From Candidatus Omnitrophota bacterium (lineage in GTDB: Bacteria; Omnitrophota; Gorgyraeia; Gygaellales; Profunditerraquicolaceae): DNA of 64,000 nt. The stretch lies in assembly GCA_041662125.1 (NCBI GenBank), contig JBAZTA010000004.1, positions 343 through 64,342 of the forward strand. The letters run 5' to 3'. Below, one piece after another: positions 1 to 64,000 of the stretch. The position numbers were made by a program, and so were the translations under genes. Position 1 is the stretch's first letter. The number at the start of each line of letters is the position of its first letter. Below the pieces are notes generated by a model. The model saw only the letters and a list, made by a program, of their open reading frames with translations, was not told the DNA's origin and ran no database searches.

Positions 1-484
1 GTGTCGCCCCAGGAGAGGCGGTCCCATCCAACTGGGTTTCCATCTTTTGCTCAGCAGCTAAAGGTACCGTGCTGATCACGACTACGCGAGTATTAGGCTG
101 AGGAGCACCGGCAGTGTCATCCCAAGCATAAGTACCGACGAGTGCGTTTTCATCAGCAGCGGCATAATAACTATAGTTACCACTCCATCTGGCTAACGGC
201 GGCCATTTTTCAATATATGGGCCATCCCAACCGGCAATTCCGGCAACTGCGGCAGCAACACCAACAGGAGCAGTTCCAGCGGCAGCAGACGAAGGCGGCC
301 AAACACCGCAATCAGAGTAATAAGACATAACTGCCGTCTTGATCGACCTACAATCTTCAATAGTGCTGGCAACCTTTGATTTCTCAATCGCCTTGAAGGC
401 GTTCGGCGCGATGATCGCGGCTAAAATAGCGATAATAGCGATAACAACAATTAACTCGATTAATGTAAAACCTTTGTTTTTCAT
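1..484 (-). CDS. pilA: Type IV (major) pilin, class III signal peptide; 3' end runs off the window start
   Basis: Minus-strand translation from ATG at 484: MKNKG|FTLIELIVVIAIIAILAAIIAPNAF..., a canonical short prepilin leader ending in G, then F and E at +5. Continues without a stop to position 1 (..DCGVWPP..). Not in the ORF track because it is partial. G-rich RBS (GGGGGG) 5-10 nt upstream of the ATG. Confidence 0.8.
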   Translation of the reverse strand, partial: MKNKGFTLIELIVVIAIIAILAAIIAPNAFKAIEKSKVASTIEDCRSIKTAVMSYYSDCGVWPPSSAAAGTAPVGVAAAVAGIAGWDGPYIEKWPPLARWSGNYSYYAAADENALVGTYAWDDTAGAPQPNTRVVVISTVPLAAEQKMETQLDGTASPGAT

Positions 485-638
485 ATTCCCCCCCCTCACT
501 ACTCTTTATATTATGATAATTTTATGTAAAAACCTTCCCTCTCACCTCCTTCCACCAAATTAGGAATAAAGCCCTACATAAAAAAGTGTAGCATATACCC
601 CTGGGAAATTCAATCCTTTTAGTCAAACCTCAATTCTT

Positions 639-2372
639 TTAGCCTGATTCCAAGGTAACCCGAAAAACTTCTTCGGTTGTTGTAACACCCAGTATCAATT
701 TATCTAACGCAGCTTTACGCAAGGTCGTTAAACCTTCTTTTACGGCAACCTCGCGGATAACTTCAGCTGAAGAACGCGTCAGGACCATTTGTTGAATTCC
801 TGGCGACATCTTTAAAAGCTCATAAATACCGATCCTCCCCTTATACCCTGTTTTATTGCATATCTGGCAGCCGCGGCCGCGGCTGAATTTAATATCCTTG
901 CCTATTTTTTCTTCTAACCCTAAGCTTTTAAGCAATTCAGGCGCCGGAGCGTAATATTCTTTACACTTTTCACAAACCCGCCTGACTAAACGCTGAGCCA
1001 GGATACCCAATAACGATGAAGAGACTAAAAACGGCTCAACGCCCATATCAATTAAACGCGTAAAAGAAGATGCAGAATCATTCGTATGCAGCGTCGAGAA
1101 AACAAGATGGCCGGTAAGCGCGGCCTGTACCGCGATCTCAGCGGTTTCCTTATCTCTAATTTCTCCGACCATAACAATATCAGGGTCCTGGCGCAAAAAA
1201 GAACGCAAGGCGCTCGCAAACGTCAAACCCGCAATAGGATTGACCTGAACCTGGCGCATTCCCTGAAACTGATACTCAACCGGATCCTCAACAGTCATAA
1301 TATTGACATCTTCTTTATTAAGCATCTGCATACTGGAATATAGTGTCGTAGTCTTACCGCTGCCGGTAGGGCCGGTAACCAGGACAATGCCATAGGGAGA
1401 ACTAAGGATTTCTTTAAATAAAGACATTTCCCGGGAAGGAAACCCCAGCGATTCCAACCCTAAGACCAGCCCTGTTTTATCCAAGATCCTCAAAACCACA
1501 TTTTCTCCATGAACCGTAGGGCATGTGGAGACGCGAAAATCAATATTCTTGCTGCCGATCTTCATCATAATACGGCCGTCTTGCGGCAGGCGCTTCTCAG
1601 CAATATCCAGGTTTGACATGATCTTAAACCGGGATATGATCGCGCCGGCCAAATCACGCGGAAGAGACGGCTGATGACGCAGGATCCCATCAATACGGTA
1701 ACGAACATTTAAAAGCTTATCTTCCGGTTCGATATGAATATCCGAAGCTTTCATCTGCACTGCCTGCACAATAAGATGGTTGACTATTTTTATGATCGGA
1801 GCCTCTTCTCCAAGTTTCTCTCCGTCAACAAGTTTGTCTTTATCGATTGAAGCAATGATCTGCTGTAAATTAAACGCTGAACCCCCGTAATATTGGTCCT
1901 GGGCTTTACGAATATCTAATTCTTCGGCTAAAACCGGTTCCACATTAAGCTTGGTTATACGCTGCAGTTCATCGATAACGAAAACATTCTTAGGGTCCTG
2001 CATCGCGACAGTAAGCGTATTCTCAACTATGAAAACAGGGATCAATTTATACTTTCTGGAAAATTCCTCGGGGATAATCTTGATAACATCAGGTTCAATG
2101 ATATAGCCGGCAAGATTGAATTTAGCGATACCGGATTGGGAGGCTAGCGCCCGCTCTAATTCCTCCTGGCTGACCAATCCATTTTTAAGCAAGATCTCCC
2201 CTATCTTCTCAGTAGAAAACTTCTGCTGATCGAGAGCTTCTTTTAACTGAACCGGCGTGATCAAACCGCGTTCAATCAGTATTTCACCTAATTGTTTATG
2301 AAAACCTTCTGCCATAGTATGTATGTAATTTTCACCACAGGACTTGACGCAGGCGAGCATCCATCTCTTCAA
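639..2372 (-). CDS. PilB/GspE/MshE-family traffic ATPase with N-terminal MshEN (T2SSE_N) domains
   Basis: Walker A GPTGSGKTTTLYS, Asp/His boxes and a C-terminal tetracysteine (CEKC...CQIC). The N-terminus QLGEILIERGLITPVQLKEALDQQ plus the tandem KIGEILLKNGLVSQEELERALASQ match the 24-aa MshEN c-di-GMP-binding motif RLGxxLVxxGxITxxQLxxALxxQ. The true start is probably the internal Met at 2315 (MAEGFHK), which removes the 41-nt overlap with the upstream gene. Confidence 0.9.
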   Translation of the reverse strand: MKRWMLACVKSCGENYIHTMAEGFHKQLGEILIERGLITPVQLKEALDQQKFSTEKIGEILLKNGLVSQEELERALASQSGIAKFNLAGYIIEPDVIKIIPEEFSRKYKLIPVFIVENTLTVAMQDPKNVFVIDELQRITKLNVEPVLAEELDIRKAQDQYYGGSAFNLQQIIASIDKDKLVDGEKLGEEAPIIKIVNHLIVQAVQMKASDIHIEPEDKLLNVRYRIDGILRHQPSLPRDLAGAIISRFKIMSNLDIAEKRLPQDGRIMMKIGSKNIDFRVSTCPTVHGENVVLRILDKTGLVLGLESLGFPSREMSLFKEILSSPYGIVLVTGPTGSGKTTTLYSSMQMLNKEDVNIMTVEDPVEYQFQGMRQVQVNPIAGLTFASALRSFLRQDPDIVMVGEIRDKETAEIAVQAALTGHLVFSTLHTNDSASSFTRLIDMGVEPFLVSSSLLGILAQRLVRRVCEKCKEYYAPAPELLKSLGLEEKIGKDIKFSRGRGCQICNKTGYKGRIGIYELLKMSPGIQQMVLTRSSAEVIREVAVKEGLTTLRKAALDKLILGVTTTEEVFRVTLESG

Positions 2373-5300
2373 GCTTATTTAACCAGCTTTTCACCGCTTT
2401 CTCTTTCTTCCCCTGGGCTGATTCCGAATATATATTTTCCTCATTACCAGATTGCCGTATCTGGTTTGTTTTCCGTTTAGACATTTGATACTCTAACTGC
2501 TCTTTATCGCGTAGCGCTTCTTTACGCCTTTCTACTGCTGATTGCTGCTGGTCAATCTTGGCTTTTGCCGCCGATTCCCGCTTATCGAGTAATGGCTGCT
2601 GACCTTGAGATCGTATAAAACGTTTTTGCTGCTTTAACTCTGCCTGAAGCAGCTGTTCTTCTTTAACCCGCTGGCGCTTTTCTTCTTTAGCCGCCTCCAA
2701 CTCTTGAACGCGTTCCAACTTCTCTTTTTTCGCTGTTATCCGTTGTTCATGAATTTGTTTTTGTTGCTGGATTTTCTGCTCTACGAGCTGGAGTTTAGCT
2801 TCCTCAGCCTGTTTCAAGCGTTCTTGTTTTTGCTGCAGGGCCTCCTGATGCTGCGCAAGGCGCTGTTTTGCCAATTCCTGATCCTGCGAAGCCATTTGGC
2901 GCTTTTGCTCTTCAAGCTGATGTATACGCTCCTGTTCCTGCTTCTCTGCTGCCAGGCGCTTCTCTTCTTCTTCCTTGGCCAGCTGTTCCAGGCGCTTTTT
3001 TTCTTCTTCCTGAGCAAAAATACGGGCCGCCGAAACAGCCTGTTTTTGCTCTAACAGTTCTTTTTGTTTCTCCGCGATTTTCAGTTTCTTGGCTTCAGCT
3101 AACTTTGCCTGTTCTGCTGCTGCCTGCTTCTCCGCTGCCAGCTGCTTCTCTTCCGCTTCCTTAGCCAACCGTTCTTGGCGAACATTCTCGTCTTTAAGCT
3201 TCTTCAAACGCTCCTGCTTCTGGGCCTCTAAAACCAACCGGTTTGCTTTTTTAATCCCTGCCTGCTCTTCTGCTATCTGTTTCTGCTTTTCCTGGGCTGC
3301 TTTTTCCGCTGCCAACTGCTTCTCTTCCGCTTCCTTAGCCAACCGTTCTTGGCGAACATTCTCGTCTTTAAGCTTCTTCAAACGCTCCTGCTTCTGGGCC
3401 TCTAAAACCAACCGGTTTGCTTTTTTAACCCCTGCCTGCTCTTCTGCTGTCTGTTTCTGTTTTTCTTGTTCCTGCTTCTCTGCTGCCAGACGTTTCTCTT
3501 CCTCTTCCTTAGCCAGCTGTTCTTGGCGTTTTCTTTCTTCTTCAAGCTGTTTAAAACGTTCCTGCTTATTGATTTCCGCTGCCAACCTCTTTGCTGCTTT
3601 AAGGCTTGCCTGTTCCGCTGCTATTTGCTTCTGTTTTTCCTGTTCCTGCTTCTCCGCTGCCAAGCGTTTTTCTTCTTCTTCCTTGGCCAACTGTTCCGTT
3701 GATTTTTTTTCTCCGTCAGGCTTATGCAAAGTTTCCTGTTTCTTTTCCTCTATTGCCTTATTCCCGATCTGCCCTTTATCTCCTTTAGCCTTCTTTTGCA
3801 ATCTCTGTTTACGCAATTCTTCCTTTTGTATCCGCGCTTCTTCTAAAGAAACCTCTTTTCTTTTCGCAAGCCAGGCAGAAACATCTTCTTGCGACTGTTC
3901 TCCTCCCGCAGCCTGCGGAGATTTTTGCAGCTTTATCAAGGCCTGTTCCTGGGCCGCTACCCCTTCCGGCTTAAGCGCTTCCTGAGGCTTTAAAACCTCA
4001 ACCGATTGTTGCAGAGGGGCTATTGACTCTGCTTTTTTTTTAGCCTCCAGGGCTATTTGTTTTATCTGATCCGCTTGCTCTTGTCGGCGCTTCTTGTCTT
4101 GCGCAGCCTGTTTTAAACGCGCCTCTTTTTTCTCTTGAGCTTCCCGCTGCTTTATTTCTTTCTGTTTTCCTAATTGAATCTTCTGTATTTCAAGGGCCTG
4201 CTTTTGCTCTTCGATCTGAGCGAGGTAATTTTGTTCCTGCTCAGTTAATTGCTGAGTGCATTCTTTTTTTAATTTCTCCTCTTGCTTCTTTTTTTCTTGT
4301 TTTAATCTTTCCTGTTCCGCGGCTTTTTGCTTCTGTTTTTCTTCTTCAGCACGAACAAGTTCAGCCGCGCGCTGTTTTTCTTCCGCTTGCCGCTTTAACT
4401 CTTCCTGTTTTCTTTCTTCAGCGAGAAGCTTTCTTTCTTCCCTGATCTTTTCTTTTGCCGCTTCCAATTCTTGCAGCCGTTCCTGTTTTTCTTTCGCGGC
4501 TTCAAGCCGTTCCTCTGCCTTCTGCTTGGCGAGTTCTTCTTTATTTTTCTTTGTTTCTTCAAGCTTCTTAAGGAGCGCCTGTTTTCTTTGTTCTTCTGAT
4601 ACCTGTTTCTCTGCTGCCAGGCGTTTTTCTTCCTCTTGCTGAGCCAAATCTTCCTGCCGCTTCTGCTCCTGCGCAAGCTGCTTTATGCGCGCTTCTTTTT
4701 GTTGCTGGGCGAGTTTCCTTTTATCTTCTTTGAGCTTTTCCTGTTCACTTAAACGCTGTTTCCGCGCGTCTTCTTTTTGTTTCTTGCTGAGCTGCTTCTG
4801 GCGTTCCTCTTCCTGCCGTACGGCCTCTAACTGTTGCCGCTGCTGCAGCTGCTCTAATGCAAGTTTTTGCGTGATCAATTCCTGTTTCTTAGCCTCGATT
4901 TCCGCAAGGCGAGCCTGAGCCATACGCTCACGCTCCAGATTCTCTTCATTCAAACTTTTTTGTTCTTTTTGTTTTGCCAGGTCTTCTTGGCGCCTGCGTT
5001 CCTCATCTTGGGCAAAGAAGCGGGCCTGCGTGGCGATTCTTTTTTCTTCCTCCAAAGCAATCTGCCGCTGTATCTGGTCCTCTTCCTTAATATACTGATC
5101 TATCCTGTTTACCAAAGCGTTGATTCTGCCGTCCTCACCCAGATATTCTGTCTGCATGCCCGGGACGGTTTTCTGTACTGCCGAAGTTTCCTCAATTTTC
5201 TTATCCGTTCTGCACCCGGCCATGGAAGGAGCCGGCAGGGAATCAACTATTTTACTCTTATCTACCTGTATACCTGCCGGTGACTGCTCTTTTAAGAAAT

Positions 5301-5529
5301 CTTGGATCGCCTGCTTGCGCCTCAAAACCTCTGCTTTTTTCTTACGCAGCGCCTTGATATATTCCTCTTCTGCTTTGACCTTCTGCCGCACATCTTTCAG
5401 GCGCATTTCTTTTTCAACCGCGTTATTATCTTGAGCATAAGAGGCAGCGCTTCCCCAAAACATACATCCCATTACCCATACACCCGCGATCATAAAGAAT
5501 AATTTTTTCATCAGATAACCCCTAAGCAT
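2332..5529 (-). CDS. Giant (1065 aa) secreted E/K/Q-rich coiled-coil or single-alpha-helix protein with internal tandem repeats
   Basis: N-terminal signal peptide MKKLFFMIAGVWVMGCMFWGSAASYAQ. More than 800 aa of charged low-complexity helix (EEEKRLAAEKQEQEKQKQ...). Exact 58-aa (174-bp) tandem repeats are visible in the DNA at about 3131-3650. Its start codon abuts the stop of the upstream secretin gene (5529/5530). Confidence 0.8.
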   Translation of the reverse strand: MLRGYLMKKLFFMIAGVWVMGCMFWGSAASYAQDNNAVEKEMRLKDVRQKVKAEEEYIKALRKKKAEVLRRKQAIQDFLKEQSPAGIQVDKSKIVDSLPAPSMAGCRTDKKIEETSAVQKTVPGMQTEYLGEDGRINALVNRIDQYIKEEDQIQRQIALEEEKRIATQARFFAQDEERRRQEDLAKQKEQKSLNEENLERERMAQARLAEIEAKKQELITQKLALEQLQQRQQLEAVRQEEERQKQLSKKQKEDARKQRLSEQEKLKEDKRKLAQQQKEARIKQLAQEQKRQEDLAQQEEEKRLAAEKQVSEEQRKQALLKKLEETKKNKEELAKQKAEERLEAAKEKQERLQELEAAKEKIREERKLLAEERKQEELKRQAEEKQRAAELVRAEEEKQKQKAAEQERLKQEKKKQEEKLKKECTQQLTEQEQNYLAQIEEQKQALEIQKIQLGKQKEIKQREAQEKKEARLKQAAQDKKRRQEQADQIKQIALEAKKKAESIAPLQQSVEVLKPQEALKPEGVAAQEQALIKLQKSPQAAGGEQSQEDVSAWLAKRKEVSLEEARIQKEELRKQRLQKKAKGDKGQIGNKAIEEKKQETLHKPDGEKKSTEQLAKEEEEKRLAAEKQEQEKQKQIAAEQASLKAAKRLAAEINKQERFKQLEEERKRQEQLAKEEEEKRLAAEKQEQEKQKQTAEEQAGVKKANRLVLEAQKQERLKKLKDENVRQERLAKEAEEKQLAAEKAAQEKQKQIAEEQAGIKKANRLVLEAQKQERLKKLKDENVRQERLAKEAEEKQLAAEKQAAAEQAKLAEAKKLKIAEKQKELLEQKQAVSAARIFAQEEEKKRLEQLAKEEEEKRLAAEKQEQERIHQLEEQKRQMASQDQELAKQRLAQHQEALQQKQERLKQAEEAKLQLVEQKIQQQKQIHEQRITAKKEKLERVQELEAAKEEKRQRVKEEQLLQAELKQQKRFIRSQGQQPLLDKRESAAKAKIDQQQSAVERRKEALRDKEQLEYQMSKRKTNQIRQSGNEENIYSESAQGKKEKAVKSWLNKLEEMDARLRQVLW
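3131..3650 (-). repeat. Coding tandem repeat, period 174 bp: two near-identical copies plus a diverged third
   Basis: 3131-3294 and 3305-3469 are nearly base-identical (differences e.g. taatccc/taacccc and gctatctg/gctgtctg). A third, more diverged unit follows. On the minus strand this encodes LVLEAQKQERLKKLKDENVRQERLAKEAEEKQLAAEK..QEKQKQIAEEQAGIKKANR. Confidence 0.85.
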
Positions 5530-6798
5530 CTATTGCTTCATTTTTTCTACAACTACTTTTTCCACTTCCTCTAAAACCCTGAGGTCCTGTTCTTGCCTGC
5601 GCAGATCCTGCTCCAATGCTTCTCTTTCTGAAAGCAGGGAAGAATGTTTTTTATTGAGCATCTCGACCTTAGTCGCGGTTTCTTTTTGTTTTTTCTTTTC
5701 CTGAGCCTCTGCCACTAACACATCCTTTTCCTGTTTCTGTTTTTCCTGAAAATAATGCTTTCCCAGGCCGTACCTCTCCTGCTGCCCCATTTTTACAAAC
5801 TCATTCGGCGTGATTATCGTAGGAGAGACAAAGATCATTAATTCTGTCTTATCAAACGTGTCTTTCTTGCTTTTAAACAAATACCCAAAGCCGGGGATAT
5901 CTCCTAAAAAAGGTATCTTCGTTTCTCCCTTGATGACTTTATCTTTGATCAATCCGCCGATGATCAATGTCTGCCCGTTACCAACAATGACCTTCGTCGT
6001 TGCTTCACGCCGGTCAATAATGGGAACATTATATGACACCCCGGAAGCAGTCAGCGGCAACTCTCCGGTCTTTTCGCTTATCTGTGGATACAATTCCATA
6101 GCTATGTTGCCAGCTTCATTGATGGTCGGAGTTACCTTCAGGCTTATACCAACTTGTTCAAAATGTACTACCCAGGTCACCGTGGTGACGCCATCAGTGG
6201 TTGTCGCCTGCGGCTCGGCCCAAGGGACACTTTGAATGATCTTTAATTCCGCTTCACGGTTATTCACCGTTGTTATCCGCGGCGCAGAAAGGATGCTCGT
6301 ATCCACCGCGTTAGCTAACGTTTGCAATACCACATTGATATTATCATCAAATATGGCAAAAGTAAACGGCGTTTCCGAAACTCCTGATGACGACACCGGA
6401 GGGTATAAAGTATTTTTGTAGGAAAGGCTTTGAGTTATCGGCCCTGGTAACGCTCCCAAGGTACTTGCTGAGCCGGACTTTAAAGTGCCGATAGGCAGAT
6501 ATCCTTTATCCGCGAATAACCGCCAATTCACGCCTAAAGAGTGTTCTTTCTGTAATTTTGCTTCAATGACCCGGGCTTCGATCAAAACCTGCTGAGGAAC
6601 AGTATCCACCATTGCCAGGTAATCTTCAACCCGCTGGACGTTATCAGGATAATCGATCACAACAATAGAATTCGGCTCATTGCCATAGAGAACCTTTCCC
6701 TCCGTAGATAACAACGATCTAATGTTATCACTGACTTGTTGAGCATAAACTACGGAAAAGCAAAAAAGAAAAAATAAAACGTATCCTAACTTTTTCAT
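5530..6798 (-). CDS. Secretin core protein (one N-domain plus secretin C-domain) lacking an N0 domain; C-terminal EK-rich coiled-coil tail
   Basis: Signal peptide MKKLGYVLFFLFCFSVVYAQ. N-domain motif NSIVVIDYPDNVQRVEDYLAMVDTVPQQVLIEARVIEAKL. Secretin signature IPFLGDIPGFGYLFKSKKDTFDKTELMIFVSPTII. About 90 aa of charged C-terminal extension. Confidence 0.8.
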   Translation of the reverse strand: MKKLGYVLFFLFCFSVVYAQQVSDNIRSLLSTEGKVLYGNEPNSIVVIDYPDNVQRVEDYLAMVDTVPQQVLIEARVIEAKLQKEHSLGVNWRLFADKGYLPIGTLKSGSASTLGALPGPITQSLSYKNTLYPPVSSSGVSETPFTFAIFDDNINVVLQTLANAVDTSILSAPRITTVNNREAELKIIQSVPWAEPQATTTDGVTTVTWVVHFEQVGISLKVTPTINEAGNIAMELYPQISEKTGELPLTASGVSYNVPIIDRREATTKVIVGNGQTLIIGGLIKDKVIKGETKIPFLGDIPGFGYLFKSKKDTFDKTELMIFVSPTIITPNEFVKMGQQERYGLGKHYFQEKQKQEKDVLVAEAQEKKKQKETATKVEMLNKKHSSLLSEREALEQDLRRQEQDLRVLEEVEKVVVEKMKQ

Positions 6799-6852
6799 GT
6801 ATTCTCCTTCTCACTGATAGCCACTTCTATCCATACTACAGCAGGCATACTG

Positions 6853-7806
6853 CTAATTCGTAGTAGTTGCCGATGACGAGGAAGACGCACTGCCGGATGA
6901 GGAAGTAGTTCCCGTCGAGGTACTGCTCCCTGCCGTAGTAACAACGCCTACTATATCAGAAGCTTTTAAATACTTCATCTTAAAAATTTTACTTGTCATA
7001 CGCTGATCGATCTGTTTTAAATAATCTTCGATTTGCGCGGCATTCGGAGGATAATCAATAATAATAATTGAATTCGGGAGCTGCCCTAAAAGGATCTTTC
7101 CTTTCTCAGAAATAAGGTCATAGATCGTGCTTTCTTCCTTTTTTGCCTCAGCCGGCAGAGCCGCGTTACCCGCAGGAGATGCTACCGTCTTTGATTGGGC
7201 GCCTTGCGCTGCTTTCGCAGCTTCAAGCAGCTTCTTAGCTTGAATATATTTTAAAACAACCATCTTGGTAACCAGATGAGGACTGACCCGGATAATCGAA
7301 CCTTTTTTCTCTACCACCAGATTACTGATCTCAGCAATTCCTTCAAGAGCCTCTTCTAATGAAATGTTCGTAAAACTGGCGGTGATTTTCCCCTTGATAT
7401 CTTTATCAACCAAAATATTCAAATTATAATCATGCGCAATAACGCGGAACAAGTCAGACAACTCCACATTCCTTAACTCAATCGAATATGACGGCTGCTC
7501 ACTTTCTAAACGCTTGATCTCTAATACCGGCGCAGGCGCAGTTAATTCTTTTTTTACAACGTCTTTCTTTCCCGCATCCTTAACATCGGCTTCTGCTTTT
7601 TCGTCAGCCGGCTCTTCATCCTTACTATCGTCAACGCCGGAATCTTTTTGCCCAACGCTGGGCACCGAAGGCTTCGGTTGAGCCGGTTTTTCGGAATCCT
7701 CATTTTCCATTTCTGTCTGCGGCCGGGCAAACAATGGATCTTGGTAATTATAAAGCATAAAAAAGAAACCGATTAATCCGATAAACGCTATTTTCTTTAG
7801 TGTCAT
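6853..7806 (-). CDS. Secretin N0-N1 domain protein (N-terminal half of a split secretin) with acidic linker and Ser/Thr-rich C-terminal tail
   Basis: Signal/TM MTLKKIAFIGLIGFFFMLYNY. Acidic low-complexity stretch. N0/STN-like block SIELRNVELSDLFRVIAHDYNLNILVDKDIKGKITASFTNISLEEALEGIAEISNLVVEKKGSIIRV. N1-like block LPNSIIIIDYPPNAAQIEDYLKQIDQR. Tail TTAGSSTSTGTTSSSGSASSSSSATTTN. Confidence 0.65.
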   Translation of the reverse strand: MTLKKIAFIGLIGFFFMLYNYQDPLFARPQTEMENEDSEKPAQPKPSVPSVGQKDSGVDDSKDEEPADEKAEADVKDAGKKDVVKKELTAPAPVLEIKRLESEQPSYSIELRNVELSDLFRVIAHDYNLNILVDKDIKGKITASFTNISLEEALEGIAEISNLVVEKKGSIIRVSPHLVTKMVVLKYIQAKKLLEAAKAAQGAQSKTVASPAGNAALPAEAKKEESTIYDLISEKGKILLGQLPNSIIIIDYPPNAAQIEDYLKQIDQRMTSKIFKMKYLKASDIVGVVTTAGSSTSTGTTSSSGSASSSSSATTTN

Positions 7807-9863
7807 TTTTTAAGTCCTTGTTCTGAATTCAAATCTTTGCCACCGATGATAGATTCGAATTCTGTTTTATCAAGCCCTTTTCCCCACATGACTGTTACCT
7901 GATTTTTTTGCACACCGTACGCGAACAACTCTTTCGTCGCAAGATTCGAGAAAAAATCGCCCCGGCCCTCCTTGAAAACCCCCCGCTTATTTTCCTCGAC
8001 GGATATGCCCGGGTATTTTTTCTGAAGCCACTGTTTTTGCCCTTGCGCAAATTCTAACGCATCATCAATCGTATCCCAAAACGACACAAAACGTATGAGC
8101 CGGTTGCCCTGGCTATTTTCATACACCATAACACGATCACCCTGCCAACCCGAAACGGATTTATCGGAAGTTTCCTTGTCTAACAAGGTATTTAAAGATA
8201 TAAGGAGCGTAAATTCACCAAGGGTAGTTTCATAGATCTTTTTCCATTGCAGGGGGACCTTAACGCTCTCTTCAACAACGGGAACATCTTTTTCTGACGC
8301 TATTTCCCTGCCCACATACTTATGAGGATGCATGATCTCCTCCATGGAAACAGGAGGCGTTGTATAAACAGCATTAATGTCGCTCCAATTGAACTGCCGT
8401 AAATACGCCTGTATGAACCGCGCCCCATAACCGTATACATTATACCGGATATTCTGCTTTGCGTACTGTGATTGTTTTAGAAATTTATCTTCCAGCAAGG
8501 TAAAAACATCTTCAAGATTCTGCAGTTTCTTATCATCCTTGTTCAAAATATACTCAAGCATTACCGCGGTAGCATCCCCCTCTATAAGGGACTGACGGGC
8601 AAACGCCAGGTCAAAATTATCCCTCGTATGAAGGCGGTCAGAGAATTTCTCAATATCGTAGTTTTTATCCTGAAACGCATGCGCCAGCTCATGGACCGCG
8701 ACTACTTCGGCAAAATGAGGAGGCAGCCAATCTCCGATAAAAATCGTCTTTGTTTTAGGGTCATATAACCCCGCGATCGAAGAAATTTCCGCATTAAGCA
8801 TGCTTTCAAGATAATCCGCATCTTGATGCACTAAACCCAGCCATTTCATGACAAAACCTTCATTATCCCTGATTTCTTCAGGAAAATCATTATCCGATGC
8901 TGTTCTTAAAAGCTCCCCGAACGACACACGGTCTTTATATTCGACTTGAATCGTTTCTGGTTTCACCCAGCCTCGTATCTGCATAACTGCCTGCGTCAAA
9001 CCAGGAAGCATTCCTTTAAGCTTTTCTTTTTCTTGTGTGACCTTTTCTTCAACAACCGCGGGAATTGCCGATACAACCGGAACACCGAAATCGGAATAGG
9101 TGACGGTCTGCAAAATATACATATCACCCAGCTTGCCTTCAGCACGCAACAGGCGCGGAAGGAACGTATTGGCATCTACCCAGGTTTTGACCTTGATCTC
9201 ACCAACCACATTCCAATACGTAAACATTTGAGCGCCCAGCCTATACTGCAGGACAAAACAATCTTTGCCATTCCTTTTTTCAACACCAACCAGCTCAAGA
9301 GTTAAAGCGTCAGCCGCGGCTGCATTGATTGAAGCAAGGCTGTTTAAAACCCCGTATTCAACCGCTTGTTGAGCGTCTTTTGCCGAGATCTTCAATTGCT
9401 CGCATTTCCATTCCCGTTTATTCAAATCCCAGGTAAAAGGGATCCCCCTGATCATATACGTTTGTACCCATTGCGAAGTTGAAATACCGTTAGATAAAAG
9501 CAATGATACACTGACTCTACCGGTCGTCCGATAATCATCATGATTGGTAATTTCGCTCTTAAAATCTGATTTGATATGGAAAAGGGGGTTTTCAAGCCAC
9601 GTTTCGATTTCCATGTGCACAGAACGTGCTTTAAAAAATGCTGAGGTGGTTTTTTCCAGGATTTGATACGGGCTAAGTTTAACGCTTACTTGAGGGAATG
9701 AAGAAATTATCTGATGTTCTTTTTGGCCTTGCGCAGCAGTATCCGGTTTAGGCCCCATACAATCAGTTAAATTGATCCGCTGCCAACCGGCAAGTAACGG
9801 TAAAGCAATAACGAAGAACATGCCGACAGAGATTCTTTTTAATCCTGACCCTGTTTTCATCAA
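7803..9863 (-). CDS. Secreted or periplasmic HEXXH zinc-metallopeptidase-like protein (686 aa)
   Basis: N-terminal signal/TM (MFFVIALPLLAGW). HEXXH motif VVAVHELAHAFQD with a downstream Glu (SLIEGDATAV). No closer family assignment is possible by eye. Confidence 0.5.
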   Translation of the reverse strand: MMKTGSGLKRISVGMFFVIALPLLAGWQRINLTDCMGPKPDTAAQGQKEHQIISSFPQVSVKLSPYQILEKTTSAFFKARSVHMEIETWLENPLFHIKSDFKSEITNHDDYRTTGRVSVSLLLSNGISTSQWVQTYMIRGIPFTWDLNKREWKCEQLKISAKDAQQAVEYGVLNSLASINAAAADALTLELVGVEKRNGKDCFVLQYRLGAQMFTYWNVVGEIKVKTWVDANTFLPRLLRAEGKLGDMYILQTVTYSDFGVPVVSAIPAVVEEKVTQEKEKLKGMLPGLTQAVMQIRGWVKPETIQVEYKDRVSFGELLRTASDNDFPEEIRDNEGFVMKWLGLVHQDADYLESMLNAEISSIAGLYDPKTKTIFIGDWLPPHFAEVVAVHELAHAFQDKNYDIEKFSDRLHTRDNFDLAFARQSLIEGDATAVMLEYILNKDDKKLQNLEDVFTLLEDKFLKQSQYAKQNIRYNVYGYGARFIQAYLRQFNWSDINAVYTTPPVSMEEIMHPHKYVGREIASEKDVPVVEESVKVPLQWKKIYETTLGEFTLLISLNTLLDKETSDKSVSGWQGDRVMVYENSQGNRLIRFVSFWDTIDDALEFAQGQKQWLQKKYPGISVEENKRGVFKEGRGDFFSNLATKELFAYGVQKNQVTVMWGKGLDKTEFESIIGGKDLNSEQGLKK

Positions 9864-10322
9864 CTACGCTTCTCCCGGGACAACTGCTTCGATTTTAATA
9901 ATATACTCCCCTTGAGTATCTTTTAAAATAACATCTTCGGCATTAATCGTTATCACCTGTTTATTATCAATAATATCTCCGACTTCATACACCTGGCCGT
10001 TAATGATTGCTTTACTTTTATTTTTAGGCGAATGCATAATCGCCGATACCGTTAAATAATCAAGCGGGATTTGCGCGCTTTTATTTTCAAAAGATGATTC
10101 CTCATCTGTGCTTAAAAAAGGGTTCTGCCGGGGCAACGCGTCAAAATAAGAAGACTGCGGCGCCTGCACCGGAGCATCACCTGTTACCGCAAGAGCGGCC
10201 TTCTTTTTTGGTTTTGGCTCAGAAGACTGATCTGCCAAATGCCCTATTTCAGTTTCAGAGCTGCAGCCTCCGCAAGAAAAAGCAAACAATAAAATAAGCG
10301 AAAGGATCCTTATCTTATTCAA
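9864..10322 (-). CDS. PilP/GspC-HR-like lipoprotein
   Basis: Lipobox LFAFSCGGCSS. C-terminal beta-domain pattern AIINGQVYEVGDIIDNKQVITINAEDVILKD resembles PilP and the GspC HR domain, and is paralogous to 19885-20355. Starts with TTG at 10322, overlapping the upstream HTH gene by 8 nt. Confidence 0.55.
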   Translation of the reverse strand: MNKIRILSLILLFAFSCGGCSSETEIGHLADQSSEPKPKKKAALAVTGDAPVQAPQSSYFDALPRQNPFLSTDEESSFENKSAQIPLDYLTVSAIMHSPKNKSKAIINGQVYEVGDIIDNKQVITINAEDVILKDTQGEYIIKIEAVVPGEA

Positions 10323-10506
10323 TGCTGCCCCTTATAATCTTACTTAACTCATTAAGGTTCTGTTGGCTATATTGCCGCCAATGATTAATCGAATTGCGTT
10401 TTGGCTTTGGGAAAATCCCTTTTCTTTCGTAGCGGAAAAGGGTTTGTTTGGAAATCCCAAGTTTTTCCGCGGCCTCCTTAGCAGTATATATTATTTCTTG
10501 ATCCAT
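10315..10506 (-). CDS. Small excisionase/MerR-type HTH DNA-binding protein (63 aa)
   Basis: YTAKEAAEKLGISKQTLFRYERKGIFPKPKRNSINHWRQYSQQNL fits the Xis/AlpA-type helix-turn-helix pattern. It is a paralog of the N-terminal domain of 25688-26341. The C-terminal tail KIIRGSIE resembles a truncated prepilin leader. Confidence 0.65.
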   Translation of the reverse strand: MDQEIIYTAKEAAEKLGISKQTLFRYERKGIFPKPKRNSINHWRQYSQQNLNELSKIIRGSIE

Positions 10507-10692
10507 ATGCTGTAACTAATTGTGACACAGCTAACAACGCTTAAAAAAGCTTACATAAATAACCAAGTTTTACCTAACCATACCTGATACTATTTGATGA
10601 TACTTTAAACTATTAGATATAAATTGTCAAGAATTATATTTTTTCCTATAGTATCGTAAGTTTTTGCCACACAAATATATTCAACAAATCCC
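10507..10692 (-). promoter_or_regulatory. AT-rich promoter region of the HTH-led secretin operon
   Basis: The minus strand contains cTTGACAa (complement of 10626-10633) with AT-rich -10-like hexamers 16-17 bp downstream. This is the largest intergenic gap in the pilus region. Confidence 0.4.
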
Positions 10693-11526
10693 TTAAACCC
10701 GCGCAAGCTTCAAGAGTTTACTCTTGCTATCCTCAGAAATTTCTGAGAATTTTATACCTAAATAATACCGCTGTCTTTCCTGAATATTGCAATAAACAAT
10801 CTCTCCCTGAACCGCAATAACCTCATCACCGATCCCGGGATTCGGCCTAAATTCTATATCCACCGTAAGGCCTTTAGGCAGAAATAAGCATACCTGTAAA
10901 CTAACAGCTTTCCCGGATTCCGATATATTACAGGACACCCCCTCAACAGAAAGAATAGAACGCAATTGCACTTCTGTTCCTGCAAAGATAACACGCACAG
11001 GAACAGTTAAACTGCGGCGGCCTGATTCCCTGCGAAACGGTACCCCTTGTAAAGGATTTTTCTTGAATAATAACTTCTCCAGTTTAAAAAAATCTGCTTG
11101 CGGGCCGTAATATAAATCAAGCGCTTGCAGGATAGCGCGGGGAGAAGCAATCAACGGCTCTATCGTTGCCCCGCTCAGAGAAGCTATGCGGTCAAGTAAC
11201 GCAGTATCAAAAGGGTCCCCGCAAGCCACATACAACGTATTCTTTATTTTAAATAACGGGATACACTCATACTCCCGGCAAAAAGATTCGCTTAACCCTT
11301 GGAAGACATGCGCGCTAATTTTATAGTCCGGAATAGTTACGTAATTGACCGCGCTTTCCTGTGAGAAAAATACAAAAATATCTTCTTCGGTAAGATACTC
11401 CAGCTTTACCAACACACTCCAAATGGACCTGCCTAACTTCAACGCTTCCTGCTTGGCGTCAAGCAGTTGTTGCGAAGTAATCAACGTACTGCGGACAAGC
11501 TTCAACTCAAACTCTTCCATCGGCAA
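10693..11526 (-). CDS. MshEN (T2SSE_N)-PilZ two-domain c-di-GMP effector
   Basis: The N-terminal 140 aa is GSPII_E-N-like (LITSQQLLDAKQEALKLG...ACGDPFD...DLYYG). The C-terminus is a PilZ fold with RRESGRRS (RxxxR) and CNISESGKAV (D/NxSxxG). Confidence 0.7.
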   Translation of the reverse strand: MPMEEFELKLVRSTLITSQQLLDAKQEALKLGRSIWSVLVKLEYLTEEDIFVFFSQESAVNYVTIPDYKISAHVFQGLSESFCREYECIPLFKIKNTLYVACGDPFDTALLDRIASLSGATIEPLIASPRAILQALDLYYGPQADFFKLEKLLFKKNPLQGVPFRRESGRRSLTVPVRVIFAGTEVQLRSILSVEGVSCNISESGKAVSLQVCLFLPKGLTVDIEFRPNPGIGDEVIAVQGEIVYCNIQERQRYYLGIKFSEISEDSKSKLLKLARV

Positions 11527-11530
11527 TGCG

Positions 11531-12103
11531 CTATCCTTTTTCTTGCTGAGGGTAATACTTTTTTATAAAATCAGCCAGGTTTTCCGAAATCTTCTGTTCT
11601 TCAATAATATACATGCCTCCCTTAGTTAACTCTTCCGGAGATACCTGCGGGTACTTTTTCTGCATTGCTTCAAGCCATTCTGCCTGCTGACGGGCAATTT
11701 TCAGCAATACCCGGTTATCGCGGACCACATCAAAATAATCAAGCGACTGCTTCACGATCATTTTCAATTCTTCGTTTTCCCAGGGTTTGGTAATAAAGCG
11801 GTATACCTGCCCCTTATTGATTGCCTGAATAGCAGCTTCCAGGTCAGGATACCCGGTAAAAAGGATACGGATCGAATCAGGATAGAGCTGTTTAACTTTA
11901 ACCAGAAAATCAACGCCCTGGCCGTCTGGCAGGCGGTTGTCGGAAATGACTAAATCCACACCTCCTAAACTCTTGAGTTTATCAAGGCCTTCCTGAACAC
12001 AACCAGCAATATTTATATCCCTGTCTTCAGCGCGCAGCAGCCTGCTTAAACTGCTTAAAATATTCTGCTCATCATCAACGATTAAAATAGTATGGTTAGG
12101 CAT
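11531..12103 (-). CDS. Response regulator receiver (CheY-like REC) with short C-terminal extension
   Basis: ILIVDDEQNI...DLVISDNRLPDGQGVDFLVKVK...FTGYPD...ITKPW: phospho-acceptor Asp and conserved REC motifs. Confidence 0.85.
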   Translation of the reverse strand: MPNHTILIVDDEQNILSSLSRLLRAEDRDINIAGCVQEGLDKLKSLGGVDLVISDNRLPDGQGVDFLVKVKQLYPDSIRILFTGYPDLEAAIQAINKGQVYRFITKPWENEELKMIVKQSLDYFDVVRDNRVLLKIARQQAEWLEAMQKKYPQVSPEELTKGGMYIIEEQKISENLADFIKKYYPQQEKG

Positions 12104-12455
12104 TCTTTTGCTCCTCTAAATTTTTAACATAGTGATCGATATACTCCTTTCCGGAAGACGGAAAGATTTTTGTAAACATGACCCCCATGCCCGCCGCCTC
12201 TGAGCCACCCGCGGGCCTGCTCCACTGCACTATCCCTTCCGCATGAATGATCTTCTTTTCTTTGCCGCCTTCATCAAACTCAAACATGACCTCGATCTTG
12301 GCATTAGCCGGCTCTACCTTATCGGTTGAAACAAACATCCCTCCCGCGGAAATATCGCGGGTTTCGACATACTGCCAAAAACTTTTTCCTCTGACCTCTA
12401 CTCGTAGCTTAACAAACGCCCGCTTATATTGCCTTTTTTCGTCAAAAGCCCCCAT
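12096..12455 (-). CDS. Standalone PilZ-domain protein
   Basis: RQYKRAFVKL (RxxxR) and DISAGGMFV (DxSxxG) motifs. Confidence 0.75.
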   Translation of the reverse strand: MGAFDEKRQYKRAFVKLRVEVRGKSFWQYVETRDISAGGMFVSTDKVEPANAKIEVMFEFDEGGKEKKIIHAEGIVQWSRPAGGSEAAGMGVMFTKIFPSSGKEYIDHYVKNLEEQKNA

Positions 12456-12528
12456 CGTTTCTCCTGGTTATTGTATACGTTTCCCCAACCCCGTCCTTGC
12501 GCGCTTTAAAAAACTAAAACAATCTTAA

Positions 12529-13380
12529 TCATGACCCTTGAGGCGCCCTCGGCAATTGCACCACAAACGTTGTCCCTGCTCCAACAGTACTCTCCACCTT
12601 CACATCGCCGCCATGATGCTTAACAATATTATAGCTGACTGACAACCCAAGCCCCGTGCTTTTTTTGGTCGAGAAGAACGGATCGAAGATCTTCGGCAAG
12701 ACATCTTTTGCGATGCCAGTTCCGGTATCAATTACTTTAACATATACATTCCTGGCATCTTCATAGGTGCTCATCGTGATCGTCCCTTTATCAACGATAG
12801 CCTGGCTGGCATTAATCAACAGATTAAGGAAAACTTGAGACAATTGCGTCGTATCTGCCAATATCTTGGATTTTGCCTGATAGTCTTTTATGACCGTCAC
12901 CTTATACTTTATCTCATTCCAGACGATCGCAAGCACCGACTCCAGGACATGATTAATCTCAACCGCAGCATTCTGCGTCTCGCTTCTGCGGGAGAAAGTA
13001 CGCAGGTCAGAGACGATTTTCTTGATACGTACCGCCCCGTCAAGCGACTCCTGGTTCATCGCCTTCATGTCTTCGATCAATACCTTATTTTCTTTTTCCG
13101 TTAAAGAAATCTTTCCCTCGATCTGCTGGGTATAATCTTTAAGGCTTTGCAGGTTGCTGATTAGAAAACCGAGCGGATTATTGATCTCATGCGCGATACC
13201 CGCAGCCAACGTTCCCAAGGAAGCCATCTTTTCCATATGCACGATCTGAGCTTCGGCATCTTTTACAAGCTTTGTTTTCTCATCGACTTTTTTCTTCCAA
13301 AAGCTGTTCATGACAACGGTATATACCACGCAGGCAATAACGCTGATCGCGATCACTATGAGCATTCCCCCGATATTCAT
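12529..13380 (-). CDS. Sensor histidine kinase (TM anchor + DHp + HATPase_c, no sensor domain)
   Basis: N-terminal TM helix. H-box HEINNPLGF. N, G1 and G2 boxes (LLINASQA, IDTGTGIAKD, GLGLSVS). Confidence 0.85.
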   Translation of the reverse strand: MNIGGMLIVIAISVIACVVYTVVMNSFWKKKVDEKTKLVKDAEAQIVHMEKMASLGTLAAGIAHEINNPLGFLISNLQSLKDYTQQIEGKISLTEKENKVLIEDMKAMNQESLDGAVRIKKIVSDLRTFSRRSETQNAAVEINHVLESVLAIVWNEIKYKVTVIKDYQAKSKILADTTQLSQVFLNLLINASQAIVDKGTITMSTYEDARNVYVKVIDTGTGIAKDVLPKIFDPFFSTKKSTGLGLSVSYNIVKHHGGDVKVESTVGAGTTFVVQLPRAPQGS

Positions 13381-13457
13381 CTGCTTAACCCGCCCCTTCC
13401 CTATCCCGGCAGCAGGATATCTTCACCCGGCCGGGTCTCTTGTATGGTATCTATTCC

Positions 13458-14696
13458 CTAGTTCCCTTTAATAACGCGGATCATATTCCACAACGGCAGG
13501 AATATTGCCAACGCCATCCCGATAACCACCATTCCCAAGACCGCGGTCATCACCGGCTCGATCATCGTCGTTAGGTTTTTTATCGCATTCTTTACTTCCA
13601 AAGTAAAATATTCACACAATGAATCAAGCATGAGCGGCAACGCACCGCTCTTTTCTCCCACGGAGATCATGTAACCGACCAGGCGGGGGAAAAATTTACT
13701 GTTCAATACCGCTCCGGAAATACCCTTTCCGTCGGCAACATCGCGTTTAATAGCTTCGATCTCTTTTGCCAAAACAACATTGCCCAGCGTCATTCCGACG
13801 ATATCGATCGTATTGAGCACCGGCAAGCCCGCCTGATACAAAACACTTAACATCGAGGCAAAACGCAACATCGTTATTTTCGTATATACCTTTCCATAAA
13901 TATAGATCTTAAATTTTAAGCCATCCCAAAGGAACCTGCCTGAAGCGGTATTAATATACCACTTCACGAAAACAACTAATCCGATTATCGCCGGGAAGAG
14001 GATATACCAATAATACCGCAAGGTATCGCTGATAACGATCATCACCTGTGTCGGCAGGGGAAGATCGACTTTTGCTGCTTTATAGATCTGGGCGAACTGC
14101 GGAATAACAAAGATCGAAAGCACACAGACCGCGATTACCAGCGAGATCACGACCATTAACGGGTAACGCAGCGCTGCTTTGATATTCGTCTGGGTCTCTA
14201 AATCTTCTTCCAGCATATGCGCCAGGCGCAGCAAAACCTTTTCTAAAACGCCCGCGCTTTCCCCGGCGATCACCGTATTCACGTACAAGTCGGAAAAAAC
14301 ACCCGGGTGCTTCGCCATAGCCTGAGATAAACTTGATCCCCCTTCCACATCGCGCACCACCTGATGCAGGGCGTCTTTGAGCACGGGATCCTCGCATTGT
14401 TCCCCTAAAGCGGTTAACCCTTCCAGGATAGGAACCGCGGCTTTTATGATTGTGGCGAACTGCCGCGAGAAAATAACCAGCGACTCTATTTTTACTTTTT
14501 TTGACTGAGCAAAAAGCCCCCCAGACGAAACCCTTGATTTGGAGATCGAAGCATCTTTGGCTTTAACGCTGACATTGACCGGAATATACCCCATCTTCGC
14601 CAGCTTCGTCGTCAACTCCACTTCAGTTGAAGCGTCCATTTCGCCTTTAACAAGTTTTCCGTCTGAATCGACTGCCCGATATGCGTACGTTGACAT
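13458..14696 (-). CDS. pilC: Type IV pilus / T2SS inner-membrane platform protein PilC/GspF
   Basis: About 400 aa with duplicated T2SSF domains and three TM segments. Conserved motifs: FSRQFATIIKAAVPIL..L and GEKSGALPLMLDSL. Confidence 0.9.
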   Translation of the reverse strand: MSTYAYRAVDSDGKLVKGEMDASTEVELTTKLAKMGYIPVNVSVKAKDASISKSRVSSGGLFAQSKKVKIESLVIFSRQFATIIKAAVPILEGLTALGEQCEDPVLKDALHQVVRDVEGGSSLSQAMAKHPGVFSDLYVNTVIAGESAGVLEKVLLRLAHMLEEDLETQTNIKAALRYPLMVVISLVIAVCVLSIFVIPQFAQIYKAAKVDLPLPTQVMIVISDTLRYYWYILFPAIIGLVVFVKWYINTASGRFLWDGLKFKIYIYGKVYTKITMLRFASMLSVLYQAGLPVLNTIDIVGMTLGNVVLAKEIEAIKRDVADGKGISGAVLNSKFFPRLVGYMISVGEKSGALPLMLDSLCEYFTLEVKNAIKNLTTMIEPVMTAVLGMVVIGMALAIFLPLWNMIRVIKGN

Positions 14697-14722
14697 ATTT
14701 TACGATGCCTTTTTAGCCTGCT

Positions 14723-16387
14723 TTACAACTGCTCCGAGGAAACCCTTGAGATTTCTTCAATAGTAGTTACCCCTAACAAGACTTTCGATAACCCGTCTTC
14801 GCTTAAAAGTTTCATGCCGTTTTCCTGCCCTTTTTTACGCAAAGCAAGCGCGGATGCCTGCTGCACGATCATCTCTCTCATTTCATCACTGATCACCAAC
14901 AATTCAAAGATGCCGGCCCGGCCGCGGTAACCAGTGCCTTTACAACTGTCGCATCCTTTCCCGTGATATAATGTCACGTTCGAGGCGTTCGTCAAGCCCC
15001 ATTTTTCTAAGATAACTTTTGACGGCTGATACGGCTCTTTACAATTCTCGCAGATCTTCCTGACAAGCCGCTGCGCCATGACGCCGATTAAACAAGCGGA
15101 AATGAGAAACGGTTCAACTCCCATATTGACGAGCCGGGTCACTGCGGAAGGAGCATCATTGGTATGAAGCGTCGAGAACACTAAATGGCCGGTCAACGCT
15201 GCCTGGACAGCAATAACGGCAGTTTCTAAATCCCTGATTTCCCCCACCATAATCACGTCAGGATCCTGACGCAGTATAGCGCGCAAGCCATTGGCGAAAG
15301 TGATGCCGGCTTTTGCGTTAACCTGGATCTGCCGGATAAGCCCTAAACGATATTCCACAGGGTCTTCAATCGTAATAATGTGCCGGTCGATCGTATTGAT
15401 CGTGGTGAGCGCGGAATAGAGCGTGGTCGTCTTACCGCTTCCCGTCGGACCGGTTGAAAGGATGATGCCGTATGGCTTGGAGATCAAGCCCCGGTAACGA
15501 TCCAGGTCTGTCTGTGTCGCAAAACCCAACCGTTCCAGGCCGATCCTGACTGAAGCGGTATCCAAAAGCCTCATAACCAGGTTCTCTCCGTAAATAGTCG
15601 GAATAGTCGAAACACGGAAATCAATGATCTTTTCATCTACCTTAACCTGGAAATGGCCGTCCTGCGGGACCCTGCTTTCAGCAATATCCATCCCCGCTAA
15701 CACCTTCAAACGGGAAAGGATCGCCGGTTCCCATTCTTTGGGAGGAGAAGGGATCTCGTGCATAATACCATCGATACGGAAGCGTATGCGGGTCATATCC
15801 TGTTCGGGCTCAATGTGAATATCTGAGGCCCGGTCATGGACTGCCTGAGCAATAACCAAATCTACCAACTTAATAATTGAGGTGCCTTCCGAACGTGACT
15901 CTTTGGAAGGGGCAGACTCTTTGGTATTTAACCCCTCAAGCAAGTTTTTAGTAATCTTGCGCTCAACATATAAACGCTGCTGCGCGTCTGCGATATCCTG
16001 AGTGCCGGCATAATAAACTTCAATAGGCATCCCGGTATGCATCTGTATCTGGTCAATGGCGTATAAATCATTCGGGTCAGCCATGGCAACGCGCAGCGTA
16101 TTATTATCGATCTTAACCGGAATTGACTGTGTCTGGCGGGCTAACCCTTCCGGCACGGTTTTAATGAGCTCCTCGTCAAACTCGATATTTTCCAGGCTCA
16201 CATACTTAAAACCCAGCGATCGGGCGATAGTTTCATGCAAGAGAGGGCGGGAAACAATATTCATATCAACCAGGACTTTATCCAGCGGCCGCTTTAACAT
16301 TTTCATTTCCTGGCTTGCCCTGTCTATGTCCGCCTGATTAACCAATCCCGAGCTTAACAATAATCCTTCCAGATCTTTATCATTCAT
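14723..16387 (-). CDS. pilB: PilB/GspE-family assembly ATPase (second copy)
   Basis: N-terminal GSPII_E-N domain. Walker A GPTGSGKTTTLYSAL. C-terminal CxxC...CxxC (CENC...CDSC). Confidence 0.9.
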   Translation of the reverse strand: MNDKDLEGLLLSSGLVNQADIDRASQEMKMLKRPLDKVLVDMNIVSRPLLHETIARSLGFKYVSLENIEFDEELIKTVPEGLARQTQSIPVKIDNNTLRVAMADPNDLYAIDQIQMHTGMPIEVYYAGTQDIADAQQRLYVERKITKNLLEGLNTKESAPSKESRSEGTSIIKLVDLVIAQAVHDRASDIHIEPEQDMTRIRFRIDGIMHEIPSPPKEWEPAILSRLKVLAGMDIAESRVPQDGHFQVKVDEKIIDFRVSTIPTIYGENLVMRLLDTASVRIGLERLGFATQTDLDRYRGLISKPYGIILSTGPTGSGKTTTLYSALTTINTIDRHIITIEDPVEYRLGLIRQIQVNAKAGITFANGLRAILRQDPDVIMVGEIRDLETAVIAVQAALTGHLVFSTLHTNDAPSAVTRLVNMGVEPFLISACLIGVMAQRLVRKICENCKEPYQPSKVILEKWGLTNASNVTLYHGKGCDSCKGTGYRGRAGIFELLVISDEMREMIVQQASALALRKKGQENGMKLLSEDGLSKVLLGVTTIEEISRVSSEQL

Positions 16388-16388
16388 C

Positions 16389-17033
16389 TTAATCCCTGAT
16401 AGTCAACAATCTTCCAACCCACGCCTTTACTGCGTTGGCATCATCTGCTTCAGGCGCGCATTTGAGATACTTCTGATAATACTCAACCGCCTTTTTATTA
16501 TCTTTCAATTGTTCTTCATAGATAACACCCAGGTTATAGCAGGCATCAGCCTGATTCTGATTCAATGCCAGCGATTTCAAAAACATTTTTACTGCCTGGT
16601 TGAATTGCTTGGTTTTCAAATACTCGATCGCCAGGTTATAATATAAATCACTGCTCTGCGGCTCGATCTCAATGGCGCGCAGATAGAGCGGGATAGCGTC
16701 TTTTGATTGCTCTTTCTGGGACAAAAGCCATGCCCTGCGGGCTGAGGACACAGTAGGTTCATCGGCTGCCGGTGAGGCTTGCGCCGGCGGCGCTGTGCGG
16801 GGAGGTATTCCCCCCAGGAGATCCTGCGCTTTTTTTAATTCTTCGTCAGCAAGGGCATAATTTCCTTCCTGCATATATTTTTCCCCCGCAGAATAATACT
16901 CTTTTGCTTTCTTGATCTTATCAGTGGGAGAAAAAGAAGCCGCCTGGTATTCCTGGGCAGCGGCAAACACAGAAACGAACAAAACCCCTATCAGCATTCC
17001 CAGCGGAACTATACACGCGCGATCTTTTTTCAC
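16389..17033 (-). CDS. TPR-repeat protein with signal peptide, PilF/PilW-like secretin pilotin candidate
   Basis: Signal peptide followed by TPR repeats (AQEYQ...YYNLAIEYLKTKQFNQAVKMF...YNLGVIYEEQ). Sits between pilQ and pilB. Confidence 0.6.
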   Translation of the reverse strand: MKKDRACIVPLGMLIGVLFVSVFAAAQEYQAASFSPTDKIKKAKEYYSAGEKYMQEGNYALADEELKKAQDLLGGIPPRTAPPAQASPAADEPTVSSARRAWLLSQKEQSKDAIPLYLRAIEIEPQSSDLYYNLAIEYLKTKQFNQAVKMFLKSLALNQNQADACYNLGVIYEEQLKDNKKAVEYYQKYLKCAPEADDANAVKAWVGRLLTIRD

Positions 17034-17036
17034 CTG

Positions 17037-18377
17037 CTATTCTCCACGATTTTTAGGCAGCAATTCAACATCGACTTTCTTTCCTGCAGCCGCTGCCGGA
17101 TCCGCAGTATCAGAAGAAAAAGATGGATCAGCCAGTTTGAACATAGCGCTGACCTGCTGGAATTTATTTTGTAATTCGTTTAATTTCGCCTTAGTCTGGT
17201 TTAAATCATTGGCCAGGGTTTCCCGCTCTATTTGGACAGAAACATTCTGTTCCCGCAGCAGCGTGGATTCTTTTTTCATCTCTTTATATTTTGAGTAGAC
17301 CTCAAATGTCTTGGCGTCTGCTTCTTCCAGCCGCTGCTTTATAAAAGCCATCTCTTCTTTGCGGCGAGACAGCTCAGCCTCATTCTGCTTCATGGCTAAC
17401 TGTTCAGTCGCATGTACATCACTCAGATCGGAATAATCTTTGCGCAATTTCTCCAGCTGCGACTTAAACGAATTCATCTCTTTTACCAGGTCTTGATTTT
17501 TCTTATTCAAAAGCGCTAAACTCATCTTTTGTTTCTCGGTACGCTGCGCATACTCCTGTTTTTCCTGTATCAGCTTTGCCTCTCGAGCTTGAGCATCTTT
17601 TAATTCCCTGTCCAGCTTTTCCATAACCGGTTTTAAATCAGGCCCGCCGAGGGAAAGTTCTTGTAATGTTTTCTCCAAATCAAGCGCCTTCTGCGCTAAC
17701 AATGCTTTTTCATTTGCCACGCTGAGCAGCTGCCCTGAAACAGAATTCAAGCTGCTCTGTAACGCTTCTTTCTGGGACTGCGCTTCTGCGAACTGTTTCT
17801 TAAACGCCTGCAATTCTTCTTCCTTGTGCGCCAGGCTTTCACGTAACCGCTCTGTTTGTTCTTTATATATTGCTACCTGGTTCAACAACGAAGGGATCTG
17901 CGAATTAACCGAATCAAGTTCTTTCCCTAAATTTTCTAATTGAGCGATAAATTCATTCCCCTTATCCGGCTGGAGTTTCAACTCCGTCAAAATACGCTCT
18001 AATTGAGAAATCTTTTCTTTTACCGGTAGCGAAATATCAGCGCTGCCTTTGAGCTTCGCCAATTCTTTCTCCAGGCCCTCCTTTTGCTGAACTGCATCTT
18101 TCAACTGTCCCTGCAGGTCAATGACCTTTGATTTTACATCGAGAGCCTTTGCTTTTTCTTCGTTAAACGACTGATGCAGGGTAAGATTAAACTTACCGAA
18201 GCCATTGACCACTTCCCGTAATTGCCGCACCTGAGATTCCAGCATTGAAACGGAAATCCCGTCCTTATCCACGCCGCTTGCCGGCCGGGCTTTTTTAGAA
18301 AGCTTGACCGCTTGGAAAAGCACAAAAGAAAGCAGCATGACTACGATAAAAAGGATGAAGAGTTTTTTATCCGTCAT
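17037..18377 (-). CDS. Membrane-anchored long coiled-coil protein (446 aa), unknown T4P accessory
   Basis: N-terminal TM (LFILFIVVMLLSFVLF). The remainder is heptad-rich, Q/E/K/L-rich coiled coil. Confidence 0.5.
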   Translation of the reverse strand: MTDKKLFILFIVVMLLSFVLFQAVKLSKKARPASGVDKDGISVSMLESQVRQLREVVNGFGKFNLTLHQSFNEEKAKALDVKSKVIDLQGQLKDAVQQKEGLEKELAKLKGSADISLPVKEKISQLERILTELKLQPDKGNEFIAQLENLGKELDSVNSQIPSLLNQVAIYKEQTERLRESLAHKEEELQAFKKQFAEAQSQKEALQSSLNSVSGQLLSVANEKALLAQKALDLEKTLQELSLGGPDLKPVMEKLDRELKDAQAREAKLIQEKQEYAQRTEKQKMSLALLNKKNQDLVKEMNSFKSQLEKLRKDYSDLSDVHATEQLAMKQNEAELSRRKEEMAFIKQRLEEADAKTFEVYSKYKEMKKESTLLREQNVSVQIERETLANDLNQTKAKLNELQNKFQQVSAMFKLADPSFSSDTADPAAAAGKKVDVELLPKNRGE

Positions 18378-19789
18378 TTAACCTCTCTCATTTTAAGCTT
18401 CACCGGCCGGGGCAACTCAGTAACCATATTGCTCTCGCTGGCGATCAACGGTAAATCATTGTCTTTAATAATATGCGCAGTAACAAATATCAACAAGTCA
18501 GTCTTCTCAGTCGGGTTTTCAGTCGAACCGACTTCTTTCCGCTTAAAGAGAGCCCCCAAGAAAGGGATGTCTCCCAAGAAAGGGATTTTTTTCTCAGTCG
18601 TCGCTGCTTCATCCTTTACCATTCCGCCGATGACAACCGTTTGGCCGTCTCTAATCTGGACTTCTGTCTGCGCGGAGCGCGAAGATGTGATCGGGCCTTC
18701 TTTTACCCCATCGCGCTCAGAGGCGTATCCAACGAGGCTGCTCACTTCAGGTTTGAGCTTTAATTTAATATGCCCGTCAGGGCTGACCTGAGGGGTCACA
18801 TCCAGTTTAACCCCGACATTATAATTGGTCCAACCGGTGATCTCTAAATTCCCGGTAGTATCATTACGCTCATACGTCGGCAATGACAACACCTTCCCGA
18901 CATTGATCACGGCATTCTGATTATTGATGGTGACAATACGGGGGTTCGCGACAAGTCTCGTTTTATTGCGTGATTTCAAGAAATCAAGGATGGCCTGGAA
19001 AGCGGAAAAATCAAGGGTCCCAAAGGTAAAATCGCCCAAAACGGTATAGGGGAACCCCGTAGGATTAGCCGCATTAAAAGCAGCATCCGTTGCAGCTGCA
19101 CTAGGCAAATAATTTTGTACGAGCTCATTGCCGCCTTTGGGGCTGAAAGGAAACGTTATTGCCCGTTTTGCGCCGGTAGCCTTAATGGTCGTCGTCCAAT
19201 CGATCCCTAATTTATCGTTGACCGTAAGCGATGTCTCGATCATCTTGGCTTCGATCAAAACCTGAGAAGTCAATTCATCGAGGGATGGGACCATAGCTTC
19301 GATCTTATTAATTACGGAGAGCGAATCAGTAACAATGATCGAATTGGAACGGCTGTCGGCTTCGATTGAGCCGTCTGAAGAAAGAACTTTGGCGAGAGTA
19401 ACCTTGAGGATGGCGGCATCGGCATTATTGAGTTTAAAAAGTTTTGTCTGATTACCCTGTTTGACAACTTCATCCTGTGTCGTCACTTTATAGACATTAT
19501 CTTTCTTGGAGTAAGCAAAGCCATTAACGGTAACAATGGAATCCAGCGCTTGCTCAATACTGACATTGTTCAATTGCACGGTAACCAGTCCCTTGACCGT
19601 TTCCGAGAAAATAATATTCAGGTTATATTGTTTAGCCAGCTGGCGCAAAACATCCTTAATATCAACCTCGCGGAATTCCAGCGTTTCAATCATCTGCTGT
19701 TCTTGAGCAGCAAGGAAGCCGGCCCAAGACAAAAACAGCCCCAACAAGATAACAACACATAATTTCAGCCTGACCCGATTCTTACTCAT
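18374..19789 (-). CDS. pilQ: Type IV pilus secretin PilQ (N0 + N1 + secretin domain in one polypeptide)
   Basis: Signal peptide. N0 block VDIKDVLRQLAKQYNLNIIFSETVKGLVTVQL. N1 block SNSIIVTDSLSVINKIEAMVPSLDELTSQVLIEAKMIE. Secretin signature IPFLGDIPFLGALFKRK...DLLIFVTAHII. Confidence 0.9.
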   Translation of the reverse strand: MSKNRVRLKLCVVILLGLFLSWAGFLAAQEQQMIETLEFREVDIKDVLRQLAKQYNLNIIFSETVKGLVTVQLNNVSIEQALDSIVTVNGFAYSKKDNVYKVTTQDEVVKQGNQTKLFKLNNADAAILKVTLAKVLSSDGSIEADSRSNSIIVTDSLSVINKIEAMVPSLDELTSQVLIEAKMIETSLTVNDKLGIDWTTTIKATGAKRAITFPFSPKGGNELVQNYLPSAAATDAAFNAANPTGFPYTVLGDFTFGTLDFSAFQAILDFLKSRNKTRLVANPRIVTINNQNAVINVGKVLSLPTYERNDTTGNLEITGWTNYNVGVKLDVTPQVSPDGHIKLKLKPEVSSLVGYASERDGVKEGPITSSRSAQTEVQIRDGQTVVIGGMVKDEAATTEKKIPFLGDIPFLGALFKRKEVGSTENPTEKTDLLIFVTAHIIKDNDLPLIASESNMVTELPRPVKLKMREVK

Positions 19790-19884
19790 TATGAATGCCT
19801 CTTGGATAACACCTGATTTTTTCCTGATAAAAAATTATACCACACTCCCAGCAATAGTTTGACTATTTTTATACACGCCAAAGC

Positions 19885-20355
19885 TCATTGGTTTTGTTCC
19901 CCGGGAAACGTCAAATAAAAACTCTGGCTTTCTTTTTTAAGCAACACCTTTGCTTTCTGAACTTCAACGACTTCATAACCGCCTACCGCGTCGCCTTGCT
20001 TCACGATCTCATTATTAATAAAAGCGTAACCTGCCCTGCCTTTTCCGAAAGAGATGCCCTGGAGTTTAAGTTCATCCATTTTAAATTCTTTATCAAACAG
20101 GGCAATAAAAGGGTCGCGTCCCCAGCTAAGCTTGCCTCGCTCCAGCTGCTGGATACGCATAGTATCGCCGGCAGCCGGCGTTGCGGCAGACATCGATGGA
20201 GACAATACTGCCACCGGAGGGGCCAGCGACACGGTTGTTTGCGTCTCGGGGATCGGCGCTTTAGAAGGCTTCTTCTTTAAATTCCCCAACGTAACAAAGG
20301 CTAAAACGACGATAAGACAACCTGTTAAGATAAATTGTTTTATTTGTTTAGACAT
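19885..20355 (-). CDS. pilP: PilP-like pilus assembly protein
   Basis: N-terminal TM/lipoprotein-like segment. C-terminal beta-domain LQGISFGKGRAGYAFINNEIVKQGDAVGGYEVVEVQKAKVLL is typical of PilP and the GspC HR domain. Confidence 0.65.
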   Translation of the reverse strand: MSKQIKQFILTGCLIVVLAFVTLGNLKKKPSKAPIPETQTTVSLAPPVAVLSPSMSAATPAAGDTMRIQQLERGKLSWGRDPFIALFDKEFKMDELKLQGISFGKGRAGYAFINNEIVKQGDAVGGYEVVEVQKAKVLLKKESQSFYLTFPGEQNQ

Positions 20356-20375
20356 ACGTATTTAAAGATTAACCG

Positions 20376-20993
20376 CTATATTTCTAAAACCATGTACGTG
20401 CTCAAAAGCAGCGTTGCCACCAGGTCCCGAGTCTTTGCCGGCTCTTTTTCTTTTAACGCAGTCTGCACAACAACAGAAATATCCTTAACTGCCTTTTTAT
20501 CAATGGTTATCGACTCCACGATAAAAGCTACCTGCAATTTCCCGAGATTCGCTAAATATTCCCCCAATTCCTGGTAAGAACAATTGAGCACTACCTCAAT
20601 ATACACTTTATTGACACCGGGAGGAAGGTTTTCACTCGATGACCGTATATCATCGCGCGGCCGTATCGAAGATACCGACATATTATACTGGCTTATCGAG
20701 TAACCTAACAACGTGACCAGCCGCGGGACCTGTTTTTTATTAATTTCAGCGTCTTTAAATTCCTCCGCCTTCTTAGCAATATCTTCCATGGCTTTTTTGG
20801 GGTCAGGCAGCGCGCGGATAAGCGCCTCTGATTCCTGAAGCTTAAACTGTTGTTCGCTGAATTCAGTTTTAAGCTTATTCGCCGCCTTTGCCAATGCCCC
20901 CCCTAAAAATATCTGGATAAGGGCCAAAATAACGGCAGAAACAATAAAAATAAGCGCTATATCCTTAAGAGTGTTCCCGATTTTCTTCGCCAT
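20376..20993 (-). CDS. pilO: PilO-like bitopic inner-membrane protein
   Basis: N-terminal TM (IALIFIVSAVILALIQIFLGG), then a coiled coil, then a C-terminal ferredoxin-like region. Lies between pilMN and pilP. Confidence 0.6.
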   Translation of the reverse strand: MAKKIGNTLKDIALIFIVSAVILALIQIFLGGALAKAANKLKTEFSEQQFKLQESEALIRALPDPKKAMEDIAKKAEEFKDAEINKKQVPRLVTLLGYSISQYNMSVSSIRPRDDIRSSSENLPPGVNKVYIEVVLNCSYQELGEYLANLGKLQVAFIVESITIDKKAVKDISVVVQTALKEKEPAKTRDLVATLLLSTYMVLEI

Positions 20994-21004
20994 GATACTT
21001 TTTG

Positions 21005-22798
21005 CTAATATTCCAATTTACAGGTTATTTCGAACGTTGCCGCAGGGATTGAAGAATATTTATCCGGCTCGCTGGCAACTAAAACAACATCCTTAAAAAA
21101 AGGTGATTCCTCCAGCACCATCTGATACTGCGATAATGCCAGATCCACGATAGTATACTGAGAAACGATCCTGCCGCGCAAACGTATTTCTTTCGGTTCT
21201 TTTGCCGCTTCGGTACTGACCATCGAGAGCACGACATTCTTCGGCGTAATATTGCTAAGCTCTTTAAAAACCCCCCACCAAAGGGGCTGTTTTCCTATGG
21301 CTTTTTCCAAAAGGTCTTTGCGCTGATCTAAGCGTGTTTTCATATCTAAATACCCTCTTACCTGAGCAACCGTCGGTTCCAGGCGCAAAATTTCCTCCTG
21401 GGTCGCCTGAATAAGGCTTTTATACCTGACGTTATTAAGGTAGCTAAACCCGTGCATTACTAAAAATAAAAGCAAGGTTACCGGGAAGAAGAGTCTAAGC
21501 AACAACCGTAAAAAGAGTGTTTTTTGCTCTAACTTTTCAGTATTCGGCAAAAGATTTATTTTCCCGCCGCTGCCTAAACAAAGGCCAAAGGCTACCGCCA
21601 AATGTGGCGCAGCCTGTTCCATTACAAAATCCTGTTTTAAAACTCCTTTTTCGGTCCACCCCTTGATCGTCTTAAGCACATTAAGCCGTTCCACCTTCTT
21701 TAACCGTTCAAGATTATACAAAAAAAACTTATCAAGATTCTTCAAACGGGAGCTGCCGCCGGTAATATACAACTCCTCGATATTTTCGGCTTTAAACGTC
21801 TTGGCGTAATAACTGACGGTACGAGTGATCTCCATGATCAGCCGCTCCAGGGTCGGCCGAAACATCGTCGATATCTGTTCGCCCAGTAAAGCCCCGTAAT
21901 CCGTCAAGAACTCAGTCCGGGACTCGTCTTCCAGAGGAATACCGCAATTACGCTTGATCTTCTCGGCGTCATCAAAGCTTAATTCAATGGTCTGGCTCCC
22001 GGAATCTATTGGTTTTGCCATTGCCCGGGTCAAGTGGTCGCCGCCGACAGGGATATCGCGCATAAATACCAGGTCCCTGCCTTTATAAAAATTGAGCGTT
22101 GTATTATTAGCGCCCACATCAAGCAGCATAACGGTCTTATTCGCGGGTGCCTCGACACAAAAAGACACCAGGTTACCGAGCGCGTCAGGGATAATATTGA
22201 TCGCCACCGGACGGATATTGATATCTTTGAGGAACTGCATCTGCTCATCGAGAGCCAAGCGGTCAACCGCAATACAGGTTACCTGCAGGTTCGGCCCCTT
22301 ATCGTCCTGCCCGCGGCCGGTAATAAAAAAATCAAAAGACACGTTGTTGATATCGACCTGAAAAGGCATCCGTTTCTTCAATTCCAGGCCGATCAACCCG
22401 CGTAAATCTTTTTTATTGATCACCGGGACGCTCAGAGAAAAGACAAATATCCCTTTCCCGGAAATGGCAAGGCGGGCAAAGCGTGTTTTAATGGGGCTCT
22501 CAGCGATAAATTTCTTAATAATATCCTGAATGAGTTTTTTCTTGGCAAGAGCATCTTCCCTGATATCCAAAGGGATGCTGCGGATAACACAATCTGTTAT
22601 CAGGTATCCTTTGCTTATCTTCTGCAGCTGCAAAACCTTGATATGGCTTGAGCCAATGTCAATCCCGATAACATGCTGCCCGGAAGCAATAAAATTCTGG
22701 AAAGACGCAGCAAACACAGTCCAGAAATCATGAGATGACGATTTCGGCTTTGCCGGTTTCACAGCGCCCTGATTTCCCTTCGGTTTCTGATCGCTCAT
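21005..22798 (-). CDS. pilMN: Fused PilM (actin-like ATPase fold) - PilN protein
   Basis: N-terminal PilM block (VIGIDIGSSHIKVLQL...LDVGANNTTL...ITGGSS). After residue ~400, a TM helix (LFLRLLLRLFFPVTLLLFLVM) and a PilN-like periplasmic domain. Confidence 0.75.
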   Translation of the reverse strand: MSDQKPKGNQGAVKPAKPKSSSHDFWTVFAASFQNFIASGQHVIGIDIGSSHIKVLQLQKISKGYLITDCVIRSIPLDIREDALAKKKLIQDIIKKFIAESPIKTRFARLAISGKGIFVFSLSVPVINKKDLRGLIGLELKKRMPFQVDINNVSFDFFITGRGQDDKGPNLQVTCIAVDRLALDEQMQFLKDINIRPVAINIIPDALGNLVSFCVEAPANKTVMLLDVGANNTTLNFYKGRDLVFMRDIPVGGDHLTRAMAKPIDSGSQTIELSFDDAEKIKRNCGIPLEDESRTEFLTDYGALLGEQISTMFRPTLERLIMEITRTVSYYAKTFKAENIEELYITGGSSRLKNLDKFFLYNLERLKKVERLNVLKTIKGWTEKGVLKQDFVMEQAAPHLAVAFGLCLGSGGKINLLPNTEKLEQKTLFLRLLLRLFFPVTLLLFLVMHGFSYLNNVRYKSLIQATQEEILRLEPTVAQVRGYLDMKTRLDQRKDLLEKAIGKQPLWWGVFKELSNITPKNVVLSMVSTEAAKEPKEIRLRGRIVSQYTIVDLALSQYQMVLEESPFFKDVVLVASEPDKYSSIPAATFEITCKLEY

Positions 22799-23055
22799 CT
22801 TCTGGTAGCCCTCACCTTTACAATCTCTAACTCTTTAAGTATCTTTTCCTGATTACTGACTACCACCGCTAATTGAACAAGGATTTTTTTGTCAGCCTCG
22901 CTCGTATTTGCTAATACCTGATCTAGTTTTGCTTCCATCTTGGCAAGTTCATCGCCGCCTGCCGGCTCAACGGGACGCTGGGCGCGTAAAGTTGCATGTA
23001 CACAAAAACAAACCAGAGCTATTATCCCTATACCTACAGCTATTTTCTTTCCCAT
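22795..23055 (-). CDS. Small secreted or bitopic protein (86 aa), unknown
   Basis: N-terminal hydrophobic segment (IAVGIGIIALVCFCVHA). Translationally coupled between the PilX-like gene and pilMN. Confidence 0.4.
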   Translation of the reverse strand: MGKKIAVGIGIIALVCFCVHATLRAQRPVEPAGGDELAKMEAKLDQVLANTSEADKKILVQLAVVVSNQEKILKELEIVKVRATRR

Positions 23056-23067
23056 ACCAACACCTCC

Positions 23068-24573
23068 CTACTGTTCCTGCCAGGTAATAGAATCAAAGGC
23101 TCCGATAAAACCGTTATCTTTGACAAACCTGGTCGAATACCGTATCCTCACCCGCCCGTCTAAATAAACATCATTGCCCATCACAGACCTTCCATCAATA
23201 TAGTTAAGGTATATCGTGCCGTTCTGCGTATAAATAAGCCCGTCGAAATTCCGGGCATCTCTCCTTTGTGTCTCATTATTGTCTGACGGAGTTTCATAAG
23301 AAAGTATATTTCCATATTGTGTTGCCAGGTTCGGATAGGTCAGGCGAATAACCCTGCGGGAACGCCTCCCGCGGGGAACCCTTTGGCGCGAAGCGACCAT
23401 AGAGATTGCATCTTCCCCTTTAATAACAATATCTCTTTCCGCGACGAGGCTGGTGCCGTTAAAGGTGAGATTATCGTCTCTTACATCAAGAAGTAAATCT
23501 CCCGTGACATACCAGAGATTTTCATTGTCATAATCATGGTTGGGATTACTATGGTTTGAGTCATAGTAAAACCGCCTGGTTAAAGCCACATCTTCGTTGG
23601 CCAGCCAACGGTCAGCAGGCCGGGAATTAAAGTTAATGCTTGCGTCAAATTCCAAGGTAACTGTATTATTACTGATCCGGTTTACAATTACTCCCCAGTT
23701 TCTATAGCCCCATTTATTGGCAAGAATAAGATCTTCCCGCTTATTACGCAGCACCACCTCCTGAGTCCACGATGAACCTGACGGCCCGGGAGGGGGAGTA
23801 GTAAAAACATCGCTCTTTAACCGCACCTGCAACTGCCGGGCAGAAACCACGCTCACGCTATCAATAACCGCATCTAACTGCAAAGCGGTAGGAGCCCAGA
23901 CGCGGCTGCCCGCCTGGTCGCGAAAATACTGCATATCAATCCCCTGGTAACCGGTATCTGTGGGCACCCTATCCCGCAAACCGCTTGAAACATCCGGGAC
24001 ATTCAAATCGGCGGTTTCATTATGGGTAGAATTATTGTTTCCTTCATAGCCGTCTGTCGTATCAGCCGGACGGTCTACAACAACAATATCCCCGTCTATA
24101 GAAGAGTTGTTATGCCAATCTGACCAGTCAAAAAGATGTTTGATCGCACTTGCTTCATTGATTGTTCCCGCGGAAACGCTTAATTTCAATTGCCGCATTG
24201 CCAAGTATGAAGTTTCAGTGGGGACATAGCCTCTGACTTCTATGATCGCATCGCCTGCTTCCCCTGTTTGCGGGTTGCGGCAGCAGACGGTATACTCACC
24301 GGGGCTCAAAAAATATTTCGGCCGCTCACCCGTATCATTACAGTCACGGTCATTATTAAGGTCGGTCCGCCAGGTTGCATCATTCATATAGCGCACCAGC
24401 GCCCATTGGCCGCCTGACTCTGCGAGATTCAGCGCGCGTTCAGATTCCAATAAACGGGATGAAGCGTCAAAATCAGTCGAGATCATCGATGACAAAGACC
24501 ACCCCAGGAGCGCAAACATAAGCATGGCAAAAATTACAATGACCAAACTCATCCCTTTTTTATTCACCGACAT
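23068..24573 (-). CDS. Large PilX-N-domain minor pilin / putative tip protein (501 aa)
   Basis: N-terminus KKGMSLVIVIFAMLMFALLGWSLSS...ALNLAESGGQWAL matches the PilX_N pattern. A large beta-rich C-terminal region follows. Confidence 0.6.
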   Translation of the reverse strand: MSVNKKGMSLVIVIFAMLMFALLGWSLSSMISTDFDASSRLLESERALNLAESGGQWALVRYMNDATWRTDLNNDRDCNDTGERPKYFLSPGEYTVCCRNPQTGEAGDAIIEVRGYVPTETSYLAMRQLKLSVSAGTINEASAIKHLFDWSDWHNNSSIDGDIVVVDRPADTTDGYEGNNNSTHNETADLNVPDVSSGLRDRVPTDTGYQGIDMQYFRDQAGSRVWAPTALQLDAVIDSVSVVSARQLQVRLKSDVFTTPPPGPSGSSWTQEVVLRNKREDLILANKWGYRNWGVIVNRISNNTVTLEFDASINFNSRPADRWLANEDVALTRRFYYDSNHSNPNHDYDNENLWYVTGDLLLDVRDDNLTFNGTSLVAERDIVIKGEDAISMVASRQRVPRGRRSRRVIRLTYPNLATQYGNILSYETPSDNNETQRRDARNFDGLIYTQNGTIYLNYIDGRSVMGNDVYLDGRVRIRYSTRFVKDNGFIGAFDSITWQEQ

Positions 24574-24608
24574 CTTTGCCTCTTTTGTAAAAAGAAATAT
24601 TTCCTATC

Positions 24609-25148
24609 CTAAAGGTTTCTAAAAAATATCTGCGCTGTCACGGTCTTATCTAAAGTCCTATCGGAACCACTTGAAACAAAAACCATGGCGATCTTGATAC
24701 GATAAATATCAGACTCTTGCGGATTAAGCAAGGGCGAAGCAATCGGCGCATTATTTGCGTTATAGTAGGTAAACGTCACCGCGCTGAGGCCGCTTACCAA
24801 AACATTCTCGATAGTATTGCTGCCCCGGATCAAAGCATTACCTGAAAATCGATAACGGATCATCGTATCGCTGACATCCATAAAGCGGAATTCCGACGAG
24901 CCTGCCGTATAAACCGATAAGGCATCTTTGATCTGCCGCATCTCCCGGGACATACGCATCAATGCCATCCGCCCCTGGCTGACCGATTCACTGCGAAAAG
25001 AAATAAAGCGCCATAAATCAATTACTCCTTTGACATATAGCGATGAAGTTGCAGTTAAAACACCGACGATCACCATGACCGTTACCAACTCTATCAACGT
25101 GACTGCTTTTTTACGCTGCACACAGACAGATATATCACGGGTAATCAT
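24609..25148 (-). CDS. Pseudopilin / minor pilin
   Basis: Prepilin-type N-terminus QRKKAVTLIELVTVMVIVGVLTA. Confidence 0.65.
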   Translation of the reverse strand: MITRDISVCVQRKKAVTLIELVTVMVIVGVLTATSSLYVKGVIDLWRFISFRSESVSQGRMALMRMSREMRQIKDALSVYTAGSSEFRFMDVSDTMIRYRFSGNALIRGSNTIENVLVSGLSAVTFTYYNANNAPIASPLLNPQESDIYRIKIAMVFVSSGSDRTLDKTVTAQIFFRNL

Positions 25149-25163
25149 TACGTGCTATCCCCT

Positions 25164-25706
25164 CTAATAAGCGCCGACAATAGTTGTTAAACTTATATCG
25201 CTTGCTAAATTATTGCTCCGGGAAACGTTCACCTGAATACGTTTATAACAGCACTGAGAGCAACTATTGCAATCCGTCTGCTCTACACACGAAGAAACCG
25301 CACCACAAGCTCCCCAGGCATTCCCGCTCAAATTCACATAATCGATCGCGATTGTGCGCGTGTACCCCAAAGCAGGTGTGGTAACCAAAGAGTCAGTGCA
25401 CCCGACAAAATCATCAACATCATTAAAAGTATCTTTATCATTCCTGTTTTCCCCGCTCTCCGCGCCAAAAGAAGCGCTGGGAGTCCAGGGAGAAGTATCA
25501 TTATTATCAAAGCTTTTTGACTTGACCTCTTCCATTAATTGCTGCGCGTAAAACGCCGCGTCCGCTAAAGATTCTGAACGGACTGACCGCCACGAAACAT
25601 CAGACCACATCGTCATTAATACCGGCACGCTAAAACCCAAGACCACGATTATGACGATCAACTCAATTAACGACATACCCTTATTATTCATTGCACCCTC
25701 ACCCAT
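25164..25706 (-). CDS. Pseudopilin / minor pilin (GspI/PilV-like)
   Basis: MNNKG|MSLIELIVIIVVLGFSVPVL: leader ending in G, Glu at +5. Confidence 0.7.
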   Translation of the reverse strand: MGEGAMNNKGMSLIELIVIIVVLGFSVPVLMTMWSDVSWRSVRSESLADAAFYAQQLMEEVKSKSFDNNDTSPWTPSASFGAESGENRNDKDTFNDVDDFVGCTDSLVTTPALGYTRTIAIDYVNLSGNAWGACGAVSSCVEQTDCNSCSQCCYKRIQVNVSRSNNLASDISLTTIVGAY

Positions 25707-26341
25707 CCGGTATTTGGCGAAACATAAACGCTCAAATCCTCGTTACGGCAGCTAAACCTGACCTGTCCGTCGGCAGCTAACGGATTGCCCGTGGCGTCTT
25801 GAGGGACACCCTGCCAATCAAAACAGAGGATATTAGAACTCCCAAAACTTGCCGTTGTAATGCTTATTCCTTTAAACTGCGGGTCATTGACAAAATCAAC
25901 CCTGAAATTATTACGGCCAAAAGGAGACAGGGCGAAACTATTATCTAATTTCTGGACATCATATCGATTCGTCGGATTATTATAGAATGTTATCTTGTAA
26001 GTCTGGTGGCGGGAAACAGCAAGCTGCTGCACATAGCGGATATCTGAAACTGTTTTTTGTACTGCGCTGGCGAGTTTCATGGAATAAAAACTATCAATGC
26101 GGGGAATTGCAAGGCCCACCATGATCCCGATAATAGCCATCACCATGATCAGCTCAACCAGGCTCATACCCCGGCCCAAGATCTGTTCCATCTTGCGAAG
26201 GTCATCTTCCGAATATTCCCGCCACTGATTGATACGATTTCTCCGCGGTGTTGGAAAAATTCCTTTCTTTTCATAGCGAACCAGAGTTTGCTTAGAGAGC
26301 CTTAATTTCTCCGCAATCTCTGAAGCGCGAAAAATGCGCAT
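25688..26341 (-). CDS. Excisionase-type HTH domain fused in-frame to a prepilin leader + GspH/FimT-like pseudopilin
   Basis: Residues 1-50: EIAEKLRLSKQTLVRYEKKGIFPTPRRNRINQWREYSEDDL (HTH, paralog of 10315-10506). Residues 51-58: MEQILGRG, a leader-like segment ending in G. Then MSLVELIMVMAIIGIMVGLAIP, the mature pseudopilin N-terminus with Glu at +5. No stop codon between the two modules. AGGAG RBS 7 nt upstream of ATG 26341. Confidence 0.7.
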   Translation of the reverse strand: MRIFRASEIAEKLRLSKQTLVRYEKKGIFPTPRRNRINQWREYSEDDLRKMEQILGRGMSLVELIMVMAIIGIMVGLAIPRIDSFYSMKLASAVQKTVSDIRYVQQLAVSRHQTYKITFYNNPTNRYDVQKLDNSFALSPFGRNNFRVDFVNDPQFKGISITTASFGSSNILCFDWQGVPQDATGNPLAADGQVRFSCRNEDLSVYVSPNTGWVRVQ

Positions 26342-26471
26342 CTAAAAGCTCCTGATATGGTTTAATACTATTTGTCATAATTTTATTATATTATAGGAAA
26401 TTGTCAAGATAAATATCATTTAAACACTTAAGATATATTGGGTTAAATAGAATATAACGGGTATTGGTTAA
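26342..26471 (-). promoter_or_regulatory. Sigma70-type promoter of the T4P operon
   Basis: Minus strand: cTTGACAa (complement of 26399-26406), a 16-bp spacer, TAAAAT, then AGGAGcttttagATG. Confidence 0.5.
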
Positions 26472-27902
26472 TCAGAGAATTTGATGATCGGGGATTTTTG
26501 TTAATAATTCCTTTGCCTCCCCTATTACAAACATAGAACCTGTAATAAGGATAACATCATCGCGCTGGGCAATTTTTTGAGCCAATGATAAAGCGGTTTT
26601 AACATTAACAACAACCCGGACACAATCGTCAGCGATCATACCTTCCATCCGCAAGAAAATATCCTGGGGCTTTGCTGCCCGGTTGTTCTGAGCTTTGGTA
26701 AGCATGACCTTCTGACTCAAAGGAACCAGGGCTTTACATATGCCGGCAATATCTTTATCCCGGGAAATCCCTAATACAAGAATTACTTTTTTGCCAGGGA
26801 ACAACTTTACCAACGACTGTTTAAGCATCTCTGCGGAAGCGGCATTGTGAGCGCCGTCTAAAATGATCCATGGCTCTCTCGATATGATCTCAAATCTTCC
26901 CGGCCAAAGCGTATTATATAAACCATTTTTACATGCCTTTTCTGAGACGCTTACGTGATAATATTTCTTGAGCGCCCCTACGATTCCCAGCGCCACTGAA
27001 GCATTGATCAATTGATGCTCTCCTAATAAAGGCGTACGCATCTTATGAAAATTCCCTAAACGGCCGCTGACTGAGAACTCCTGATAATCAAGCCGGCTCT
27101 GCAGTAATCGATATCTGATATCACTGCCGACTTTATAGAGTGGCGCCGGCAGGCTGGAACATTTTAGTTCAATCACTTGTAGCGCTGCCTTTTCCTGCGG
27201 CGCGGTAATCACGACAGGGCGTTTCCCTGCCTCTCCTGAACGCTCTGGCGCTTTAATAATGCCTGCTTTCTCTGTGGCAATCGCAGCAAGTGTAGACCCA
27301 AGTTTATGCGTATGGTCATAACTGATAGAAGTAATCGCGCAAACAAGGGAATCAACCACATTAGTAGAATCGATCCTCCCCCCTAACCCGGTTTCTAAGA
27401 CGACAAAATCGGCATGCTTCTCTTTATAATATACAAAGGCTACAATCGTCAGGACCTCAAAAAAAGTCAGCGGGCCGTATTTCGACGTACGGTTATACCG
27501 GTTTATCAATGGTTTTAAGCCTTGTGTCAGCCGCACCAGCTCTTTCTCGGATATCATTCCTTCAAAATCTTTTTTCACACCCCCGCGCATCCGCACAAGA
27601 GGCGGCTGCTTTGATCGCATAAGAACCCTGATCCTCTCCCTGACATTAAACAAATGCGGCGAAGTAAAAAGCCCGACAATATATCCTGCCTCACGCAGCA
27701 TATACGCTACCATCGCACAAACCGACCCCTTGCCCTTGGTACCGGCGACATGAATGATCTTAAGGCTATCCTGAGGATTATGTATGCTCGTTAAGAAATC
27801 CTTGATACGCTCCAGCTTCAAAGATTGCTTATACGGATAATGAACCTTTTTCTCGTAATTGATAAAAGAATTTAAATACTGCAGTGTCTGCTGATATGTC
27901 AT
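26472..27902 (-). CDS. folC: Bifunctional folylpolyglutamate synthase / dihydrofolate synthase
   Basis: Mur-ligase P-loop HVAGTKGKGS. TSPHLFNVRERI motif. Overall FolC architecture. Confidence 0.85.
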   Translation of the reverse strand: MTYQQTLQYLNSFINYEKKVHYPYKQSLKLERIKDFLTSIHNPQDSLKIIHVAGTKGKGSVCAMVAYMLREAGYIVGLFTSPHLFNVRERIRVLMRSKQPPLVRMRGGVKKDFEGMISEKELVRLTQGLKPLINRYNRTSKYGPLTFFEVLTIVAFVYYKEKHADFVVLETGLGGRIDSTNVVDSLVCAITSISYDHTHKLGSTLAAIATEKAGIIKAPERSGEAGKRPVVITAPQEKAALQVIELKCSSLPAPLYKVGSDIRYRLLQSRLDYQEFSVSGRLGNFHKMRTPLLGEHQLINASVALGIVGALKKYYHVSVSEKACKNGLYNTLWPGRFEIISREPWIILDGAHNAASAEMLKQSLVKLFPGKKVILVLGISRDKDIAGICKALVPLSQKVMLTKAQNNRAAKPQDIFLRMEGMIADDCVRVVVNVKTALSLAQKIAQRDDVILITGSMFVIGEAKELLTKIPDHQIL

Positions 27903-27920
27903 AACGGGGATATGAAGCGT

Positions 27921-29480
27921 TTAATGTTTAAAGTGGCGCACGCCTGTCAGGACCATAGCAATGGTATGTTTATCACAGGCCTTAATGATCTCGGGATCGG
28001 CGATAGAGCCGCCCGGCTGAATAATTGCGCGCACCCCTTTTTTTGCCGCTTCCAAGATTGAATCCGGCTTAGGAAAGAAACCATCGGAAGCCAGGCAGGA
28101 ATTGATAGTATTCTTGCCTGCTTTTGTTTTGGCGATAATAACCGAATCAACCCTCGAGCTTTGGCCTGCGCCAATACCGATAGTTTTTGTCCCTTTGGCC
28201 AAAACGATGGCATTTGATTTAACGTGCTTGGCGACTTTCCAGGCGAATAAAAGCGAGTTTAACTGCGCCTGAGTCGGTTTTTTACGGGTAACGGTCTTAA
28301 GATCTTCTTGACGAACGAGCTCAAGATCTTTATCCTGCAATAACAGCCCGCCGGATACTTTTTTAAAATCACAATCCTTGCGCATATCGATGTCTTTCAA
28401 TTCCAGAACCCTCAGATTTTTCTTTACGCTGAAAACCTTTAGCGCGTCGCGGTCAAAACCAGGAGCAATAATACATTCTAAAAACCCGCTCTCGACAATA
28501 ACCCGGGCAGCCTTTGCGTCGACTTGGCGGTTTAAACCCACAATCCCTCCGAACGCAGAAAGAGGGTCGCCCGCAAACGCCTCCTGATACGCTTTGGTTA
28601 TATCCTTTGCTTCGGCGACACCACAGGGATTATTATGTTTTACAATGACTGCTGCCGGAGATAAGAATTCTTTCAGCAATTCCCAGGCGCTGTTTAAATC
28701 AAGGATATTATTAAAAGAAAGTTCTTTGCCCTGTACCTGCCTCAAAGAAGCCATGCCACAAAGCGCCCCCTGGTCCCGGTAAAATGCCGCTGCTTGATGA
28801 GGGTTTTCCCCATAACGCAGATCCTGTATTTTAGTAAACGATAATTCCAGTTTTGCCGGGAAAGAAGTATTGGTGGCTCTGCCACCAATAGCTTTTTTAC
28901 TGAGGTATTGATAAATCGCTTCGTCGTATTGCGCAGTGCTCTTAAAAACCTGCGCTGCGAATCCCCGCGCGGTCTTTTCGCTGACACACCCCTGGGTTTC
29001 CTCCAATTCTTTGATCAATGACGGGTATTGAGAAACAGATGAAACTACCACTACTGAACAGAAGTTTTTTGCCGCCGAACGCAGCATTGACGGGCCGCCG
29101 ATATCGATATTCTCAATAGCCTCTTCTTCGGCAACACCGGGCTTTTGCACGGCCTTTTCAAACGGATAAAGATTAACCACCGCCATATCGATCAAACCGA
29201 TCCCCAAACTTTCAAGTTTTTGAATATGTTCGGGATTTTGACGCACCGCCAGAAGCCCGCCATGGATCTTCGGATGCAGCGTTTTAACTCTGCCGTCGAG
29301 TATTTCCGGAAAACCAGTATAATCGGAAACGTCTTTTACGGCGATACCCTTATCCCTCAATAATTTCGCCGTTCCTCCCGTCGAAAGGATCTCAACGCCG
29401 AACGCATTGAGCGTTTTCGCCAGCTCCACGATACTTGTTTTATCCGATACGCTAATGAGCGCTCTTTTTATTTTTATCAT
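27921..29480 (-). CDS. purH: Bifunctional AICAR transformylase / IMP cyclohydrolase
   Basis: MGS-like N-terminus KRALISVSDKTSIVELAKTL..GVEILSTGGTAKLL. AICARFT core. 519 aa. Confidence 0.9.
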   Translation of the reverse strand: MIKIKRALISVSDKTSIVELAKTLNAFGVEILSTGGTAKLLRDKGIAVKDVSDYTGFPEILDGRVKTLHPKIHGGLLAVRQNPEHIQKLESLGIGLIDMAVVNLYPFEKAVQKPGVAEEEAIENIDIGGPSMLRSAAKNFCSVVVVSSVSQYPSLIKELEETQGCVSEKTARGFAAQVFKSTAQYDEAIYQYLSKKAIGGRATNTSFPAKLELSFTKIQDLRYGENPHQAAAFYRDQGALCGMASLRQVQGKELSFNNILDLNSAWELLKEFLSPAAVIVKHNNPCGVAEAKDITKAYQEAFAGDPLSAFGGIVGLNRQVDAKAARVIVESGFLECIIAPGFDRDALKVFSVKKNLRVLELKDIDMRKDCDFKKVSGGLLLQDKDLELVRQEDLKTVTRKKPTQAQLNSLLFAWKVAKHVKSNAIVLAKGTKTIGIGAGQSSRVDSVIIAKTKAGKNTINSCLASDGFFPKPDSILEAAKKGVRAIIQPGGSIADPEIIKACDKHTIAMVLTGVRHFKH

Positions 29481-29513
29481 CTGTTCCCCTTAATTTTACT
29501 GTACTAGGTGCGG

Positions 29514-30245
29514 CTATTTATTAAACCTGAAATTGGCAAGGTCAGCATCCTGCATAATATAATCTTTCTGTTCAAGGCGCTGCTTTCCCGCCTGTTTCGC
29601 CTGCGTTTCACCGCCTGCCTGAATAAAATCATTGAACCCGATAATTTCCGCGCGGATAAAACCTTTCTGAATATCAGAATGTATTACTCCCGCGGCCTCC
29701 CAGGCAGTTGCCCCCTGCTTAAGGCTCCAGGCGCGGTTTTCTTTATCACCAACCGTAAAAAAGCTGATATAACCGCTCTCCTTATATGCCTTGGCTAAAA
29801 CGCTACTTATATCTTCCAACTCCTGTTTCTCGACGCAAACGACCGGTTTACCCGTCACTAAACCATAGCCGGACATCAATTCTTTTTCTTGCGGGGTTAA
29901 AGGAGAACTGAAAATAAATTCCTCTTTTTCCAGGACCGCTTTCAATTTTTGCAACAACGCTTTTTCATCATCTGAAGCGCTGCGGCCCAGGCGGCCTTCG
30001 ACAAATTCCAGGTCCTTGATGATCAAATCAGTGCGGGAATCAGAGAAGGTCAGAATAGCGTCAGCATTCGGGATTTCGTTTTCTCCGACCAACTCAACCT
30101 GGACAGAGGTCTTTTTCTTTGCCTTGACTAATTTATCCACCTGGTCAAGGCGGACATCTTTGATATTTTGTTTCCCTATGGTTATATCCGGGAGAGCATA
30201 AAGAGCGATTTTCATGTTTTTTATGCGTGCATAACTTATGAGCAT
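29514..30245 (-). CDS. YchF/Ola1-like protein lacking the P-loop (G1) region; coiled-coil + TGS (DUF933) C-terminus retained
   Basis: The C-terminus NRAWSLKQGATAWEAAGVIHSDIQKGFIRAEIIGFNDFI...AKQAGKQRLEQKDYIMQDADLANFRFN aligns closely with E. coli YchF [38 protein letters not shown]...KDYIVKDGDVLNFLFN. The N-terminus begins at about YchF residue 35 (DVRLDQVDKL vs DPRLDQLAEI). No GxxxxGKS is present. No upstream space remains, because the EF-G-like gene ends at 30294. Confidence 0.7.
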   Translation of the reverse strand: MLISYARIKNMKIALYALPDITIGKQNIKDVRLDQVDKLVKAKKKTSVQVELVGENEIPNADAILTFSDSRTDLIIKDLEFVEGRLGRSASDDEKALLQKLKAVLEKEEFIFSSPLTPQEKELMSGYGLVTGKPVVCVEKQELEDISSVLAKAYKESGYISFFTVGDKENRAWSLKQGATAWEAAGVIHSDIQKGFIRAEIIGFNDFIQAGGETQAKQAGKQRLEQKDYIMQDADLANFRFNK

Positions 30246-30293
30246 ACTAGCTCACCAAGCTATCAACGCGGTTAAATACCTTTTCGTTTTTAA

Positions 30294-32270
30294 TTAGTGG
30301 TGCTCTGCGTGCGCGTGATCCTCTTCGTGTTTCTTGGAAGCCAGGTATTGGCTGATAATCGTAGACGCAATCTTATGCGGGGCTTCTGCGTAATGGGAAA
30401 ACCGCATAGTATAGGAACCGCGGCCGCCGGTAATCGAACGCAGATCATTGGCATAGGTAAACATTTCAGACGCCGGCACTTGCGACTTAACGACCTGGGA
30501 TTTCCCCAAAACATCCATCCCGATCATATGCCCCCGGCGGGAATTGATATCTCCTGATATTGCGCCAAGAAATTCTTCAGGAATAACAACTGCTACATCC
30601 ATAACCGGCTCCAGTAAAACCGGGCCTGCTTCAGCAACCGCTTTTCGCAGAGCCATGGCTCCTGCGATCTGAAAGGCCATGTCGGAGGAATCAACATCAT
30701 GATACGAACCATCGACAAGCGTGACCCTGACATCCACAATCGGATATCCCGCCACCGCCCCTTCGGCGCACGCCTGGCGTATCCCTTTTTCAGCGGAGGG
30801 AATAAAATTTCTCGGGATCGCCCCACCAAAGACTTTATCAAGGAACTCAAAGCCTTTACTTCTTTCTAAAGGCTCGATCTCAATCCACACATCGCCGTAT
30901 TGGCCGCGGCCTCCAGACTGGCGTTTAAACTTCCCCTGCACCCGCGCTTTTTTCGTAATTGTTTCTTTATAGGATACTTTCGGGATGCCGAGGTCGACCT
31001 CGACGTTAAACCTCTTTTTCATCCGCTCAACCATGATCGCCAAATGCAGATCGCCTAACCCGGAAACGATCAACTCTTTAGTCTGCTGATCATGGGTAAC
31101 TTTAAAGGTAAGATCCTCTGCCGCCAGCTTATGCAGGGCATTGGCGATCTTATCCTCGTCATTTCGTGATTTCGGGTTTACCGATGCTGATATCGCCGGC
31201 TCAGGGAACGCAACCGGCTCAAAACGAACAGGGTCTTTTTCGTCAGCAAGCGAATCTGATGTGACGGTATCTTTTAATTTAGAGATAGCGACAATATCTC
31301 CGCAGGATGCAAAATCAACCTGCCGTTGTTCTTTTCCCTGCAGGATATAAATATGGCCGATGCGCTCCTTAACCTGCTTACTCACATTATAGAATGCGGT
31401 ATTGGATAGTAAAGAGCCGGAGAATACGCGCAGAAGCGTCAAATGGCCGACGTATGGATCAGATATCGACTTAAAAACAAAGGCGGAAAAATGAGCTTCA
31501 GGAGAAAGGACGATCTCCCTGGTTTCTTCCGGCTTTAACGGATTACTCGCAGTTACTTTCGCGCGCTCCAAAGGATTCGGGAGATATTTAAGGATCGCAT
31601 CCAAGAACTCCACCACCCCTGTATCAGTAGTAGCGGAACCTGTAAGCACCGGAAAAATCTTTCGTTTGATCACTGCCTGCCGCAGGCTCACCGTTAATTC
31701 TTCCGCTGATAACGCGGCACCGTTCAAATATTTCTCCAGGAGCGTATCATCGCTTTCCGCAACAACTTCCACCAATTCAGGGGCACTCAAATCAGCAATG
31801 ATCACCGCTTTTTTTGAAAGCCTGTTTTGAATATCAGCAACTACCCCTGTAACATCAACCCCTTCTTTATCAGTTTTATTGATAAAAATAATACAGGGTA
31901 ATCCGGCATCCTCTGCCATCTGCCATGCCCGTTCAGTCCCCACTTCAACGCCGGCGGTCACATCGATAACGATCCCCGCGCTATCGACCGCCCGCAGGCC
32001 CGAAAGAACTTCTCCGAGAAAATCCGCGTAACCGGGAGCATCAACAATCTGGATCCGGGAATCCCTGCAATCACAAAACACAAAGCTTGCGTTAATCGAA
32101 CTCTTGCGCGCTATTTCATCAAAACTATAATCGCTCGTGGTAGTTCCGTCGGCGATCGCGCCCTTTCGTGTCGTCGCCTTACAGAGGAAAAGCATGCTTT
32201 CCGCAAGAGAAGTCTTCCCGCACTGCGCGTGGCCTAACAAAATGAGACTGCGCTTATTTTTTACGTCCAT
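30294..32270 (-). CDS. EF-G-family translational GTPase paralog (658 aa) with His-rich C-terminal tail
   Basis: G1 GHAQCGKTS, G3 DAPGYADF, G4 NKTD, G5 GSATT. EF-G domain II-V-like remainder. Ends KKHEEDHAHAEHH. Confidence 0.75.
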   Translation of the reverse strand: MDVKNKRSLILLGHAQCGKTSLAESMLFLCKATTRKGAIADGTTTSDYSFDEIARKSSINASFVFCDCRDSRIQIVDAPGYADFLGEVLSGLRAVDSAGIVIDVTAGVEVGTERAWQMAEDAGLPCIIFINKTDKEGVDVTGVVADIQNRLSKKAVIIADLSAPELVEVVAESDDTLLEKYLNGAALSAEELTVSLRQAVIKRKIFPVLTGSATTDTGVVEFLDAILKYLPNPLERAKVTASNPLKPEETREIVLSPEAHFSAFVFKSISDPYVGHLTLLRVFSGSLLSNTAFYNVSKQVKERIGHIYILQGKEQRQVDFASCGDIVAISKLKDTVTSDSLADEKDPVRFEPVAFPEPAISASVNPKSRNDEDKIANALHKLAAEDLTFKVTHDQQTKELIVSGLGDLHLAIMVERMKKRFNVEVDLGIPKVSYKETITKKARVQGKFKRQSGGRGQYGDVWIEIEPLERSKGFEFLDKVFGGAIPRNFIPSAEKGIRQACAEGAVAGYPIVDVRVTLVDGSYHDVDSSDMAFQIAGAMALRKAVAEAGPVLLEPVMDVAVVIPEEFLGAISGDINSRRGHMIGMDVLGKSQVVKSQVPASEMFTYANDLRSITGGRGSYTMRFSHYAEAPHKIASTIISQYLASKKHEEDHAHAEHH

Positions 32271-32464
32271 ATGCTTAGCACTCCTTTGTAATAATAACGT
32301 TTATGTTAATTATTATTGAGTCAAAGAAAAAAGCAGCATAAGTAGTAAAATATCCGGATTGTATTATATATAGGTAAAATTATATCTCAGAGCCGAAAGG
32401 CGGTCAAGGAAATAAAACATACACGAATTCAACCAGGGAGCAAAAGTTTTTGGTTGATTTTAGA

Positions 32465-33652
32465 TTACTCGAGATAGGTATAGATTTTCCCTTTATAGTT
32501 ACGCAAAACGTACTTGCCTTTTGCCTGGGAAAGCACATAATTGGAACTGATAGGGATCTTTCCACCGCCACCAGGGCCGTCGATAACATAGGTCGGGACA
32601 GCATACCCTGAAGTATGGCCGCGCAGTTTCTCCATAATATTAATGCCCACTGCCACGGGAGTGCGGAAATGGCCGCTGCCCTTTACCGGGTCACATTGAT
32701 AAATATAATACGGACGAACCCTGATCTTGAGCAGATCATGCATCAGTTTACGCATAATATAGGGCCGGTCATTAATACCCTGCAACAAGACAGTCTGGCT
32801 TCCTAACGGGACCCCTGCTTCAGACAGCATGTCGCAAGCGATCTTACAGCGCCTGGTAATTTCTTTCGGATGGTTAAAATGAATACTCATCCAAATCGGT
32901 GAATACTTCTTCAGTGTGGAGATCAACCCTTCAGTAATACGCTGCGGGAGAGTTACCGGAACCCTGGTACCGATGCGCAAGAATTCGACATGCGGTATCG
33001 CGCGCAGTTTCTTCAGCAGGTCACCCAACACATCATCCTCAAGCAATAAGGGATCGCCTCCGGAAATCAATACATCACGGATCTTTTTATTGCCGCGGAT
33101 ATAATCGAGGGCCGCATCCAGCTTATTTAATGAGCCGACCGCGCCGCTATCTTCCTTTCCCACTAACCTTCTTCTGGTGCAATGGCGGCAATACATAGCA
33201 CATTGTTCAGTAACCAAAAGTAGAATACGGTCCGGGTAGCGGTGCACTAAATGGGGAGCGGGAGAATCACGGTCTTCCGCGCATGGATCAACCATTTCGT
33301 AGGGCCCGATCTGAAATTCACTCAACGTAGGAACTGCCTGGCGCCTGATAGGGCAGCGGGTATCTTCCTGATCGATCAAAGTCGCCCAGTACGGGGTAAT
33401 AGCCATTGCCATTCTCCCCTTGGCATTTTTGAGACCTTCTTCCTCTTCAGGAGTAAGCTTAATAATCTGGCTGATTTGCTCTATCTTGGTAACACGGTTT
33501 TTTAACTGCCACCGCCAATCTTCCCAATCCAGCGGATTAACATCCTTATACAAGCTTATCTGCTGGTAATCCCTGCCCCTTTTTCCCGGCCGGGGGGCTG
33601 TTAAACTTTCTGGCAGTAATTTTTGGCTTTCTGTTACCACCGGATTATTCAT
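32465..33652 (-). CDS. KamA-family radical SAM aminomutase (lysine 2,3-aminomutase-like)
   Basis: Radical SAM CxxxCxxC as CAMYCRHCTRRR (KamA: CSMYCRHCTRRR). KIRDVLISGGDPLL. 395 aa with C-terminal Cys/His residues. Confidence 0.85.
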   Translation of the reverse strand: MNNPVVTESQKLLPESLTAPRPGKRGRDYQQISLYKDVNPLDWEDWRWQLKNRVTKIEQISQIIKLTPEEEEGLKNAKGRMAMAITPYWATLIDQEDTRCPIRRQAVPTLSEFQIGPYEMVDPCAEDRDSPAPHLVHRYPDRILLLVTEQCAMYCRHCTRRRLVGKEDSGAVGSLNKLDAALDYIRGNKKIRDVLISGGDPLLLEDDVLGDLLKKLRAIPHVEFLRIGTRVPVTLPQRITEGLISTLKKYSPIWMSIHFNHPKEITRRCKIACDMLSEAGVPLGSQTVLLQGINDRPYIMRKLMHDLLKIRVRPYYIYQCDPVKGSGHFRTPVAVGINIMEKLRGHTSGYAVPTYVIDGPGGGGKIPISSNYVLSQAKGKYVLRNYKGKIYTYLE

Positions 33653-34652
33653 CTTTTGATTTCCTCCTTTTATACGCGCTCATTAATATCGATTCGATCA
33701 AATCATCATAGGTCATTCCCGCCGCATACGCCATGATCGGGAAATTCGATTCTTTGGGATTAAGCCCGGGCAACGGATTTATCTCCAGGACATAGGGGAT
33801 ATTATCCTCACTTAGCCGTATATCCGTACGGGAAATATCGAGGCAGCCAACCGCCCGATGAGTACGTAACGCGACTTCTTTAATTTTCTTTTCTGTTTCT
33901 CTATCCAGGCGTGCCGGGCAATAGAATGTCGGCGTCAACCCCATTTCGACATTCCCCTGGAATTCTTTCATGCGCCAGGAATAAAAATATTCACCGCTCT
34001 TAGCGCAACTCGAAAAATCTATTTCCAAGATAGGCAAAACTTCTGTTTTACCGTTTTCTAAGACACCGACCGTAAACTCTCTGCCTTCGATAAATTCCTC
34101 TACCAATACTTCCTGCTTATAAAAAGAAATGATTTCATTTGCTTTATCAAAAAGCTCTTGCGGTGAATGGACCACGTTTGATTTATTAATGCCTTTGGCG
34201 GAACCTTCGCAATTCGGTTTGAGGATCAAAGGAAAACGCAAAGAGGGATCGAGCTTTTCATTGCCTTTTACTAAGATCTGGAAAGGCGGCGTGGGAATAT
34301 TTTCCGCTTTCAGGATCTTTTTGGTAAGCGCCTTATTTAAAGCCAGCGCCAACGAAAGGGTATTAGAACCGGTATAGGGAATATTCAAATAATCCAAGAT
34401 CGCCGGGACCTCGGATTCACGGAACTTACCGTGGTTTCCCTCGGCAATATTAAAGACCATATCAGCGCTATGCTTCTTGAAGAAAGAGAATAGGTTTGAA
34501 CGCTCCACATCAACATAGTCGACACTATGCCCCCGGGACCGCAGCGCGGACGTGATCGCGTGGATAGTCTCTTCGGAATCAAATTCGGAATAATAATCCG
34601 CAGGCTTTGTTTCGTCTTCTTTTTTAAGGTTACACGTCAGGGTAATCTTCAC
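33645..34652 (-). CDS. ATP-grasp ligase, D-Ala-D-Ala-ligase-like (copy 1)
   Basis: Ddl-size (335 aa). ATP-grasp motifs FPLILKPNCEGSAKGI, EEFIEGREFTVGVL, YVLEINPLPGL. Confidence 0.75.
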   Translation of the reverse strand: MKITLTCNLKKEDETKPADYYSEFDSEETIHAITSALRSRGHSVDYVDVERSNLFSFFKKHSADMVFNIAEGNHGKFRESEVPAILDYLNIPYTGSNTLSLALALNKALTKKILKAENIPTPPFQILVKGNEKLDPSLRFPLILKPNCEGSAKGINKSNVVHSPQELFDKANEIISFYKQEVLVEEFIEGREFTVGVLENGKTEVLPILEIDFSSCAKSGEYFYSWRMKEFQGNVEMGLTPTFYCPARLDRETEKKIKEVALRTHRAVGCLDISRTDIRLSEDNIPYVLEINPLPGLNPKESNFPIMAYAAGMTYDDLIESILMSAYKRRKSKDE

Positions 34653-34672
34653 CCTGCCCTTCCTTTCCTTTT

Positions 34673-35665
34673 TTACGTAAGATTATAGCGTTTCAAGGCG
34701 CTTCTTAAAATCCTGCCAATAATTTCATTGTACGAAATGCCAAGAGCCTTGGCGACGGCCATAAACACATCTTCCGAAGATAGCGACGGCAGCGGATTGA
34801 TCTCCAAGACATAGGGTTTACCTTTTTCATCAACCCGGAAATCAATCCTGCCAAAATCCTGGCATTCGATCGCGTTATAGGTGTCAAGCGCCAGGCTGCT
34901 TAATTCAGCAGCCAATTCCGGCTTTATTTTTGCCGGGCAGACATATTCTAAAGCATCCGACTTAATATGCCCAAACGTATAGAATTTATCATTAAGTTTT
35001 AATTTCCCGTCGATCTTGATCTGCACGATCGGCATGACTTCCGGAGGGTCGTTGCCGATGATGGCAACGGTAAATTCTTCCCCGCGGATGAATTCCTCAA
35101 CCAGCGCAGGCTGCTTATACGTATTAATCACATACTCAACCTGCTTTTTTAATTCTTCCATATTCTCCACGCGCGAATTATCATTCATCCCTTTCGAAGA
35201 CCCTTCAAACCTGGGTTTAACGATCATAGGAAAACGAGCATGGTCCATATCCGGAAAAGGGTTGTCATCAGGCTTGACTTCAAAAGATTTCGGCGTCCTG
35301 ATATCATCGGCAATAAAGATCTTTTTTGCCATCAGCTTATCAAGCGATAATCCCAAACTCAAGGCGTCAGCGCCGACAAAAGGAATACCCGCCATCTCAA
35401 GCAAAATCGGGACCTGCGACTCACGGTTCCTGCCGGAAATCCCTTCGGAGATATTAAAGACAATGTCAACTTTGAGATCGCTGATATTATCCAAGAGATT
35501 CATTACATTGCCGATCTTCTTTACCTTAAACCCCTGAGACTCAATCGCCTTTGCGATAACATCGATGGTCGAGGGGTGGTCAAATTCGGCATTCGCGTCC
35601 GGAGGATCGCCCTCTTTGAATTCGTAATCAGTTTTTAAATCGTATGTTAAGCCGATTGTTTTCAT
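34673..35665 (-). CDS. ATP-grasp ligase, D-Ala-D-Ala-ligase-like (copy 2, paralog of 33645-34652)
   Basis: FPMIVKPRFEGSSKGM, EEFIRGEEFTVAII, YVLEINPLPSL. 330 aa. Confidence 0.75.
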   Translation of the reverse strand: MKTIGLTYDLKTDYEFKEGDPPDANAEFDHPSTIDVIAKAIESQGFKVKKIGNVMNLLDNISDLKVDIVFNISEGISGRNRESQVPILLEMAGIPFVGADALSLGLSLDKLMAKKIFIADDIRTPKSFEVKPDDNPFPDMDHARFPMIVKPRFEGSSKGMNDNSRVENMEELKKQVEYVINTYKQPALVEEFIRGEEFTVAIIGNDPPEVMPIVQIKIDGKLKLNDKFYTFGHIKSDALEYVCPAKIKPELAAELSSLALDTYNAIECQDFGRIDFRVDEKGKPYVLEINPLPSLSSEDVFMAVAKALGISYNEIIGRILRSALKRYNLT

Positions 35666-35882
35666 CGCATATAAAAAATAAAGGCTCTTCCCATATAGAG
35701 CCTTTTAAAGTTTTTACCTGATTTTTCCAATGTCCCTACCTATCCTCCCTAAAAAAATTAATAAATACTACACTGTTACATTTAATTTTTTATCACATCT
35801 ATCAAGTTTGTCAAGTATTTTCTATCGACGGGAAAAAAGCGCGGGGAAAAAATTTTTTCACCACAGCGAATTATATGAAGTA

Positions 35883-36620
35883 TTACGCCGTAAATTCAAT
35901 ATTTCCCCAGCTGGCAAAACGATCGCCAAACACTATAACAGCGCCGCTGATACCTTTAAGCGACCGGGCAAAATCGATTGCAGCGGGCAAATCTTCCTGC
36001 GTATGCACGCGGTTACCGACCGCAGTAGCAGCGGCATCAGCCAATGACGCATCTGCGGCAATAATAACAACGCTGTCGGCGCAGCCAAAACTTAGTGAAT
36101 GCCCGACGGTACCTGATGACGTACAAATTCCCATCGGTTTAATCCCTGGCTTTATTTTAAGACAGATCTTTTGCGATAACACAGAACTCCCCGAATAAAT
36201 ACTCAAAATTCTAGGTTGAGTTGTTTTTAAGAAAATGTCCCCCCCATTTTCAATAATAACATCTCTATACCCCTTACGCAGGAGGGATGTTCCCAAAAAC
36301 TTTGCGATTGCACCTGCGACTGCCGCCATTGGCCCAACATTTGCCTGGAGAGCGGCCCGGCCCATATCCCTGACGATCAAAGGAGCCGTTTTTTCCACAG
36401 CAAGCGGAGAGAGGCTCGTCAGGAAACGATGGTCTTTCTGGATATAGCCTTCAATGTGCCGGCGAAGCAAACGGATCTTGTCCTCAACGAAATCTTTATC
36501 AACCGGTTTATCGGTCAAAATATGCAGGTCGGTCTCTTGCACCGCAACTTCGGCCTTGCATAATCCCGAAGCCTTCACCCAATCCCGATAAGATCTTTTC
36601 TGGTATTTATCGCTTTTCAT
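35883..36620 (-). CDS. UPF0280-family (ApbE-superfamily-like) protein
   Basis: 245 aa with Gly-rich core GPMAAVAGAIA, resembling the archaeal/bacterial UPF0280 family. Recognition is weak. Confidence 0.4.
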   Translation of the reverse strand: MKSDKYQKRSYRDWVKASGLCKAEVAVQETDLHILTDKPVDKDFVEDKIRLLRRHIEGYIQKDHRFLTSLSPLAVEKTAPLIVRDMGRAALQANVGPMAAVAGAIAKFLGTSLLRKGYRDVIIENGGDIFLKTTQPRILSIYSGSSVLSQKICLKIKPGIKPMGICTSSGTVGHSLSFGCADSVVIIAADASLADAAATAVGNRVHTQEDLPAAIDFARSLKGISGAVIVFGDRFASWGNIEFTA

Positions 36621-36673
36621 TTATTCGTTAGTATCGTTATGTTCGTTTAAATCGTTGAACGACATTAACGATA

Positions 36674-37312
36674 TTAACCCTTTATCTCTTCTATCGTAAT
36701 GCCGCAGACAGCGAGATCTTTTATAAGCTGCGCAGTGCCCTGGTACACAAATGCCCGGATGCCCAGCGTACGGGCCTTGGCGACTAAATCCGCCCGATCG
36801 TCGAGGTAAAACGCCTCCGACGGGATCACTCCCAATACGGACATTGTTTGAGCATAAATCTGAGGATGGGGTTTCGTCAATCCGGTCTCAAAAGAAGTAA
36901 CGATGTGGGGAAAAATATCAAAAATCTCAAATTGTTTTTTGATATACTCAAAATGCAAAATATTGGTATTAGTGAGAACCGCCACTTTATAATCCTGCCG
37001 CAGGCGCGCCGCTATTTGCGCCGTAGACACATTATCTTCTGTCAAAAAAAAGATCTCGTTCCATATCGGCTTGAAAGCTTTATAGCTAAGAGAAAGTCGC
37101 AGCGTTTTTTTTATCTTTAAGAAAAACTCATGCGGCCTGACCCTGCCTTCTTCAAAAAACTTCAGAAGTTTAACCGATCCAAACACAAGCGAGGAAATTT
37201 GCTCGGGATTTTTGTCCGTAAAAGCGGATATCCGGGACACCGCCCGCATAGTATCAAAACTGACCAAGACATTACCCAAGTCAAAAATAATAGCTTTGAT
37301 ACGAACGCTCAT
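36674..37312 (-). CDS. HAD-superfamily hydrolase/phosphatase
   Basis: Motif I IIFDLGNVL (DxG), motif II LTNT, C-terminal YLDD. Confidence 0.75.
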   Translation of the reverse strand: MSVRIKAIIFDLGNVLVSFDTMRAVSRISAFTDKNPEQISSLVFGSVKLLKFFEEGRVRPHEFFLKIKKTLRLSLSYKAFKPIWNEIFFLTEDNVSTAQIAARLRQDYKVAVLTNTNILHFEYIKKQFEIFDIFPHIVTSFETGLTKPHPQIYAQTMSVLGVIPSEAFYLDDRADLVAKARTLGIRAFVYQGTAQLIKDLAVCGITIEEIKG

Positions 37313-37329
37313 AGTATGCTGAATAAGGG

Positions 37330-38301
37330 TTAATTATTGATATCCCTGGATTTCTTAAATAAGTCGAGGAACCGGTCTTCGTATTCCCGGTAGACATTCC
37401 ATTTATCCAGTTCAGCTTTTAATTGATGGGCTTTTGAGATATCCGTCTTTGCATCAACAAAAAGCTTTTCAATTTTTTCTTTCACGGACTGCGGAAGCTT
37501 GGTGAGCTGGCTTAAACTTTTCCTTATCATTTCAATCTCTTCTTCATTGATAGGGGCAGGGGATGCGGAGCCGCCGACTTTTAAGAAATCCATCAGCTTG
37601 TTGATTTGTTCCTCTACCCCATGGATCTGTTCAACCAGGCCGGTGAAATCTATCTGCAGGTTAATGATCTTGCCGACAGTCTCCAAAAGGGCAAGCGAAG
37701 CACGGGGGTTCTCGATCTGAATAGTGTACAGAGGGATTTCACCTAAAAGGCAGATCCCATCCAAACCTTCTCGTTTTGCCAGGCCTAAAAACAGGCCATT
37801 CAAACCGCTGATCTGGCCTTCGGATAATACCTGAAAATCGAACTTTTTCAAACCGGCGTTGAGCTGCGGCGACGTCGCGGTTAACCATACGTTCGGCGCT
37901 TGGTTATGGTCAATGGGCTGCGGCATAGCAGCAAAACCGATCACCATCTTGACTTTATATGCCTTGGCCAAAGAAATGATCCGTTTACAGTATTCTTCGG
38001 CCTGTTCTAAATCCGGCTGCGAATCACTGGCAAAGATGATCAGGTCATTTTTACCCGTTTTATTCTTCCAGAAATAAAATTTGCTTTTCGGCAACTCCGG
38101 CAACCGCAAAATTCCGTCTACAACATTACTTCCCGTTAAATAAAAAAAATCTTCCGGGGGGATCTCTGCGAATTCCGAAGCCATGAGCTTCTCAATAAGA
38201 TACGTTGCCGCTTTGATCGCGACCTCTCCCATTCCGGGCCATGCTACAATTAAATACGGGCTCTTCAGCCGCGGTTTTTTATGTACCGTAATACCTTCCA
38301 T
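37330..38301 (-). CDS. PAC2-family protein (COG1938/DUF75)
   Basis: LIVAWPGMGEVAIKAATYLIEKL and the later GLNGLFLGLAKREGLDGICLLGEIPLY match the PAC2 family pattern G.PG.G.VG..A, then GLL.G.A...G. Recognition is by pattern only. Confidence 0.5.
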   Translation of the reverse strand: MEGITVHKKPRLKSPYLIVAWPGMGEVAIKAATYLIEKLMASEFAEIPPEDFFYLTGSNVVDGILRLPELPKSKFYFWKNKTGKNDLIIFASDSQPDLEQAEEYCKRIISLAKAYKVKMVIGFAAMPQPIDHNQAPNVWLTATSPQLNAGLKKFDFQVLSEGQISGLNGLFLGLAKREGLDGICLLGEIPLYTIQIENPRASLALLETVGKIINLQIDFTGLVEQIHGVEEQINKLMDFLKVGGSASPAPINEEEIEMIRKSLSQLTKLPQSVKEKIEKLFVDAKTDISKAHQLKAELDKWNVYREYEDRFLDLFKKSRDINN

Positions 38302-38334
38302 AGCAGAGGCTCCTTAATAGCCAATACGTTAAGG

Positions 38335-39459
38335 CTAAAATTTAAAATCTGTTAAAAACTTCTCTAAGACTACCGTTCCCTGATAAAGGTTATCCAGCGA
38401 AACATATTCATTACTGATATGGGCGCAACCTTCGGAACCAAAACCCGTTGCCACCGCCGGAATTGACTGCTCCTGAAAGAACGTAATGACGGTCGCTCCT
38501 TCTGAACCGCAAATCCTCGGTTTTATCTTACAGGCGCGCATTGCCGCAGTCAAATATTTTACCAACGGATGCCCTTGATCGATACAATACGGTTTTTGGA
38601 TCCCTTCAACTTCTATTACGAATTTCCGGCTGTGCTTCTTAACAATATCTTTTACCATGCGCAAAAGAGAACCGGCCTCTGTCCCGGGCAAAAACCGGAA
38701 ATCAAGCTCAAGTTCACACCAATCGGCAACCACATTGACTTTATCACCGCCCTTAATGGTTCCGACATTGAGCGTCGGAGGCAACAAATACCGGTTTTTT
38801 CTAAAACGCATTTTCCTGCTTTTCAACTCTGCAACTATCCTGACCGCGGCATCAATAGCGTTATCGCCGCGCCACGGATAAGCACCATGAGCTCTTTTGC
38901 CTTCAAGTTTGACCTTGACGTGCAAAAGCCCCTTCTGGGCGACAATGATCTCAAATTCTTCTGTATCAAGCACGACAGCCGCGTCTACTTTGATTATACT
39001 CTTTTTAAGCAAGGGAATCAATCCCCAGGTAGACCCGCTTTCTTCGTCAGCTGTGGCAGCAAGCACCAGATTATAATACAAACCTGCCTTATTTTCAACA
39101 ATACTATGTATTGCTTCTACTGCGCAGGCAAGGTTTCCTTTACAATCGGTTGCACCGATGCCATAGAGTTTATTTTGCACAACCACGCCGGCAAAAGGGT
39201 CACAACGCCATTTTCTGCCGGCAGGAACCGTATCTAAATGCGGAGTTACCAGTAATGAATGGTGCGTATCCTTACCCAGTAAATACGCTATCACATTAGG
39301 ACGGTTTTTCTTAAATGCAACTATTTTTACGCGCAGGCCCAATTTTTCAAGATACGTTTTTAGGAAACAGGCAATTGCCGTTTCATTACCCGGAGGATTT
39401 TGAGAATCAATTTTTATTAACTGCCGAGTAAGATCTATCAATCGTTTCTTATTGATCAT
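38335..39459 (-). CDS. M20-family metallopeptidase/deacylase (ArgE/DapE-like)
   Basis: HLDTVP, GATDCKG, ATADEESGS and a dimerisation-domain insert. 374 aa. Confidence 0.8.
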   Translation of the reverse strand: MINKKRLIDLTRQLIKIDSQNPPGNETAIACFLKTYLEKLGLRVKIVAFKKNRPNVIAYLLGKDTHHSLLVTPHLDTVPAGRKWRCDPFAGVVVQNKLYGIGATDCKGNLACAVEAIHSIVENKAGLYYNLVLAATADEESGSTWGLIPLLKKSIIKVDAAVVLDTEEFEIIVAQKGLLHVKVKLEGKRAHGAYPWRGDNAIDAAVRIVAELKSRKMRFRKNRYLLPPTLNVGTIKGGDKVNVVADWCELELDFRFLPGTEAGSLLRMVKDIVKKHSRKFVIEVEGIQKPYCIDQGHPLVKYLTAAMRACKIKPRICGSEGATVITFFQEQSIPAVATGFGSEGCAHISNEYVSLDNLYQGTVVLEKFLTDFKF

Positions 39460-39487
39460 GCTTTCCTTCCGGGGGAAACGACAACAC

Positions 39488-42309
39488 TTAGAACGCGTGG
39501 CTCAAACCCACCCAAAAATGCGTGCTCTCTTTTGAGTCATTAATAGGCCGGGCAATATCAAAGCGAAGCACCACCTTTTCCAGAAACCCGACGATATCAA
39601 AATGCAGGCGCAGCCCTACCCCTGCGTTTTTCTTAAAGTTGGCTGATCCAAAATCGTTATACCAGGCCTTAGCGATATCAAAAAACCCGACTGCCTGGAT
39701 CTTATTCAGGCAAAAAACATTATCCAAGAAATACATTTTCATATCGCCGCAGAGCGGAAAACGGTATTCCGCTGACCCTAACATCATGCGCGAGCCCTCT
39801 ACCGTTTCCCTGCCATACCCTCGCAAACCATCCGCGCCGCCGAGATCAAAAAGGCCCTTTTCACCCGAACCTCCCCATCCAACCTTCAGGCGTGTCGCTA
39901 ATTTCTGTGAAAACTTAGGTAAAAGCAAACGGTAAGTATCTAATTCTAAACTCGTGCGCCAAAAAGATTCATTTCCTCCCAGGAAGTGGCCTGCGAATTC
40001 CTGCTGAGGGATTAATTTCCAGCCATAATCCGGGTCTGAATACGGGCCATACCGGCACAACGAAGCAGCCAACCCCAGGATTGTTTCATCAGTCTTCCTA
40101 TAGACGATATTACGCGCGTCTTCTGCGCCATTAACACTGACCTGCTGGTCAAGTTTTTGATCCTTCAAAAGATACAAGGTAACATGATCATTCAGGTCAA
40201 AAATACCATAGCGCGCCGGCCATAATTCGCGCCGGATATACAGCTTGCCCCCAGATACATCTTGACGGCCCAAACGATACTGGCGGTTAAAAACATCCAC
40301 TCCTACAGATACCTGTTTATTAAAAAGATGGGGAAATTCATAGCCTGCCGTATATTCTGATTCTTTATCATTAAAATTATAGAGAGAAGAAACTTTCACT
40401 AATCCGTCATAGGGTTTTGCCGCAGATGCCGCCGCCCCAAGCCACTGTCCACGCAGATCAGGGCCAAGAACCACATTATAAGATCCATCCGGCATAAGCG
40501 AAGGTATCTCATAGGCGAAAAAGTACCAGGGGACTGGTTTAAGGAAAATATTCCTCGGCCACGAATTGTTTACCCGGTCTAAATCCAGGATGATCTTTTT
40601 ATCAGGGTCTACAACGACTTTTGAAACAGTTTTCCCCCCGGTAAGAGGTATGGGTATATTTTTCCCCGCCCCATCCCACGGGAAAATGCTCTCTGTCCCG
40701 TCATGATAGGTGATCTTTGTTTCTACCGGCATTACTATCAAACCGCGGTTTTCTAAAATAAATGCGCCGCGGGCAACCGGCTTAACAGCGTAATCGCAAG
40801 CCTGCTTAGTCTTAAGCCATCCGTGAAAGAACAGCGTAAGATCTTTCCCCGACTCTTCATTACAGATCCTCATAAAATCATCAAAACTAAAATTCTTAAA
40901 CCTGAATTCCCCGGTATAACGTTTCATAACACCTTCAAATACCTGGCTGCCAACCTCGGCATTGAGCATCTCTAAAACAGCTGCCCCTTTGCCATAGGTC
41001 AAAGCAAATATTGATGACGGCTCCTGAAAACTCGAAAGGTCGCTCACAACCGGCCCGTCGAGGCCGTTTTTCGCTAAATACAGGTAGCGAGCGACTGTTG
41101 AGCCGTGAAAAGAAAAGTTGGGAACAAGCCATCGTATCCCTGGCGGTAAGGTCAAAACTTGAGCATCAGGCCCATAGGTATGCTCTAAATAGCGCAATAT
41201 CCAATATGAATTCATACCTTCATCAAGGAACATCTCCCTGTATTCATCAGAACCAATGATATTATAAAACCACTGATGGCCGGTTTCATGCGCTATCAAG
41301 AAATTAAAATACCGCTCTAAGAATCCCGGCACGCGATAAACACGGGTATCAATAAATATAAAACAGGAAGACTGGCATCCGCCGTAGCCTAAATAACTAG
41401 GGACTATGGAGAATGCTTTATACGGATATGACCCAAAACGCTCGGCGTAATACCGCATTAATGAGGCCGCGTACGAAGCCGCAGCAACAGCTCTTTTTTC
41501 GTCACCTTTAAGATAATATGATTGGATCGTCACCTCACCGGAAGCTATGGAATGGACTAAAAAAGATTTGCTGACTCCCAAAGCAAAATCCCTGACCGGG
41601 AATTCAGTCTCCATCATCAGGGTTTTTGTCCCGTCAGGATTGTCTGTTTTGGTTTTTACCAAAGCCGTAGAAGCTACAACTTCATCCTGAGGAAGCGTAA
41701 GGGTAACTTTGTAGTAAGAGGCTTCACTGAAATACGGCTGATGATAGATATAAAAAGGATAATTGTGCCAGCCGGACTTATCCACTACGCTTAAAAGCGG
41801 ATACCAGCGGGCAAGGCTGGTGATCCCCTGATGCCAGCCGAACCTGCCGTACGCATGGGGGATATCTACCTTAAAATCTAAGATGATCTCTTGTGAATCT
41901 CCGGGTTTAAGCGATGAATCAAGTCCAACCTTAAGAATTGTCTGATCATCCCCTTCCATACGATAAGAAAGAACATTGCCGCGAGAGGATATTTTTTCTA
42001 TTTTTAAATCGCCTCCCTGAAACCCTTCAGGGAAAGGATCCATCTTAAAATAACCGGCATAGCGGTACATAAAGCCAATTTCTTTCTTTGTATACCGGCG
42101 ATGAGGATAAACGTGAAAATACAGGGCGTCAAGGGCCGTATCGGAATTATTGGTAAATATTACTTTCTGGCTTGCGGTGATCGTGTGATTTTTGGTATCA
42201 AGCCGTGCGGTGATCTCATACCGGGGACACTCAGCGGCGAAAGAAAGCAAAAAGTTAAAGAGGCAGAAAAAAAGTGAAAAAAATAATACCACCTTTAAGC
42301 TCTTATTCA
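39488..42309 (-). CDS. M1-family (aminopeptidase N-like) zinc peptidase domain fused to a C-terminal Omp85/surface-antigen beta-barrel
   Basis: Signal peptide MNKSLKVVLFFSLFFCLFNFLLSFAAE (probable start near 42309; the longest ORF extends to 42481). Gluzincin motif HETGHQWFYNIIGSDEYREMFLDEGMNSYW, i.e. HExxH...W..N..(18)..E. C-terminus DLGGADGLRGYGRE...GVGLRLHFDIVG...WVGLSHAF ends in Phe like outer-membrane barrels. Confidence 0.7.
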
Positions 42310-42347
42310 TGCTTATCCTCATTCTATAATCCCACAATTGTGATCCC

Positions 42348-44300
42348 TTAGTTCTCAAGTTCCAAAGGATTATAATTATAATACGCGAACAACGTATACA
42401 CCGTGCCTGAAACAGCTCCTGTCTTTTTTCCCGCCGGAGTAGACCATCCATGCCCGGTATCAACGGATTCCGCAGAAGCATACGGCAGGCATCCTTCCCC
42501 CTGGCCTGAAGGCGAAGGGCTAGAAATTATCAACGTACACAAATCGACCATATATTCATTTGCTTTCTGATCATAGACTTTGGCCTTGCCCAGCATATCT
42601 TTTTTCTTATAATAATTTGACATTATTTTAAACGACAAGATCATCTGAGCGGTCCATTCGGTAGAAATCACTCCTCCCCGGGAGAGATGCCTCTGTGGAG
42701 CAAAATCAAAGCCTTTGATCTTAATCGCTTCGCCTGACGGACCGACCGAGGGGACTTCGACCACGCAATTTTCCTCGGCAAATTCAATGATTTTATCGGG
42801 ATGCATCCTATTCTCTTCCAATTTTTCAGGGCCCAGCGCCGCGATCGCCCAGGCATACGTATCGGTAGCGATCGTTGAATCTCCTTTACCGCGGATAATC
42901 GGAATATCTACCTTATCATAAATATGCCCGATCAACCAACGAAACACCCTGTCCCGCGCCTCTGCGTACAACTGATTTTTGGTTATGGTATACAACATAT
43001 CGAAAAACGCGTAAGCATCCAGGTTATGCTCGGTAGAATACCAGCTGATATTAGGGCCGCCGCGGATGCCGCCTTCTTCATCTTGGCCCTGCAAAGTAAT
43101 CATCACCTGAGCGATTTCCTCAGCTAACCGCATATATTTGGTATCCTGTGTTTTCTTTGTATAGTGCAACACCGCGATCCCCAGCCAGATATTAGGGCCG
43201 CTGTGCACAATATATTCTGCGGGGCTGCCGTCTTTAGCATCATAGGCATTGACAAATAACCCCTCTCTTCGCTTTGCTTTGTGCGCGTAGAATTCCAATG
43301 TTTTCCTGGCGCGCTCATAATCGGAAAAGTTCGTGTAAGCCTGAATTGCCAGAGACTGGTCATACGTAAACGCCCAGCCGTCAACTTGCGCATCGCCTTC
43401 AAAGCTCATCACCAGGCCTGTCCGGGGATTTTGATGCAACGCCAGCCATTGATACATTTTATTGAAATTTTCTTTCTGCAAAACAGATTTCTTCTCATCT
43501 AAACGCAATAATTCTTCCGTCACCGTGGTCTCACGGTGTTGCAAATCGATCAGCTTCTCCTGGAGCGGAGCTTTTTCCTGCCTCAACTGCTCAATTAATT
43601 TCCTAAGCTCTTCTACTTTCTTGCCGGTCTTGGCCTCCTCTAATTTAGTACCTTCTTCAAGAAAAGTTTTCTCATCTTCCACGGTCTTAATACGCACCTG
43701 TAACGCTTCTATCTTACGCTGCAAATCTTCTTTATCTTTATTAATGGAGGTGATCTTTTGTTTGGCGATAATTGATTCCTGCAAGATATTAACCAGCTGA
43801 CTGATCAAACTTTTATTGCCCTGAATGAGTTTTGCGTTGACATAGCTGTTAAAAACGAGTGCTGCGGAAAAAATAAGAATTATCGAATAGACTACAGGAA
43901 TGAATAATTTTTTCATCCACACATAACGCATGAGCCGAGTATTACCGCTGCGTTCGATGGAATCATAATTTAAACCGATAAGGTACTTATTGGCATTAAC
44001 CGCGACATCTTTGATCCAGGAAACGCTTGCCCGGGCAAAAACCGGCTGCCGGCCTAAAGGGCTTTCGATTTCTAAGATAACCCGGGTTGATTGGCTCTTC
44101 ATCGTCTGAATCAACTCAGAGGAAAGGTTATTAACGCGCAGGCACAAGCCTCCTTTTCCTATATCATTCGTAAAACCCTGCAGCCAAACAGAAAGAAAAG
44201 ACTGCTCATCGGCAGCACCTACTAACCGGAACTGAACCGGAAATACCGAATCAAGCCTGACATATTTTCGACGGTTGAGAGCTTCGTGATCAATCTCCAT
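42348..44300 (-). CDS. PilZ - TM - coiled-coil - (alpha/alpha)6 glycoside-hydrolase/epimerase-like domain protein
   Basis: N-terminal RRKYVRL and DIGKGGLCL (PilZ). One TM segment (LFIPVVYSIILIFSAALVF). An approximately 120-aa coiled coil. The C-terminal 350 aa carry a six-hairpin-like repeat pattern; the family is uncertain. Confidence 0.55.
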   Translation of the reverse strand: MEIDHEALNRRKYVRLDSVFPVQFRLVGAADEQSFLSVWLQGFTNDIGKGGLCLRVNNLSSELIQTMKSQSTRVILEIESPLGRQPVFARASVSWIKDVAVNANKYLIGLNYDSIERSGNTRLMRYVWMKKLFIPVVYSIILIFSAALVFNSYVNAKLIQGNKSLISQLVNILQESIIAKQKITSINKDKEDLQRKIEALQVRIKTVEDEKTFLEEGTKLEEAKTGKKVEELRKLIEQLRQEKAPLQEKLIDLQHRETTVTEELLRLDEKKSVLQKENFNKMYQWLALHQNPRTGLVMSFEGDAQVDGWAFTYDQSLAIQAYTNFSDYERARKTLEFYAHKAKRREGLFVNAYDAKDGSPAEYIVHSGPNIWLGIAVLHYTKKTQDTKYMRLAEEIAQVMITLQGQDEEGGIRGGPNISWYSTEHNLDAYAFFDMLYTITKNQLYAEARDRVFRWLIGHIYDKVDIPIIRGKGDSTIATDTYAWAIAALGPEKLEENRMHPDKIIEFAEENCVVEVPSVGPSGEAIKIKGFDFAPQRHLSRGGVISTEWTAQMILSFKIMSNYYKKKDMLGKAKVYDQKANEYMVDLCTLIISSPSPSGQGEGCLPYASAESVDTGHGWSTPAGKKTGAVSGTVYTLFAYYNYNPLELEN

Positions 44301-44303
44301 AAA

Positions 44304-46718
44304 CTACTTTTTCCTTTCTACAACCACTTTCTGCTTAATTTTCTGGGCAAGAAGCTCATATATTTTCTTAAAATCAGCGTATTGTTCCTGAGGGATGAGC
44401 GTTTTCTTTAATTCAATTGACTGTTTAAAAGAAATACGCTTATTTTTATACGCGTATCCCACGCTGAAACGAAACCAACTATTATCCTCAAAGATATTAT
44501 CCGGCAGGAACTTTACGTTAAAATCAGCGGGGAGCTGGATCTCCATCAGAGTCTCTTTATTATTCAAGAACCCGAAATCCAACGCATACCTGCGGCTATC
44601 TTGAGCGACTAATGAAAGGTCCAGGTACGCCAGCTGAGGCAATATACGCAATGCCCCGGCGATGGTCGCGTATTCGCTGCCGCTAAAAGCATACTCAAGC
44701 ACTAACGGCTTATTGAAATCATCCGTATTCTGTATAGCATATTTTCCCAAACGGGCCCCTACGGATATTTCCTGTATTTTTTCTTCCAGGTGCTGGCGGA
44801 TCAATTCCGGAGGCGTATACAAAACCCAATACCGCTGCATCTGGTTATAAACCCCCGCAGCAGAAATTATTTTTTCTCCCGTAATACGGTCATCGCTTTG
44901 TATTGCAAGCGACAAATCCTGCCTGAGCTGATTATGCACCGCTTGATAGAGCGGCGTCACGAGGACCTCAAAACCCTCATCTTTGCATACTAAGACTATC
45001 CGTGACTGGTCATCCTGGGGCAAATCGCCAAACGCGCACGTCTCAGCAGTAGGATCAACAAAAACTAATTTTCCCTCCCATACAACCGCCGCGATGGCAT
45101 GATTAAAAAGTATCGAAGGAAAATCTTCACTGGCGTTATAGGAATCTTTTGTCGCGATAAGCACCGGATAGGCTTCAATACCGACCTCTCGCAGCATCGT
45201 CACTAACAAGACCGCTTTATCCTTGCAATCGCCATATTTATTCTGAAAAATATCCGCTGCCTTATGCGGCTCATACCCTGCCTGGCCGTATTCAACCGCG
45301 ACATAACGGATCTTCGTAGCGGCAAAGCTGCAGAGCGCGCGTATTTTCTCTTCGGCAGAAACGGCATGAGACAATAATTCCTTCACCTTATTCTTAATCG
45401 CAGCGTCCGCCTGGATCTTATCCCGGGCAAGCTGCCACCACCAATCATAAATCTCCTTCCACGACTCAAAAGTTGAAACAAGAAACGACGGATTAATCTC
45501 TGAAGCCGCAGGCATATCAGATTCCGGGATCACCTGAGGAATATCCTTGAATTGCCACGAATACACCAGCGCGCCTTTTTCCTCACTGATCACCGGTTCC
45601 AGAGAAGCACCGAAATCATTATATTTTTCATTGATCTTTTTAATATGCAGCTCTGTATTTTTCGGTATGGTAATGGAAAATTTCGCCTGGATCACAGGCT
45701 CAGAGGTCTGGAGGGGATACGGGAAAGCAAAATCTTTTTTATTCACCAACCGGTTACGCGAGATCTTTACTTTATATTCAATGATAGAGCCTTCGGCTAT
45801 CTCAGGAAAAGAAATAATAAAGATCCGCGCGTTGCTGTAAAGCGGGAAATTAAGGTATTTGGAGACATCGCGCATATGGCGGCTGCCGACATCGACCAGA
45901 GTACCGTCAGGCTTAATGGTCCGCGCGTATTCCACCTGAAGTTTTTCGTACGTCGAATCGTACTCTATATGCGCCTCGGAAAACGCATCCTTACCCCTCT
46001 CATTTAAGATCTTAATCAGATAATGCTCATAGGAGACCTGGGTATTTTCCGCAGAAACTTCGATACTTTCGTCGGCAAGCAGGATCAATGCGCCTGCCTG
46101 AGGGTATTTCTCCGACGACGGCGCGCTGACCAAGATCGTGTTGATCTCGGGGCTGACATCTTTTATATGCAGGCCTTCCACCTGCTTTTCTATTTGACGG
46201 ATACGCTCACCCGCGAGGGAGCTATAGGCCTCAAGGGCAGGCAAAGACAAGCCGGCTATCTTTTTATACGATTCAAGGGCGCTGTCAAAAAGATTGAGTT
46301 TTTCACAGGTTAAACCGCGGTAATATAAATATTGGGCATCTGAGTTAAGTTCCTGCTGATTAAGAATCCCCAGGGCATCAGTATAACTGCCCATCATATA
46401 GTATGAGATCGCCAGCCACTTCTTCGCTGCGGCAGTAGGCAGCCGCTTAAACTCTCCCGCAGCTTCCAGGAATTTTCCCTGACGGTAATACAATTCCCCC
46501 AGCTCAAACCCTATAGTTTCGGAATTGCTGCCGGCAGCAAGCAAACTCTTATACATATCCACCGCTTTCTGATAATCTAACTGGGATGCCTGGGCATAAA
46601 TCCTGGCTTGCTCCAACTCAGATTTCTTAGGAGTGCAGCCGCAAAAAGTTAAAAGCACAAGAGCATATACAAATGACCTTAAGAATCTCTTTCGTATGAT
46701 TTCTTTGGGTTTATTCAT
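44304..46718 (-). CDS. Transglutaminase-like cysteine protease family lipoprotein with N-terminal TPR and DUF3857-like region
   Basis: Lipobox LLTFCGC. TPR repeats. Transglutaminase core QNKYGDCKDKAVLLVTMLREVGIEAYPVLI with the catalytic Cys. Confidence 0.7.
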   Translation of the reverse strand: MNKPKEIIRKRFLRSFVYALVLLTFCGCTPKKSELEQARIYAQASQLDYQKAVDMYKSLLAAGSNSETIGFELGELYYRQGKFLEAAGEFKRLPTAAAKKWLAISYYMMGSYTDALGILNQQELNSDAQYLYYRGLTCEKLNLFDSALESYKKIAGLSLPALEAYSSLAGERIRQIEKQVEGLHIKDVSPEINTILVSAPSSEKYPQAGALILLADESIEVSAENTQVSYEHYLIKILNERGKDAFSEAHIEYDSTYEKLQVEYARTIKPDGTLVDVGSRHMRDVSKYLNFPLYSNARIFIISFPEIAEGSIIEYKVKISRNRLVNKKDFAFPYPLQTSEPVIQAKFSITIPKNTELHIKKINEKYNDFGASLEPVISEEKGALVYSWQFKDIPQVIPESDMPAASEINPSFLVSTFESWKEIYDWWWQLARDKIQADAAIKNKVKELLSHAVSAEEKIRALCSFAATKIRYVAVEYGQAGYEPHKAADIFQNKYGDCKDKAVLLVTMLREVGIEAYPVLIATKDSYNASEDFPSILFNHAIAAVVWEGKLVFVDPTAETCAFGDLPQDDQSRIVLVCKDEGFEVLVTPLYQAVHNQLRQDLSLAIQSDDRITGEKIISAAGVYNQMQRYWVLYTPPELIRQHLEEKIQEISVGARLGKYAIQNTDDFNKPLVLEYAFSGSEYATIAGALRILPQLAYLDLSLVAQDSRRYALDFGFLNNKETLMEIQLPADFNVKFLPDNIFEDNSWFRFSVGYAYKNKRISFKQSIELKKTLIPQEQYADFKKIYELLAQKIKQKVVVERKK

Positions 46719-46773
46719 AGGACTCCCTCGTAAACTAAAATTATATCGCTTTTACTCATCCGTGCATAGCGCT

Positions 46774-47610
46774 TTATTTTAACCTTAGCTTCATCAACCG
46801 CCTTGCATACTGTGCCATTAAATCTTTTGTTATATTCCCCGCAGCGCCTTTTCCGATATCGCGCCCCTGAAGCGATACCAACGGCATAATACCAATAAGC
46901 GAGTTTGTCAAAAAACCCTCATCAGCGGATCTTAAATCATCTAAACAAAATTTCCCTTCATCAATTTTATACCCGCTTTTTTTCCCGAGAGTAATAACCA
47001 GTTGACGGGTAACCCCCGGCAAACAGCCGCACGTCAGCGCAGGAGTCATGATCTTTTTTCTTTTCACCAAAAAAATATTTGACCGCGCTCCTTCTGCAAT
47101 AAAACCCCGGGTATTTAAAATAATCGCCTCATCACAACCTTTCTTTCGAGCTTCTTGGGCTGCTAATTGAAACAAAAGCCGGCTGGTTGTTTTAACCTGC
47201 GCGAAGGCGTACTGTTGGTCCTGCCTTAATGAGGAAACACAGGCAGAAAAACCTTTCTGGTATTGCAAACTCGTATACGCCTTATAGGGCTTGACCGTAA
47301 CGACCGTATAAACCCCTGGCGCTGATTTATAGAGGCTCAACCTCACAACGGCATCTTGGTAACCATTGATCCTTATGGCGCGGCGGATGATCCCTGACAG
47401 ATCGGAACATGAATACGGGACCGCCAGAGTAAGCTTGCGGGCAGCGCCCAAGATCCTCTTGAGATGCTGCGGCAGGCAGACAATAGTGCAACCTATGGCG
47501 CGCATGGTTTCAAAAACCCCCCAACCGTACAATAATCCGGGCTCTGAAACAGGGATAACTGCTTGAGCGGGGCTCACAAATTTCCCATTTATAAAAATTT
47601 TCTCGCTCAT
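46774..47610 (-). CDS. pabC: Class IV aminotransferase, aminodeoxychorismate lyase-like
   Basis: Fold-type IV PLP enzyme (FINGKFV...GVFETMRA...). Assigned as pabC because it overlaps pabB by 4 nt and folC is nearby. Confidence 0.65.
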   Translation of the reverse strand: MSEKIFINGKFVSPAQAVIPVSEPGLLYGWGVFETMRAIGCTIVCLPQHLKRILGAARKLTLAVPYSCSDLSGIIRRAIRINGYQDAVVRLSLYKSAPGVYTVVTVKPYKAYTSLQYQKGFSACVSSLRQDQQYAFAQVKTTSRLLFQLAAQEARKKGCDEAIILNTRGFIAEGARSNIFLVKRKKIMTPALTCGCLPGVTRQLVITLGKKSGYKIDEGKFCLDDLRSADEGFLTNSLIGIMPLVSLQGRDIGKGAAGNITKDLMAQYARRLMKLRLK

Positions 47611-49016
47611 GTAATTGCCTCAAACATGGCCCGGGCTTTAACCAATGTTTCCCGGTATTCTTTTTCAGGATCTGAATCAGCGACGATCCCCCCACCAACG
47701 CCAAAATATACCTTATTATTTCTTTTAACTATCGTTCGGATCAAAATATTAAAATCCATCTCTCCTGAAAAACTGAAATACCCCAAACTTCCCGTATAGA
47801 GAGAACGCCCGAGCGGCTCTAATTCATCAATAATCTCCATGGCGCGGATCTTAGGGCAGCCGGTGATCGATCCGCCCGGGAAACAGGCTTTCATCAAATC
47901 AACCCTGTCCTTATCGTGCCTAAGCCTGCCCTCAACCGTAGCAGTAGTCTGAAAGACAGTAGTGTACTCTTCCAGGGTTCGCAATCTCTTGACTTTCACC
48001 GAACCGTATGCGCAGACCCTTCCCAGATCGTTCCTTTCAAGGTCCACGATCATCACTAATTCCGCCCGGTCTTTATCGCTTGAGAGTAATTCTTTCTTTA
48101 ACTTCAAATCATACGCCTTGCTCTTTGAACGGGGACGGGTGCCTTTCATAGGAGAAGTTTCAACCCTATCCTTGCGCAGGCTCAAGAATCGTTCCGGGGA
48201 AGAACTCAAGACCTGGAAATCACCCGCGTCAAAATATGCGCTGAAATTCGACGGGCTGATACGGCGCAACCGCTCGTAAATACTCACGGCATCATCGCGG
48301 CAGGGGCCGCAAAACCGCTGCGACAAATTAACCTGATAAATATCCCCCCGTTTTATATATGCCTTGGCTTTCTTGACTGCCCGGCAATATGCTTCTTTGC
48401 TGAAATTTGACCGAAACCCTCCGGAAACGCGGCGTTGAGAGTATTTTCGCGGGACAGAATGATACGCAGTCACCCGCGAGAGCATCGAAACAATTTTCTT
48501 GAAATTACTTTCACACAATGCTTTTGCTGCAGAGAGCTTCTTCTCCGGGAATCCTGCGGAGAAAATAAAAAGTTTACGCGTAAGGTTATCAATAATCACC
48601 ATGGTATTATAAAAAGCGAAATAGCTTTCCGGGATCGCCAAAGATTCCTTTTGTCTTCGGCATACGGATGTTTCAAAGCCCACCCCGAGATCATACGTAA
48701 CGTACCCCAGCGCGCCTCCTAAAAAAGGGATACAGTTGCCGGGGATCGATAAACGGTATTCATTAAGCCTCTTGCGGAGATCAGGTAACGGGTCACGCCG
48801 GCCACTTTTAAGAACATAAAAAGGGTCTGCGCCTATGAATGAATACCGGCCGGCTCCCCCGCGCGTAAGGCTGCTGTCCAGAAAAAACGAGTTTTTTTCA
48901 TCCTTAAACGCGGCAAAAACAGAAAAAGGGTCAACGCGTAATTTATATGATTTCAAGATGTAATATGCCATCGATCCTAAATGTCCGTTCTTCATTACGT
49001 AAACAACAAAACCCAA
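47607..49016 (-). CDS. pabB: Aminodeoxychorismate synthase component I (chorismate-binding enzyme)
   Basis: GGALGYVTYD, PGGSITGCPKIRAMEIIDELE, RSLYTGSLGYFSFSGEMDFNILIRT. The true start is probably an internal Met, since it overlaps the upstream exonuclease gene. Confidence 0.8.
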   Translation of the reverse strand: MGFVVYVMKNGHLGSMAYYILKSYKLRVDPFSVFAAFKDEKNSFFLDSSLTRGGAGRYSFIGADPFYVLKSGRRDPLPDLRKRLNEYRLSIPGNCIPFLGGALGYVTYDLGVGFETSVCRRQKESLAIPESYFAFYNTMVIIDNLTRKLFIFSAGFPEKKLSAAKALCESNFKKIVSMLSRVTAYHSVPRKYSQRRVSGGFRSNFSKEAYCRAVKKAKAYIKRGDIYQVNLSQRFCGPCRDDAVSIYERLRRISPSNFSAYFDAGDFQVLSSSPERFLSLRKDRVETSPMKGTRPRSKSKAYDLKLKKELLSSDKDRAELVMIVDLERNDLGRVCAYGSVKVKRLRTLEEYTTVFQTTATVEGRLRHDKDRVDLMKACFPGGSITGCPKIRAMEIIDELEPLGRSLYTGSLGYFSFSGEMDFNILIRTIVKRNNKVYFGVGGGIVADSDPEKEYRETLVKARAMFEAIT

Positions 49017-49767
49017 CCAGATACTGGCGGCGTTTGTCCTGTTTTATTGAACGCGGGATCACTTCCCTCTCGGAAACTGCCGCGGCAGAGCTGGAGAAAT
49101 ACCGGATTTTCAATTTAACGCCAAGGCCGATCGCCTCCTGGATCTCTGCCACTTTTTGATTATTGTTATCTTCAAGAAAATCCGCCTGCACACCAAAAAG
49201 GCTGACAAAATCACGAAAATCAGTTATTCCTTTTTGCTCCAGAGCAAGGCGCAGCTTCAAAAACACTTCCCACGTCATTTCCACATCGGAGAACGCGCGA
49301 TGTTTTTGCTGTGTATGAATCCCTAATTTCTGAGAAATAAACCACAACGCATAGCGTTCCTGCCCCGGAAGCAGTTTACGCGCCATAGAAAGAATATCGA
49401 CAATGACCGTTTCTTCGGGAAGACATGCTCCAGCCAATCCCAATTCGATCTTCAAGAACTCCAGGTCGAACGGGGCATTATAAGAACACAGGCAGCTGCC
49501 GCGTATAAAATTGAGGAATTCAGGTATAACCTCGAGCATGCGGGGCGCGCCGCGTAATTCTTCCTGCGTGATCTGGTTAACCAGGAAAGCTCCGGGAGAA
49601 ATAAGCCTTTGCGGATTAACCAGTGTCTGAAAAACCGCTATTTTTCTCTCACCCAAAAATCGCAGGCCCGCGATCTCCACGATCCGATCGCCAGAGCGGG
49701 GGTCCAATCCGGTAGTTTCAGTATCAAAAATAGTAAACTCGACTTCTTCCAGCTTTTTACGCATCAT
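48943..49767 (-). CDS. DEDDh 3'-5' exonuclease (DnaQ/epsilon-like) with C-terminal extension
   Basis: Exo I FDTETTGLDP. Exo II and Exo III (H...D) present. Confidence 0.75.
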   Translation of the reverse strand: MMRKKLEEVEFTIFDTETTGLDPRSGDRIVEIAGLRFLGERKIAVFQTLVNPQRLISPGAFLVNQITQEELRGAPRMLEVIPEFLNFIRGSCLCSYNAPFDLEFLKIELGLAGACLPEETVIVDILSMARKLLPGQERYALWFISQKLGIHTQQKHRAFSDVEMTWEVFLKLRLALEQKGITDFRDFVSLFGVQADFLEDNNNQKVAEIQEAIGLGVKLKIRYFSSSAAAVSEREVIPRSIKQDKRRQYLVGFCCLRNEERTFRIDGILHLEII

Positions 49768-49788
49768 CGTTACCGTTATCCTATCCGC

Positions 49789-50682
49789 TTAAGGTTTCCT
49801 GGCTATATAATTGGGGATTACCCGCAGCGGATGATATGACTCTTTTACTTTTTTAAGGTTCTCCAGCCCCGAATCATCCATGATATTGATATAGCGGTAC
49901 TCTTTTAATTCTTCAGAGAACCGGCGAAAAATGAATTGGCTTAATCCTTTTACTGAAAGATCGCTTACCTCATAGGCTACACAAAACGTATCGTCGCTTA
50001 GTTTAAAACCAAACGTGAATGCTTTAACCTTTGAATCGATCATAACCAGCCTCCCCGTCATTTTAAACAGAGGGTATTCTTCTAATAATACCATCAAGCT
50101 CTTCAGGCTATCGCCTAACATACCCTGATACACCGTATCCTGATTTCCGAGGCTGCGGGATCGCATCCAATACCGGTAGAGCTCCAGGCAATCTTGCTTA
50201 TCTTCTGCCGTATAGGGCTGGTAAGAAGCACTCGAATGTTTTTCAAAGTAATTAACCGCCGCGCGTTTTGACTTAAACTGGTTCCCTTTTAACGCCGCCA
50301 GGTCTTGGCGCAAACACAGGTAATCGCCGAATTTCCTGCTGCACGCAAACCCGTGATTCCGGTAAAAAACGCTGTCACTTTCTTCAATATTCTCAATGCG
50401 CGAAACACCCGGCGCGGTATTACGCCGGGCCATTATCTCAAAGGCTGCATCGATAACCGCAGGCTTGATTTCCGCTGCCAGCGGCGGCAGATACATAAAA
50501 GTGCCAATGTTATCAGAAAAGAACACACAGAGGGATCCATTGATAATACCCCACGAGATTGAAAAAAGGGCTTTCCAGATATAAATATTCTCAAAAGCAT
50601 AGGCGCTCAAAACATGAGGCTTAAGAGCGAGGAACTCATCAAAGATCAATCTATCTTCCGCGGCGAGTGTTTTAAGCTCCAT
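49789..50682 (-). CDS. DUF2156/MprF-C-like putative aminoacyl-tRNA-dependent transferase fold protein
   Basis: About 300 aa, resembling the standalone LPG-synthase C-terminal domain (ALKPHVLSAYAFENIYIWKALF...). Recognition is weak. Confidence 0.3.
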   Translation of the reverse strand: MELKTLAAEDRLIFDEFLALKPHVLSAYAFENIYIWKALFSISWGIINGSLCVFFSDNIGTFMYLPPLAAEIKPAVIDAAFEIMARRNTAPGVSRIENIEESDSVFYRNHGFACSRKFGDYLCLRQDLAALKGNQFKSKRAAVNYFEKHSSASYQPYTAEDKQDCLELYRYWMRSRSLGNQDTVYQGMLGDSLKSLMVLLEEYPLFKMTGRLVMIDSKVKAFTFGFKLSDDTFCVAYEVSDLSVKGLSQFIFRRFSEELKEYRYINIMDDSGLENLKKVKESYHPLRVIPNYIARKP

Positions 50683-50685
50683 AAG

Positions 50686-51171
50686 CTATAATGCTATCTC
50701 GAAAATATCCAACACGTTTTCGTATGACTGGATCAACTGGGGATTTTCTTTAAGGGTTTTCTTAACATCGGAAGAATTAAAAAAACTTTTTAAATAGGCG
50801 CAGTAATCCTTGTATTGCGCCAAATGCGTGTTTTCTTTCATATAGGGGCAGCGCAGGTCAACAGCAAGAAAGACCCTCTTGCCTTGCCGATTAATCAGGA
50901 ATGGGTAAAGCTGACACTCAAAAGGATGGACACTGTAGATCTTGCACCGGCTATCTTTCTGGTTCAGGAACTGGCAGGCAAAATTCCCCTGCTCGGAATT
51001 TACGATCAGGCCGATCTTCCTGGTATGAGGAGCTAACCGTATTTTTTCTTCTTCTAAAAGCTGCGGCTCCCAGATAGTTTCCTCTCCGGCAAACCTGCAG
51101 CATCCCTGACAGCGCAAACAATAGCCCTGGACAATAAACGGTTGTAATTTCTCCATTTCATTTAACGACAC
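50686..51171 (-). CDS. YkgJ/UPF0153-family Fe-S or zinc cluster protein
   Basis: CxxCxxCC motif CLRCQGCC plus additional conserved Cys (CKIY...ECQLY...LRCPY). Confidence 0.65.
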   Translation of the reverse strand: MSLNEMEKLQPFIVQGYCLRCQGCCRFAGEETIWEPQLLEEEKIRLAPHTRKIGLIVNSEQGNFACQFLNQKDSRCKIYSVHPFECQLYPFLINRQGKRVFLAVDLRCPYMKENTHLAQYKDYCAYLKSFFNSSDVKKTLKENPQLIQSYENVLDIFEIAL

Positions 51172-51478
51172 TTCCCAATTTCATCTCCCGCCCGGGAGAA
51201 ACAACCGCGATCCCCGACTCATCAGAAGCGGCTAAAATCATTCCCTGGCTTTCCACACCCCGAAGCAGTGCCGGCTCTAAATTGTCGATCACAACAACCT
51301 GCTTACCCAGTAAATCTTCTTTTTTATAGGAATTCCTGATGCCGGCGACAATCTGCCTGGTCTTATCCCCCAGATCGACAATCAACACATACAGCCTATC
51401 CGCATTGGGATGTTCATTAACTTCTTTTATTGTAGCAACTTTGAGCTCTAATTTCTTAAAATCTTCTATGCTGACCAT
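51158..51478 (-). CDS. tRNA-binding domain protein (CsaA/Trbp111/EMAP-II-like OB fold)
   Basis: FKKLELKVATIKEVNEHPNADRLYVLIVDLGD..RQIVAGI...GMILA matches the MetRS-C-terminal/CsaA tRNA-binding fold. Confidence 0.8.
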   Translation of the reverse strand: MVSIEDFKKLELKVATIKEVNEHPNADRLYVLIVDLGDKTRQIVAGIRNSYKKEDLLGKQVVVIDNLEPALLRGVESQGMILAASDESGIAVVSPGREMKLGSVVK

Positions 51479-51508
51479 ATACCCTCCACTATCTCGATAT
51501 ACTAAGTA

Positions 51509-52153
51509 TTACGGTTTATTTTCGTTATGCGGCATTGTATGCTTATCCTGAGGGGAGTTTGCCGGGTTGATCATTCCTCCGGAAACAATCAATTTTATGG
51601 CGTCTTTAATACTGATATCAAGGAATACTACTTCGCTGCGGGGGACAAACAATAAAAATCCAGTCGTCGGATTTGGGACAGTAGGGACAAAAACTGAAAG
51701 CAGCTCGCTCTGAGCCTTTTCCTGCGCCTCCGGCAAACCTTGATTGGTTACAAATCCGATCGTCAAAGTATTATTAGGCAAACAGCGTACCAGCACCGTT
51801 TTCTTAAAAGCAACCTTTTCTTCCGAAAACAAAAATTCAAATATCTGCTTAAGCGGCGAATAGATATACCCCATAAAAGGGAACCTGCTGATCATTTGCC
51901 CGAAAAAACGGTGCGTCAGCCTCCCGATAAGGTTTTTACTCAAGAAGCCTATTGCAGTAATCAAGGTCAAAAAAAGGATAAAGCCCAGCCCGTATATCTG
52001 GATACCCCAGGCCCTTTGCAGTAAAATATTGATGAACCTGCCTAAAATATTGTCAATAGAGATAAAAATGATGAAAAGGATATAAATACTTAAATACAAG
52101 GGGAGGATTACAACCAGTCCGGTAATAAAATATTTTTGTAAACGCTTAATCAT
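51509..52153 (-). CDS. DUF502-family membrane protein
   Basis: Two N-terminal TM helices, then the conserved cytoplasmic domain pattern (..RCLPNNTLTIGFVT..). Confidence 0.6.
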   Translation of the reverse strand: MIKRLQKYFITGLVVILPLYLSIYILFIIFISIDNILGRFINILLQRAWGIQIYGLGFILFLTLITAIGFLSKNLIGRLTHRFFGQMISRFPFMGYIYSPLKQIFEFLFSEEKVAFKKTVLVRCLPNNTLTIGFVTNQGLPEAQEKAQSELLSVFVPTVPNPTTGFLLFVPRSEVVFLDISIKDAIKLIVSGGMINPANSPQDKHTMPHNENKP

Positions 52154-52159
52154 AAGATG

Positions 52160-52462
52160 TCATCGTAGCCGGTCCGCAATATCAAATAAGGTCCGGACCA
52201 GGAATGATTGCAAAAACATAATTAATAAAAAGGCAATAACGGGGGAAATATCAATGCTCAATTTCAGCCGGAAAGGAAGCAGCCGGCGGATCGGTATTAA
52301 CACCGGTTCGGTTACCATATGTAAAAACTGGACAATCGGATTATGGGGATCAGCATTGACCCAGCTTATCAAGGCACGGATCAAAATAAGCCAATAGAAC
52401 GCCGTCAAGACGAAATTGACAATATATGCTATTGCCTGAATTAAATTTGCCAGCACAAACAT
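52160..52462 (-). CDS. yggT: YggT/Ycf19-family membrane protein
   Basis: 100 aa, two TM helices. LIRALISWVNADPHNPIVQFLHMVTEPVLIPIRR is the hallmark YggT motif. Confidence 0.8.
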   Translation of the reverse strand: MFVLANLIQAIAYIVNFVLTAFYWLILIRALISWVNADPHNPIVQFLHMVTEPVLIPIRRLLPFRLKLSIDISPVIAFLLIMFLQSFLVRTLFDIADRLR

Positions 52463-52618
52463 CGTATGCCTCCTTCGTCAGAAAAACTAACACCAGCGCC
52501 TTTTCAATTAAGCCAGGTGTTTCTAATATTTTGTTAGTTTACTTTACCATAAAAAATCAAAACAATCAATTACTGTCGCCTCTGCATGGCACGCATATAA
52601 ACTCTGTCATAAAAGATT

Positions 52619-53776
52619 TTACTGCGCAGGGGGATGCTGTTGCAGTGATTCCAGAAAAGCAGGATCGAACGCATATCCCAAAGACTCGGCATGACGAACA
52701 TCTGCCCACGCCAAATCATATTCTCTTTGAGTAGTATAAATCTTCGCGCGAAGAGCATAACTGACTACATGCTCCGGATTAACTGTTAACGCTTGATTAA
52801 GATCTGCCAAGGCACGCTCATGGTCTTCCTTCTTAAAATAGATTATCGCCCGTTCATAATAAGCCCAATCCAAAGGCGATTTCTTTACTTCCAGGGCAAT
52901 GACATTAGTATAATCATCCATCGCTAAATCAAAATCCCCTTTTTGATAATACGCTGCCCCGCGATTAAAGTATGCGTTAACAGCATAACGGTTTATTTCA
53001 AGAGCCTTATTACAATCACTGATGGTTTGATCATACTCCCCCATCTTACGAAAGGACCATGCCCGTAAGACCAAAGCAGGCACATGAGCTGGTTTAATAG
53101 TTAAGACGTAACTACAATCCTCAATAGCCAGAGCATATTCTTTTTTCTCAAAATATGCTTGAGCCCTGCCTTCGTAAATTTTGGCAATTTCCGGAGCAAG
53201 TTTTATAGCATCATTAAAATATGCAATAGCCTGATCAAAATTATTATTATTTAAGGCCTCGACCCCAGCTTCATAAAAACCTGCGGCAGCAGATTGCATA
53301 CCCTGGTTTTTGAGATCATTTTTAACAGTCTTTCCCTCTTGACTCTCTGGGACTGTTCTCACCATTTGAGATTCTTCAATAGTACTTACCCAAGTATTGT
53401 TTAAGTCCTCCTCCTTATCTTCCTTATCTTCCTTATCTTCCTTATCCTCCTTATCCTTATCTACGGAGACAGTTTCAAGGTCCTGGGCTTGTACTTCAGT
53501 TTCAACAGTTTCGCTACTCTCGTTCTTTAAACCTATGGTATTTGAGGGAGGCTCTTTAACAAAACTTAAAATTTCTGAGTTAAAATAGGTCAAAAGAACT
53601 TTATTGACTTTAATGGTAATGTACTCGGGGGTCATTTCGATAATAGTGCCTTCTTCTCTCTGTCCAGAGTTCAGGATAACAACGTCGGCAAAAACAAACG
53701 GTATACACCCAAAGACGCAAAGTATCACGATACCAGCTTTTACCTTATTAAATACCCTTCTTTTCATTTCACACAT
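52619..53776 (-). CDS. Secreted TPR-repeat protein with acidic (DKE)n microsatellite-encoded linker
   Basis: Signal/TM. DKDKEDKEDKEDKEDKEE encoded by a 9-bp tandem repeat at 53401-53460. Five or more C-terminal TPR units. Confidence 0.7.
   Translation of the reverse strand: MCEMKRRVFNKVKAGIVILCVFGCIPFVFADVVILNSGQREEGTIIEMTPEYITIKVNKVLLTYFNSEILSFVKEPPSNTIGLKNESSETVETEVQAQDLETVSVDKDKEDKEDKEDKEDKEEDLNNTWVSTIEESQMVRTVPESQEGKTVKNDLKNQGMQSAAAGFYEAGVEALNNNNFDQAIAYFNDAIKLAPEIAKIYEGRAQAYFEKKEYALAIEDCSYVLTIKPAHVPALVLRAWSFRKMGEYDQTISDCNKALEINRYAVNAYFNRGAAYYQKGDFDLAMDDYTNVIALEVKKSPLDWAYYERAIIYFKKEDHERALADLNQALTVNPEHVVSYALRAKIYTTQREYDLAWADVRHAESLGYAFDPAFLESLQQHPPAQ
53401..53460 (-). repeat. In-frame 9-bp microsatellite (tccttatct-like, about 6 units)
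   Basis: The DNA reads ctccttatcttccttatcttccttatcttccttatcctccttatc directly. Confidence 0.85.
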
Positions 53777-54060
53777 CCTGCATACTTATTATTTCTCATC
53801 AGGAATGCTCTTACTGCATTCTCACTCCTGTAAGAACGCCTCCATAATTGATATATTATAACATAGCCGGCAGATAAAGATAAATTAGAATGATTCCCCG
53901 ATATAGATACTTCTTTTATAAAACGGCTTGGCTTACCGGAAAGCGCCCTCAAAACTTTTACTGTACCACTAAAGAAAAGTTTCCAAAAGGGGAAAAATAT
54001 AAATACTCAAAAGGCTTAAGGATTATCTTAGAGAAGGGAAGAATGTGGAACAACAAGGCT

Positions 54061-54097
54061 GCGAAAAACCATCTCTTTACGGTTGATGGTTTTTCGC
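54061..54097 (-). terminator. Perfect 13-bp inverted repeat hairpin immediately downstream of tRNA-Asp
   Basis: GCGAAAAACCATC-tctttacggtt-GATGGTTTTTCGC. No clean U-tract follows, so intrinsic-terminator function is only probable. Confidence 0.5.
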
Positions 54098-54112
54098 CAT
54101 AGGCAGAAACAA

Positions 54113-54188
54113 CGGGGTCGACGGGATTTGAACCCGCGATCTTCGCCGTGACAGGGCGACGTGTTAAACCGAGCTACACCACGACCCC
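54113..54188 (-). tRNA. tRNA-Asp (anticodon GTC)
   Basis: Minus strand: GGGGTCG..GTGTAGCTCGGTTTAACAC..TCGCC-CTGTCAC-GGCGA..GCGGGTTCAAATCCCGTCGACCCCG. The 7-bp acceptor stem pairs. Anticodon loop CU-GUC-AC. CCA is not encoded. Confidence 0.85.
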
Positions 54189-54293
54189 AAAAATAGTCTA
54201 TATCCTAAAGCAGAAATGCTATTGTAAATCAATTTCCGATCTTTTTCAATACTTTATTTTCCAAAGCCTAGCGACCATCGACTATAGACTAAA

Positions 54294-54370
54294 TGGTGGG
54301 CGATAGAGGACTTGAACCCCTGACCCTCTGCGTGTAAAGCAGATGCTCTAACCAGCTGAGCTAATCGCCC
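54294..54370 (-). tRNA. tRNA-Val (anticodon TAC)
   Basis: Minus strand: GGGCGATTAGCTCAGCTGGTTAGAGCATCTGCTTTACACGCAGAGGGTCAGGGGTTCAAGTCCTCTATCGCCCACCA. Acceptor GGGCGAT/ATCGCCC. Anticodon loop TT-TAC-AC. CCA is encoded. Confidence 0.85.
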
Positions 54371-54389
54371 TTCTACGCTAATCAACAAA

Positions 54390-54495
54390 TAAAACCCTCG
54401 GTGTAGCTTCGAAGGGCTTTGCCCTTCTACACAATTCAATCAGTAAAACTCCGGTGTAGCTTCGAAGGGCTATTTCTTCGAAGCCCTACCATCTC
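54390..54495. repeat. Two tandem ~53-bp units, each with a strong hairpin, between the V-ATPase operon end and tRNA-Val
   Basis: Unit 1 contains cggtgtagcttc-GAAGGGC-ttt-GCCCTTC. Unit 2 contains cggtgtagc-CTTCGAAG-ggctattt-CTTCGAAG, where the octamer is self-complementary. Confidence 0.6.
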
Positions 54496-54565
54496 CTGCT
54501 TTATCAATGGGCGAAGAAGAACATCCGAAGATTATAAATCAAAATAAACTATTAGGCAAGAACTC

Positions 54566-55024
54566 TTATACCCCTGCCAACTTTCCTAAAATGCCAAGTG
54601 TAAAAGCCATGACAAAAAGCGCCACGGTTTCTGTCATACCCAAAATAACTAAATAATTACCAAACCCCTTGCCTGTTTCTCCCATGGCATCGCAAGCGCA
54701 GGCTGCGCATTTACCCTGCCAATACGCTGACAGACCGATCGCTATTCCGGCAAAAGCGCCTATACCCCATAAATACTGGCCCTTCGCGGCTAATTCATAC
54801 ATTTTATTCATAACGATCATCCCGTAGATGGTCTGGGTCAACGGAGCGCCAACAAAAGCGACTAACATAAATGAAGCTGTTTTATTCTGCGCGTAATTCT
54901 TCTTCCAGGCGCCTATCGCGCTCATACCGGCAACCCCTGCCCCGACCCCTGAACCGCACGCGGAAAAAGCAAGAACCAGGATCAACCCCAGATCTTTGAA
55001 TTGTGAAGCTAAACTTGTATCCAT
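54566..55024 (-). CDS. atpK: V-type ATPase proteolipid subunit K (c-ring)
   Basis: 152 aa, four TM helices, Gly/Ala-rich GSGVGAGVAGMSAIGA, with the conserved acidic residue in the last helix (MTETVALFVMA). Confidence 0.85.
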   Translation of the reverse strand: MDTSLASQFKDLGLILVLAFSACGSGVGAGVAGMSAIGAWKKNYAQNKTASFMLVAFVGAPLTQTIYGMIVMNKMYELAAKGQYLWGIGAFAGIAIGLSAYWQGKCAACACDAMGETGKGFGNYLVILGMTETVALFVMAFTLGILGKLAGV

Positions 55025-55041
55025 ATCCTCTCCTTTTTAAT

Positions 55042-56811
55042 TTATTGTTTTAACGGTTTATACGCGCTCCCGCTCCAGGTCACGCTCGCGTGCCCGGAAA
55101 ATTCCAATACATTTAACCTGACACCGTGCACTAACACCGACATCGGGCCTAAAACAATATTTAAACCATGCCCGACAATAAGGATCATAACGCCCACCAG
55201 CGCAGCCGGCCCGCCGCCTTTGCCTAAACTTGCCGACATACTATTACATGTTTCGGCAATTGCCATTCCCGCCATCCCTACCGCGAAAAGACGGACATAC
55301 GATACCACATCAGTAAAATTATTCATCAGGCTTAATGCCACTGCCCCTAATCCCTCGCCGACACTTTTAAACATATTTCTTTGAGGATTAGTAAATAAAA
55401 CCACCAACATAATACCTGAACAAAGGATCCAGGGGACAAAGACCGGCAAGGTATCTGCCAGGATAAGCATTTTAGCGAAAAAATAAGAGCTCCAAAGAAC
55501 GCAGATCCAGCCAACATCAGCCAGAGCGGTCAAAGAAGGCCATTTTAATGCTACCCGCCACGAATGCGCAATCGTGAGATGAAGCGCTCCGAGGAAAAAA
55601 CAAAATGCCTGCATGAATTTAGTGTCATTTAAAATCGGGACAAGGGGTCGTAAACCAATTTTTACAAACCATTCCTGGCCAAAGAAAGCCCCTGTTAATA
55701 ACCCCCAGATAATGGCACAGGAACTTAAAACATAGAGAAGAGGAAACAGATGTTTATCTTTTATCTTAGCCCCTAGTTTTTTCTGCGCGAACATGGTTAA
55801 AGCAAAATATGCCAGCCCGTACCCGGCGTCTCCTATCAGTATCCCGAAAAAAACACTAAAGAAAATAAAGAACACGGCACTGACATCCAGTTCGCGATAG
55901 CCGGGGATAATTTCCAGAAGTTTAAAAACAGGATTAATAAGAGAAACCCAGCGGGGATTACGGATCAACACCGGAACTTCCTCCTCATCAGCAGGCGTAT
56001 CGATCGCGATGCCCCATTGTTCCTTTCGGGCAGCCGCAGATACTATTTCAACGGTATCAACCGGGATAAAACCTTCTAAATAAACGATGCTCTTCTCCTG
56101 CCCCATCCCGCGTAAAGCTTCCTGGAATTCCATCTCTTTTTCCAATTCGCCTTTAATATATTGCAAACGCTGCCGGATACATATAAATTTATGGATATCC
56201 TTACGAATATTCTCCATTGCCGCGTTATCCTGTGCCAACCGCGCTTTCATTGCCGCAAGGCCCATTTTCGGCAGGATAAGCTCCTTAAAGGGAATATCTA
56301 TTTTTTCACGGGAAATAATCGCGCAATAAATCATGCCTTTTTCAGCCGATACTGTCTTAACGACCGCTTCTGCCGGAATACGGGACAACTCAGGGGCTGG
56401 TATTTTATAGAGGCGGATATAAATATTCTTTTCAGCTAAATCCTTGAAAGCATCGGGATTAAAGTCGCCCCATGGTTCCCATTCGCTGATATTATGTATG
56501 ATACTCTTAGAATATTCCTGCAGCTGGTCCATACGTTTGTGCAAATCAATGATATGTTTAGCGGTATATTTCCAGTCAAGGGGCTCCTGCGCCATCTCCA
56601 TACACGCTAAATCCTTAATTTCATATTTGAACAATATCTCTATGGCTTCACCGATAAAAGTAATATCTTCCTGAAGGCTGACAATATCTTTCCCGCGGGG
56701 AGCCTGGATGTGCCGCACATGCACTATTCCCAAAGAACGCAGCATACGCAAAGCAGAAAGGTTATCCTTCTCTTGCACCAGTAATGTGATCTTTTTCATT
56801 GGGACTATCAT
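55042..56811 (-). CDS. atpI: V-type ATPase subunit I (a-subunit, stator/proton channel)
   Basis: 589 aa. Soluble N-terminal half with coiled coil, then a C-terminal polytopic membrane domain with the conserved Arg-containing helix (..YVRLFAVGMAG..). Confidence 0.85.
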   Translation of the reverse strand: MIVPMKKITLLVQEKDNLSALRMLRSLGIVHVRHIQAPRGKDIVSLQEDITFIGEAIEILFKYEIKDLACMEMAQEPLDWKYTAKHIIDLHKRMDQLQEYSKSIIHNISEWEPWGDFNPDAFKDLAEKNIYIRLYKIPAPELSRIPAEAVVKTVSAEKGMIYCAIISREKIDIPFKELILPKMGLAAMKARLAQDNAAMENIRKDIHKFICIRQRLQYIKGELEKEMEFQEALRGMGQEKSIVYLEGFIPVDTVEIVSAAARKEQWGIAIDTPADEEEVPVLIRNPRWVSLINPVFKLLEIIPGYRELDVSAVFFIFFSVFFGILIGDAGYGLAYFALTMFAQKKLGAKIKDKHLFPLLYVLSSCAIIWGLLTGAFFGQEWFVKIGLRPLVPILNDTKFMQAFCFFLGALHLTIAHSWRVALKWPSLTALADVGWICVLWSSYFFAKMLILADTLPVFVPWILCSGIMLVVLFTNPQRNMFKSVGEGLGAVALSLMNNFTDVVSYVRLFAVGMAGMAIAETCNSMSASLGKGGGPAALVGVMILIVGHGLNIVLGPMSVLVHGVRLNVLEFSGHASVTWSGSAYKPLKQ

Positions 56812-57422
56812 ACCAGAGCCTCTTCCAACTCAGCTTCTTCTATTTTTCTTTTCGCGATCTTACTGCGGCCGACCGCGTTTGCCATCTGGTCTCCGATATA
56901 GATCTTGATCAACCGTATCGCTTCTTCCGCTTCAGGGATCTTGACTTTTTCAAAAAGATTGACCCGCTGTGTAGTAACGCGCAACTCCTGCCTTAAGACC
57001 TGGACACCTCTTTGAACCACGATGATCTCCTGCTGCAAAGAAACAAGGGTTTTACATGCCTCGACTGCCGCATCAACCCATAAGGGCGCCAAGAACAGAT
57101 CATATTCAAGGACCTCAAAATCAACACTGCTCAATACCGGAACATCGACTCCCGCGATATTCTTAGTATCTCTATTCACGCGCAGAAGCTTTACCAGAGA
57201 GCCGATCTTGACCCCTTGATCAGCAAGCACCCCTGCCCATGGCTCAAAAGCCTTGCGCTTGAGTTCTAATGCCAAGAGCTTTTCAGCCAGGAGGCTGTTC
57301 TGCCGGATGATCTCTATCTGCAATTGCTGTTTCTTAAGTTGCAGCGTAGGGAGATAGCGCGCGTACTGTTTAAGCGCATCCCGCTGTTTCTTGAGCTCTC
57401 CCTTAGTTAATTTAATCTTCAT
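56808..57422 (-). CDS. atpD: V-type ATPase subunit D (central stalk)
   Basis: MKIKLTKGELKKQRDALKQYARYLPTLQLKKQQLQ is the classic subunit D N-terminus. 204 aa. Confidence 0.85.
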   Translation of the reverse strand: MKIKLTKGELKKQRDALKQYARYLPTLQLKKQQLQIEIIRQNSLLAEKLLALELKRKAFEPWAGVLADQGVKIGSLVKLLRVNRDTKNIAGVDVPVLSSVDFEVLEYDLFLAPLWVDAAVEACKTLVSLQQEIIVVQRGVQVLRQELRVTTQRVNLFEKVKIPEAEEAIRLIKIYIGDQMANAVGRSKIAKRKIEEAELEEALV

Positions 57423-57445
57423 ACATACACCTTATTACCTATGGA

Positions 57446-58738
57446 CTATTTCGGCCAATACTCCTCAATCAATGATTTCTTGATCCCGGTTTCTTCAGGA
57501 GCAAAACATTCCCGCAATATCATCCATGCCTTATCCAAAGCTTTTTCCAGGGGGATATTCAACTTAAGCGACATCATTTCCTGTTCAAATAGAACCCCGT
57601 ATTTCAAAAGTTTTTTATCCCAGCTGCTCATCTGAAAACCCATTGATTGTTTCTCGCGGGTCTCCCGATAATTGGCAAATAACTGGATCAGGGTATCCAT
57701 AATAACGCGATGGTCGCTCCTGGTATTGCCGTTTACCTGCTGCTTTAAACGGCTGAGCGACCCAAACGGTTCGATAACTCCGTTCTTCAAATAAAACTGC
57801 CCTTCGGTTATATAGCCGGTATTATCAGGGACCGGATGAGTCACATCATCCCCGGGCATGGTGGTCGCAGCGAGGATAGTAATGGAGCCGGCGGTATCAA
57901 AATCAACCGCTTTTTCATAACGGGAAGCCAGTTGGCTGTAAAGATCTCCGGGATATCCTCTATTGGAAGGGACCTGCTCCATCGTGATCGCGACTTCTTT
58001 TAAGGCATCACAAAAATTAGTCATATCGGTCAAAAGCACCAAAACCCGCTTATTGGCAAGCGCGAACTGCTCGGCGACCGCTAAACAAATATCAGGGACA
58101 AGCAGGCACTCGACCGTCGGATCTGCCGCGGTATGCATAAAAAAGATAGAGCGCGAAAGCGCGCCGTGCGCCTGCAACGTTTCTTTAAAAGAAAGGTATT
58201 CGTCGTATTTAAGGCCTAGGCCGCCTAAAATAATAATATCGATCTCCGCCTGGATGGCGATACGCGCCAGTAATTCATTATACGGCTCACCCGCGATAGA
58301 AAAAATGGGCAGCTTCTGCGACTCGACCAATGAATTAAAGACATCGATCATGGGAAGGCCGGTACGGATCATTTTATTGGGAATGATCCTTTTAACCGGG
58401 TTGACCGGCGGCCCGCCGATATCAATGAGATTTTCCGAAAGAGCCACGCCCTTGTCCAAAGGAACGCCGCTTCCGTTAAAGATCCTGCCGAGCAGGTTCT
58501 CTCCGCTTGCGATACGCATCGGGTGTCCCAGAAAACGGACCTTATCTCCCGTCGAAATACCCTTACTCCCGGCAAAGACCTGCAACGAGACTTTTTTGCC
58601 GTCGAGCCTGATGACCTGGGCAAGCGAGACTTCCCGGCGGGTCGTGACTTCGGCGATATCCATATAACCGACGCCTTCGGCTTCCACGGTGATCACATCG
58701 CCGGCGATCTGAATGATATTCGTATATACCTTATGCAT
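57446..58738 (-). CDS. atpB: V-type ATPase subunit B (regulatory)
   Basis: 430 aa. A3B3-family fold without a canonical P-loop (..[16 protein letters not shown]..). Confidence 0.85.
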
Positions 58739-60479
58739 AGGTTGCTTCCTTCTTGCCTTTACGCTTACAATCGATTTCAGCGGTAATTTCCTGTTCTATT
58801 TTTTTGAATTCTTCACTCTGCCACTCTGAAGAATTCCACCCTTTAAAAAGCTGCCTTAATTTTTGAAAGAATTGCAGCGCTGCCTCTTTTTCATCAAAGG
58901 CGAATTCCGCGTCTAAGATCTGCTGGATGAAATTAAAAATGTATTTTTGCCTCTCGGCGGGAGTGGCCTCATCAACCGAATCAAATGCATCCTGCTGCAA
59001 ATAGACAGAATCAAAAAACTCTCCCTTGAGGTATTCCAGATAATCAGCTAAAGAAGTCCCTTCTTCGCCGATAACTTTCATCATCTGAGAGACATCATGA
59101 CTCTTGCGCAAGATATCATGCCCCCGCGCTGCCTGTTCTGCAGCGACAAAACTGGGATATTTACTCCAGCTGATCAAAGGGTCTATAGCCGGATACCTGC
59201 GGGCATTGGAACGCTCGCGGGAAAGGCCGTGGAAAGCGCCAACCACCTTAAGGGTTGCCTGGGTCACCGGCTCTTCAAAGTTTCCTCCGGCAGGGCTTAC
59301 CGTCCCTCCAATAGTAACAGACCCTGTTTTACCGTTGTATAAACGAACAACCCCTGAGCGTTCATAAAAAGAGGCGATGCGCGATTCAAGATACGCGGGG
59401 AACGCTTCTTCTCCGGGGATCTCTTCGAGCCTCCCGGACATCTCTCTCATGGCCTGGGCCCAACGGGAGGTAGAATCGGCCAAAAGCAAAACCTGCAGGC
59501 CCATCTGACGGTAATACTCAGCGATGGTCACCGCGGTATATACGCTTGATTCCCGGGCAGCCACCGGCATAGAACTGGTATTACAAATAATGACCGTCCG
59601 GTCGCTTAACGGTTTACCCGTGCGGGGATCGGTGATCTCAGGGAATGTTTTAAGCGTCTCAACGACTTCCCCTGCCCGCTCACCGCAGGCGGCGATAATA
59701 ACGATGTCGACTTCCGCGTGGCGGCTGGTAAGCTGCTGCAAAACTGTCTTTCCCGCGCCGAAAGGCCCGGGGATACAATAGGTGCCGCCGCGGGCAACCG
59801 GAAATAATGAATCGATCAAACGCATCTTCGTGACTAAGGGTTCTGTCGGCCTTAATTTCTCCTCATATGCCCGGATGGGAAGCTTCACCGGCCAGGTCTG
59901 TTTTAGATAAGCGTCATGGATTTTTCCGTCACGGTCTTTGAGTTGAGCGATACTCTGGCTGAAATTATATTTTCCCGGCTTGGCAATAGAAACAACTTCC
60001 TGCACACCGCGCAAATTAAACGGGACCATAATATAATGTGTAAACACCTTTTCCGAAACAAACCCCAGGGTTTCTCCGGGACGCAGGCGCTCTCCTATTT
60101 TACAGGCAGGGCTGAATTGCCAGTCTTGTTGGCCTGACAAAGCTTCCAGATACTCACCGCGCTTCAAGAAAAAACCCTGCTTCTGGGCGAGCAATGGCAA
60201 CGGATTCTGCAATCCATCAAATATCTGCCCCAAAAGCCCCGGGCCCAATTCTACGGAAAGCAGTTCATCGCTGAATTCAGCTTCATCTCCAATCAAGAGC
60301 CCCGCTGTGTCTTCATAAACCTGCATTTCCGCACGCGCTCCCCTGACACGGATCACTTCAGCTTTCAGGCGTTCTTGCCCATGAAGGATAAAAGCAACCT
60401 CGTTCTGAATAATAAACTCTTTTGTCTCAACGGTAACCATATTACCGTTTATCTTTACGATCCTTCCTTTTCTTTTCAT
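58731..60479 (-). CDS. atpA: V-type ATPase catalytic subunit A
   Basis: Walker [10 protein letters not shown]. 582 aa with the non-homologous insert region characteristic of A subunits. Confidence 0.9.
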
Positions 60480-60507
60480 AGTCTTCTGAGCCTTTTTAAC
60501 GTACGAG

Positions 60508-61056
60508 TTAAGCTGGTCCTGCCTCTATATCCTTGAGCGTTTTATCCAATAAAACGCCCCTTTCGGCCAGGCGGATATTTTCCCAGCGAAGCAAAATTAA
60601 AAGTTTAAGCGCATACACGATCAAAAAATCAAAATCAAAGAAATGCCCCCCGGCTATTTCTTCTAATTTATTCCATCGCTCTTGGTCAAGGGTTTTCTCC
60701 GCTTCCAAAACTGAAACATTCCGGTACGCATGGAGCGCGATATGAGTAATATACGGCTCCACATATCCGTCATCCACACGCATATATTTTAACGGGTCGA
60801 TCTTTTTTCTCCCCGCACGGATTTTGACCAATTCATTCCTGAGGTCCCGGTCAAATTCATACCAGGTATCAAGCGTCGAATGGATACCGCCGTACGGATG
60901 CTCATCCATATGCGGGATTTCCGCAAGCACCAGCCTTTCCTTCTCAGGAATAAACCCCTCGCACAATTGCAGAAACCGCTCATAGGAAAAAGGTGGCTTA
61001 GCCCCAAACATAAGCATCGGGAGACTTGCTATAACATACGTATAATACTGTGCCAT
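60508..61056 (-). CDS. Conserved hypothetical protein of bacterial V-ATPase operons (DUF2764-like; position of subunit C/F)
   Basis: 182 aa between atpE and atpA. This is the gene order of Chlamydia/Bacteroidetes/Spirochaete-type V-ATPase operons. No motif was recognised. Confidence 0.4.
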   Translation of the reverse strand: MAQYYTYVIASLPMLMFGAKPPFSYERFLQLCEGFIPEKERLVLAEIPHMDEHPYGGIHSTLDTWYEFDRDLRNELVKIRAGRKKIDPLKYMRVDDGYVEPYITHIALHAYRNVSVLEAEKTLDQERWNKLEEIAGGHFFDFDFLIVYALKLLILLRWENIRLAERGVLLDKTLKDIEAGPA

Positions 61057-61059
61057 ATC

Positions 61060-61662
61060 CTAAACGTCCTTCAGGACCGCTTTCAGCGCCGGCTTTAAAT
61101 ACGCGCCGATATATTCGGCGAGCGCCTTATCGGTAAAATCAAAATGGGATTTTCCCCCGTCATAACTGATCACAAACCCTCCTAAAACATCTTCTGAAGG
61201 CTTCAGAGTGATCCCTGCCTTGAACTGGTCCTTAAGCTTCTCAATAAAATATTTTTCTAACGCCGCGCAATCTTCTTTTTTCAGCGAAACAATTGTCTGC
61301 GCATTTTCTTTGGCGCTTGCTTCCTTGATCAGTGACGCCAGGATCTTTGCCAACTCTTCAGGCGAAAGCGCCTGACGGATATTCGAGACAATCAGGGCAT
61401 CGAGGGTAGCAATAATCTCTTTCTTCAATCCCAAGAGCATATCCCGCGCTGCCTGGCCCAAAAGCGCTGTAGTATTTTTTTTCAGGAGAAACACCTCATC
61501 TTTGGCTGCCAAAACGATCCCATGAGCTTCAACAGTAGCTTTTTCAATGATCACCGCGGCCTTTTTCACAGCCTCTTTTTTTATTTCCCGCGCGTTTTCC
61601 TCGGCGGCCCTGACCCCTTCCTGGTTTATTTTTTCTATCAAATCTTTGATCTGCTCTGCCAT
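61060..61662 (-). CDS. atpE: V-type ATPase subunit E (peripheral stalk)
   Basis: 200 aa. Long N-terminal helix (MAEQIKDLIEKINQEGVRAAEENAREIKKEAVKKAAVIIEKA). First gene of the operon. Confidence 0.75.
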   Translation of the reverse strand: MAEQIKDLIEKINQEGVRAAEENAREIKKEAVKKAAVIIEKATVEAHGIVLAAKDEVFLLKKNTTALLGQAARDMLLGLKKEIIATLDALIVSNIRQALSPEELAKILASLIKEASAKENAQTIVSLKKEDCAALEKYFIEKLKDQFKAGITLKPSEDVLGGFVISYDGGKSHFDFTDKALAEYIGAYLKPALKAVLKDV

Positions 61663-61686
61663 AGTTATCTCCTACTCTCAATAATA

Positions 61687-62400
61687 TTATGCTTTACGAT
61701 GGATATCCCTGAGATATTCCTCGACGGCTTTTAACGGATCAGCCGCCTCCAAGATCGGACGGCCGACAACTAAAAAATCGCTTCCTGCTTTGACCGCCTC
61801 CGCCACAGTCGCGGTCCTTTTTTGGTCGTCAGCTGATTTTATATCAGGGCGGATGCCCGGGGTGACAATAACAAATTGCTGTTTAAGCTCTCCGCGCAAA
61901 AAAGCAGCCTCACGCACTGAACAAACAACCCCCCCTAACCCGCTTTCCAGGCTCTGCGCTGCTAAACGCAAAACTTCTCCCGGAGCCGCTTCCTGACTTG
62001 TCAAAACAGTGACCCCCAACAAAACAGGTTTTCTTATTTTAAGTTTTTCTGATTCCTCGGTTGCGGCACGGCTTGCGGCCTGAAGCATTACAGCCCCGCC
62101 GGAAGCATGCAACGTCATCATCTCTACCTGTTGCCCCACTGCCTGCCGGACCGCGCAGGCAACAGTATTCGGAATATCATGGAATTTCAAATCCAGAAAA
62201 ACACCCGCCCCTTTTTTACGAATATACTCTATGATAGACGGGCCTGCTTGTGTAAAAAGCTGTAAACCGACTTTAAAGATCTTGACCTGAGGATACAGGA
62301 TACTGATAAAATTGTGCGCCTTAGAAATAGTATCAACATCTAAAGCGAGTATAAGCTCAGGCGCGGCAGGTTGTTGGCCAGAAGAAGGCATTTGGCTCAT
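61687..62400 (-). CDS. pyrF: Orotidine 5'-phosphate decarboxylase
   Basis: LILALDV, DLKFHDIPNTV and VTVL motifs of the short-type OMPDC. Confidence 0.85.
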   Translation of the reverse strand: MSQMPSSGQQPAAPELILALDVDTISKAHNFISILYPQVKIFKVGLQLFTQAGPSIIEYIRKKGAGVFLDLKFHDIPNTVACAVRQAVGQQVEMMTLHASGGAVMLQAASRAATEESEKLKIRKPVLLGVTVLTSQEAAPGEVLRLAAQSLESGLGGVVCSVREAAFLRGELKQQFVIVTPGIRPDIKSADDQKRTATVAEAVKAGSDFLVVGRPILEAADPLKAVEEYLRDIHRKA

Positions 62401-63326
62401 AATTGTAATGACCCTCGCAATAATGAAATATCATTCATATTATTCTCTACAAGGTATTGCTTAATACCATCAATAATTTCTATACTGACGCCGGGATTAA
62501 TAAAATTCGCCGTGCCTATGGCGACAGCAGATGCACCGGCAATAAAAAATTCCAAGGCGCTTGCAGTATCCATGATCCCGCCCATCCCGATGACAGGGAT
62601 CTTTACCGCGCGAGAAGTTTCCCAAACCATTTTCACCGCAACCGGCCTGATAGCAGGCCCGCTTAATCCGGCAACACCAGCGGCAATTTTAGATTTCCGC
62701 GTATTAACATCAATACTCATCCCGGTAAGCGTATTGATCAAAGAAACCGCGTCACTTCCCGCGGTTTCGGCGGCAAGCGCTATATCACCGATACAGGTAA
62801 CATTAGGAGACAATTTAGTAATTAAAGATTTTTTGGTAACCTTACGGACTGCCCTTACTAAATCATAGGTCGCTTGAGGGTCTTGAGAAATCAAATGCCG
62901 CGCCTTTTCCACGTGAGGCTTCACATTGGGACAGGATATATTCAGTTCAATTGCGCCGATTTCTTTTACCGCATCAACAGCATCTACGATCTTAATAAAC
63001 TCATCAATGCCGCCTTGGGAAGCGACGCTTAAAATAATCGGAACCCCTGTTTTCTTTAAAAATCCCAGTTTGTCGCGCAAGAAAACATCTAATCCGGGAT
63101 TTTCTAATCCTATAGAATTAAGTAAACCCGCAGGCGTTTCACAGGTACGGGGCATGGGATTACCGGAACGAGGGAACAACGTTACCGTCTTGGTAACAAG
63201 AGCTCCCAGCTTCTTCAGATCAATAAAATCCTGGAATTCCTCTCCATAGCCAAAGGTGCCTGAACAAACCATTACCGGATTCTTCAAACACAACTTTCCT
63301 ATTTTTGTTGCAAGAGACGGATTCAT
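62397..63326 (-). CDS. pyrD: Dihydroorotate dehydrogenase catalytic subunit (class 1B)
   Basis: LKNPVMVCSGTFGYG, ENPGL, catalytic-Cys region NISCPN, IGMGGI. 4-nt overlap with pyrF. Confidence 0.85.
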   Translation of the reverse strand: MNPSLATKIGKLCLKNPVMVCSGTFGYGEEFQDFIDLKKLGALVTKTVTLFPRSGNPMPRTCETPAGLLNSIGLENPGLDVFLRDKLGFLKKTGVPIILSVASQGGIDEFIKIVDAVDAVKEIGAIELNISCPNVKPHVEKARHLISQDPQATYDLVRAVRKVTKKSLITKLSPNVTCIGDIALAAETAGSDAVSLINTLTGMSIDVNTRKSKIAAGVAGLSGPAIRPVAVKMVWETSRAVKIPVIGMGGIMDTASALEFFIAGASAVAIGTANFINPGVSIEIIDGIKQYLVENNMNDISLLRGSLQL

Positions 63327-63354
63327 GCGTTATTCATACTCCCTTTTACCCCTG

Positions 63355-64000
63355 TCACCAAACAAGAGAACCTGCCTCAAAGACAGGCCCGTCCTTACAG
63401 ACCCGTTTATATCCATTGGTAGTCTTGACCACGCACCCTAAACAGGCGCCGATACCGCAGGCCATATGCTCCTCTAACGATAGCTGCGCGGAGATATTTT
63501 TTTCACGGGCAATACGGCTTACTTCTTTTAACATCGGCTTGGGGCCGCAGGCATATATCGTAACAGGTAACTTGTAACGAGTAACTCGTAATACCTTCTC
63601 TAATAAATCGGTGACATAGCCTTTAAAACCAAGAGAGCCGTCGTCAGTAGATATCTTCACAGCATACCCAAATTTCTCCAATTCCTTTTTGCACATGATA
63701 TGTCTTTTAGTCTTACATCCGATTAAAACAAGGTTCTTTGCTTTTTGCTCACTGAATTTATCGCGCGCCAACTTTTCTGCAAGATAAGCAAGCGGAGCTA
63801 CACCCATACCCCCTGCTACAAGTATCGAGCATCGAGCATTCTGTATTGAGAAACCGTTCCCTAAGGGCCCAAGGATATCACAAAAATCTCCGGGTTTCTT
63901 TTCTGATAATGCTTGAGTACCCTTGCCGCGGACTTCATAAAGGATATCCACGGTTTGTTTTCTTTGATTAACCGCATGAACCCCGAACGGCCTGCGCAAT
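63355..64000 (-). CDS. pyrK: Dihydroorotate dehydrogenase electron-transfer subunit (FAD/NAD-binding, 2Fe-2S); N-terminus probably beyond the window end
   Basis: C-terminal CGIGACLGCVV and YKRVCKDGPVF give a 2Fe-2S Cys cluster. Ferredoxin-reductase-like fold (LVAGGMGVAPL). The ORF reaches 63999 of 64000, so it is likely truncated. Confidence 0.75.
   Translation of the reverse strand, partial: LRRPFGVHAVNQRKQTVDILYEVRGKGTQALSEKKPGDFCDILGPLGNGFSIQNARCSILVAGGMGVAPLAYLAEKLARDKFSEQKAKNLVLIGCKTKRHIMCKKELEKFGYAVKISTDDGSLGFKGYVTDLLEKVLRVTRYKLPVTIYACGPKPMLKEVSRIAREKNISAQLSLEEHMACGIGACLGCVVKTTNGYKRVCKDGPVFEAGSLVW

Follow-up and report, generated by a model that had tools for sequence, protein, structure and literature searches.

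In Thermus, the pilus protein PilW is a lineage-specific linker between the secretin and the inner-membrane platform, and removal of 54 of its residues moved the platform density by about 7 nm (PMC13039148). GspB/OutB, whose homologues differ in length, ties the secretin to both the inner membrane and the cell wall; pilotins have been described as acting in secretin targeting (PMC9239104). Type IVa pilus genes are reported to be near-universal across the Omnitrophota (PMC10066038). Here we describe an open reading frame, hereafter the target, in a 64,000-nucleotide stretch of a Candidatus Omnitrophota metagenome-assembled genome (GCA_041662125.1 JBAZTA010000004.1:343-64342; the window). Our tentative reading of the sequence evidence, to which we assign a probability of roughly 40%, is that the target belongs to a previously undescribed family of accessory proteins, exported by Sec and specific to Omnitrophota, and acts as a periplasmic tether or scaffold, docked on the secretin tail and accessory to a type IV pilus-like machine.

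The locus and the boundaries of the target gene

The locus encodes a type IV filament machine that resembles a type IV pilus, and the target, both secretin genes and the assembly ATPase gene, with every feature mapped inside them, lie on the minus strand. The secretin is split into two polypeptides, an arrangement conserved among related loci. The N-terminal half (6853..7806, 317 aa) is a separate polypeptide with a signal peptide and STN/N0 and Secretin_N domains. The C-terminal half (5530..6798, 422 aa) has a signal peptide, an N3-like domain, the secretin domain (PF00263, E=3.9e-46) and a helical tail, and a protein from an Omnitrophota MAG at NCBI matches it with 100% identity. On the other side of the target slot stands a PilB/GspE/MshE-type assembly ATPase (639..2315, 558 aa; PF00437, E=3.7e-142) with an N-terminal c-di-GMP-binding MshEN motif, and the ATPase gene is followed by a pilin gene. 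A PilP/HR-like gene is encoded separately in the locus (9864-10322) and a further HR-like protein at 19885-20355.

The ORF that had been placed in this slot (2332-5529, 1065 aa) was found there as described, flanked by the PF00263 and PF00437 matches, and its frame is open over 3.2 kb on the operon strand. The ATPase starts at ATG 2315, 16 nt past the target stop, and the two genes do not overlap. No terminator-like site was found at either target junction, on the secretin side or on the ATPase side. A 298-aa shadow ORF is present on the strand opposite the target.

The secretin stop, TAG 5530-5532, is directly beside ATG 5529, and the original prediction took the two genes to abut and to be translationally coupled. 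The true start is probably the second ATG, at 5511, so that the most likely form of the coding sequence runs from there to the stop at 2332-2334 (2332..5511, 1059 aa). ATG 5511 is preferred because a Shine-Dalgarno-like AGGGG, read from the sequence at 5519..5523, lies 7 nt upstream, and because the equivalent MKK/MKR is the start of two orthologues (L002 and L003) and of the gene called on a Logan contig (L001). ATG 5529 is then probably an ORF extension whose 6 added codons are probably not translated. With a start at 5511 the gap after the secretin stop, which contains the AGGGG, is about 18 nt; the close linkage is therefore operonic rather than abutting.

Module layout of a charged, helical protein

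Judged from its composition and predicted structure, the target is a genuine, almost wholly helical, charged protein that is exported. The E/K/R/Q-rich character ascribed to it earlier is confirmed by its composition (E 17.8, K 16.1, Q 14.9, A 12.3, L 9.6 and R 7.5%), in which E, K, R and Q together account for 56%. A signal peptide had also been proposed, and by inspection the N-terminus reads MKKLFFMIAGVWVMGCMFWGSAASYA with QD behind the predicted cut (aa 1-26, 5434..5511). This is an A-x-A/Q-type site that recurs across the family and is probably cut by signal peptidase I. A PROSITE-like (PS51257-like) lipobox, VMGC, lies inside the signal peptide of the target. The pattern occurs in 4 of the 46 family members only, so that the family is probably not one of lipoproteins, and in its strict form it is missed by L002 and L003, both close orthologues.

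Behind the signal peptide comes a heptad-like N-module (aa 27-75, 5287..5433), the family signature as defined by alignment and HMM. A Pro/Gly/Ser-containing linker follows (aa 76-125, 5137..5286), which is predicted to be disordered (AlphaFold2 pLDDT <50, no secondary structure) and is 36-48% identical to the orthologues. Charged helical spacer I (aa 126-496, 4024..5136; predicted helices 126-344 and 350-496) is opened by the conserved block EYLGEDGRINALVNRIDQYIKEE. It is separated from spacer II by flexible linkers 2 and 3, which surround a short predicted helix at 544-578 (aa 497-605, 3697..4023; pLDDT <50 at 496-545 and 576-605). Charged helical spacer II (aa 606-1034, 2410..3696; predicted helices 606-690, 698-823, 827-969 and 973-1058) holds the tandem repeats. 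The protein ends in a C-terminal module (aa 1035-1059, 2335..2409), the amphipathic Trp motif SWLNKLEEMDARLRQVLW-COOH ("Cw"), whose hydrophobic moment is 0.38 (mean for the spacer, 0.19). Identity to L002 and L003 is 96-100% in the C-terminal motif, 85% in block 121-175, 69% in the N-module, 67-82% in the spacer segments and 36-52% in the linkers, and the N-module is therefore not better conserved than the spacer in these two orthologues. An outer-membrane beta-barrel C-terminal signal, which calls for a terminal aromatic residue and alternating hydrophobics at -2, -4 and -6 of a beta-strand, was considered for the terminal Trp and rejected, since the conserved hydrophobics at 0, -1, -5 and -9 (W/R at -6) have helical spacing and the segment is predicted to be helical.

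The single-sequence AlphaFold2 model of the target is of low confidence (mean pLDDT 62, with about 60-76 in the long helices) and is approximately 85% helical. Three Pro/Gly-rich breaks, seen in the sequence and in this model, leave a longest unbroken predicted helix of 219 aa, or about 33 nm, which makes the rigid rod of at least 100 nm that had been envisaged unlikely. If extended, the approximately 900 helical residues of the spacer would span up to ~135 nm.

The spacer had been described as either a coiled coil or a single alpha-helix (SAH). Heptad a/d occupancy was scored out of 8 in 28-aa windows and compared with shuffles; control sequences gave 2.6 for myosin SAHs, 4.6 for tropomyosin, 6.2 for Lpp and 6.8 for GCN4. 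The best occupancy in the spacer was 2.4/8 (z<=0), with 86-100% of windows at or below 3/8, and no heptad periodicity was seen in the spacer (power at period 3.5, z=0.0). These values speak against a canonical coiled coil of two or three strands. Compared with shuffles, the spacer has an excess of opposite-charge pairs at i/i+3 and i/i+4 (z=2.4-5.8). Given that it has no heptad seam, the spacer is therefore SAH-like and, from its sequence statistics, resembles a single alpha-helix. The coiled-coil pattern held for the N-terminal ~45 aa only, where the N-module alone is heptad-like (5.1/8, z=2.3). Salt-bridge density (0.15-0.21 per residue vs 0.30-0.40) and charged fraction (46-49% vs 61-63%) both lie below those of the canonical ER/K SAH controls, so that a stable monomeric helix is not assured.

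A family assembled by synteny

Neither the target nor 10 shorter relatives matched Pfam, NCBIfam or the PDB, and the target was not found in protein-database searches. The latter searches were empty because the HMMER composition-bias filter hides the family. The family was assembled via synteny from 85 related loci, which yielded 37 complete, non-identical members. An HMM for the N-module, trained on 18 slot proteins and run with --nobias, matched the target at 46.7 bits (E=8.8e-14; ORF residues 36-82). Members scored 18-62 bits (18-55 bits for those outside the training set), always at residues 23-52 and immediately past the signal peptide, while 980 shuffled family-protein controls reached at most 6.2 bits. 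Among approximately 1240 ORFs, the one match outside the family at E<1e-3 was the secretin tail of locus L059.

The slot between the secretin C-terminal half and the ATPase is reused in loci L002-L030 and L037-L084, and the secretin/ATPase synteny is strict wherever the family occurs. Of the genome loci that could be assessed, 15 of 26 have an N-module-positive gene in the slot, as do 18 of 30 metagenome loci. The target gene is missing from about 40% of related loci; it is therefore an accessory rather than a core component, one that the machine can do without in many lineages. All members share a layout of signal peptide, conserved ~45-aa heptad N-module, hypervariable charged spacer and one of two C-termini, either a conserved Trp-ended helix, as in the target, or a copy of the C-terminal tail of the secretin. 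The Cw motif (...D-x2-h-x3-h-W-COOH) is common to the target, L007, L010, L027, L016b, L020c and metagenome members, and SWLNKLEEMDARLRQVLW-COOH of the target is in register with SWLDRMEKIDQWLKENLW of L020c.

Length varies widely. The 37 complete members range from 100 to 1221 aa (median 291), and the target is one of the three longest. The smallest, at 100-110 aa, have only some 30 residues besides the signal peptide and the N-module, while members with the Trp motif are usually 184-477 aa long, a size that fits reach across the periplasm. Independent expansions of the spacer in these 37 members have involved at least eight different tandem-repeat units, which bears out, at the level of the family, the length-variable spacer that the original prediction had proposed.

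In the target the array lies at 3121..3696, with units starting at 3690, 3516, 3342 and 3168. The 174-bp (58-aa) tandem unit is present as claimed; its copies are not exact. Tandem Repeats Finder (TRF) gave 3.3 copies with 83% matches, and units 2 and 3 are the sole near-identical pair (about 98% over 150 nt), unit 1 being more diverged. Comparison of the repeats also gave 256-nt copies at 86% and 73% identity. The warning that the repeats might collapse or vary in copy number was well founded: the independent short-read Logan contig (L001, SRR18595301) is 99.9% identical and carries exactly one 58-aa unit fewer, giving a protein of 1001 aa. The suggested comparison of orthologues likewise revealed unit numbers in L002 and L003 that differ from the target, and the repeat-size indels are confined to the spacer.

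These data also bear on whether the gene could be an artefact, that is, whether low-complexity DNA has yielded a spurious ORF or the repeats have been mis-assembled. The shadow ORF, the unequal repeat number in two assemblies of essentially the same strain and the absence from protein databases are what such an artefact would leave. It is effectively refuted by the 3.2-kb open frame on the operon strand, by colinear orthologues of 1069 and 1221 aa in which both ends are conserved, and by an independent assembly that agrees in all but one repeat unit; the database misses are explained by the composition-bias filter.

The secretin tail, the proposed role and known systems

The proposed docking partner is the tail of the secretin C-terminal half (aa ~345-422, 5533..5766), in which three conserved leucines, Leu 381, 388 and 395, follow one another at 7-residue intervals. 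The tail is charged, in line with the EK-rich tail reported earlier. Given an alignment of 21 sequences, AlphaFold2 predicts a single helix at 347-421 (pLDDT 78-91), the most confident part of that model. Secretins from loci with the gene score higher against a tail HMM than those from loci that lack it (Mann-Whitney p=1.6e-4 among genome loci; p=1.6e-5 among metagenome loci, median 75 vs 2 bits), in tests that ignore kinship and with an HMM for which relatives of the query were used. The two groups of loci show no difference in secretin identity to the query (p=0.45 and 0.78). Seven members carry a homologue of the secretin tail that ends 1-12 residues before the C-terminus (E 3.6e-16 to 3.6e-5). 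The co-occurrence statistics and these tail copies support the link between the target and the tail that had been suggested. A profile-profile comparison (hhalign) of the N-module with the tail was not significant (probability 24%).

Could the secretin neighbourhood be incidental and the target a generic charged helix for envelope spacing or the cell wall, similar to TolA domain II or Lpp? TolA domain II has a similar E/K/Q/A-rich helical composition, and the lack of a catalytic or recognisable binding domain in the target would fit such a helix. The strict secretin/ATPase synteny in all family loci, the co-occurrence with the secretin tail and the lack of a TolA C-terminal domain, an uncleaved TolA-type anchor and tolQR/pal neighbours make this very improbable.

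In the tether or scaffold reading that we prefer, the target would be exported to the periplasm, where its N-module would pair with the 75-residue C-terminal tail of the secretin. Every split-secretin subunit bears the tail, and many target copies would therefore decorate the secretin ring. The spacer would keep the C-terminal Trp helix away from the ring; at that distance the helix may bind a membrane interface or another part of the machine, and the outer-membrane pore would thereby be tethered or scaffolded. The spacer evolves through tandem duplication and deletion, and in the target it has been inflated to about 900 helical residues. The periplasmic location and the docking are our inferences, as are the part played by the Trp helix and any functional importance of spacer length. 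The tether reading is strained by the length of this member: ~135 nm is far above a plausible periplasm width and near the size of an ultra-small cell, so that a simple membrane-to-membrane tether fits it badly.

The tail may also be contacted more briefly. PulS/AspS-type pilotins bind the secretin S-domain, and the target could be a pilotin-like factor for secretin assembly or stability, whose N-module binds the tail only in targeting or assembly and whose spacer is a neutral low-complexity expansion. Members of 100-110 aa show that the N-module by itself can be the functional unit, and the co-occurrence with the tail, the lipobox in the target and the 10-fold range of spacer length with no obvious correlate are in line with such a factor. 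We nevertheless consider it unlikely. The lipobox is not a family trait, the Trp motif is the best-conserved part of the long members (96-100%), and the spacer retains helix-compatible, salt-bridge-enriched sequence instead of drifting. The conserved Trp motif and block 121-175 argue for a separate function at the distal end, with the spacer joining two functional ends.

The extended length, beyond any periplasm, would suit an exported cargo or surface fibre, either a type II secretion-like or pilus substrate or a long flexible charged filament that attaches to host or prey. The Sec signal peptide, the position within the operon of the machine and the fast repeat-driven length change, typical of surface-exposed proteins, are compatible with this, as is the type IVa-pilus-dependent, host-attached lifestyle proposed for Omnitrophota as predators or parasites (PMC10066038). 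However, the conserved parts are short helices like the periplasmic tail of the secretin, and include true tail homologues, and members of 100 aa are hard to picture as fibres. Pfam and NCBIfam searches detected no domain of an adhesin-like, globular or cell-surface anchoring kind; the known substrates of type II secretion are folded globular proteins. We regard a cargo or fibre as quite improbable.

Among known systems, TolA domain II and Lpp are long helices in the periplasm, biased in composition, that bridge envelope layers or keep them apart. TolA differs by its N-terminal anchor, which stays uncleaved, its globular C-terminal domain and its tolQRB-pal context. It was rejected on the lack of a Pfam or NCBIfam match, on the secretin, ATPase and pilin neighbours and on the A-x-A/Q cleavage-type site; the earlier statement that the protein is not TolA-like stands, and it is not TonB-like either, with no match in Pfam, NCBIfam or the PDB. 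Lpp, a lipoprotein of 58 aa, forms a trimeric heptad coiled coil (occupancy 6.2/8 vs 2.4/8 for the target spacer). Helicobacter CagY, with its repeat region, and YscP/FliK belong to secretion machines that span the envelope, and their length is altered by in-frame tandem DNA repeats, and the length of YscP sets that of a structure. They have no homology to the target, and their machines are type IV and type III secretion systems. YscP and FliK are moreover secreted substrates with a T3S4 domain, whereas no structure is known whose length the target could measure; a type III or flagellar ruler was rejected since the target has no Pfam match and its context is a type IV filament system. The ER/K SAHs of myosin VI/X and caldesmon, a class that serves as a spacer between functional ends, share with the target a charged helix with no hydrophobic seam and enriched i/i+4 opposite-charge pairs. 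The target is less charged, with much Gln and Ala and about half the salt-bridge density, and is bacterial and exported whereas these are eukaryotic.

Pilotins of the PulS/OutS/AspS class are small, are often encoded near the secretin gene and bind the C-terminal extension of the secretin, and the 100-110-aa family members are of pilotin size. Pilotins are globular outer-membrane lipoproteins, whereas the family is helical and does not conserve the lipobox; no similarity to pilotins or TPR pilotins was found in Pfam, NCBIfam or the PDB for the target and the 10 shorter relatives. GspB/OutB, as a secretin-associated accessory that anchors the pore, is similar in its proposed function, but GspB is anchored in the inner membrane and binds the secretin N0 domain through an HR domain, whereas the target has a cleavable-type signal peptide. 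An HR-domain connector (GspB/GspC/PilP/PilW) was rejected for the target, which has no HR, T2SSB or PilP match and is predicted to be all-helical. PilW of Thermus thermophilus has 292 aa and is Gly/Pro-rich and flexible, and its C-terminal HR-type domain binds the secretin N-terminus, whereas the proposed partner of the helical target is the secretin C-terminal tail. Like the target, PilW is a lineage-specific type IV pilus accessory with no sequence relatives elsewhere, encoded beside the secretin gene and with a proposed role in connecting the secretin to the rest of the machine; the length of PilW is related to the width of the periplasm.

Gene start, locus and second pilus cluster

The open reading frame named in the original prediction (2332-5529, minus strand) is present and codes for 1,065 aa. 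Its first ATG (5529) lies immediately 3' of the secretin stop codon (TAG, 5530-5532). The second ATG (5511) is preceded by AGGGG at 7-nt spacing, is the counterpart of the orthologue starts (MKRLF...) and is also where automated gene calling placed the start on an independent contig. For these three reasons we take 5511 as the likely start, which would give a protein of 1,059 aa and an 18-nt intergenic gap; the predicted gene is thus a real feature whose start codon has been corrected from 5529. The downstream ATPase starts at ATG 2315 (minus strand), 16 nt past the target stop, and no terminator-like site was found on the coding strand at either junction of the target. The protein is composed largely of Glu (17.8%), Lys (16.1%), Gln (14.9%), Ala (12.3%), Leu (9.6%) and Arg (7.5%), with its 10 Pro and 22 Gly residues clustered within three short stretches.

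Every gene of the target locus lies on the minus strand. The upstream end carries a histidine kinase, a PilZ protein, a response regulator, an MshEN-PilZ protein and a MerR-like gene, followed by a PilP/GspC-HR-like protein (152 aa) and a metallopeptidase-like HExxH protein (DUF6782, 686 aa, 7803-9863) immediately upstream of the split secretin. Next come the two secretin halves, the N-half of 317 aa (STN and Secretin_N domains) and the C-half of 422 aa. The target lies after them and is followed by an ATPase of the PilB/GspE/MshE type that bears a c-di-GMP motif and by a type IV pilin-like gene that continues past the window edge. The HExxH protein has a sub-threshold match to the NCBIfam Hvo_1808 family and is syntenic in seven related secretin loci (L002, L003, L004, L007, L008, L013 and L025). 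The secretin itself (5530-7806) is split into two polypeptides, an N0/N1 half and an N3-plus-secretin-domain half, each with a signal peptide. Most related Omnitrophota loci (L002-L033, L037-L086) have a split secretin; in a few (L023, L024, L058, L069, L077, L078) the gene is unsplit and encodes 572-700 aa.

Upstream (13458-22798), also on the minus strand, is another complete type IV filament cluster. It encodes a PilM-PilN fusion (21005-22798), PilO (20376-20993), a PilP-like protein (19885-20355), an unsplit secretin of 471 aa (18374-19789), a TPR protein (16389-17033), a second PilB-like ATPase (14723-16387) and PilC/GspF (13458-14696). Since this cluster has its own secretin and ATPase, the super-locus comprises two secretins and two assembly ATPases. 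The cluster also encodes a 446-aa protein (17037-18377) that combines a hydrophobic anchor at its N-terminus with a coiled coil of canonical Leu-heptad type and whose start overlaps the stop of the unsplit secretin; thus a long helical protein stands behind both secretins of the window. Between the two clusters, the MshEN-PilZ fusion (10693-11526) and the stand-alone PilZ protein (12096-12455), both on the minus strand, flank the response regulator and histidine kinase, and together with the MshEN motif of the ATPase they suggest layered c-di-GMP control of the machine.

In eight relatives (L002, L003, L007, L013, L028-L031) a conserved three-gene unit, consisting of an ABC-transporter-like ATP-binding protein, a permease and a 270-290-aa protein, is interleaved with the pilin genes downstream of the ATPase, an unusual insertion for a pilus operon; the counterpart region here lies past the left edge of the window. 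Near-universal occurrence of type IVa pilus genes has been reported for Omnitrophota (PMC10066038), and our literature search returned no account of the target protein, the split secretin or the secretin tail in this phylum.

A protein family recovered by synteny

Sequence searches with the target were uninformative. There was no match for the full-length protein among 5.8 billion proteins, none for its N-terminal 171 aa in a protein database search, no relative of its N-terminal 170 aa in a metagenome scan, and no record in an exact-sequence look-up of the target (with both starts) or the ATPase; such a look-up succeeded for the secretin only. Pfam, NCBIfam and PDB sequence searches gave no meaningful match for the target, nor did Pfam for ten shorter relatives. 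When the N-terminal 170 aa were compared exhaustively by phmmer with 1.84 billion representatives, the matches were two eukaryote-like secreted repeat proteins (P0121 and P0122), which carry KR processing sites and share with the target a motif of approximately 36 aa at 34-35% identity, present 4-9 times; the target motif that weakly resembles their unit is EYLGEDGRINALVNRIDQYIKEE. We judged this kinship spurious, a chance likeness with a score built up by repetition. The empty searches can be attributed to the composition-bias filter of HMMER, as an HMM trained on the family misses its own long members under the default filter and recovers them with --nobias. Standard homology pipelines that use default filtering will therefore miss the family and leave its genes as orphans.

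Relatives were found by gene position. An alignment of 21 secretin C-halves was used to fetch 35 genome loci and 50 metagenome loci, and the slot between the secretin C-half and the ATPase was inspected. The slot was empty in 11 assessable genome loci and in 12 de-duplicated metagenome loci, most others held one gene, and eight loci (L008, L016, L020, L049, L059, L060, L083, L084) held two or three tandem paralogues. A signal peptide, mostly with an A-x-A|Q-type end, is present in every slot protein and is followed by a helix of approximately 45 aa that we call the N-module (consensus roughly L..L...I..E...[VL]..L+K+Y..[IL]L.+K..L). An N-module HMM matched 46 non-identical proteins, 45 of them slot proteins in which the match always fell at residues 23-52 and the remaining one a secretin tail; 980 shuffled family sequences scored no higher than 6.2 bits. 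The HMM had no match in the 446-aa coiled-coil protein of the second cluster. The L013 locus has no slot gene and encodes, further downstream (16446-19112) and after the ABC-like genes, two signal-peptide-bearing EKRQ-rich proteins, one of 537 aa and the other of 352 aa or more. Since an N-module HMM search of the locus ORFs gave E<1e-3 for neither, they were not counted as members. A lipoprotein nature was rejected as a family trait, with a lipobox in only 4 of the 46 proteins, and may still apply to the window protein itself.

Complete, non-identical members number 37 and span 100-1221 aa (median 291), the window protein being one of the three longest. Their C-termini fall into three classes. 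The first (Cw), which includes the window protein, L002, L003, L007, L010, L027, L016b, L020c and several metagenome members, ends in a Trp motif, ...SWLxxhExhDxxLxxxLW-COOH. Reading the C-terminal Trp as an outer-membrane beta-signal was ruled out by its spacing and by predicted helicity. In the second class the C-terminus is a true homologue of the secretin tail, 1-12 residues from the end (seven clear cases, E 3.6e-16 to 3.6e-5). The third class, with neither ending, consists of minimal forms of 100-110 aa. In paralogue pairs the tail-type gene is usually first and the Cw-type gene, where present, adjoins the ATPase (L049, L060); in L060 a 73-aa ORF separates the two.

The secretin C-half runs approximately 95 residues past the last beta-strand of the secretin domain. 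This tail is predicted as one helix (347-421; AlphaFold2, 21-sequence alignment), the most confident part of the secretin model (pLDDT up to 91), and its Leu 381, 388 and 395, spaced by seven residues, are invariant or nearly so. The tail tends to occur together with the slot gene. Using a tail HMM, which was built from relatives of the query secretin, genome loci with a slot gene scored 0-89.9 bits (L023 alone at 0, the next lowest at 24.9) and those without one 0-35.8 bits (Mann-Whitney p=1.6e-4, kinship ignored); restricting the same test to secretins at most 61% identical to the query gave p=3.5e-4. In the metagenome loci the median was 75 bits with a slot gene and 2 bits without (p=1.6e-5, kinship again ignored). 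Secretin identity to the query did not differ between loci with and without a slot gene (p=0.45 for genome and p=0.78 for metagenome loci). Tail-less secretins stop 48-74 residues past the secretin domain. Homology between the N-module and the secretin tail was not established by hhalign (24% probability), and the only cross-matches were isolated and weak, namely L020c at 18 bits and the one secretin tail picked up by the N-module HMM.

Spacer helices, tandem repeats and length

The spacer of the window protein resembles a single alpha-helix (SAH) more than a coiled coil. Neither region 150-500 nor region 560-1010 shows a heptad seam: in 28-aa windows the best a/d occupancy is 2.4/8 on average (z<=0 versus shuffles), 86-100% of windows are at or below 3/8, and Fourier power at period 3.5 is at shuffle level. 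For comparison, control sequences gave 2.6-2.7 for two myosin SAHs, 4.6 for tropomyosin, 6.2 for Lpp and 6.8 for GCN4. Enrichment of opposite-charge pairs is seen at i/i+3 and i/i+4 (z=2.4-5.8). Their density of 0.15-0.21 per residue is approximately half the value for canonical ER/K helices, since Gln and Ala take the place of some charge. Most family spacers share this seam-less character; the two members that lie beside unsplit, tail-less secretins, L023 and L077, are canonical coiled coils instead (5.6-5.7/8). A low-confidence, single-sequence AlphaFold2 model of the target (mean pLDDT 62) places helices at 24-75, 126-344, 350-496, 544-578, 606-690, 698-823, 827-969 and 973-1058, with disordered linkers at 76-125, 497-543 and 579-605. 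The approximately 900 predicted helical residues would measure about 135 nm end to end, in a rod divided by flexible joints, with the longest single helix about 33 nm.

Exact 174-bp tandem repeats had been predicted in this gene. The period stands and the exactness does not: the array (3121-3696, minus strand) comprises 3.3 copies with 83% matches in TRF, a repeat search found 256-nt copies at 86% and 73% identity, and near-identity (approximately 98% over 150 nt) is limited to units 2 and 3. An 80-nt motif encoding ...LAKEEEEKRLAAEKQ... is found nine times across 2930-5007, and therefore traces of older duplication extend throughout the rod. An independent Logan short-read contig (L001, SRR18595301), in essence from the same strain, is 99.9% identical over the secretin, the target and the ATPase start. 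Its target copy is short by exactly one 58-aa (174-bp) unit relative to window positions 3169-3516, giving 1001 aa, a difference that could be either short-read assembly collapse or real copy-number variation. A protein from an NCBI 'Candidatus Omnitrophota bacterium' MAG matches the secretin C-half at 100% identity.

Comparison with the close orthologues L002 (1069 aa) and L003 (1221 aa) places the length changes within the spacers. The three proteins are colinear, and their indels are repeat-sized blocks. The 58-aa unit occurs 3.4 times in the window protein, fewer times in L002 and about 3 times in L003, and a 25-aa unit is duplicated in L002 and L003 only. Identity to these orthologues is 96-100% in the C-motif, 85% in block 121-175, 69% in the N-module, 67-82% in the helical spacers and 36-52% in the linkers. 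Elsewhere in the family, spacers have expanded by unrelated units of 29, 51, 61, 69, 86, 116 and 294 aa; repeat-driven elongation is therefore recurrent in the family and not peculiar to this assembly.

Proposed role and comparison with known secretin connectors

The target is a member of a hitherto undescribed family of accessory proteins of the type IV pilus-like machine in Omnitrophota, and we rate it as a secretin accessory or scaffold protein. A modular arrangement fits the data, with the N-module as docking helix, then a spacer, then the Trp helix as distal functional end. This exported, co-occurring family probably docks on the long C-terminal helix of the split secretin. The N-module may zip onto that tail, as proposed from co-occurrence, gene adjacency and the tail copy in paralogues, the last of which suggests a shared helical interaction code. 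The Trp-ended helix is amphipathic (hydrophobic moment 0.38, against a spacer mean of 0.19) and may lie at a membrane interface or serve to bind a further component. The interpretation given in the original prediction is supported in part. Most Cw-type members are 184-477 aa, a size that could span the distance between secretin and inner membrane. A simple tether is hardest to reconcile with the 864-1221-aa forms, the window protein included, since these far exceed any periplasm, which leaves a lateral scaffold or an extracellular role possible.

A more speculative arrangement, which we consider improbable, is a crown of 12-15 SAH arms zipped to the tails of the secretin ring, with repeat-tuned arm length setting distance, forming an unrecognised layer of the Omnitrophota pilus machine. 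Arm length would be tuned fast through in-frame gain and loss of tandem repeats and would set a stand-off, for example from the pore to the inner-membrane platform or to a neighbouring structure; the giant versions could set lateral reach around the pilus base or reach to a host cell. If true, SAH 'measuring sticks' would here be put to use by bacteria outside the cytoplasm, and a type IV pilus machine would have a rheostat driven by repeats.

Omnitrophota are uncultured, ultra-small and probably host-dependent bacteria, with type IV pili considered central to how they live. As an SAH-like spacer in a bacterial, extracytoplasmic setting the family would be a rare case, and its natural length series of 100-1221 aa offers a ready-made test of whether spacer length matters in an envelope-spanning machine. 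To our knowledge, an accessory layer of exported protein on a secretin tail has been described for no secretin system. Thermus PilW (PMC13039148) and GspB/OutB (PMC9239104), neither of them homologous to the target, provide precedents for a lineage-specific, length-adapted secretin connector.

What the first reader, a model, noticed from the sequence alone, without database searches (positions are those of the whole stretch)
5530..7806. Secretin split into two polypeptides: N0-N1 protein and N-domain + secretin-core protein
The two adjacent ORFs:
- 6853-7806 encodes signal peptide, acidic linker, an N0/STN-like domain and an N1-like domain, then stops in a Ser/Thr-rich tail.
- 5530-6798 begins with its own signal peptide, has one N-domain and the secretin C-domain with the IPFLGDIP..F signature, but no N0.

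Together they reconstitute the domain order of a normal PilQ/GspD. The bona fide PilQ 12 kb away (18374-19789) has N0 + N1 + core in one chain.

Gene fission of a secretin, with both halves keeping cleavable signal peptides, is unusual. It implies the periplasmic N0-N1 ring is a separate, possibly exchangeable subunit. The 54-nt spacer and separate signal peptide argue against a simple frameshift.
Basis: partly seen in the sequence, partly recalled or inferred. Interest (0 to 1): 0.7.

Follow-up and report, generated by a model that had tools for sequence, protein, structure and literature searches.

The report
Two-gene secretin, split inside a domain
In this Omnitrophota genome the outer-membrane pore protein (secretin) of a pilus/secretion machine is encoded by two adjacent genes; the cut runs through the middle of one small periplasmic domain, and the arrangement is conserved across the phylum, so it is real but not the first split secretin known.

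Summary
ORF A (6853-7806, minus strand) has a signal peptide, an acidic linker, N0, N1 and a Ser/Thr-rich tail. ORF B (5530-6798, minus strand) has its own ribosome-binding site and signal peptide, part of an N domain, the secretin core and a C-terminal helix.

It is not an artefact:
- About 44 species-level Omnitrophota genomes carry the same A-B pair. The spacer is short and the two genes lie in all three relative frames.
- dN/dS is 0.09-0.22.

A ends with that domain's beta1-alpha1 (near-invariant motif (V/I)FKLKYLKA..VVG). Mature B starts with the remainder. Joining the two halves raises the Pfam Secretin_N score from 24 to 34 bits and gives a full-length match.

Unsplit relatives sit in the same operon and carry motif, Ser/Thr loop and B head in one chain. 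Split and unsplit forms interconvert several times in the tree through an indel of about 100 nt.

AlphaFold runs did not show the proposed trans-complementation, so that step remains inferred.

Split secretins are already known in rhizobial T3SS (RhcC1/RhcC2) and in mitochondrial T2SS (GspD/GspDN halves). This is therefore a new variant of a known kind, of moderate interest.

The parts
6853..7806 (-). ORF A (317 aa): the periplasmic N0-N1 subunit of the split secretin.
   Evidence: Pfam STN 29.6 bits and Secretin_N 29.9 bits. TIGR02515 PilQ positions 5-168 matched. AF2 gives pLDDT >90 for residues 94-265. Foldseek hits PilQ, XcpQ, MxiD and GspD N0-N1. There are 154 homologues, and the best 120 are all 230-395 aa with no Secretin core.
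7723..7806 (-). Predicted Sec signal peptide of A (about aa 1-28, ...PLFA|RPQ).
   Evidence: Hydrophobic core with KD 2.6. The position aligns with the conserved FAQ site in homologues. No dedicated signal-peptide predictor was available.
7279..7527 (-). N0 (STN-type) domain of A, aa 94-176.
7006..7272 (-). Complete N1 domain of A, aa 179-267, with a low-complexity insertion between helix 1 and strand 2 (aa about 205-232).
   Evidence: Pfam Secretin_N profile positions 1-67. AF2 strands at 179-184, 237-240 and 246-251, helices at 190-204 and 253 onward.
6946..6996 (-). C-terminal half-domain motif of A (aa 271-287, SKIFKMKYLKASDIVGV). It is beta1-alpha1 of the split N domain.
   Evidence: F275, K276, L277, K278, Y279, A282 and G287 are invariant or at least 90% conserved. 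Adding the motif to the B head raises Secretin_N from 24.1 to 33.5-34.7 bits and makes the match full length. In unsplit relatives the motif is the start of the second N domain.
6856..6945 (-). Ser/Thr-rich tail of A (30 aa, 70% S/T). It is the remnant of the intradomain loop.
   Evidence: A low-complexity loop of the same kind links the two halves in unsplit P0245, P0251 and P0284.
6799..6852 (-). 54-nt spacer with a second in-frame stop (TGA 6813-6811) and the ribosome-binding site AAGGAG (6809-6804).
   Evidence: No terminator-like or promoter-like site on the minus strand here.
5530..6798 (-). ORF B (422 aa): the outer-membrane pore subunit of the split secretin.
   Evidence: Pfam Secretin 157 bits. 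PDB sequence hits XcpQ 2e-37 and PilQ 8e-31. Foldseek top hits are GspD and PilQ. The 120 best homologues are almost all 385-446 aa with the same N-terminus.
6742..6798 (-). Predicted signal peptide of B (aa 1-19, ...VVYA|QQ).
   Evidence: KD 2.65. An AQ(Q/E) site is conserved in about 115 of 120 homologues. The unsplit relative L055 lacks exactly this block.
6598..6741 (-). Second part of the split N domain (aa 20-67: end of helix 1, beta2, beta3, alpha2).
   Evidence: Pfam Secretin_N profile positions 12-69 or 18-69 only. AF2 gives H58-61, E67-70, E77-80 and H83-97 in the chimera numbering.
5812..6309 (-). Secretin core domain (aa 164-329), including KIPFLGDIPGFGYLF.
5533..5757 (-). C-terminal long helix or coiled coil of B (aa about 348-422).
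   Evidence: AF2 gives helix 379-453 of the chimera with pLDDT >90. This region is extended to 750-aa proteins in L026 and L041.
9864..10322 (-). Small GspB/GspC-like exported protein, the conserved first gene of the module.
   Evidence: Weak T2SSB, CdsD_C and GspC_delta matches. Present upstream of A in nearly all loci.
639..2372 (-). PilB/GspE-type ATPase with an MshE-type c-di-GMP-binding N-terminus, conserved downstream of B.
   Evidence: T2SSE 474 bits. c-di-GMP motif 63 bits against a cut-off of 38. Synteny.

Best explanation
ORFs A and B are the two subunits of one secretin. It belongs to a type IV filament machine (T4P/T2SS-like). The operon reads MerR-like regulator, GspB/C-like protein, [HExxH protein], A, B, coiled-coil protein, PilB/GspE ATPase, pilins.

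How it arose. An ancestral single gene (N0, N1, N2, core) was cut inside the long low-complexity loop that these N domains carry between helix 1 and strand 2. The cut acquired a stop codon, a ribosome-binding site, a start codon and a signal peptide.

How it probably works:
- Both products are exported by Sec.
- B builds the outer-membrane barrel and gate. It hangs an incomplete N domain (beta2-beta3-alpha2) into the periplasm.
- A supplies the N0 and N1 rings that reach the inner-membrane platform. Its conserved C-terminal beta1-alpha1 most likely docks onto B's incomplete domain, restoring a normal N-domain fold in trans. This resembles fragment or donor-strand complementation and would give a 1:1 hetero-oligomer.

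What is shown: the domain content, the position of the cut, phylum-wide conservation, purifying selection, orthology with unsplit genes, and repeated interconversion between the split and unsplit forms.

What is inferred: physical A-B association, the complementation mechanism, and the stoichiometry.
For: 1. Domain content comes from Pfam and NCBIfam, PDB sequence search and fold searches.
2. The pair is conserved. In every Omnitrophota locus with enough sequence (about 44), an A homologue is directly followed by a B homologue. The median gap is 14.5 nt and the relative frames are 20/10/10. The reverse test from B homologues P0231 and P0188 also finds A upstream.
3. dN/dS is 0.15-0.22 for A and 0.09-0.12 for B.
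4. The half-domain motif at A's C-terminus is among the best conserved stretches of A. The mature N-terminus of B is equally conserved.
5. B head alone scores 24.1 bits on Secretin_N (profile 18-69, below the cut-off of 28.2). A tail plus B head scores 33.5-34.7 bits (profile 2-69).
6. Unsplit relatives P0245, P0241, P0251 and P0284 carry motif, S/T loop and B head in one chain. Pfam reads this as one complete Secretin_N. They sit in the same operon.
7. A DNA alignment of unsplit L055 with its split sister L008 shows flanks that align well on both sides. The unsplit gene lacks about 100 nt that encode tail end, stop, RBS, ATG and signal peptide, and the junction falls at the signal-peptidase site.
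8. A short A variant (N0 + motif + tail only) recurs in L042, P0323, P0325, P0327 and P0328. In those genomes the only N domain of the secretin is the split one.
9. NJ tree with 59 bootstrap replicates: 4-9 split/unsplit changes, and the ingroup root is split in 58 of 60.
10. In AF2 of A alone, the motif has no strand partner within A, and confidence falls along it.
Against: - AF2 of a single-chain chimera (A residues 267-317 joined to mature B) left the A-derived beta1-alpha1 unstructured (pLDDT <50, no strand). The rest of B's N domain and the barrel were confident. The alignment covered that stretch with only three sequences, so the result is weak, but it is negative.
- In A alone, AF2 draws the motif as an extension of helix alpha2, not as a strand.
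- No multimer prediction, no coordinates and no experimental data were available.
- Signal peptides were judged from hydropathy and conserved A-Q sites only.
- The tree is neighbour-joining on 305 columns. It was rooted with the paralogous secretin, not on a species tree.
Confidence: 0.75

Rival explanations
1. A and B do form one secretin complex, but not by complementation of the split domain. A's N1 ring simply stacks under B's partial domain, or binding goes through other surfaces. The conserved motif would then be a helix or a ring-contact element.
For: AF2 did not dock the motif onto B in the chimera. It modelled the motif as a helical extension in A alone. B's beta2-beta3-alpha2 is predicted confidently without beta1.
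Against: The motif is homologous to beta1-alpha1 of the intact N domain in unsplit orthologues and in A's own N1. It is kept even in short A variants that have nothing else after N0. The AF2 alignment depth on the motif was only three sequences.
Confidence: 0.2
2. A works independently of B, for example as an STN-domain adaptor or signalling protein, or as a partner of the other secretin (18374-19789). B would then be a self-sufficient short secretin.
For: Secretins without N0 exist. STN domains also occur in FecR and TonB-dependent systems (FecR_C hit).
Against: A-B adjacency is strict in about 44 of 44 loci, and also when starting from B. Orthologous operons carry A and B as one chain. A's fold matches secretin N0-N1 best. 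The other secretin already has its own N0-N1.
Confidence: 0.04
3. The split is an artefact or decay: a sequencing or assembly error, a recent pseudogene, or one gene expressed by stop-codon read-through or frameshifting.
For: In this window the two ORFs happen to be in the same frame.
Against: Two in-frame stops are present, and B has its own RBS and signal peptide. The split recurs in independent assemblies with all three frame relations and gaps from -29 to +49 nt. Both genes are under purifying selection. Read-through would place a hydrophobic signal peptide in the middle of a periplasmic domain.
Confidence: 0.01

Closest known systems
Unsplit Omnitrophota orthologues (e.g. P0245, 700 aa, 'Candidatus Omnitrophica bacterium', GCA_021159015.1; also P0251 and P0284)
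   Same: They sit in the same operon: MerR-like, GspB-like, secretin, long coiled-coil protein, MshE-type ATPase, pilin. The domain order is the same (N0, N1, N2, core), with the same motif and the same low-complexity loop.
   Different: They are one polypeptide. They have no stop, RBS or signal peptide in the loop.
Rhc-family type III secretion 'split secretin' RhcC1 (NolW) / RhcC2 of rhizobia, and HrcIIC1/C2 of Pseudomonas syringae
   Same: A stand-alone exported N0 + N1 protein is paired with a separate protein that carries the Secretin core. The arrangement is long conserved, and the papers state that its functional meaning is unknown (PMC3574062; PMC3973906). My scan of NolW finds T3S N0 plus Secretin_N.
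   Different: It belongs to a T3SS. The genes are not adjacent: they lie 11.6 kb apart on opposite strands in pNGR234a. RhcC2 has its own pilus-N (PF13629) and BON domains, so it is CpaC/RcpA-like and not the missing half of an N domain.
Mitochondrial T2SS of some protists: GspD plus GspDN1-3 (Horvathova et al. 2021, PMC8134430)
   Same: The secretin is split into several polypeptides. [quoted passage not shown] GspD and GspDN1 interact in yeast two-hybrid.
   Different: It is eukaryotic, with unlinked nuclear genes, no N0 domain and no GspC. No correspondence of the halves to a particular domain could be established.
Canonical single-chain T2SS GspD and T4aP PilQ (e.g. XcpQ 5WLN, V. cholerae PilQ 6W6M)
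   Same: These are the best sequence and fold matches for both parts. The context of PilB/GspE ATPase and pilins is the same.
   Different: They are single polypeptides. B alone and A alone both score below the curated cut-offs of TIGR02517 and TIGR02515.
Secretins with stoichiometric accessory partners (BfpB-BfpG 17:17, PMC12531336; PilQ-TsaP 6VE2)
   Same: A hetero-oligomeric outer-membrane complex built from a secretin and a second periplasmic protein.
   Different: Those partners are not pieces of the secretin itself, and BfpB keeps its own N0. Here A is homologous to the secretin's own N-terminal region.

Membership tests
Secretin superfamily (PF00263-containing outer-membrane channels) | C-terminal Secretin domain with gate and beta-barrel | tested here: met
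   B scores 157 bits on PF00263 at residues 164-329. The AF2 barrel has pLDDT >90, and Foldseek matches GspD and PilQ at E 1e-13.
Secretin superfamily (PF00263-containing outer-membrane channels) | Periplasmic N0 followed by one or more N1-type (Secretin_N) domains | tested here: met
   These domains are present but on the separate protein A. The last N domain is divided between A and B.
Secretin superfamily (PF00263-containing outer-membrane channels) | All domains on one polypeptide | tested here: not met
   Two ORFs, two stops, and B's own RBS and signal peptide. The split is conserved in about 44 genomes.
Secretin superfamily (PF00263-containing outer-membrane channels) | Forms a 12-17-mer channel in the outer membrane | not testable with these tools
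   No multimer prediction and no experiment were available.
T2SS GspD (TIGR02517) / T4aP PilQ (TIGR02515) equivalogs | Score above the curated whole-protein cut-off | tested here: not met
   B scores 219.5 against 351.35 (GspD) and 200 against 284.35 (PilQ). A scores 66.6 against 284.35. The two families score about equally, so the subtype is undecided.
Rhc-type split secretin (RhcC1/RhcC2) | Stand-alone N0 + N1 protein plus a separate core protein | tested here: met
   A and NolW have the same architecture.
Rhc-type split secretin (RhcC1/RhcC2) | Part of a type III secretion gene cluster, with a core protein of the pilus-N + BON + Secretin type | tested here: not met
   The context here is a PilB/GspE ATPase with pilins. 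B has no PF13629 or BON domain, whereas RhcC2 has both.
Mitochondrial T2SS split GspD (GspD/GspDN) | Halves of a Secretin_N domain on different polypeptides | tested here: met
   for this locus. PMC8134430 for the miT2SS.
Mitochondrial T2SS split GspD (GspD/GspDN) | Eukaryotic and nuclear-encoded, with no N0 domain | tested here: not met
   This is a bacterial operon and N0 is present on A.

The most novel reading that the evidence does not exclude
A secretin N domain is rebuilt in the periplasm from two separately exported chains. The beta1-alpha1 piece at the end of the N0-N1 subunit inserts into the incomplete domain of the pore subunit, much as in donor-strand complementation. The pore and its periplasmic rings could then be made, inserted and joined in separate steps. 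The repeated switches between split and unsplit genes would make Omnitrophota a natural experiment on why secretins are normally one chain.
Probability: 0.5. Interest if true: 0.6.

Novelty: new variant of a known kind. Interest (0 to 1): 0.5.

Why it matters
Secretins are treated as single-chain homo-oligomers. Here a whole phylum builds one from two chains, and the cut runs through a folded domain.

If the halves reassemble in trans, three things follow. N domains would be shown to tolerate, and perhaps exploit, fragment complementation. There would be a handle for studying the order of secretin assembly: barrel first, rings later. Genome annotation would also improve, because B is currently called 'hypothetical protein' or GspD and A is called a 'secretin and TonB N-terminal domain protein'.

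The case also links two scattered precedents, rhizobial RhcC1/C2 and mitochondrial GspD/GspDN. It suggests that the loop after helix 1 of Secretin_N is a preferred breaking point.

It does not reveal a new kind of machine.

Tried and rejected
- A full A + B chimera aligned with both families was unusable. MAFFT placed A homologues' N1 on B's head because of the internal repeat.
- The accepted chimera job had only three sequences over the motif and did not dock it. I report this as negative or inconclusive.
- A PDB sequence search with the GspB/C-like neighbour gave nothing useful.
- My first guess for the pNGR234a T3SS region was wrong. The second found nolW and rhcC2.
- Literature searches for Omnitrophota/Omnitrophica with secretin, PilQ or type IV pili found no description of this split.
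- I rejected read-through or frameshift expression, pseudogene status and assembly error.
- I rejected 'fission between N1 and the next domain' in favour of an intradomain cut.
Full report
**1. What is in the window**

All genes from 1 to about 23 kb lie on the minus strand.

ORF A (6853-7806, 317 aa) has these parts:
- A hydrophobic N-terminus followed by an acidic, proline-rich linker.
- An STN/N0 domain (Pfam 29.6 bits).
- A Secretin_N domain (29.9 bits).
- A 30-residue tail that is 70% Ser/Thr.

ORF B (5530-6798, 422 aa) has these parts:
- It starts MKKLGYVLFFLFCFSVVYA|QQ.
- It has only a partial Secretin_N match (profile positions 12-69, 20.4 bits, below the cut-off).
- It has a strong Secretin core (157 bits) with KIPFLGDIPGFGYLF.
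- It ends in a predicted long helix.

NCBIfam places A on the first 168 positions of the PilQ model and B on positions 126-428.

The 54-nt spacer carries AAGGAG five bases before B's ATG. The two ORFs share a frame, but two stops separate them. There is no terminator-like or promoter-like site between them.

The other secretin, at 18374-19789, is complete in one chain.

**2. It is not an artefact**

A's 154 database relatives are almost all named Candidatus Omnitrophota. The best 120 are 230-395 aa and lack a Secretin core. B's best 120 relatives are nearly all 385-446 aa and begin with a signal peptide.

A scan of one genome per species returned 45 Omnitrophota-type loci. Some carry other NCBI names, which I could not check.

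In every locus with enough downstream sequence, an A homologue is followed directly by a B homologue as a separate reading frame:
- The median gap is 14.5 nt (range -29 to +49, with one gap of 245).
- The relative frames are 20/10/10.

Starting instead from two B homologues on long contigs also finds an A-type gene immediately upstream.

dN/dS is 0.15-0.22 for A and 0.09-0.12 for B.

An exhaustive HMMER search of 1.84 billion cluster representatives finds 84 clusters at E <= 1e-30. About 78 of them are stand-alone proteins of 166-395 aa. Scores then drop sharply to ordinary secretins at 25-30% identity.

**3. Where the cut lies**

A does not end after N1. Residues 271-287 (SKIFKMKYLKASDIVGV) follow the pattern of strand 1 and helix 1 of an N domain. 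They are among the most conserved positions of the family: F275, K276, L277, K278, Y279, A282 and G287.

Mature B begins a few residues before ...IRSLLSTEGKVLYGNEPNSIVVIDYPDNVQRVEDYL. That is the end of helix 1, then strands 2 and 3, then helix 2, and it is equally conserved.

Pfam scores quantify this:
- B's head alone gives 24.1 bits on profile positions 18-69.
- A's motif joined to B's head gives 33.5 bits on positions 2-69.
- With the natural Ser/Thr tail as linker the score is 34.7 bits.
- A's own intact N1 scores 27.1 bits.

A's N1 has the same build, with a low-complexity insertion after helix 1. So these N domains carry a long disordered loop, and the gene is cut inside the loop of the last one.

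**4. Unsplit relatives settle the homology**

A search with a fused relative found at least 16 single-chain versions in Omnitrophota.

P0241, P0245, P0251 and P0284 read N0, N1, N2, core. In P0245 the sequence is ...MSMEVFRLKYLSAAEIVGEIEKKTRGVSTTTSSSTSSTSTSSESSDEDGNYPVTSKVLELLSLEGKILFGQEPNSLMVIDYPENL.... Pfam reads this stretch as one complete Secretin_N: residues 251-344 in P0245 and 223-314 in P0251.

P0245 sits in the same operon as A and B here: MerR-like, GspB-like, secretin, 878-aa protein, MshE-type ATPase, pilin. It is seen on five contigs. P0251 is seen on three contigs longer than 200 kb.

I aligned the DNA of unsplit L055 with its split sister L008. Both coding flanks align well. 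The unsplit gene lacks about 100 nt that encode the tail end, TAA, a GGAGG site, ATG and the signal peptide. The junction falls at the signal-peptidase site.

**5. Variants and history**

A short A variant is N0 followed directly by the motif and a tail, about 180-190 aa. It recurs in L042, P0323, P0325, P0327 and P0328. In those genomes the secretin's only N domain is the split one. The half-domain motif is thus the constant feature, and the intact N1 is optional.

I built a neighbour-joining tree on 305 core columns, rooted with the paralogous secretin, with 59 bootstrap replicates:
- It needs 4-9 changes between split and unsplit (mode 5-6).
- It infers 'split' at the ingroup root in 58 of 60 trees.
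- It pairs P0251 with L008's B in 60 of 60.

Re-fusion needs only an in-frame deletion, whereas fission needs a new signal peptide. I therefore read the split as ancestral to this family, with several secondary fusions. This inference rests on a simple tree.

**6. Structure predictions**

For A alone (102-sequence alignment), N0 (residues 94-176) and N1 (179-265) have pLDDT >90. The motif is drawn as a continuation of helix 2, with confidence falling from 80 to 62 to 46, and it has no strand partner within A.

The A model's best structural matches are the N0-N1 regions of PilQ, XcpQ, MxiD, EscC and GspD.

A single-chain chimera of A residues 267-317 joined to mature B gave a confident barrel, gate and C-terminal helix. 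B's beta2-beta3-alpha2 also folded. The A-derived motif stayed unstructured, with pLDDT <50.

The proposed trans-complementation is therefore not supported by prediction. It rests on homology and conservation.

**7. Mechanism proposed**

- Both proteins are exported by Sec. This is inferred from sequence.
- B forms the outer-membrane channel.
- A provides the N1 and N0 rings. In known systems, N0 is the site that binds the GspC HR domain or PilP (established knowledge; compare 3OSS among A's fold hits).
- A small GspB/C-like protein is the conserved first gene of the module.
- A's beta1-alpha1 most likely completes B's N domain and tethers the two in a 1:1 complex.

I put about 0.95 on 'two subunits of one secretin' and about 0.5-0.55 on the complementation step.

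**8. Comparison with what is known**

Split secretins are not new.
- In Rhc-type T3SS the secretin is encoded by rhcC1 (nolW) and rhcC2, and the papers say the meaning is unknown. In pNGR234a, NolW is signal peptide + N0 + Secretin_N. RhcC2 lies 11.6 kb away and is a pilus-N + BON + Secretin protein, that is, CpaC-like. That is a different kind of split.
- In the mitochondrial T2SS of some protists, GspD is split into several proteins. GspDN2 and GspDN3 are the C- and N-terminal halves of a Secretin_N domain. This is the closest parallel to the intradomain cut here.
- BfpB-BfpG is a secretin with an unrelated stoichiometric partner.

I found no paper that describes the Omnitrophota case.

**9. 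Verdict**

This is a real, conserved two-gene secretin of the T2SS/T4aP class, cut inside its last N domain. It has unsplit orthologues and repeated interconversion between the two forms.

It is a new variant of a known kind. Interest is moderate (0.5): it is a neat natural case for domain complementation and secretin assembly, not a new system.

Noticed in passing
window 2332-5529 (-); also 17037-18377 (-); L026, L041: A 1065-aa exported protein made almost entirely of E/K/Q/A-rich coiled coil with internal repeats follows B directly. It causes the strong AT skew at 2-6 kb. B itself ends in a 75-aa helix. In some genomes B is 750 aa long with an extended coiled coil. The second secretin is also followed by a coiled-coil protein. 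A 'secretin + periplasmic coiled-coil protein' pairing seems to be a theme in this phylum. Its role is unknown.
   Followed up: partly
window 7803-9863 (-): A 686-aa protein with an HExxH motif (VHELAH) gives DUF6782 and Hvo_1808-family matches. It is wedged between the GspB-like gene and A, and its stop overlaps A's start. It is present in roughly one third of related loci. It could be a periplasmic or surface metallopeptidase tied to the machine.
   Followed up: partly
window 10315-10506 (-): A small 63-aa MerR-type helix-turn-helix ORF sits in the apparent gap upstream of the GspB-like gene. The same small gene precedes the module in L050, L053, L055 and L056. A -35/-10-like site lies at 10630-10602. 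It is probably the local regulator.
   Followed up: partly
window 2-484 (-): A prepilin gene (MKNKGFTLIELIVV..., GspG-like at 59 bits, below the cut-off) starts at 484 and runs off the left end of the window. The operon therefore continues beyond the window.
   Followed up: partly
window 639-2372, 10693-13380, 14723-16387 (-): There is a dense set of c-di-GMP-related parts between and around the two secretin systems. They are two PilB/GspE ATPases with MshEN domains (one with a c-di-GMP motif at 63 bits against a cut-off of 38), an MshEN + PilZ protein, a stand-alone PilZ, a response regulator and a histidine kinase.
   Followed up: no
L052 (pNGR234a) 18670-20097 (-) and 18094-18660 (-): The rhizobial 'C-terminal half' RhcC2 is not a literal half of SctC. 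It is a pilus-N (PF13629) + BON + Secretin protein next to a CpaD-family lipoprotein, which is a Tad/Cpa-type secretin architecture. The textbook description of the Rhc split may need refinement.
   Followed up: partly
L016, L021, L038, L044; P0323, P0328: In the early-branching lineages the tail after A's motif is not Ser/Thr-rich. It is a charged, probably helical stretch (...ERAEREKQREERKAEREELKEIR...). B's head is also more divergent in these lineages.
   Followed up: no
P0324 (436 aa): One A-type protein (N0 + degenerate N1) is fused to a long E/K/Q coiled coil instead of ending in the motif. This again links the N0-N1 subunit with the coiled-coil proteins.
   Followed up: no
L023 10549-10795: One related locus has a 245-nt gap between A and B instead of the usual 0-50 nt. 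I did not examine it.
   Followed up: no

Follow-up and report, generated by a model that had tools for sequence, protein, structure and literature searches.

The closest described systems offer precedents for MerR-type domains acting on tandem direct repeats. BldC of Streptomyces, a MerR-like protein of 68 aa, assembles as cooperative head-to-tail multimers on variable numbers of tandem direct repeats (PMC5859096), and CarH represses a promoter at which its DNA-binding domains sit on three tandem 11-bp direct repeats (PMC9304148). Canonical MerR activators (MerR, CueR, SoxR and BmrR) combine an N-terminal winged helix-turn-helix (HTH) with helix alpha4, an alpha5 coiled-coil dimerisation helix and an effector domain, and their targets are typically a palindrome placed in a promoter spacer of 19-20 bp. 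On the pilus side, known prepilin leaders are short peptides, typically under about 30 residues. In Pseudomonas, the state of the pilins is fed back on pilin operons via two-component kinases, by PilA-PilS-PilR and by the minor pilins/PilY1-FimS-AlgR route.

Here we describe a compact and conserved control module from the type IV pilus (T4P)/secretin clusters of the uncultivated phylum Omnitrophota. Each locus has it twice, and it joins a domain-only MerR protein to a near-consensus promoter with tandem 10-bp repeats. The window, that is, the whole stretch of 64,000 nucleotides that was analysed, carries one copy of the module at the head of the following secretin cassette:

10315..10506 (-): mini-MerR gene (standalone), 63 aa, ATG start, TAA stop; winged HTH only, beta1-alpha1-alpha2-wing-alpha3.
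9864..10322 (-): gene for a PilP/GspB/GspC-like lipoprotein of 152 aa; weak profile matches to T2SSB and GspC.
7803..9863 (-): DUF8575/DUF6782 protein (Pfam), in the cassette led by the standalone gene.
6853..7806 (-): secretin N-domain protein (Pfam), same cassette.
5530..6798 (-): secretin (Pfam), same cassette.

The ORF at 10315..10506 encodes a real, conserved, domain-only MerR-type winged-helix protein, which we call mini-MerR. The 63-aa product has neither a coiled coil nor an effector domain, and it scores above the curated cut-offs of Pfam MerR_1 (45.5 bits, E 8e-12; cut-off 21.6) and MerR (38.7 bits; cut-off 28.2). Its AlphaFold (AF2) model (pLDDT 82.5) has a winged-helix beta-alpha-alpha-beta-beta-alpha fold and ends at residue 63, three residues past alpha3; Foldseek matched it to the MerR DNA-binding domains of HiNmlR, CadR, CueR, MtaN and CarH with TM 0.76-0.84. 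The likeness to the canonical MerR activators lies in their N-terminal winged HTH (TM ~0.8, rmsd 1.0-1.6 A over 56-60 residues); mini-MerR, however, lacks alpha4, the dimerisation helix and the effector domain. The closest solved sequences are those of the B12 photoreceptor repressors CarH/CarA (2jml, E 4e-7; 3whp and 5c8d, ~1e-6), but CarH needs a B12-binding oligomerisation domain that mini-MerR does not possess, and the NCBIfam CarH model gave 27.8 bits, far under its cut-off of 400. BldC resembles mini-MerR in being a MerR-type winged HTH only, of ~60-70 aa, with no coiled coil or effector domain, and was recovered as a weak structural match (6ama, TM 0.69 normalised to the target); on the other hand, the family profile found no BldC chain at E <= 1 among the PDB sequences, and the structural alignments show 19-22% identity.

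The orthologous group to which the gene belongs, defined in the present analysis as the mini-MerR heading the PilP-like/secretin cassette, is present in many Omnitrophota MAGs and metagenome contigs. The standalone homologs form 49 clusters, all of 58-70 aa, with invariant SKQT..RYE and RN.IN.WR.Y motifs, and members of the group as defined have their gene directly ahead of, or overlapping, a PilP-like lipoprotein gene that is followed by secretin genes; SKQT..RYE, the motif of the DNA-contact helix, is invariant in the fusion family described below as well. In most related loci the order is mini-MerR, PilP-like lipoprotein directly after it, (DUF8575), secretin N-domain protein, secretin, (coiled coil) and ATPase. 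In the window, the rest of the cassette spans 5530..9863 (-), with a gene order that is conserved in related loci, and the 152-aa lipoprotein resembles a 156-aa protein preceding the first secretin (E 3e-5). The usual upstream neighbour of the mini-MerR gene is a MshEN-PilZ gene, which some standalone homologs overlap, these having no promoter and operator of their own (L010, L036, L038). More distant mini-MerRs also adjoin PilP-like and secretin or pilin genes.

This synteny bears on the idea of a stray HTH gene, of excisionase/AlpA type (HTH_17) or derived from a phage, that has nothing to do with the pilus locus. A borderline HTH_17 match (27.2 bits, just over the cut-off of 27) and weak matches to the TIGR01764 excisionase and to the N-terminus of the IS607 transposase speak in its favour; but the MerR_1 match is much stronger, the T4P/secretin synteny is conserved in dozens of genomes, and T4P/secretin neighbours were seen, with no integrase or mobile-element gene beside the standalone gene, in all loci examined. 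We consider this origin extremely improbable.

The second copy of the module leads a minor-pilin/PilMNOPQ operon, of which the first gene is:

25688..26341 (-): HTH-pseudopilin fusion, paralog of the standalone gene; 217 aa, with a MerR HTH (residues 1-58), the prepilin site G58/M59-S-L-V-E63 (slash, cleavage point) and a GspH-like pseudopilin.

The initial annotation took the 63-aa ORF to be paralogous to the N-terminal HTH of this fusion, and BLASTP agrees, with 31 of 53 positions identical (58%) in a gapless alignment (E 4e-22). The fusion protein is likewise above the curated cut-offs of Pfam MerR_1 and MerR, and also above that of TIGR02532 (22.6 vs 16.3 bits). Its architecture is common to 44 homolog clusters, in which Gly(-1) is nearly invariant and Glu(+5) invariant, and the synteny of the fusion genes is conserved as well. 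Like class III prepilin signal peptides, the fusion has a genuine site, G/[FM]-[ST]-L-[IV]-E, with a hydrophobic helix after it. In the AF2 model it folds into two domains, separated by a break at residues 59-60, and the 58-aa leader has nearly the length and fold of the standalone protein. Mean HTH identity is 66% among standalone proteins, 68% among fusions and 58% between the two groups, whichever genome is taken; the pair in the window, also at 58%, is no closer than this family average, so there was no recent duplication. By sequence, the two HTH modules are true, ancient paralogs.

A further proposal of the initial annotation was that the standalone gene arose by duplication of the fusion and loss of the pilin body, its final residues, RG-SIE, being a vestigial prepilin leader that parallels the RG/MSLVE junction. 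Such an origin would fit the way in which the promoter and operator appear to have been duplicated together with the HTH, and a few standalone homologs end in ...IMGRG or ...LLGRG at the stop codon (P0019, P0049), which is the fusion leader up to the cleavage Gly. The tail itself, however, does not sustain the parallel. The BLASTP alignment of the two proteins stops short of it, and, counted from the conserved WRxY, the RG pairs of standalone and fusion lie one residue apart in the gapless register. Matching the tail to the fusion junction takes two gaps and rises above chance only when gaps are cheap: in a purpose-written dynamic-programming alignment run at three gap-cost settings, the anchored alignment of RGSIE with GRGMSLVELIMV, compared with random 5-mers, gave P = 0.37 at the standard costs of -11/-1, 0.05 at -6/-1 and 0.008 at -4/-1. 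The protein terminates as G60-S-I-E-stop and lacks the hydrophobic +1 residue, the Glu at +5 and the hydrophobic helix of a prepilin site, and the N_methyl profile had no match on it; in the AF2 model, residues 61-63 belong to the low-confidence end (mean pLDDT of the last block, 49). Downstream of the standalone gene, tblastn in all frames found no pilin remnant (best E 2.6), the next gene is unrelated to the pilin body (E 66 against the fusion by BLASTP), and in 0 of ~40 related loci is the standalone gene fused to, or followed by, a pilin at that position.

The nucleotides of the tail have another role, as they are shared with the start region of the lipoprotein gene:

10315..10333 (-): dual-coding tail of the standalone gene; Shine-Dalgarno-like AAGGGG at 10333..10328, 5-nt spacer, TTG at 10322..10320, stop TAA at 10317..10315.

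In the tail codons AGG GGC AGC ATT GAA TAA, AAGGGG coincides with the codons for R59-G60, and the TTG at which the ORF 9864..10322 (-) starts lies inside those for I62-E63, giving an overlap of 8 nt between the two genes. An AGGGG/GGAGG...TTG or GTG pattern recurs in related loci with an overlap of -7 or -10, and the tail residues vary (RG, RR or EV, then IE, LG, IG or IA) while the nucleotide pattern stays, as it does in the related loci whose overlap is likewise 8 nt; two loci (L019, L030) have an RGH.E tail with no overlapping TTG. The overlap suggests translational coupling of the lipoprotein gene to the standalone gene, and the tail is better explained by the start signals of the overlapping gene, its ribosome-binding site and start codon, than by a pilin relic. 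The R-G...E pattern would then combine translational-coupling signals with the native ...ILGR C-terminus of the family, and would not be a decayed prepilin cleavage site. It is also possible that the standalone tail is a truncated MerR alpha4, given that GMSLVELI of the fusion aligns with GFTLNEI of MerR (4ua1) with a 3-residue gap, but this reading is not needed because the wider mini-MerR family simply ends at ...ILGR. The case calls for caution in reading sequences, since the ribosome-binding site and start codon of a following gene can impose short C-terminal "motifs" on the gene that they overlap.

As to the direction of the fusion event, free mini-MerR proteins of 60-80 aa ending in ...ILGR are broader and more diverse as a group, and most pseudopilin homologs have a short leader and no HTH, in homolog counts whose profile included pilin columns and which mix HTH-only with pilin-only proteins. 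Because the free ...ILGR proteins are the wider family, the fusion was more likely built from a standalone protein, the reverse of the direction first proposed. A neighbour-joining tree of 156 HTH domains (standalone, fusion and distant mini-MerRs; 200 bootstraps) separates neither group as a clean split (support 0/200), and is compatible with either direction, a duplication of the fusion included. With the wider and more divergent mini-MerRs free-standing, the pair in the window no closer than average, and neither a relic downstream nor, in the ~40 related loci, a fused ortholog in sight, we regard an origin of the standalone gene by duplication of the fusion as improbable.

The initial annotation had also placed both HTH genes first behind the promoter of a pilus/secretin operon, which agrees with the near-consensus sigma-70 promoter found in front of each:

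10602..10630 (-): sigma-70-type promoter of the standalone gene; -35 TTGACA at 10630..10625, 17-nt spacer, -10 TAAAGT at 10607..10602; 10/12 consensus matches.
10572..10601 (-): putative operator of the standalone gene; three tandem 10-bp direct repeats, ATCATCAAAT AGTATCAGGT ATGGTTAGGT, from the first base after the -10 box.
26349..26407 (-): promoter and repeats of the fusion gene; -35 TTGACA at 26407..26402, 16-nt spacer, -10 TAAAAT at 26385..26380, repeats at 26379..26349.

At both promoters, tandem 10-bp direct repeats with the core CAAATAgTATTAA stand directly after the -10 box. The third repeat is degenerate at the standalone promoter, whereas at the fusion promoter (TATGACAAAT AGTATTAAAC CATATCAGGA G) it overlaps the Shine-Dalgarno sequence. 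The 64-kb window contains the 10-mer CAAATAGTAT at exactly two places (expected, 0.21), 10587..10596 for the standalone and 26365..26374 for the fusion, each time 5 nt past the -10 box of an HTH gene. A position weight matrix (PWM) built from 16 loci of other genomes scored the standalone site at 27.2 bits, the top of 128,000 window positions, with shuffled maxima of <=18.4. A PWM trained on fusion loci scored the fusion site at 33.7 bits and did not recover the standalone site in the window; a PWM from standalone loci of other genomes ranked the fusion site second in the window at 15.5 bits, which by score alone is within the range of the shuffled maxima. The two elements in the window are alike mainly in their first half, and in this genome what the operators have in common is mainly CAAATAGTAT.

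The promoter architecture of the standalone gene recurs in ~25 orthologous loci, and related loci in many metagenomes and MAGs have kept the repeat element. Over 29 sites, autocorrelation was 0.55 at a shift of 10 compared with ~0.29 at other shifts. In 2.02 Mb of related sequence all PWM hits of >=17 bits (60/60) were on the strand of the HTH gene and directly past a -10 box. The promoters of distant mini-MerRs carry 4-5 tandem copies of nnTATCAAAT. The conserved repeat element shared by the promoters of standalone and fusion is new here.

These repeats strengthen the earlier idea that the HTH module is a dedicated, operon-leading regulator of the T4P locus. Mini-MerR would bind them in head-to-tail multimers, in the manner of BldC and of the CarH DNA-binding domains, and the same probably holds for the fusion's HTH; mini-MerR would also repress its own operon and cross-regulate the sister pilin operon. 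By analogy with those proteins, mini-MerR probably switches its own secretin operon and the sister pilin operon via the shared repeats. It probably acts as a repressor rather than an activator, which we infer from position: the promoters are near consensus with spacers of 16-17 bp, and the element lies at about -6 to +24, so that repression is the most likely outcome. This arrangement differs from that of canonical MerR targets both in the length of the spacer and in having direct repeats past the -10 box instead of a palindrome in the spacer. It differs from CarH in the period of the repeats (10 bp, against 11 bp in CarH) and in their place, the CarH site covering the -35 box. The 3-5 tandem 10-bp repeats at the promoters of the HTH genes recall the tandem repeats of BldC, but their sequence is not that of the BldC repeat, AATTnnnnC; BldC is moreover a pleiotropic developmental regulator, whereas mini-MerR goes with T4P/secretin operons, and its paralog is part of a pilin fusion.

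The link between mini-MerR and the repeats is drawn from co-occurrence and analogy, and the repeats could instead be the site of another factor, a 5'-UTR RNA element or a part of the promoter, with the protein having a different job, such as that of an architectural DNA-binding protein or of a MshEN-PilZ partner. The repeats would be partly transcribed if the start is ~7 nt past the -10 box, the 5' UTR of the fusion operon is taken up entirely by the element as far as the Shine-Dalgarno sequence, and the usual upstream neighbour, which encodes a c-di-GMP-binding protein, sometimes overlaps the mini-MerR gene. Against this, the element is fixed relative to the -10 box but lies 37 to 124 nt from the start codon, depending on the locus, the 10-bp period follows the helix, as is typical where proteins bind DNA on one face, and in the 2 Mb of related sequence the element was found only in front of HTH genes. 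The ORF list and Pfam revealed no other DNA-binding domain in the cluster, an Rfam scan of 9800..11000 found no family (one meaningless miRNA match, E 0.59), and the binding of tandem direct repeats by MerR-type domains has precedents, as described above. A role of this other kind is in our view rather unlikely. The explanation that we favour, and hold to be reasonably probable as a whole, is that mini-MerR is a regulator acting on the shared repeats and that its tail carries coupling signals, not a pilin relic. It would amount to a concrete and cheaply testable circuit for organisms that cannot be grown, requiring two short DNA probes and a 63-residue protein.

More tentatively, mini-MerR may exist in two forms, as the free 63-aa protein and as the tethered ~58-aa cytoplasmic leader of the first (GspH/FimU-like) pseudopilin, with the flux of processing setting pilus/secretin transcription; we see this as a possibility, and not as the expected outcome. 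Prepilin peptidase would cut at the conserved G/FTLIE, freeing one leader per matured pseudopilin, and the freed leader, with the size and fold of the standalone protein, would bind the 10-bp repeat operator at both promoters, while the free paralog would set a baseline or co-multimerise with the released leader. The standalone protein is a natural free version of what the peptidase would release, which argues that the released leader would be a complete DNA-binding domain. The concept of pilin-operon expression being fed back from the state of pilins or minor pilins in the membrane is shared with the Pseudomonas systems; here, however, the putative regulator is the first gene of each operon, and one copy is attached to the pseudopilin. 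We found no description in the literature of a folded HTH domain as a prepilin leader, and nothing relevant on prepilins with an HTH leader or on MerR-like regulators of the pili of Omnitrophota. If true, pilin maturation would be wired directly to transcription, and type IV filament systems would have a regulatory principle that is new for them, in which a leader resembling a signal peptide works as a diffusible repressor alongside a free paralog.

The fusion could in principle be an artefact of overlooking an internal start, since one at Met52 would give a leader of normal length, 8 residues, MEQILGRG/MSLVE. The codon there is ATG in 26 of 30 fusion loci and CTC in three, and the purine run upstream is too distant for a good Shine-Dalgarno sequence; such a start may at most yield an additional product.

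The two genes compared here each lead an operon of the pilus/secretin region:

10315..10506, minus strand: free-standing mini-MerR ORF at the head of the secretin operon, 63 codons, encoding MDQEIIYTAKEAAEKLGISKQTLFRYERKGIFPKPKRNSINHWRQYSQQNLNELSKIIRGSIE
25688..26341, minus strand: HTH-pseudopilin fusion at the head of the minor-pilin/PilMNOPQ operon, a 217-aa ORF, with which the initial annotation compared the mini-MerR

The mini-MerR matches Pfam MerR_1 (E 8e-12, 45.5 bits) and Pfam MerR, both over their curated cut-offs; in an NCBIfam scan no family reached its cut-off. Its AlphaFold model, built with 44 homologs as input (pLDDT 82.5), comprises beta1, alpha1, alpha2, a beta wing and alpha3 (residues 48-60), with low confidence in the final three residues. 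Foldseek superposed this model on the DNA-binding domains of HiNmlR, CadR, CueR, MtaN and CarH with a TM of about 0.8; superposition on RacA and BldC, both domain-only proteins, was weaker. The Pfam matches, the model and the superpositions together indicate that the protein is a bare MerR-type winged helix, with no predicted alpha4, coiled coil or effector domain; it is a MerR superfamily member by domain, lacking the defining features of canonical MerR regulators. Its family comprises 49 homolog clusters, of 58-70 aa with few longer; most of those that carry a name are assigned to Omnitrophota. Database labels for homologs of either gene read only "MerR family transcriptional regulator" or prepilin-domain protein.

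That the mini-MerR is paralogous to the HTH of the fusion, as initially proposed, was borne out by BLASTP (31/53 identities, gapless, E 4e-22), and the recognition-helix motif SKQT..RYE is identical in the two families. Over the 53-residue core, mean identity is 66% among standalone proteins, 68% among fusion HTHs and 58% between the groups. Since the pair in the window also shares 58%, the split between the two forms is old, and neither a duplication nor a gene conversion took place recently in this genome.

The last residues of the mini-MerR had been read as a vestigial prepilin leader, by aligning IIRG-S-IE with ILGRGMSLVE. The BLASTP alignment of the two proteins ends ahead of the tail. 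With residues numbered from the conserved Tyr of the WRxY motif, the RG pair is R13-G14 in the standalone protein and the end of G13-R14-G15 in the fusion, one residue out of register, and two more gaps are required to align the tail through to the Glu. Against random 5-residue tails, the anchored alignment gave P = 0.37 when gaps were priced at the standard cost, 0.05 at a moderate cost and 0.008 when they were very cheap, which is weak for a pattern picked post hoc.

The DNA encoding this end, ATA AGG GGC AGC ATT GAA TAA, also contains the start of the next ORF (9864..10322), a TTG within aTT Gaa, with AAGGGG 5 nt upstream of it. In loci with the same 8-nt overlap the TTG is kept and is preceded by a purine-rich AGGGG, GGAGG or GAGGTG, while the amino acids encoded there differ (RG, RR or EV, then IE, LG, IG or IA); another clade has GGA GGA ... 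GTG (IIGGAGEL) at the tail, and others AGG GAG GAA CAATGA. Because the nucleotide signals are kept across loci while the residues vary, the R-G ... E pattern is dictated for the most part by the overlapping lipoprotein gene, through its start codon and ribosome-binding site. The overlap, with the Shine-Dalgarno sequence and TTG inside the tail, suggests that the lipoprotein would be translated in step with the regulator. The exceptions are L019 and L030, two related loci that keep RGH.E without an overlap; together with a few standalone homologs that end exactly in ...GRG, as the fusion leader does, they make it likely that the Gly/Arg of the tail is loosely homologous to the native C-terminus of the family. 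No pilin relic was found downstream of the mini-MerR by tblastn (best E 2.6), and the next protein, the lipoprotein, has no relationship to the pilin body (E 66) and resembles the PilP-like protein ahead of the first secretin (E 3e-5). Given the P value at standard gap costs, the dual coding of RBS and TTG and the lack of a pilin relic, the tail resemblance does not hold, and the reading as a vestigial leader is not supported.

In a neighbour-joining tree the duplication and fusion events could not be put in order. An exhaustive profile search revealed many more free-standing relatives of 60-80 aa, down to about 40% identity, which usually end in ...K(I/L)(L/M)GR plus 0-5 residues; of two distant ones examined, one adjoins a PilP-like gene and a secretin, and the other a pilin gene. 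Homologs of the pseudopilin body mostly begin to match within 30 residues of their N-terminus, i.e. they have ordinary short leaders. Since the free-standing family ending in ...GR is wide and the pseudopilins are mostly short-leadered, parsimony makes it quite probable that the free mini-MerR is the older state and that the fusion joined its native ...ILGR end to a pseudopilin G|FTLIE. The opposite origin, a duplication of the fusion with loss of the pilin body, is unsupported in view of the old split, the free-standing wider family and the missing relic. When residues 45-66 of the fusion are set against MerR 4ua1, the prepilin motif G|MSLVELI aligns with the alpha3-alpha4 motif GFTLNEI, and the near-identical strings of these two unrelated motifs could have eased the gene fusion.

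In the fusion, the MerR HTH (residues 1-58) is followed by G58|M59-S-L-V-E63 and a hydrophobic helix, and the protein passes TIGR02532, the curated prepilin N-terminal domain. The body is GspH-like, with weak GspH and ComGD matches and PF12019 on record for several homologs; the AlphaFold model (pLDDT 86.6) has two domains and a helix break at residues 59-60. A sequencing or gene-calling artefact is ruled out because 44 homolog clusters (194-265 aa, 43-92% identity), nearly all covered full-length, conserve the architecture, with Glu(+5) invariant and Gly(-1) nearly so. The cleaved leader, at 58 aa, would match the 60-64-aa standalone proteins in size and fold, and some of these stop at the exact residue preceding the fusion cleavage site; on a more unusual reading, prepilin peptidase could on these grounds release a complete DNA-binding protein. 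Full-text literature searches yielded no HTH domain described as a prepilin leader. At residue 52, eight before the cleavage Gly, 26/30 fusion loci (L052-L084) have Met (ATG), and 70/71 standalone paralogs have Leu at the equivalent position; initiation at this internal codon would produce a leader of ordinary length, 8 residues (MEQILGRG|MSLVE), not universally since three fusion loci have CTC there. In P0197, a homologous pseudopilin, the leader position holds a different, excisionase-like HTH_17-type HTH (MTIKDVAKYLKLSLDTIYKLAQKGEVPASKIGKQWRF...KG|LTLIE), which suggests that HTH-leader pseudopilins may have more than one origin.

Related loci were taken from public assemblies and GTDB representative genomes, and neighbours were annotated by BLASTP against the window's own proteins. 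In most informative loci the mini-MerR is directly followed by a cassette of the window type: PilP-like lipoprotein, often a DUF8575 protein, secretin N-domain protein, secretin, sometimes a coiled-coil protein, and PilB-like ATPase. It usually overlaps the next gene by 8 or 11 nt (offset -7 or -10), and its usual upstream neighbour is a MshEN-PilZ gene. The fusion always comes first, followed by two minor pilins, a large and a small protein, PilMN, PilO, a PilP-like protein and PilQ. Among the loci examined the standalone is nowhere fused to a pilin and forms its own orthologous group. Members of a subgroup with tail ...IMGL (L010, L036, L038) lack a separate promoter and overlap with the MshEN-PilZ gene upstream of them. 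Where enough downstream sequence is available, in L010 and L038, the genes that follow are two for large proteins without annotation and one for a pilin, not the secretin cassette.

The operon-leading position first assigned to both genes holds, and both have near-consensus promoters:

10630..10602, minus strand: mini-MerR promoter, TTGACA-17-TAAAGT
26407..26380, minus strand: fusion promoter, TTGACA-16-TAAAAT

Alignment of the upstream regions of related loci uncovered a conserved block that starts at the first base past the -10 hexamer. Its consensus is AtcATCAAATAgTATtAAaTATATtCAg in standalone loci and ...CAAATAtTATTAAGgTATATCAGGAG in fusion loci, where the last repeat runs into the Shine-Dalgarno sequence. 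The period is 10 bp (autocorrelation 0.55 at shift 10 versus about 0.29 at other shifts, 29 standalone sites), as seen in the repeats of L021 (ACTATCAAAT ACTATCAAGT ATTATCAGTT) and in a distant relative, L133, with five copies of nnTATCAAAT. A PWM from 16 standalone loci of other genomes scored 27.2 bits at 10574..10601, the best of 128,000 window positions (maximum in shuffled windows, 18.4 bits), and one from fusion loci of other genomes scored 33.7 bits at 26351..26378. With the standalone-only PWM the fusion site was the window's second-best, scoring 15.5 bits, which alone falls inside the shuffled range, and the fusion-only PWM did not recover the standalone site in the window, the second half of that site having diverged. 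The 10-mer CAAATAGTAT is present in just two copies in the 64 kb (expected 0.21), at 10587..10596 and 26365..26374, both on the minus strand and 5 nt past the -10 box. Across 2.02 Mb (window plus fetched loci), a 22-nt core PWM gave 60 sites of at least 17 bits, every one of them on the same strand as an HTH gene and directly after a -10-like hexamer; training sites are among them, and what matters is the absence of any other scoring site. The idea of a dedicated operon-leading regulator holds, and is strengthened by an apparent operator confined to HTH-gene promoters.

The element has a constant position with respect to the promoter, while its distance to the start codon varies from 37 to 124 nt. 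Promoter and element lie far upstream of the HTH gene in L012 and L060-L062 (about 220 nt) and in L030 and L108-L111 (about 440 nt), and the intervening sequence in L012 and L060 has GC-rich hairpin-like repeats. The -35/-10 spacer (10608..10624, minus strand) is conserved with orthologous standalone promoters (AATTTATATTTAATAG) and continues the 10-bp A/T pattern, so that the bound region may extend upstream over the whole promoter. In one Omnitrophota genome (L031, 7803..8192), two tandem mini-MerR genes, 7 nt apart, precede the PilP-like/secretin cassette, with promoter and operator on the first only.

The closest solved sequences to the standalone family are CarA and CarH (E 4e-7 to 1e-6), and CarH DNA-binding domains occupy three tandem 11-bp repeats (PMC9304148). 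BldC, a 68-aa MerR-like protein, assembles as a head-to-tail multimer on direct repeats (PMC5859096); the mini-MerR probably acts in a similar way, although it is not related to BldC in sequence. By analogy, the mini-MerR would bind its repeats as a head-to-tail multimer. Classical MerR proteins twist a 19-20-bp spacer, and the mini-MerR does not work in that manner. Because the promoters are near-consensus, their spacers are of normal length and the element spans about -6 to +24, the mini-MerR would more likely repress the operon it heads and cross-talk to the sister one. A full-text literature search found no description of this protein and operator module.

Both genes belong to a one-strand cluster of about 26 kb (639..26341, minus strand) with two secretin cassettes, two PilB-like ATPases, PilC, PilMN, PilO, two PilP-like proteins, a histidine kinase, a receiver protein and two PilZ-domain proteins, one fused to MshEN; the PilZ domains point to a putative c-di-GMP input. 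The second secretin (5530..7806, minus strand) is split into an N-domain ORF (STN/Secretin_N, 317 aa) and a Secretin-domain ORF (422 aa), and a frameshift artefact is ruled out by retention of the split in orthologous loci. Between PilP-like lipoprotein and secretin, in many loci but not all, lies a DUF8575/DUF6782 protein, here of 686 aa (7803..9863, minus strand), with a Hvo_1808-family match and a HELAH metallopeptidase-like motif. Between secretin and second ATPase is a 1065-aa protein (2332..5529, minus strand) made nearly entirely of E/K/Q/A-rich coiled-coil repeats with recurring units such as LAKEEEEKRLAAEKQEQEKQKQ; the first secretin is followed by a shorter coiled-coil counterpart of 446 aa.
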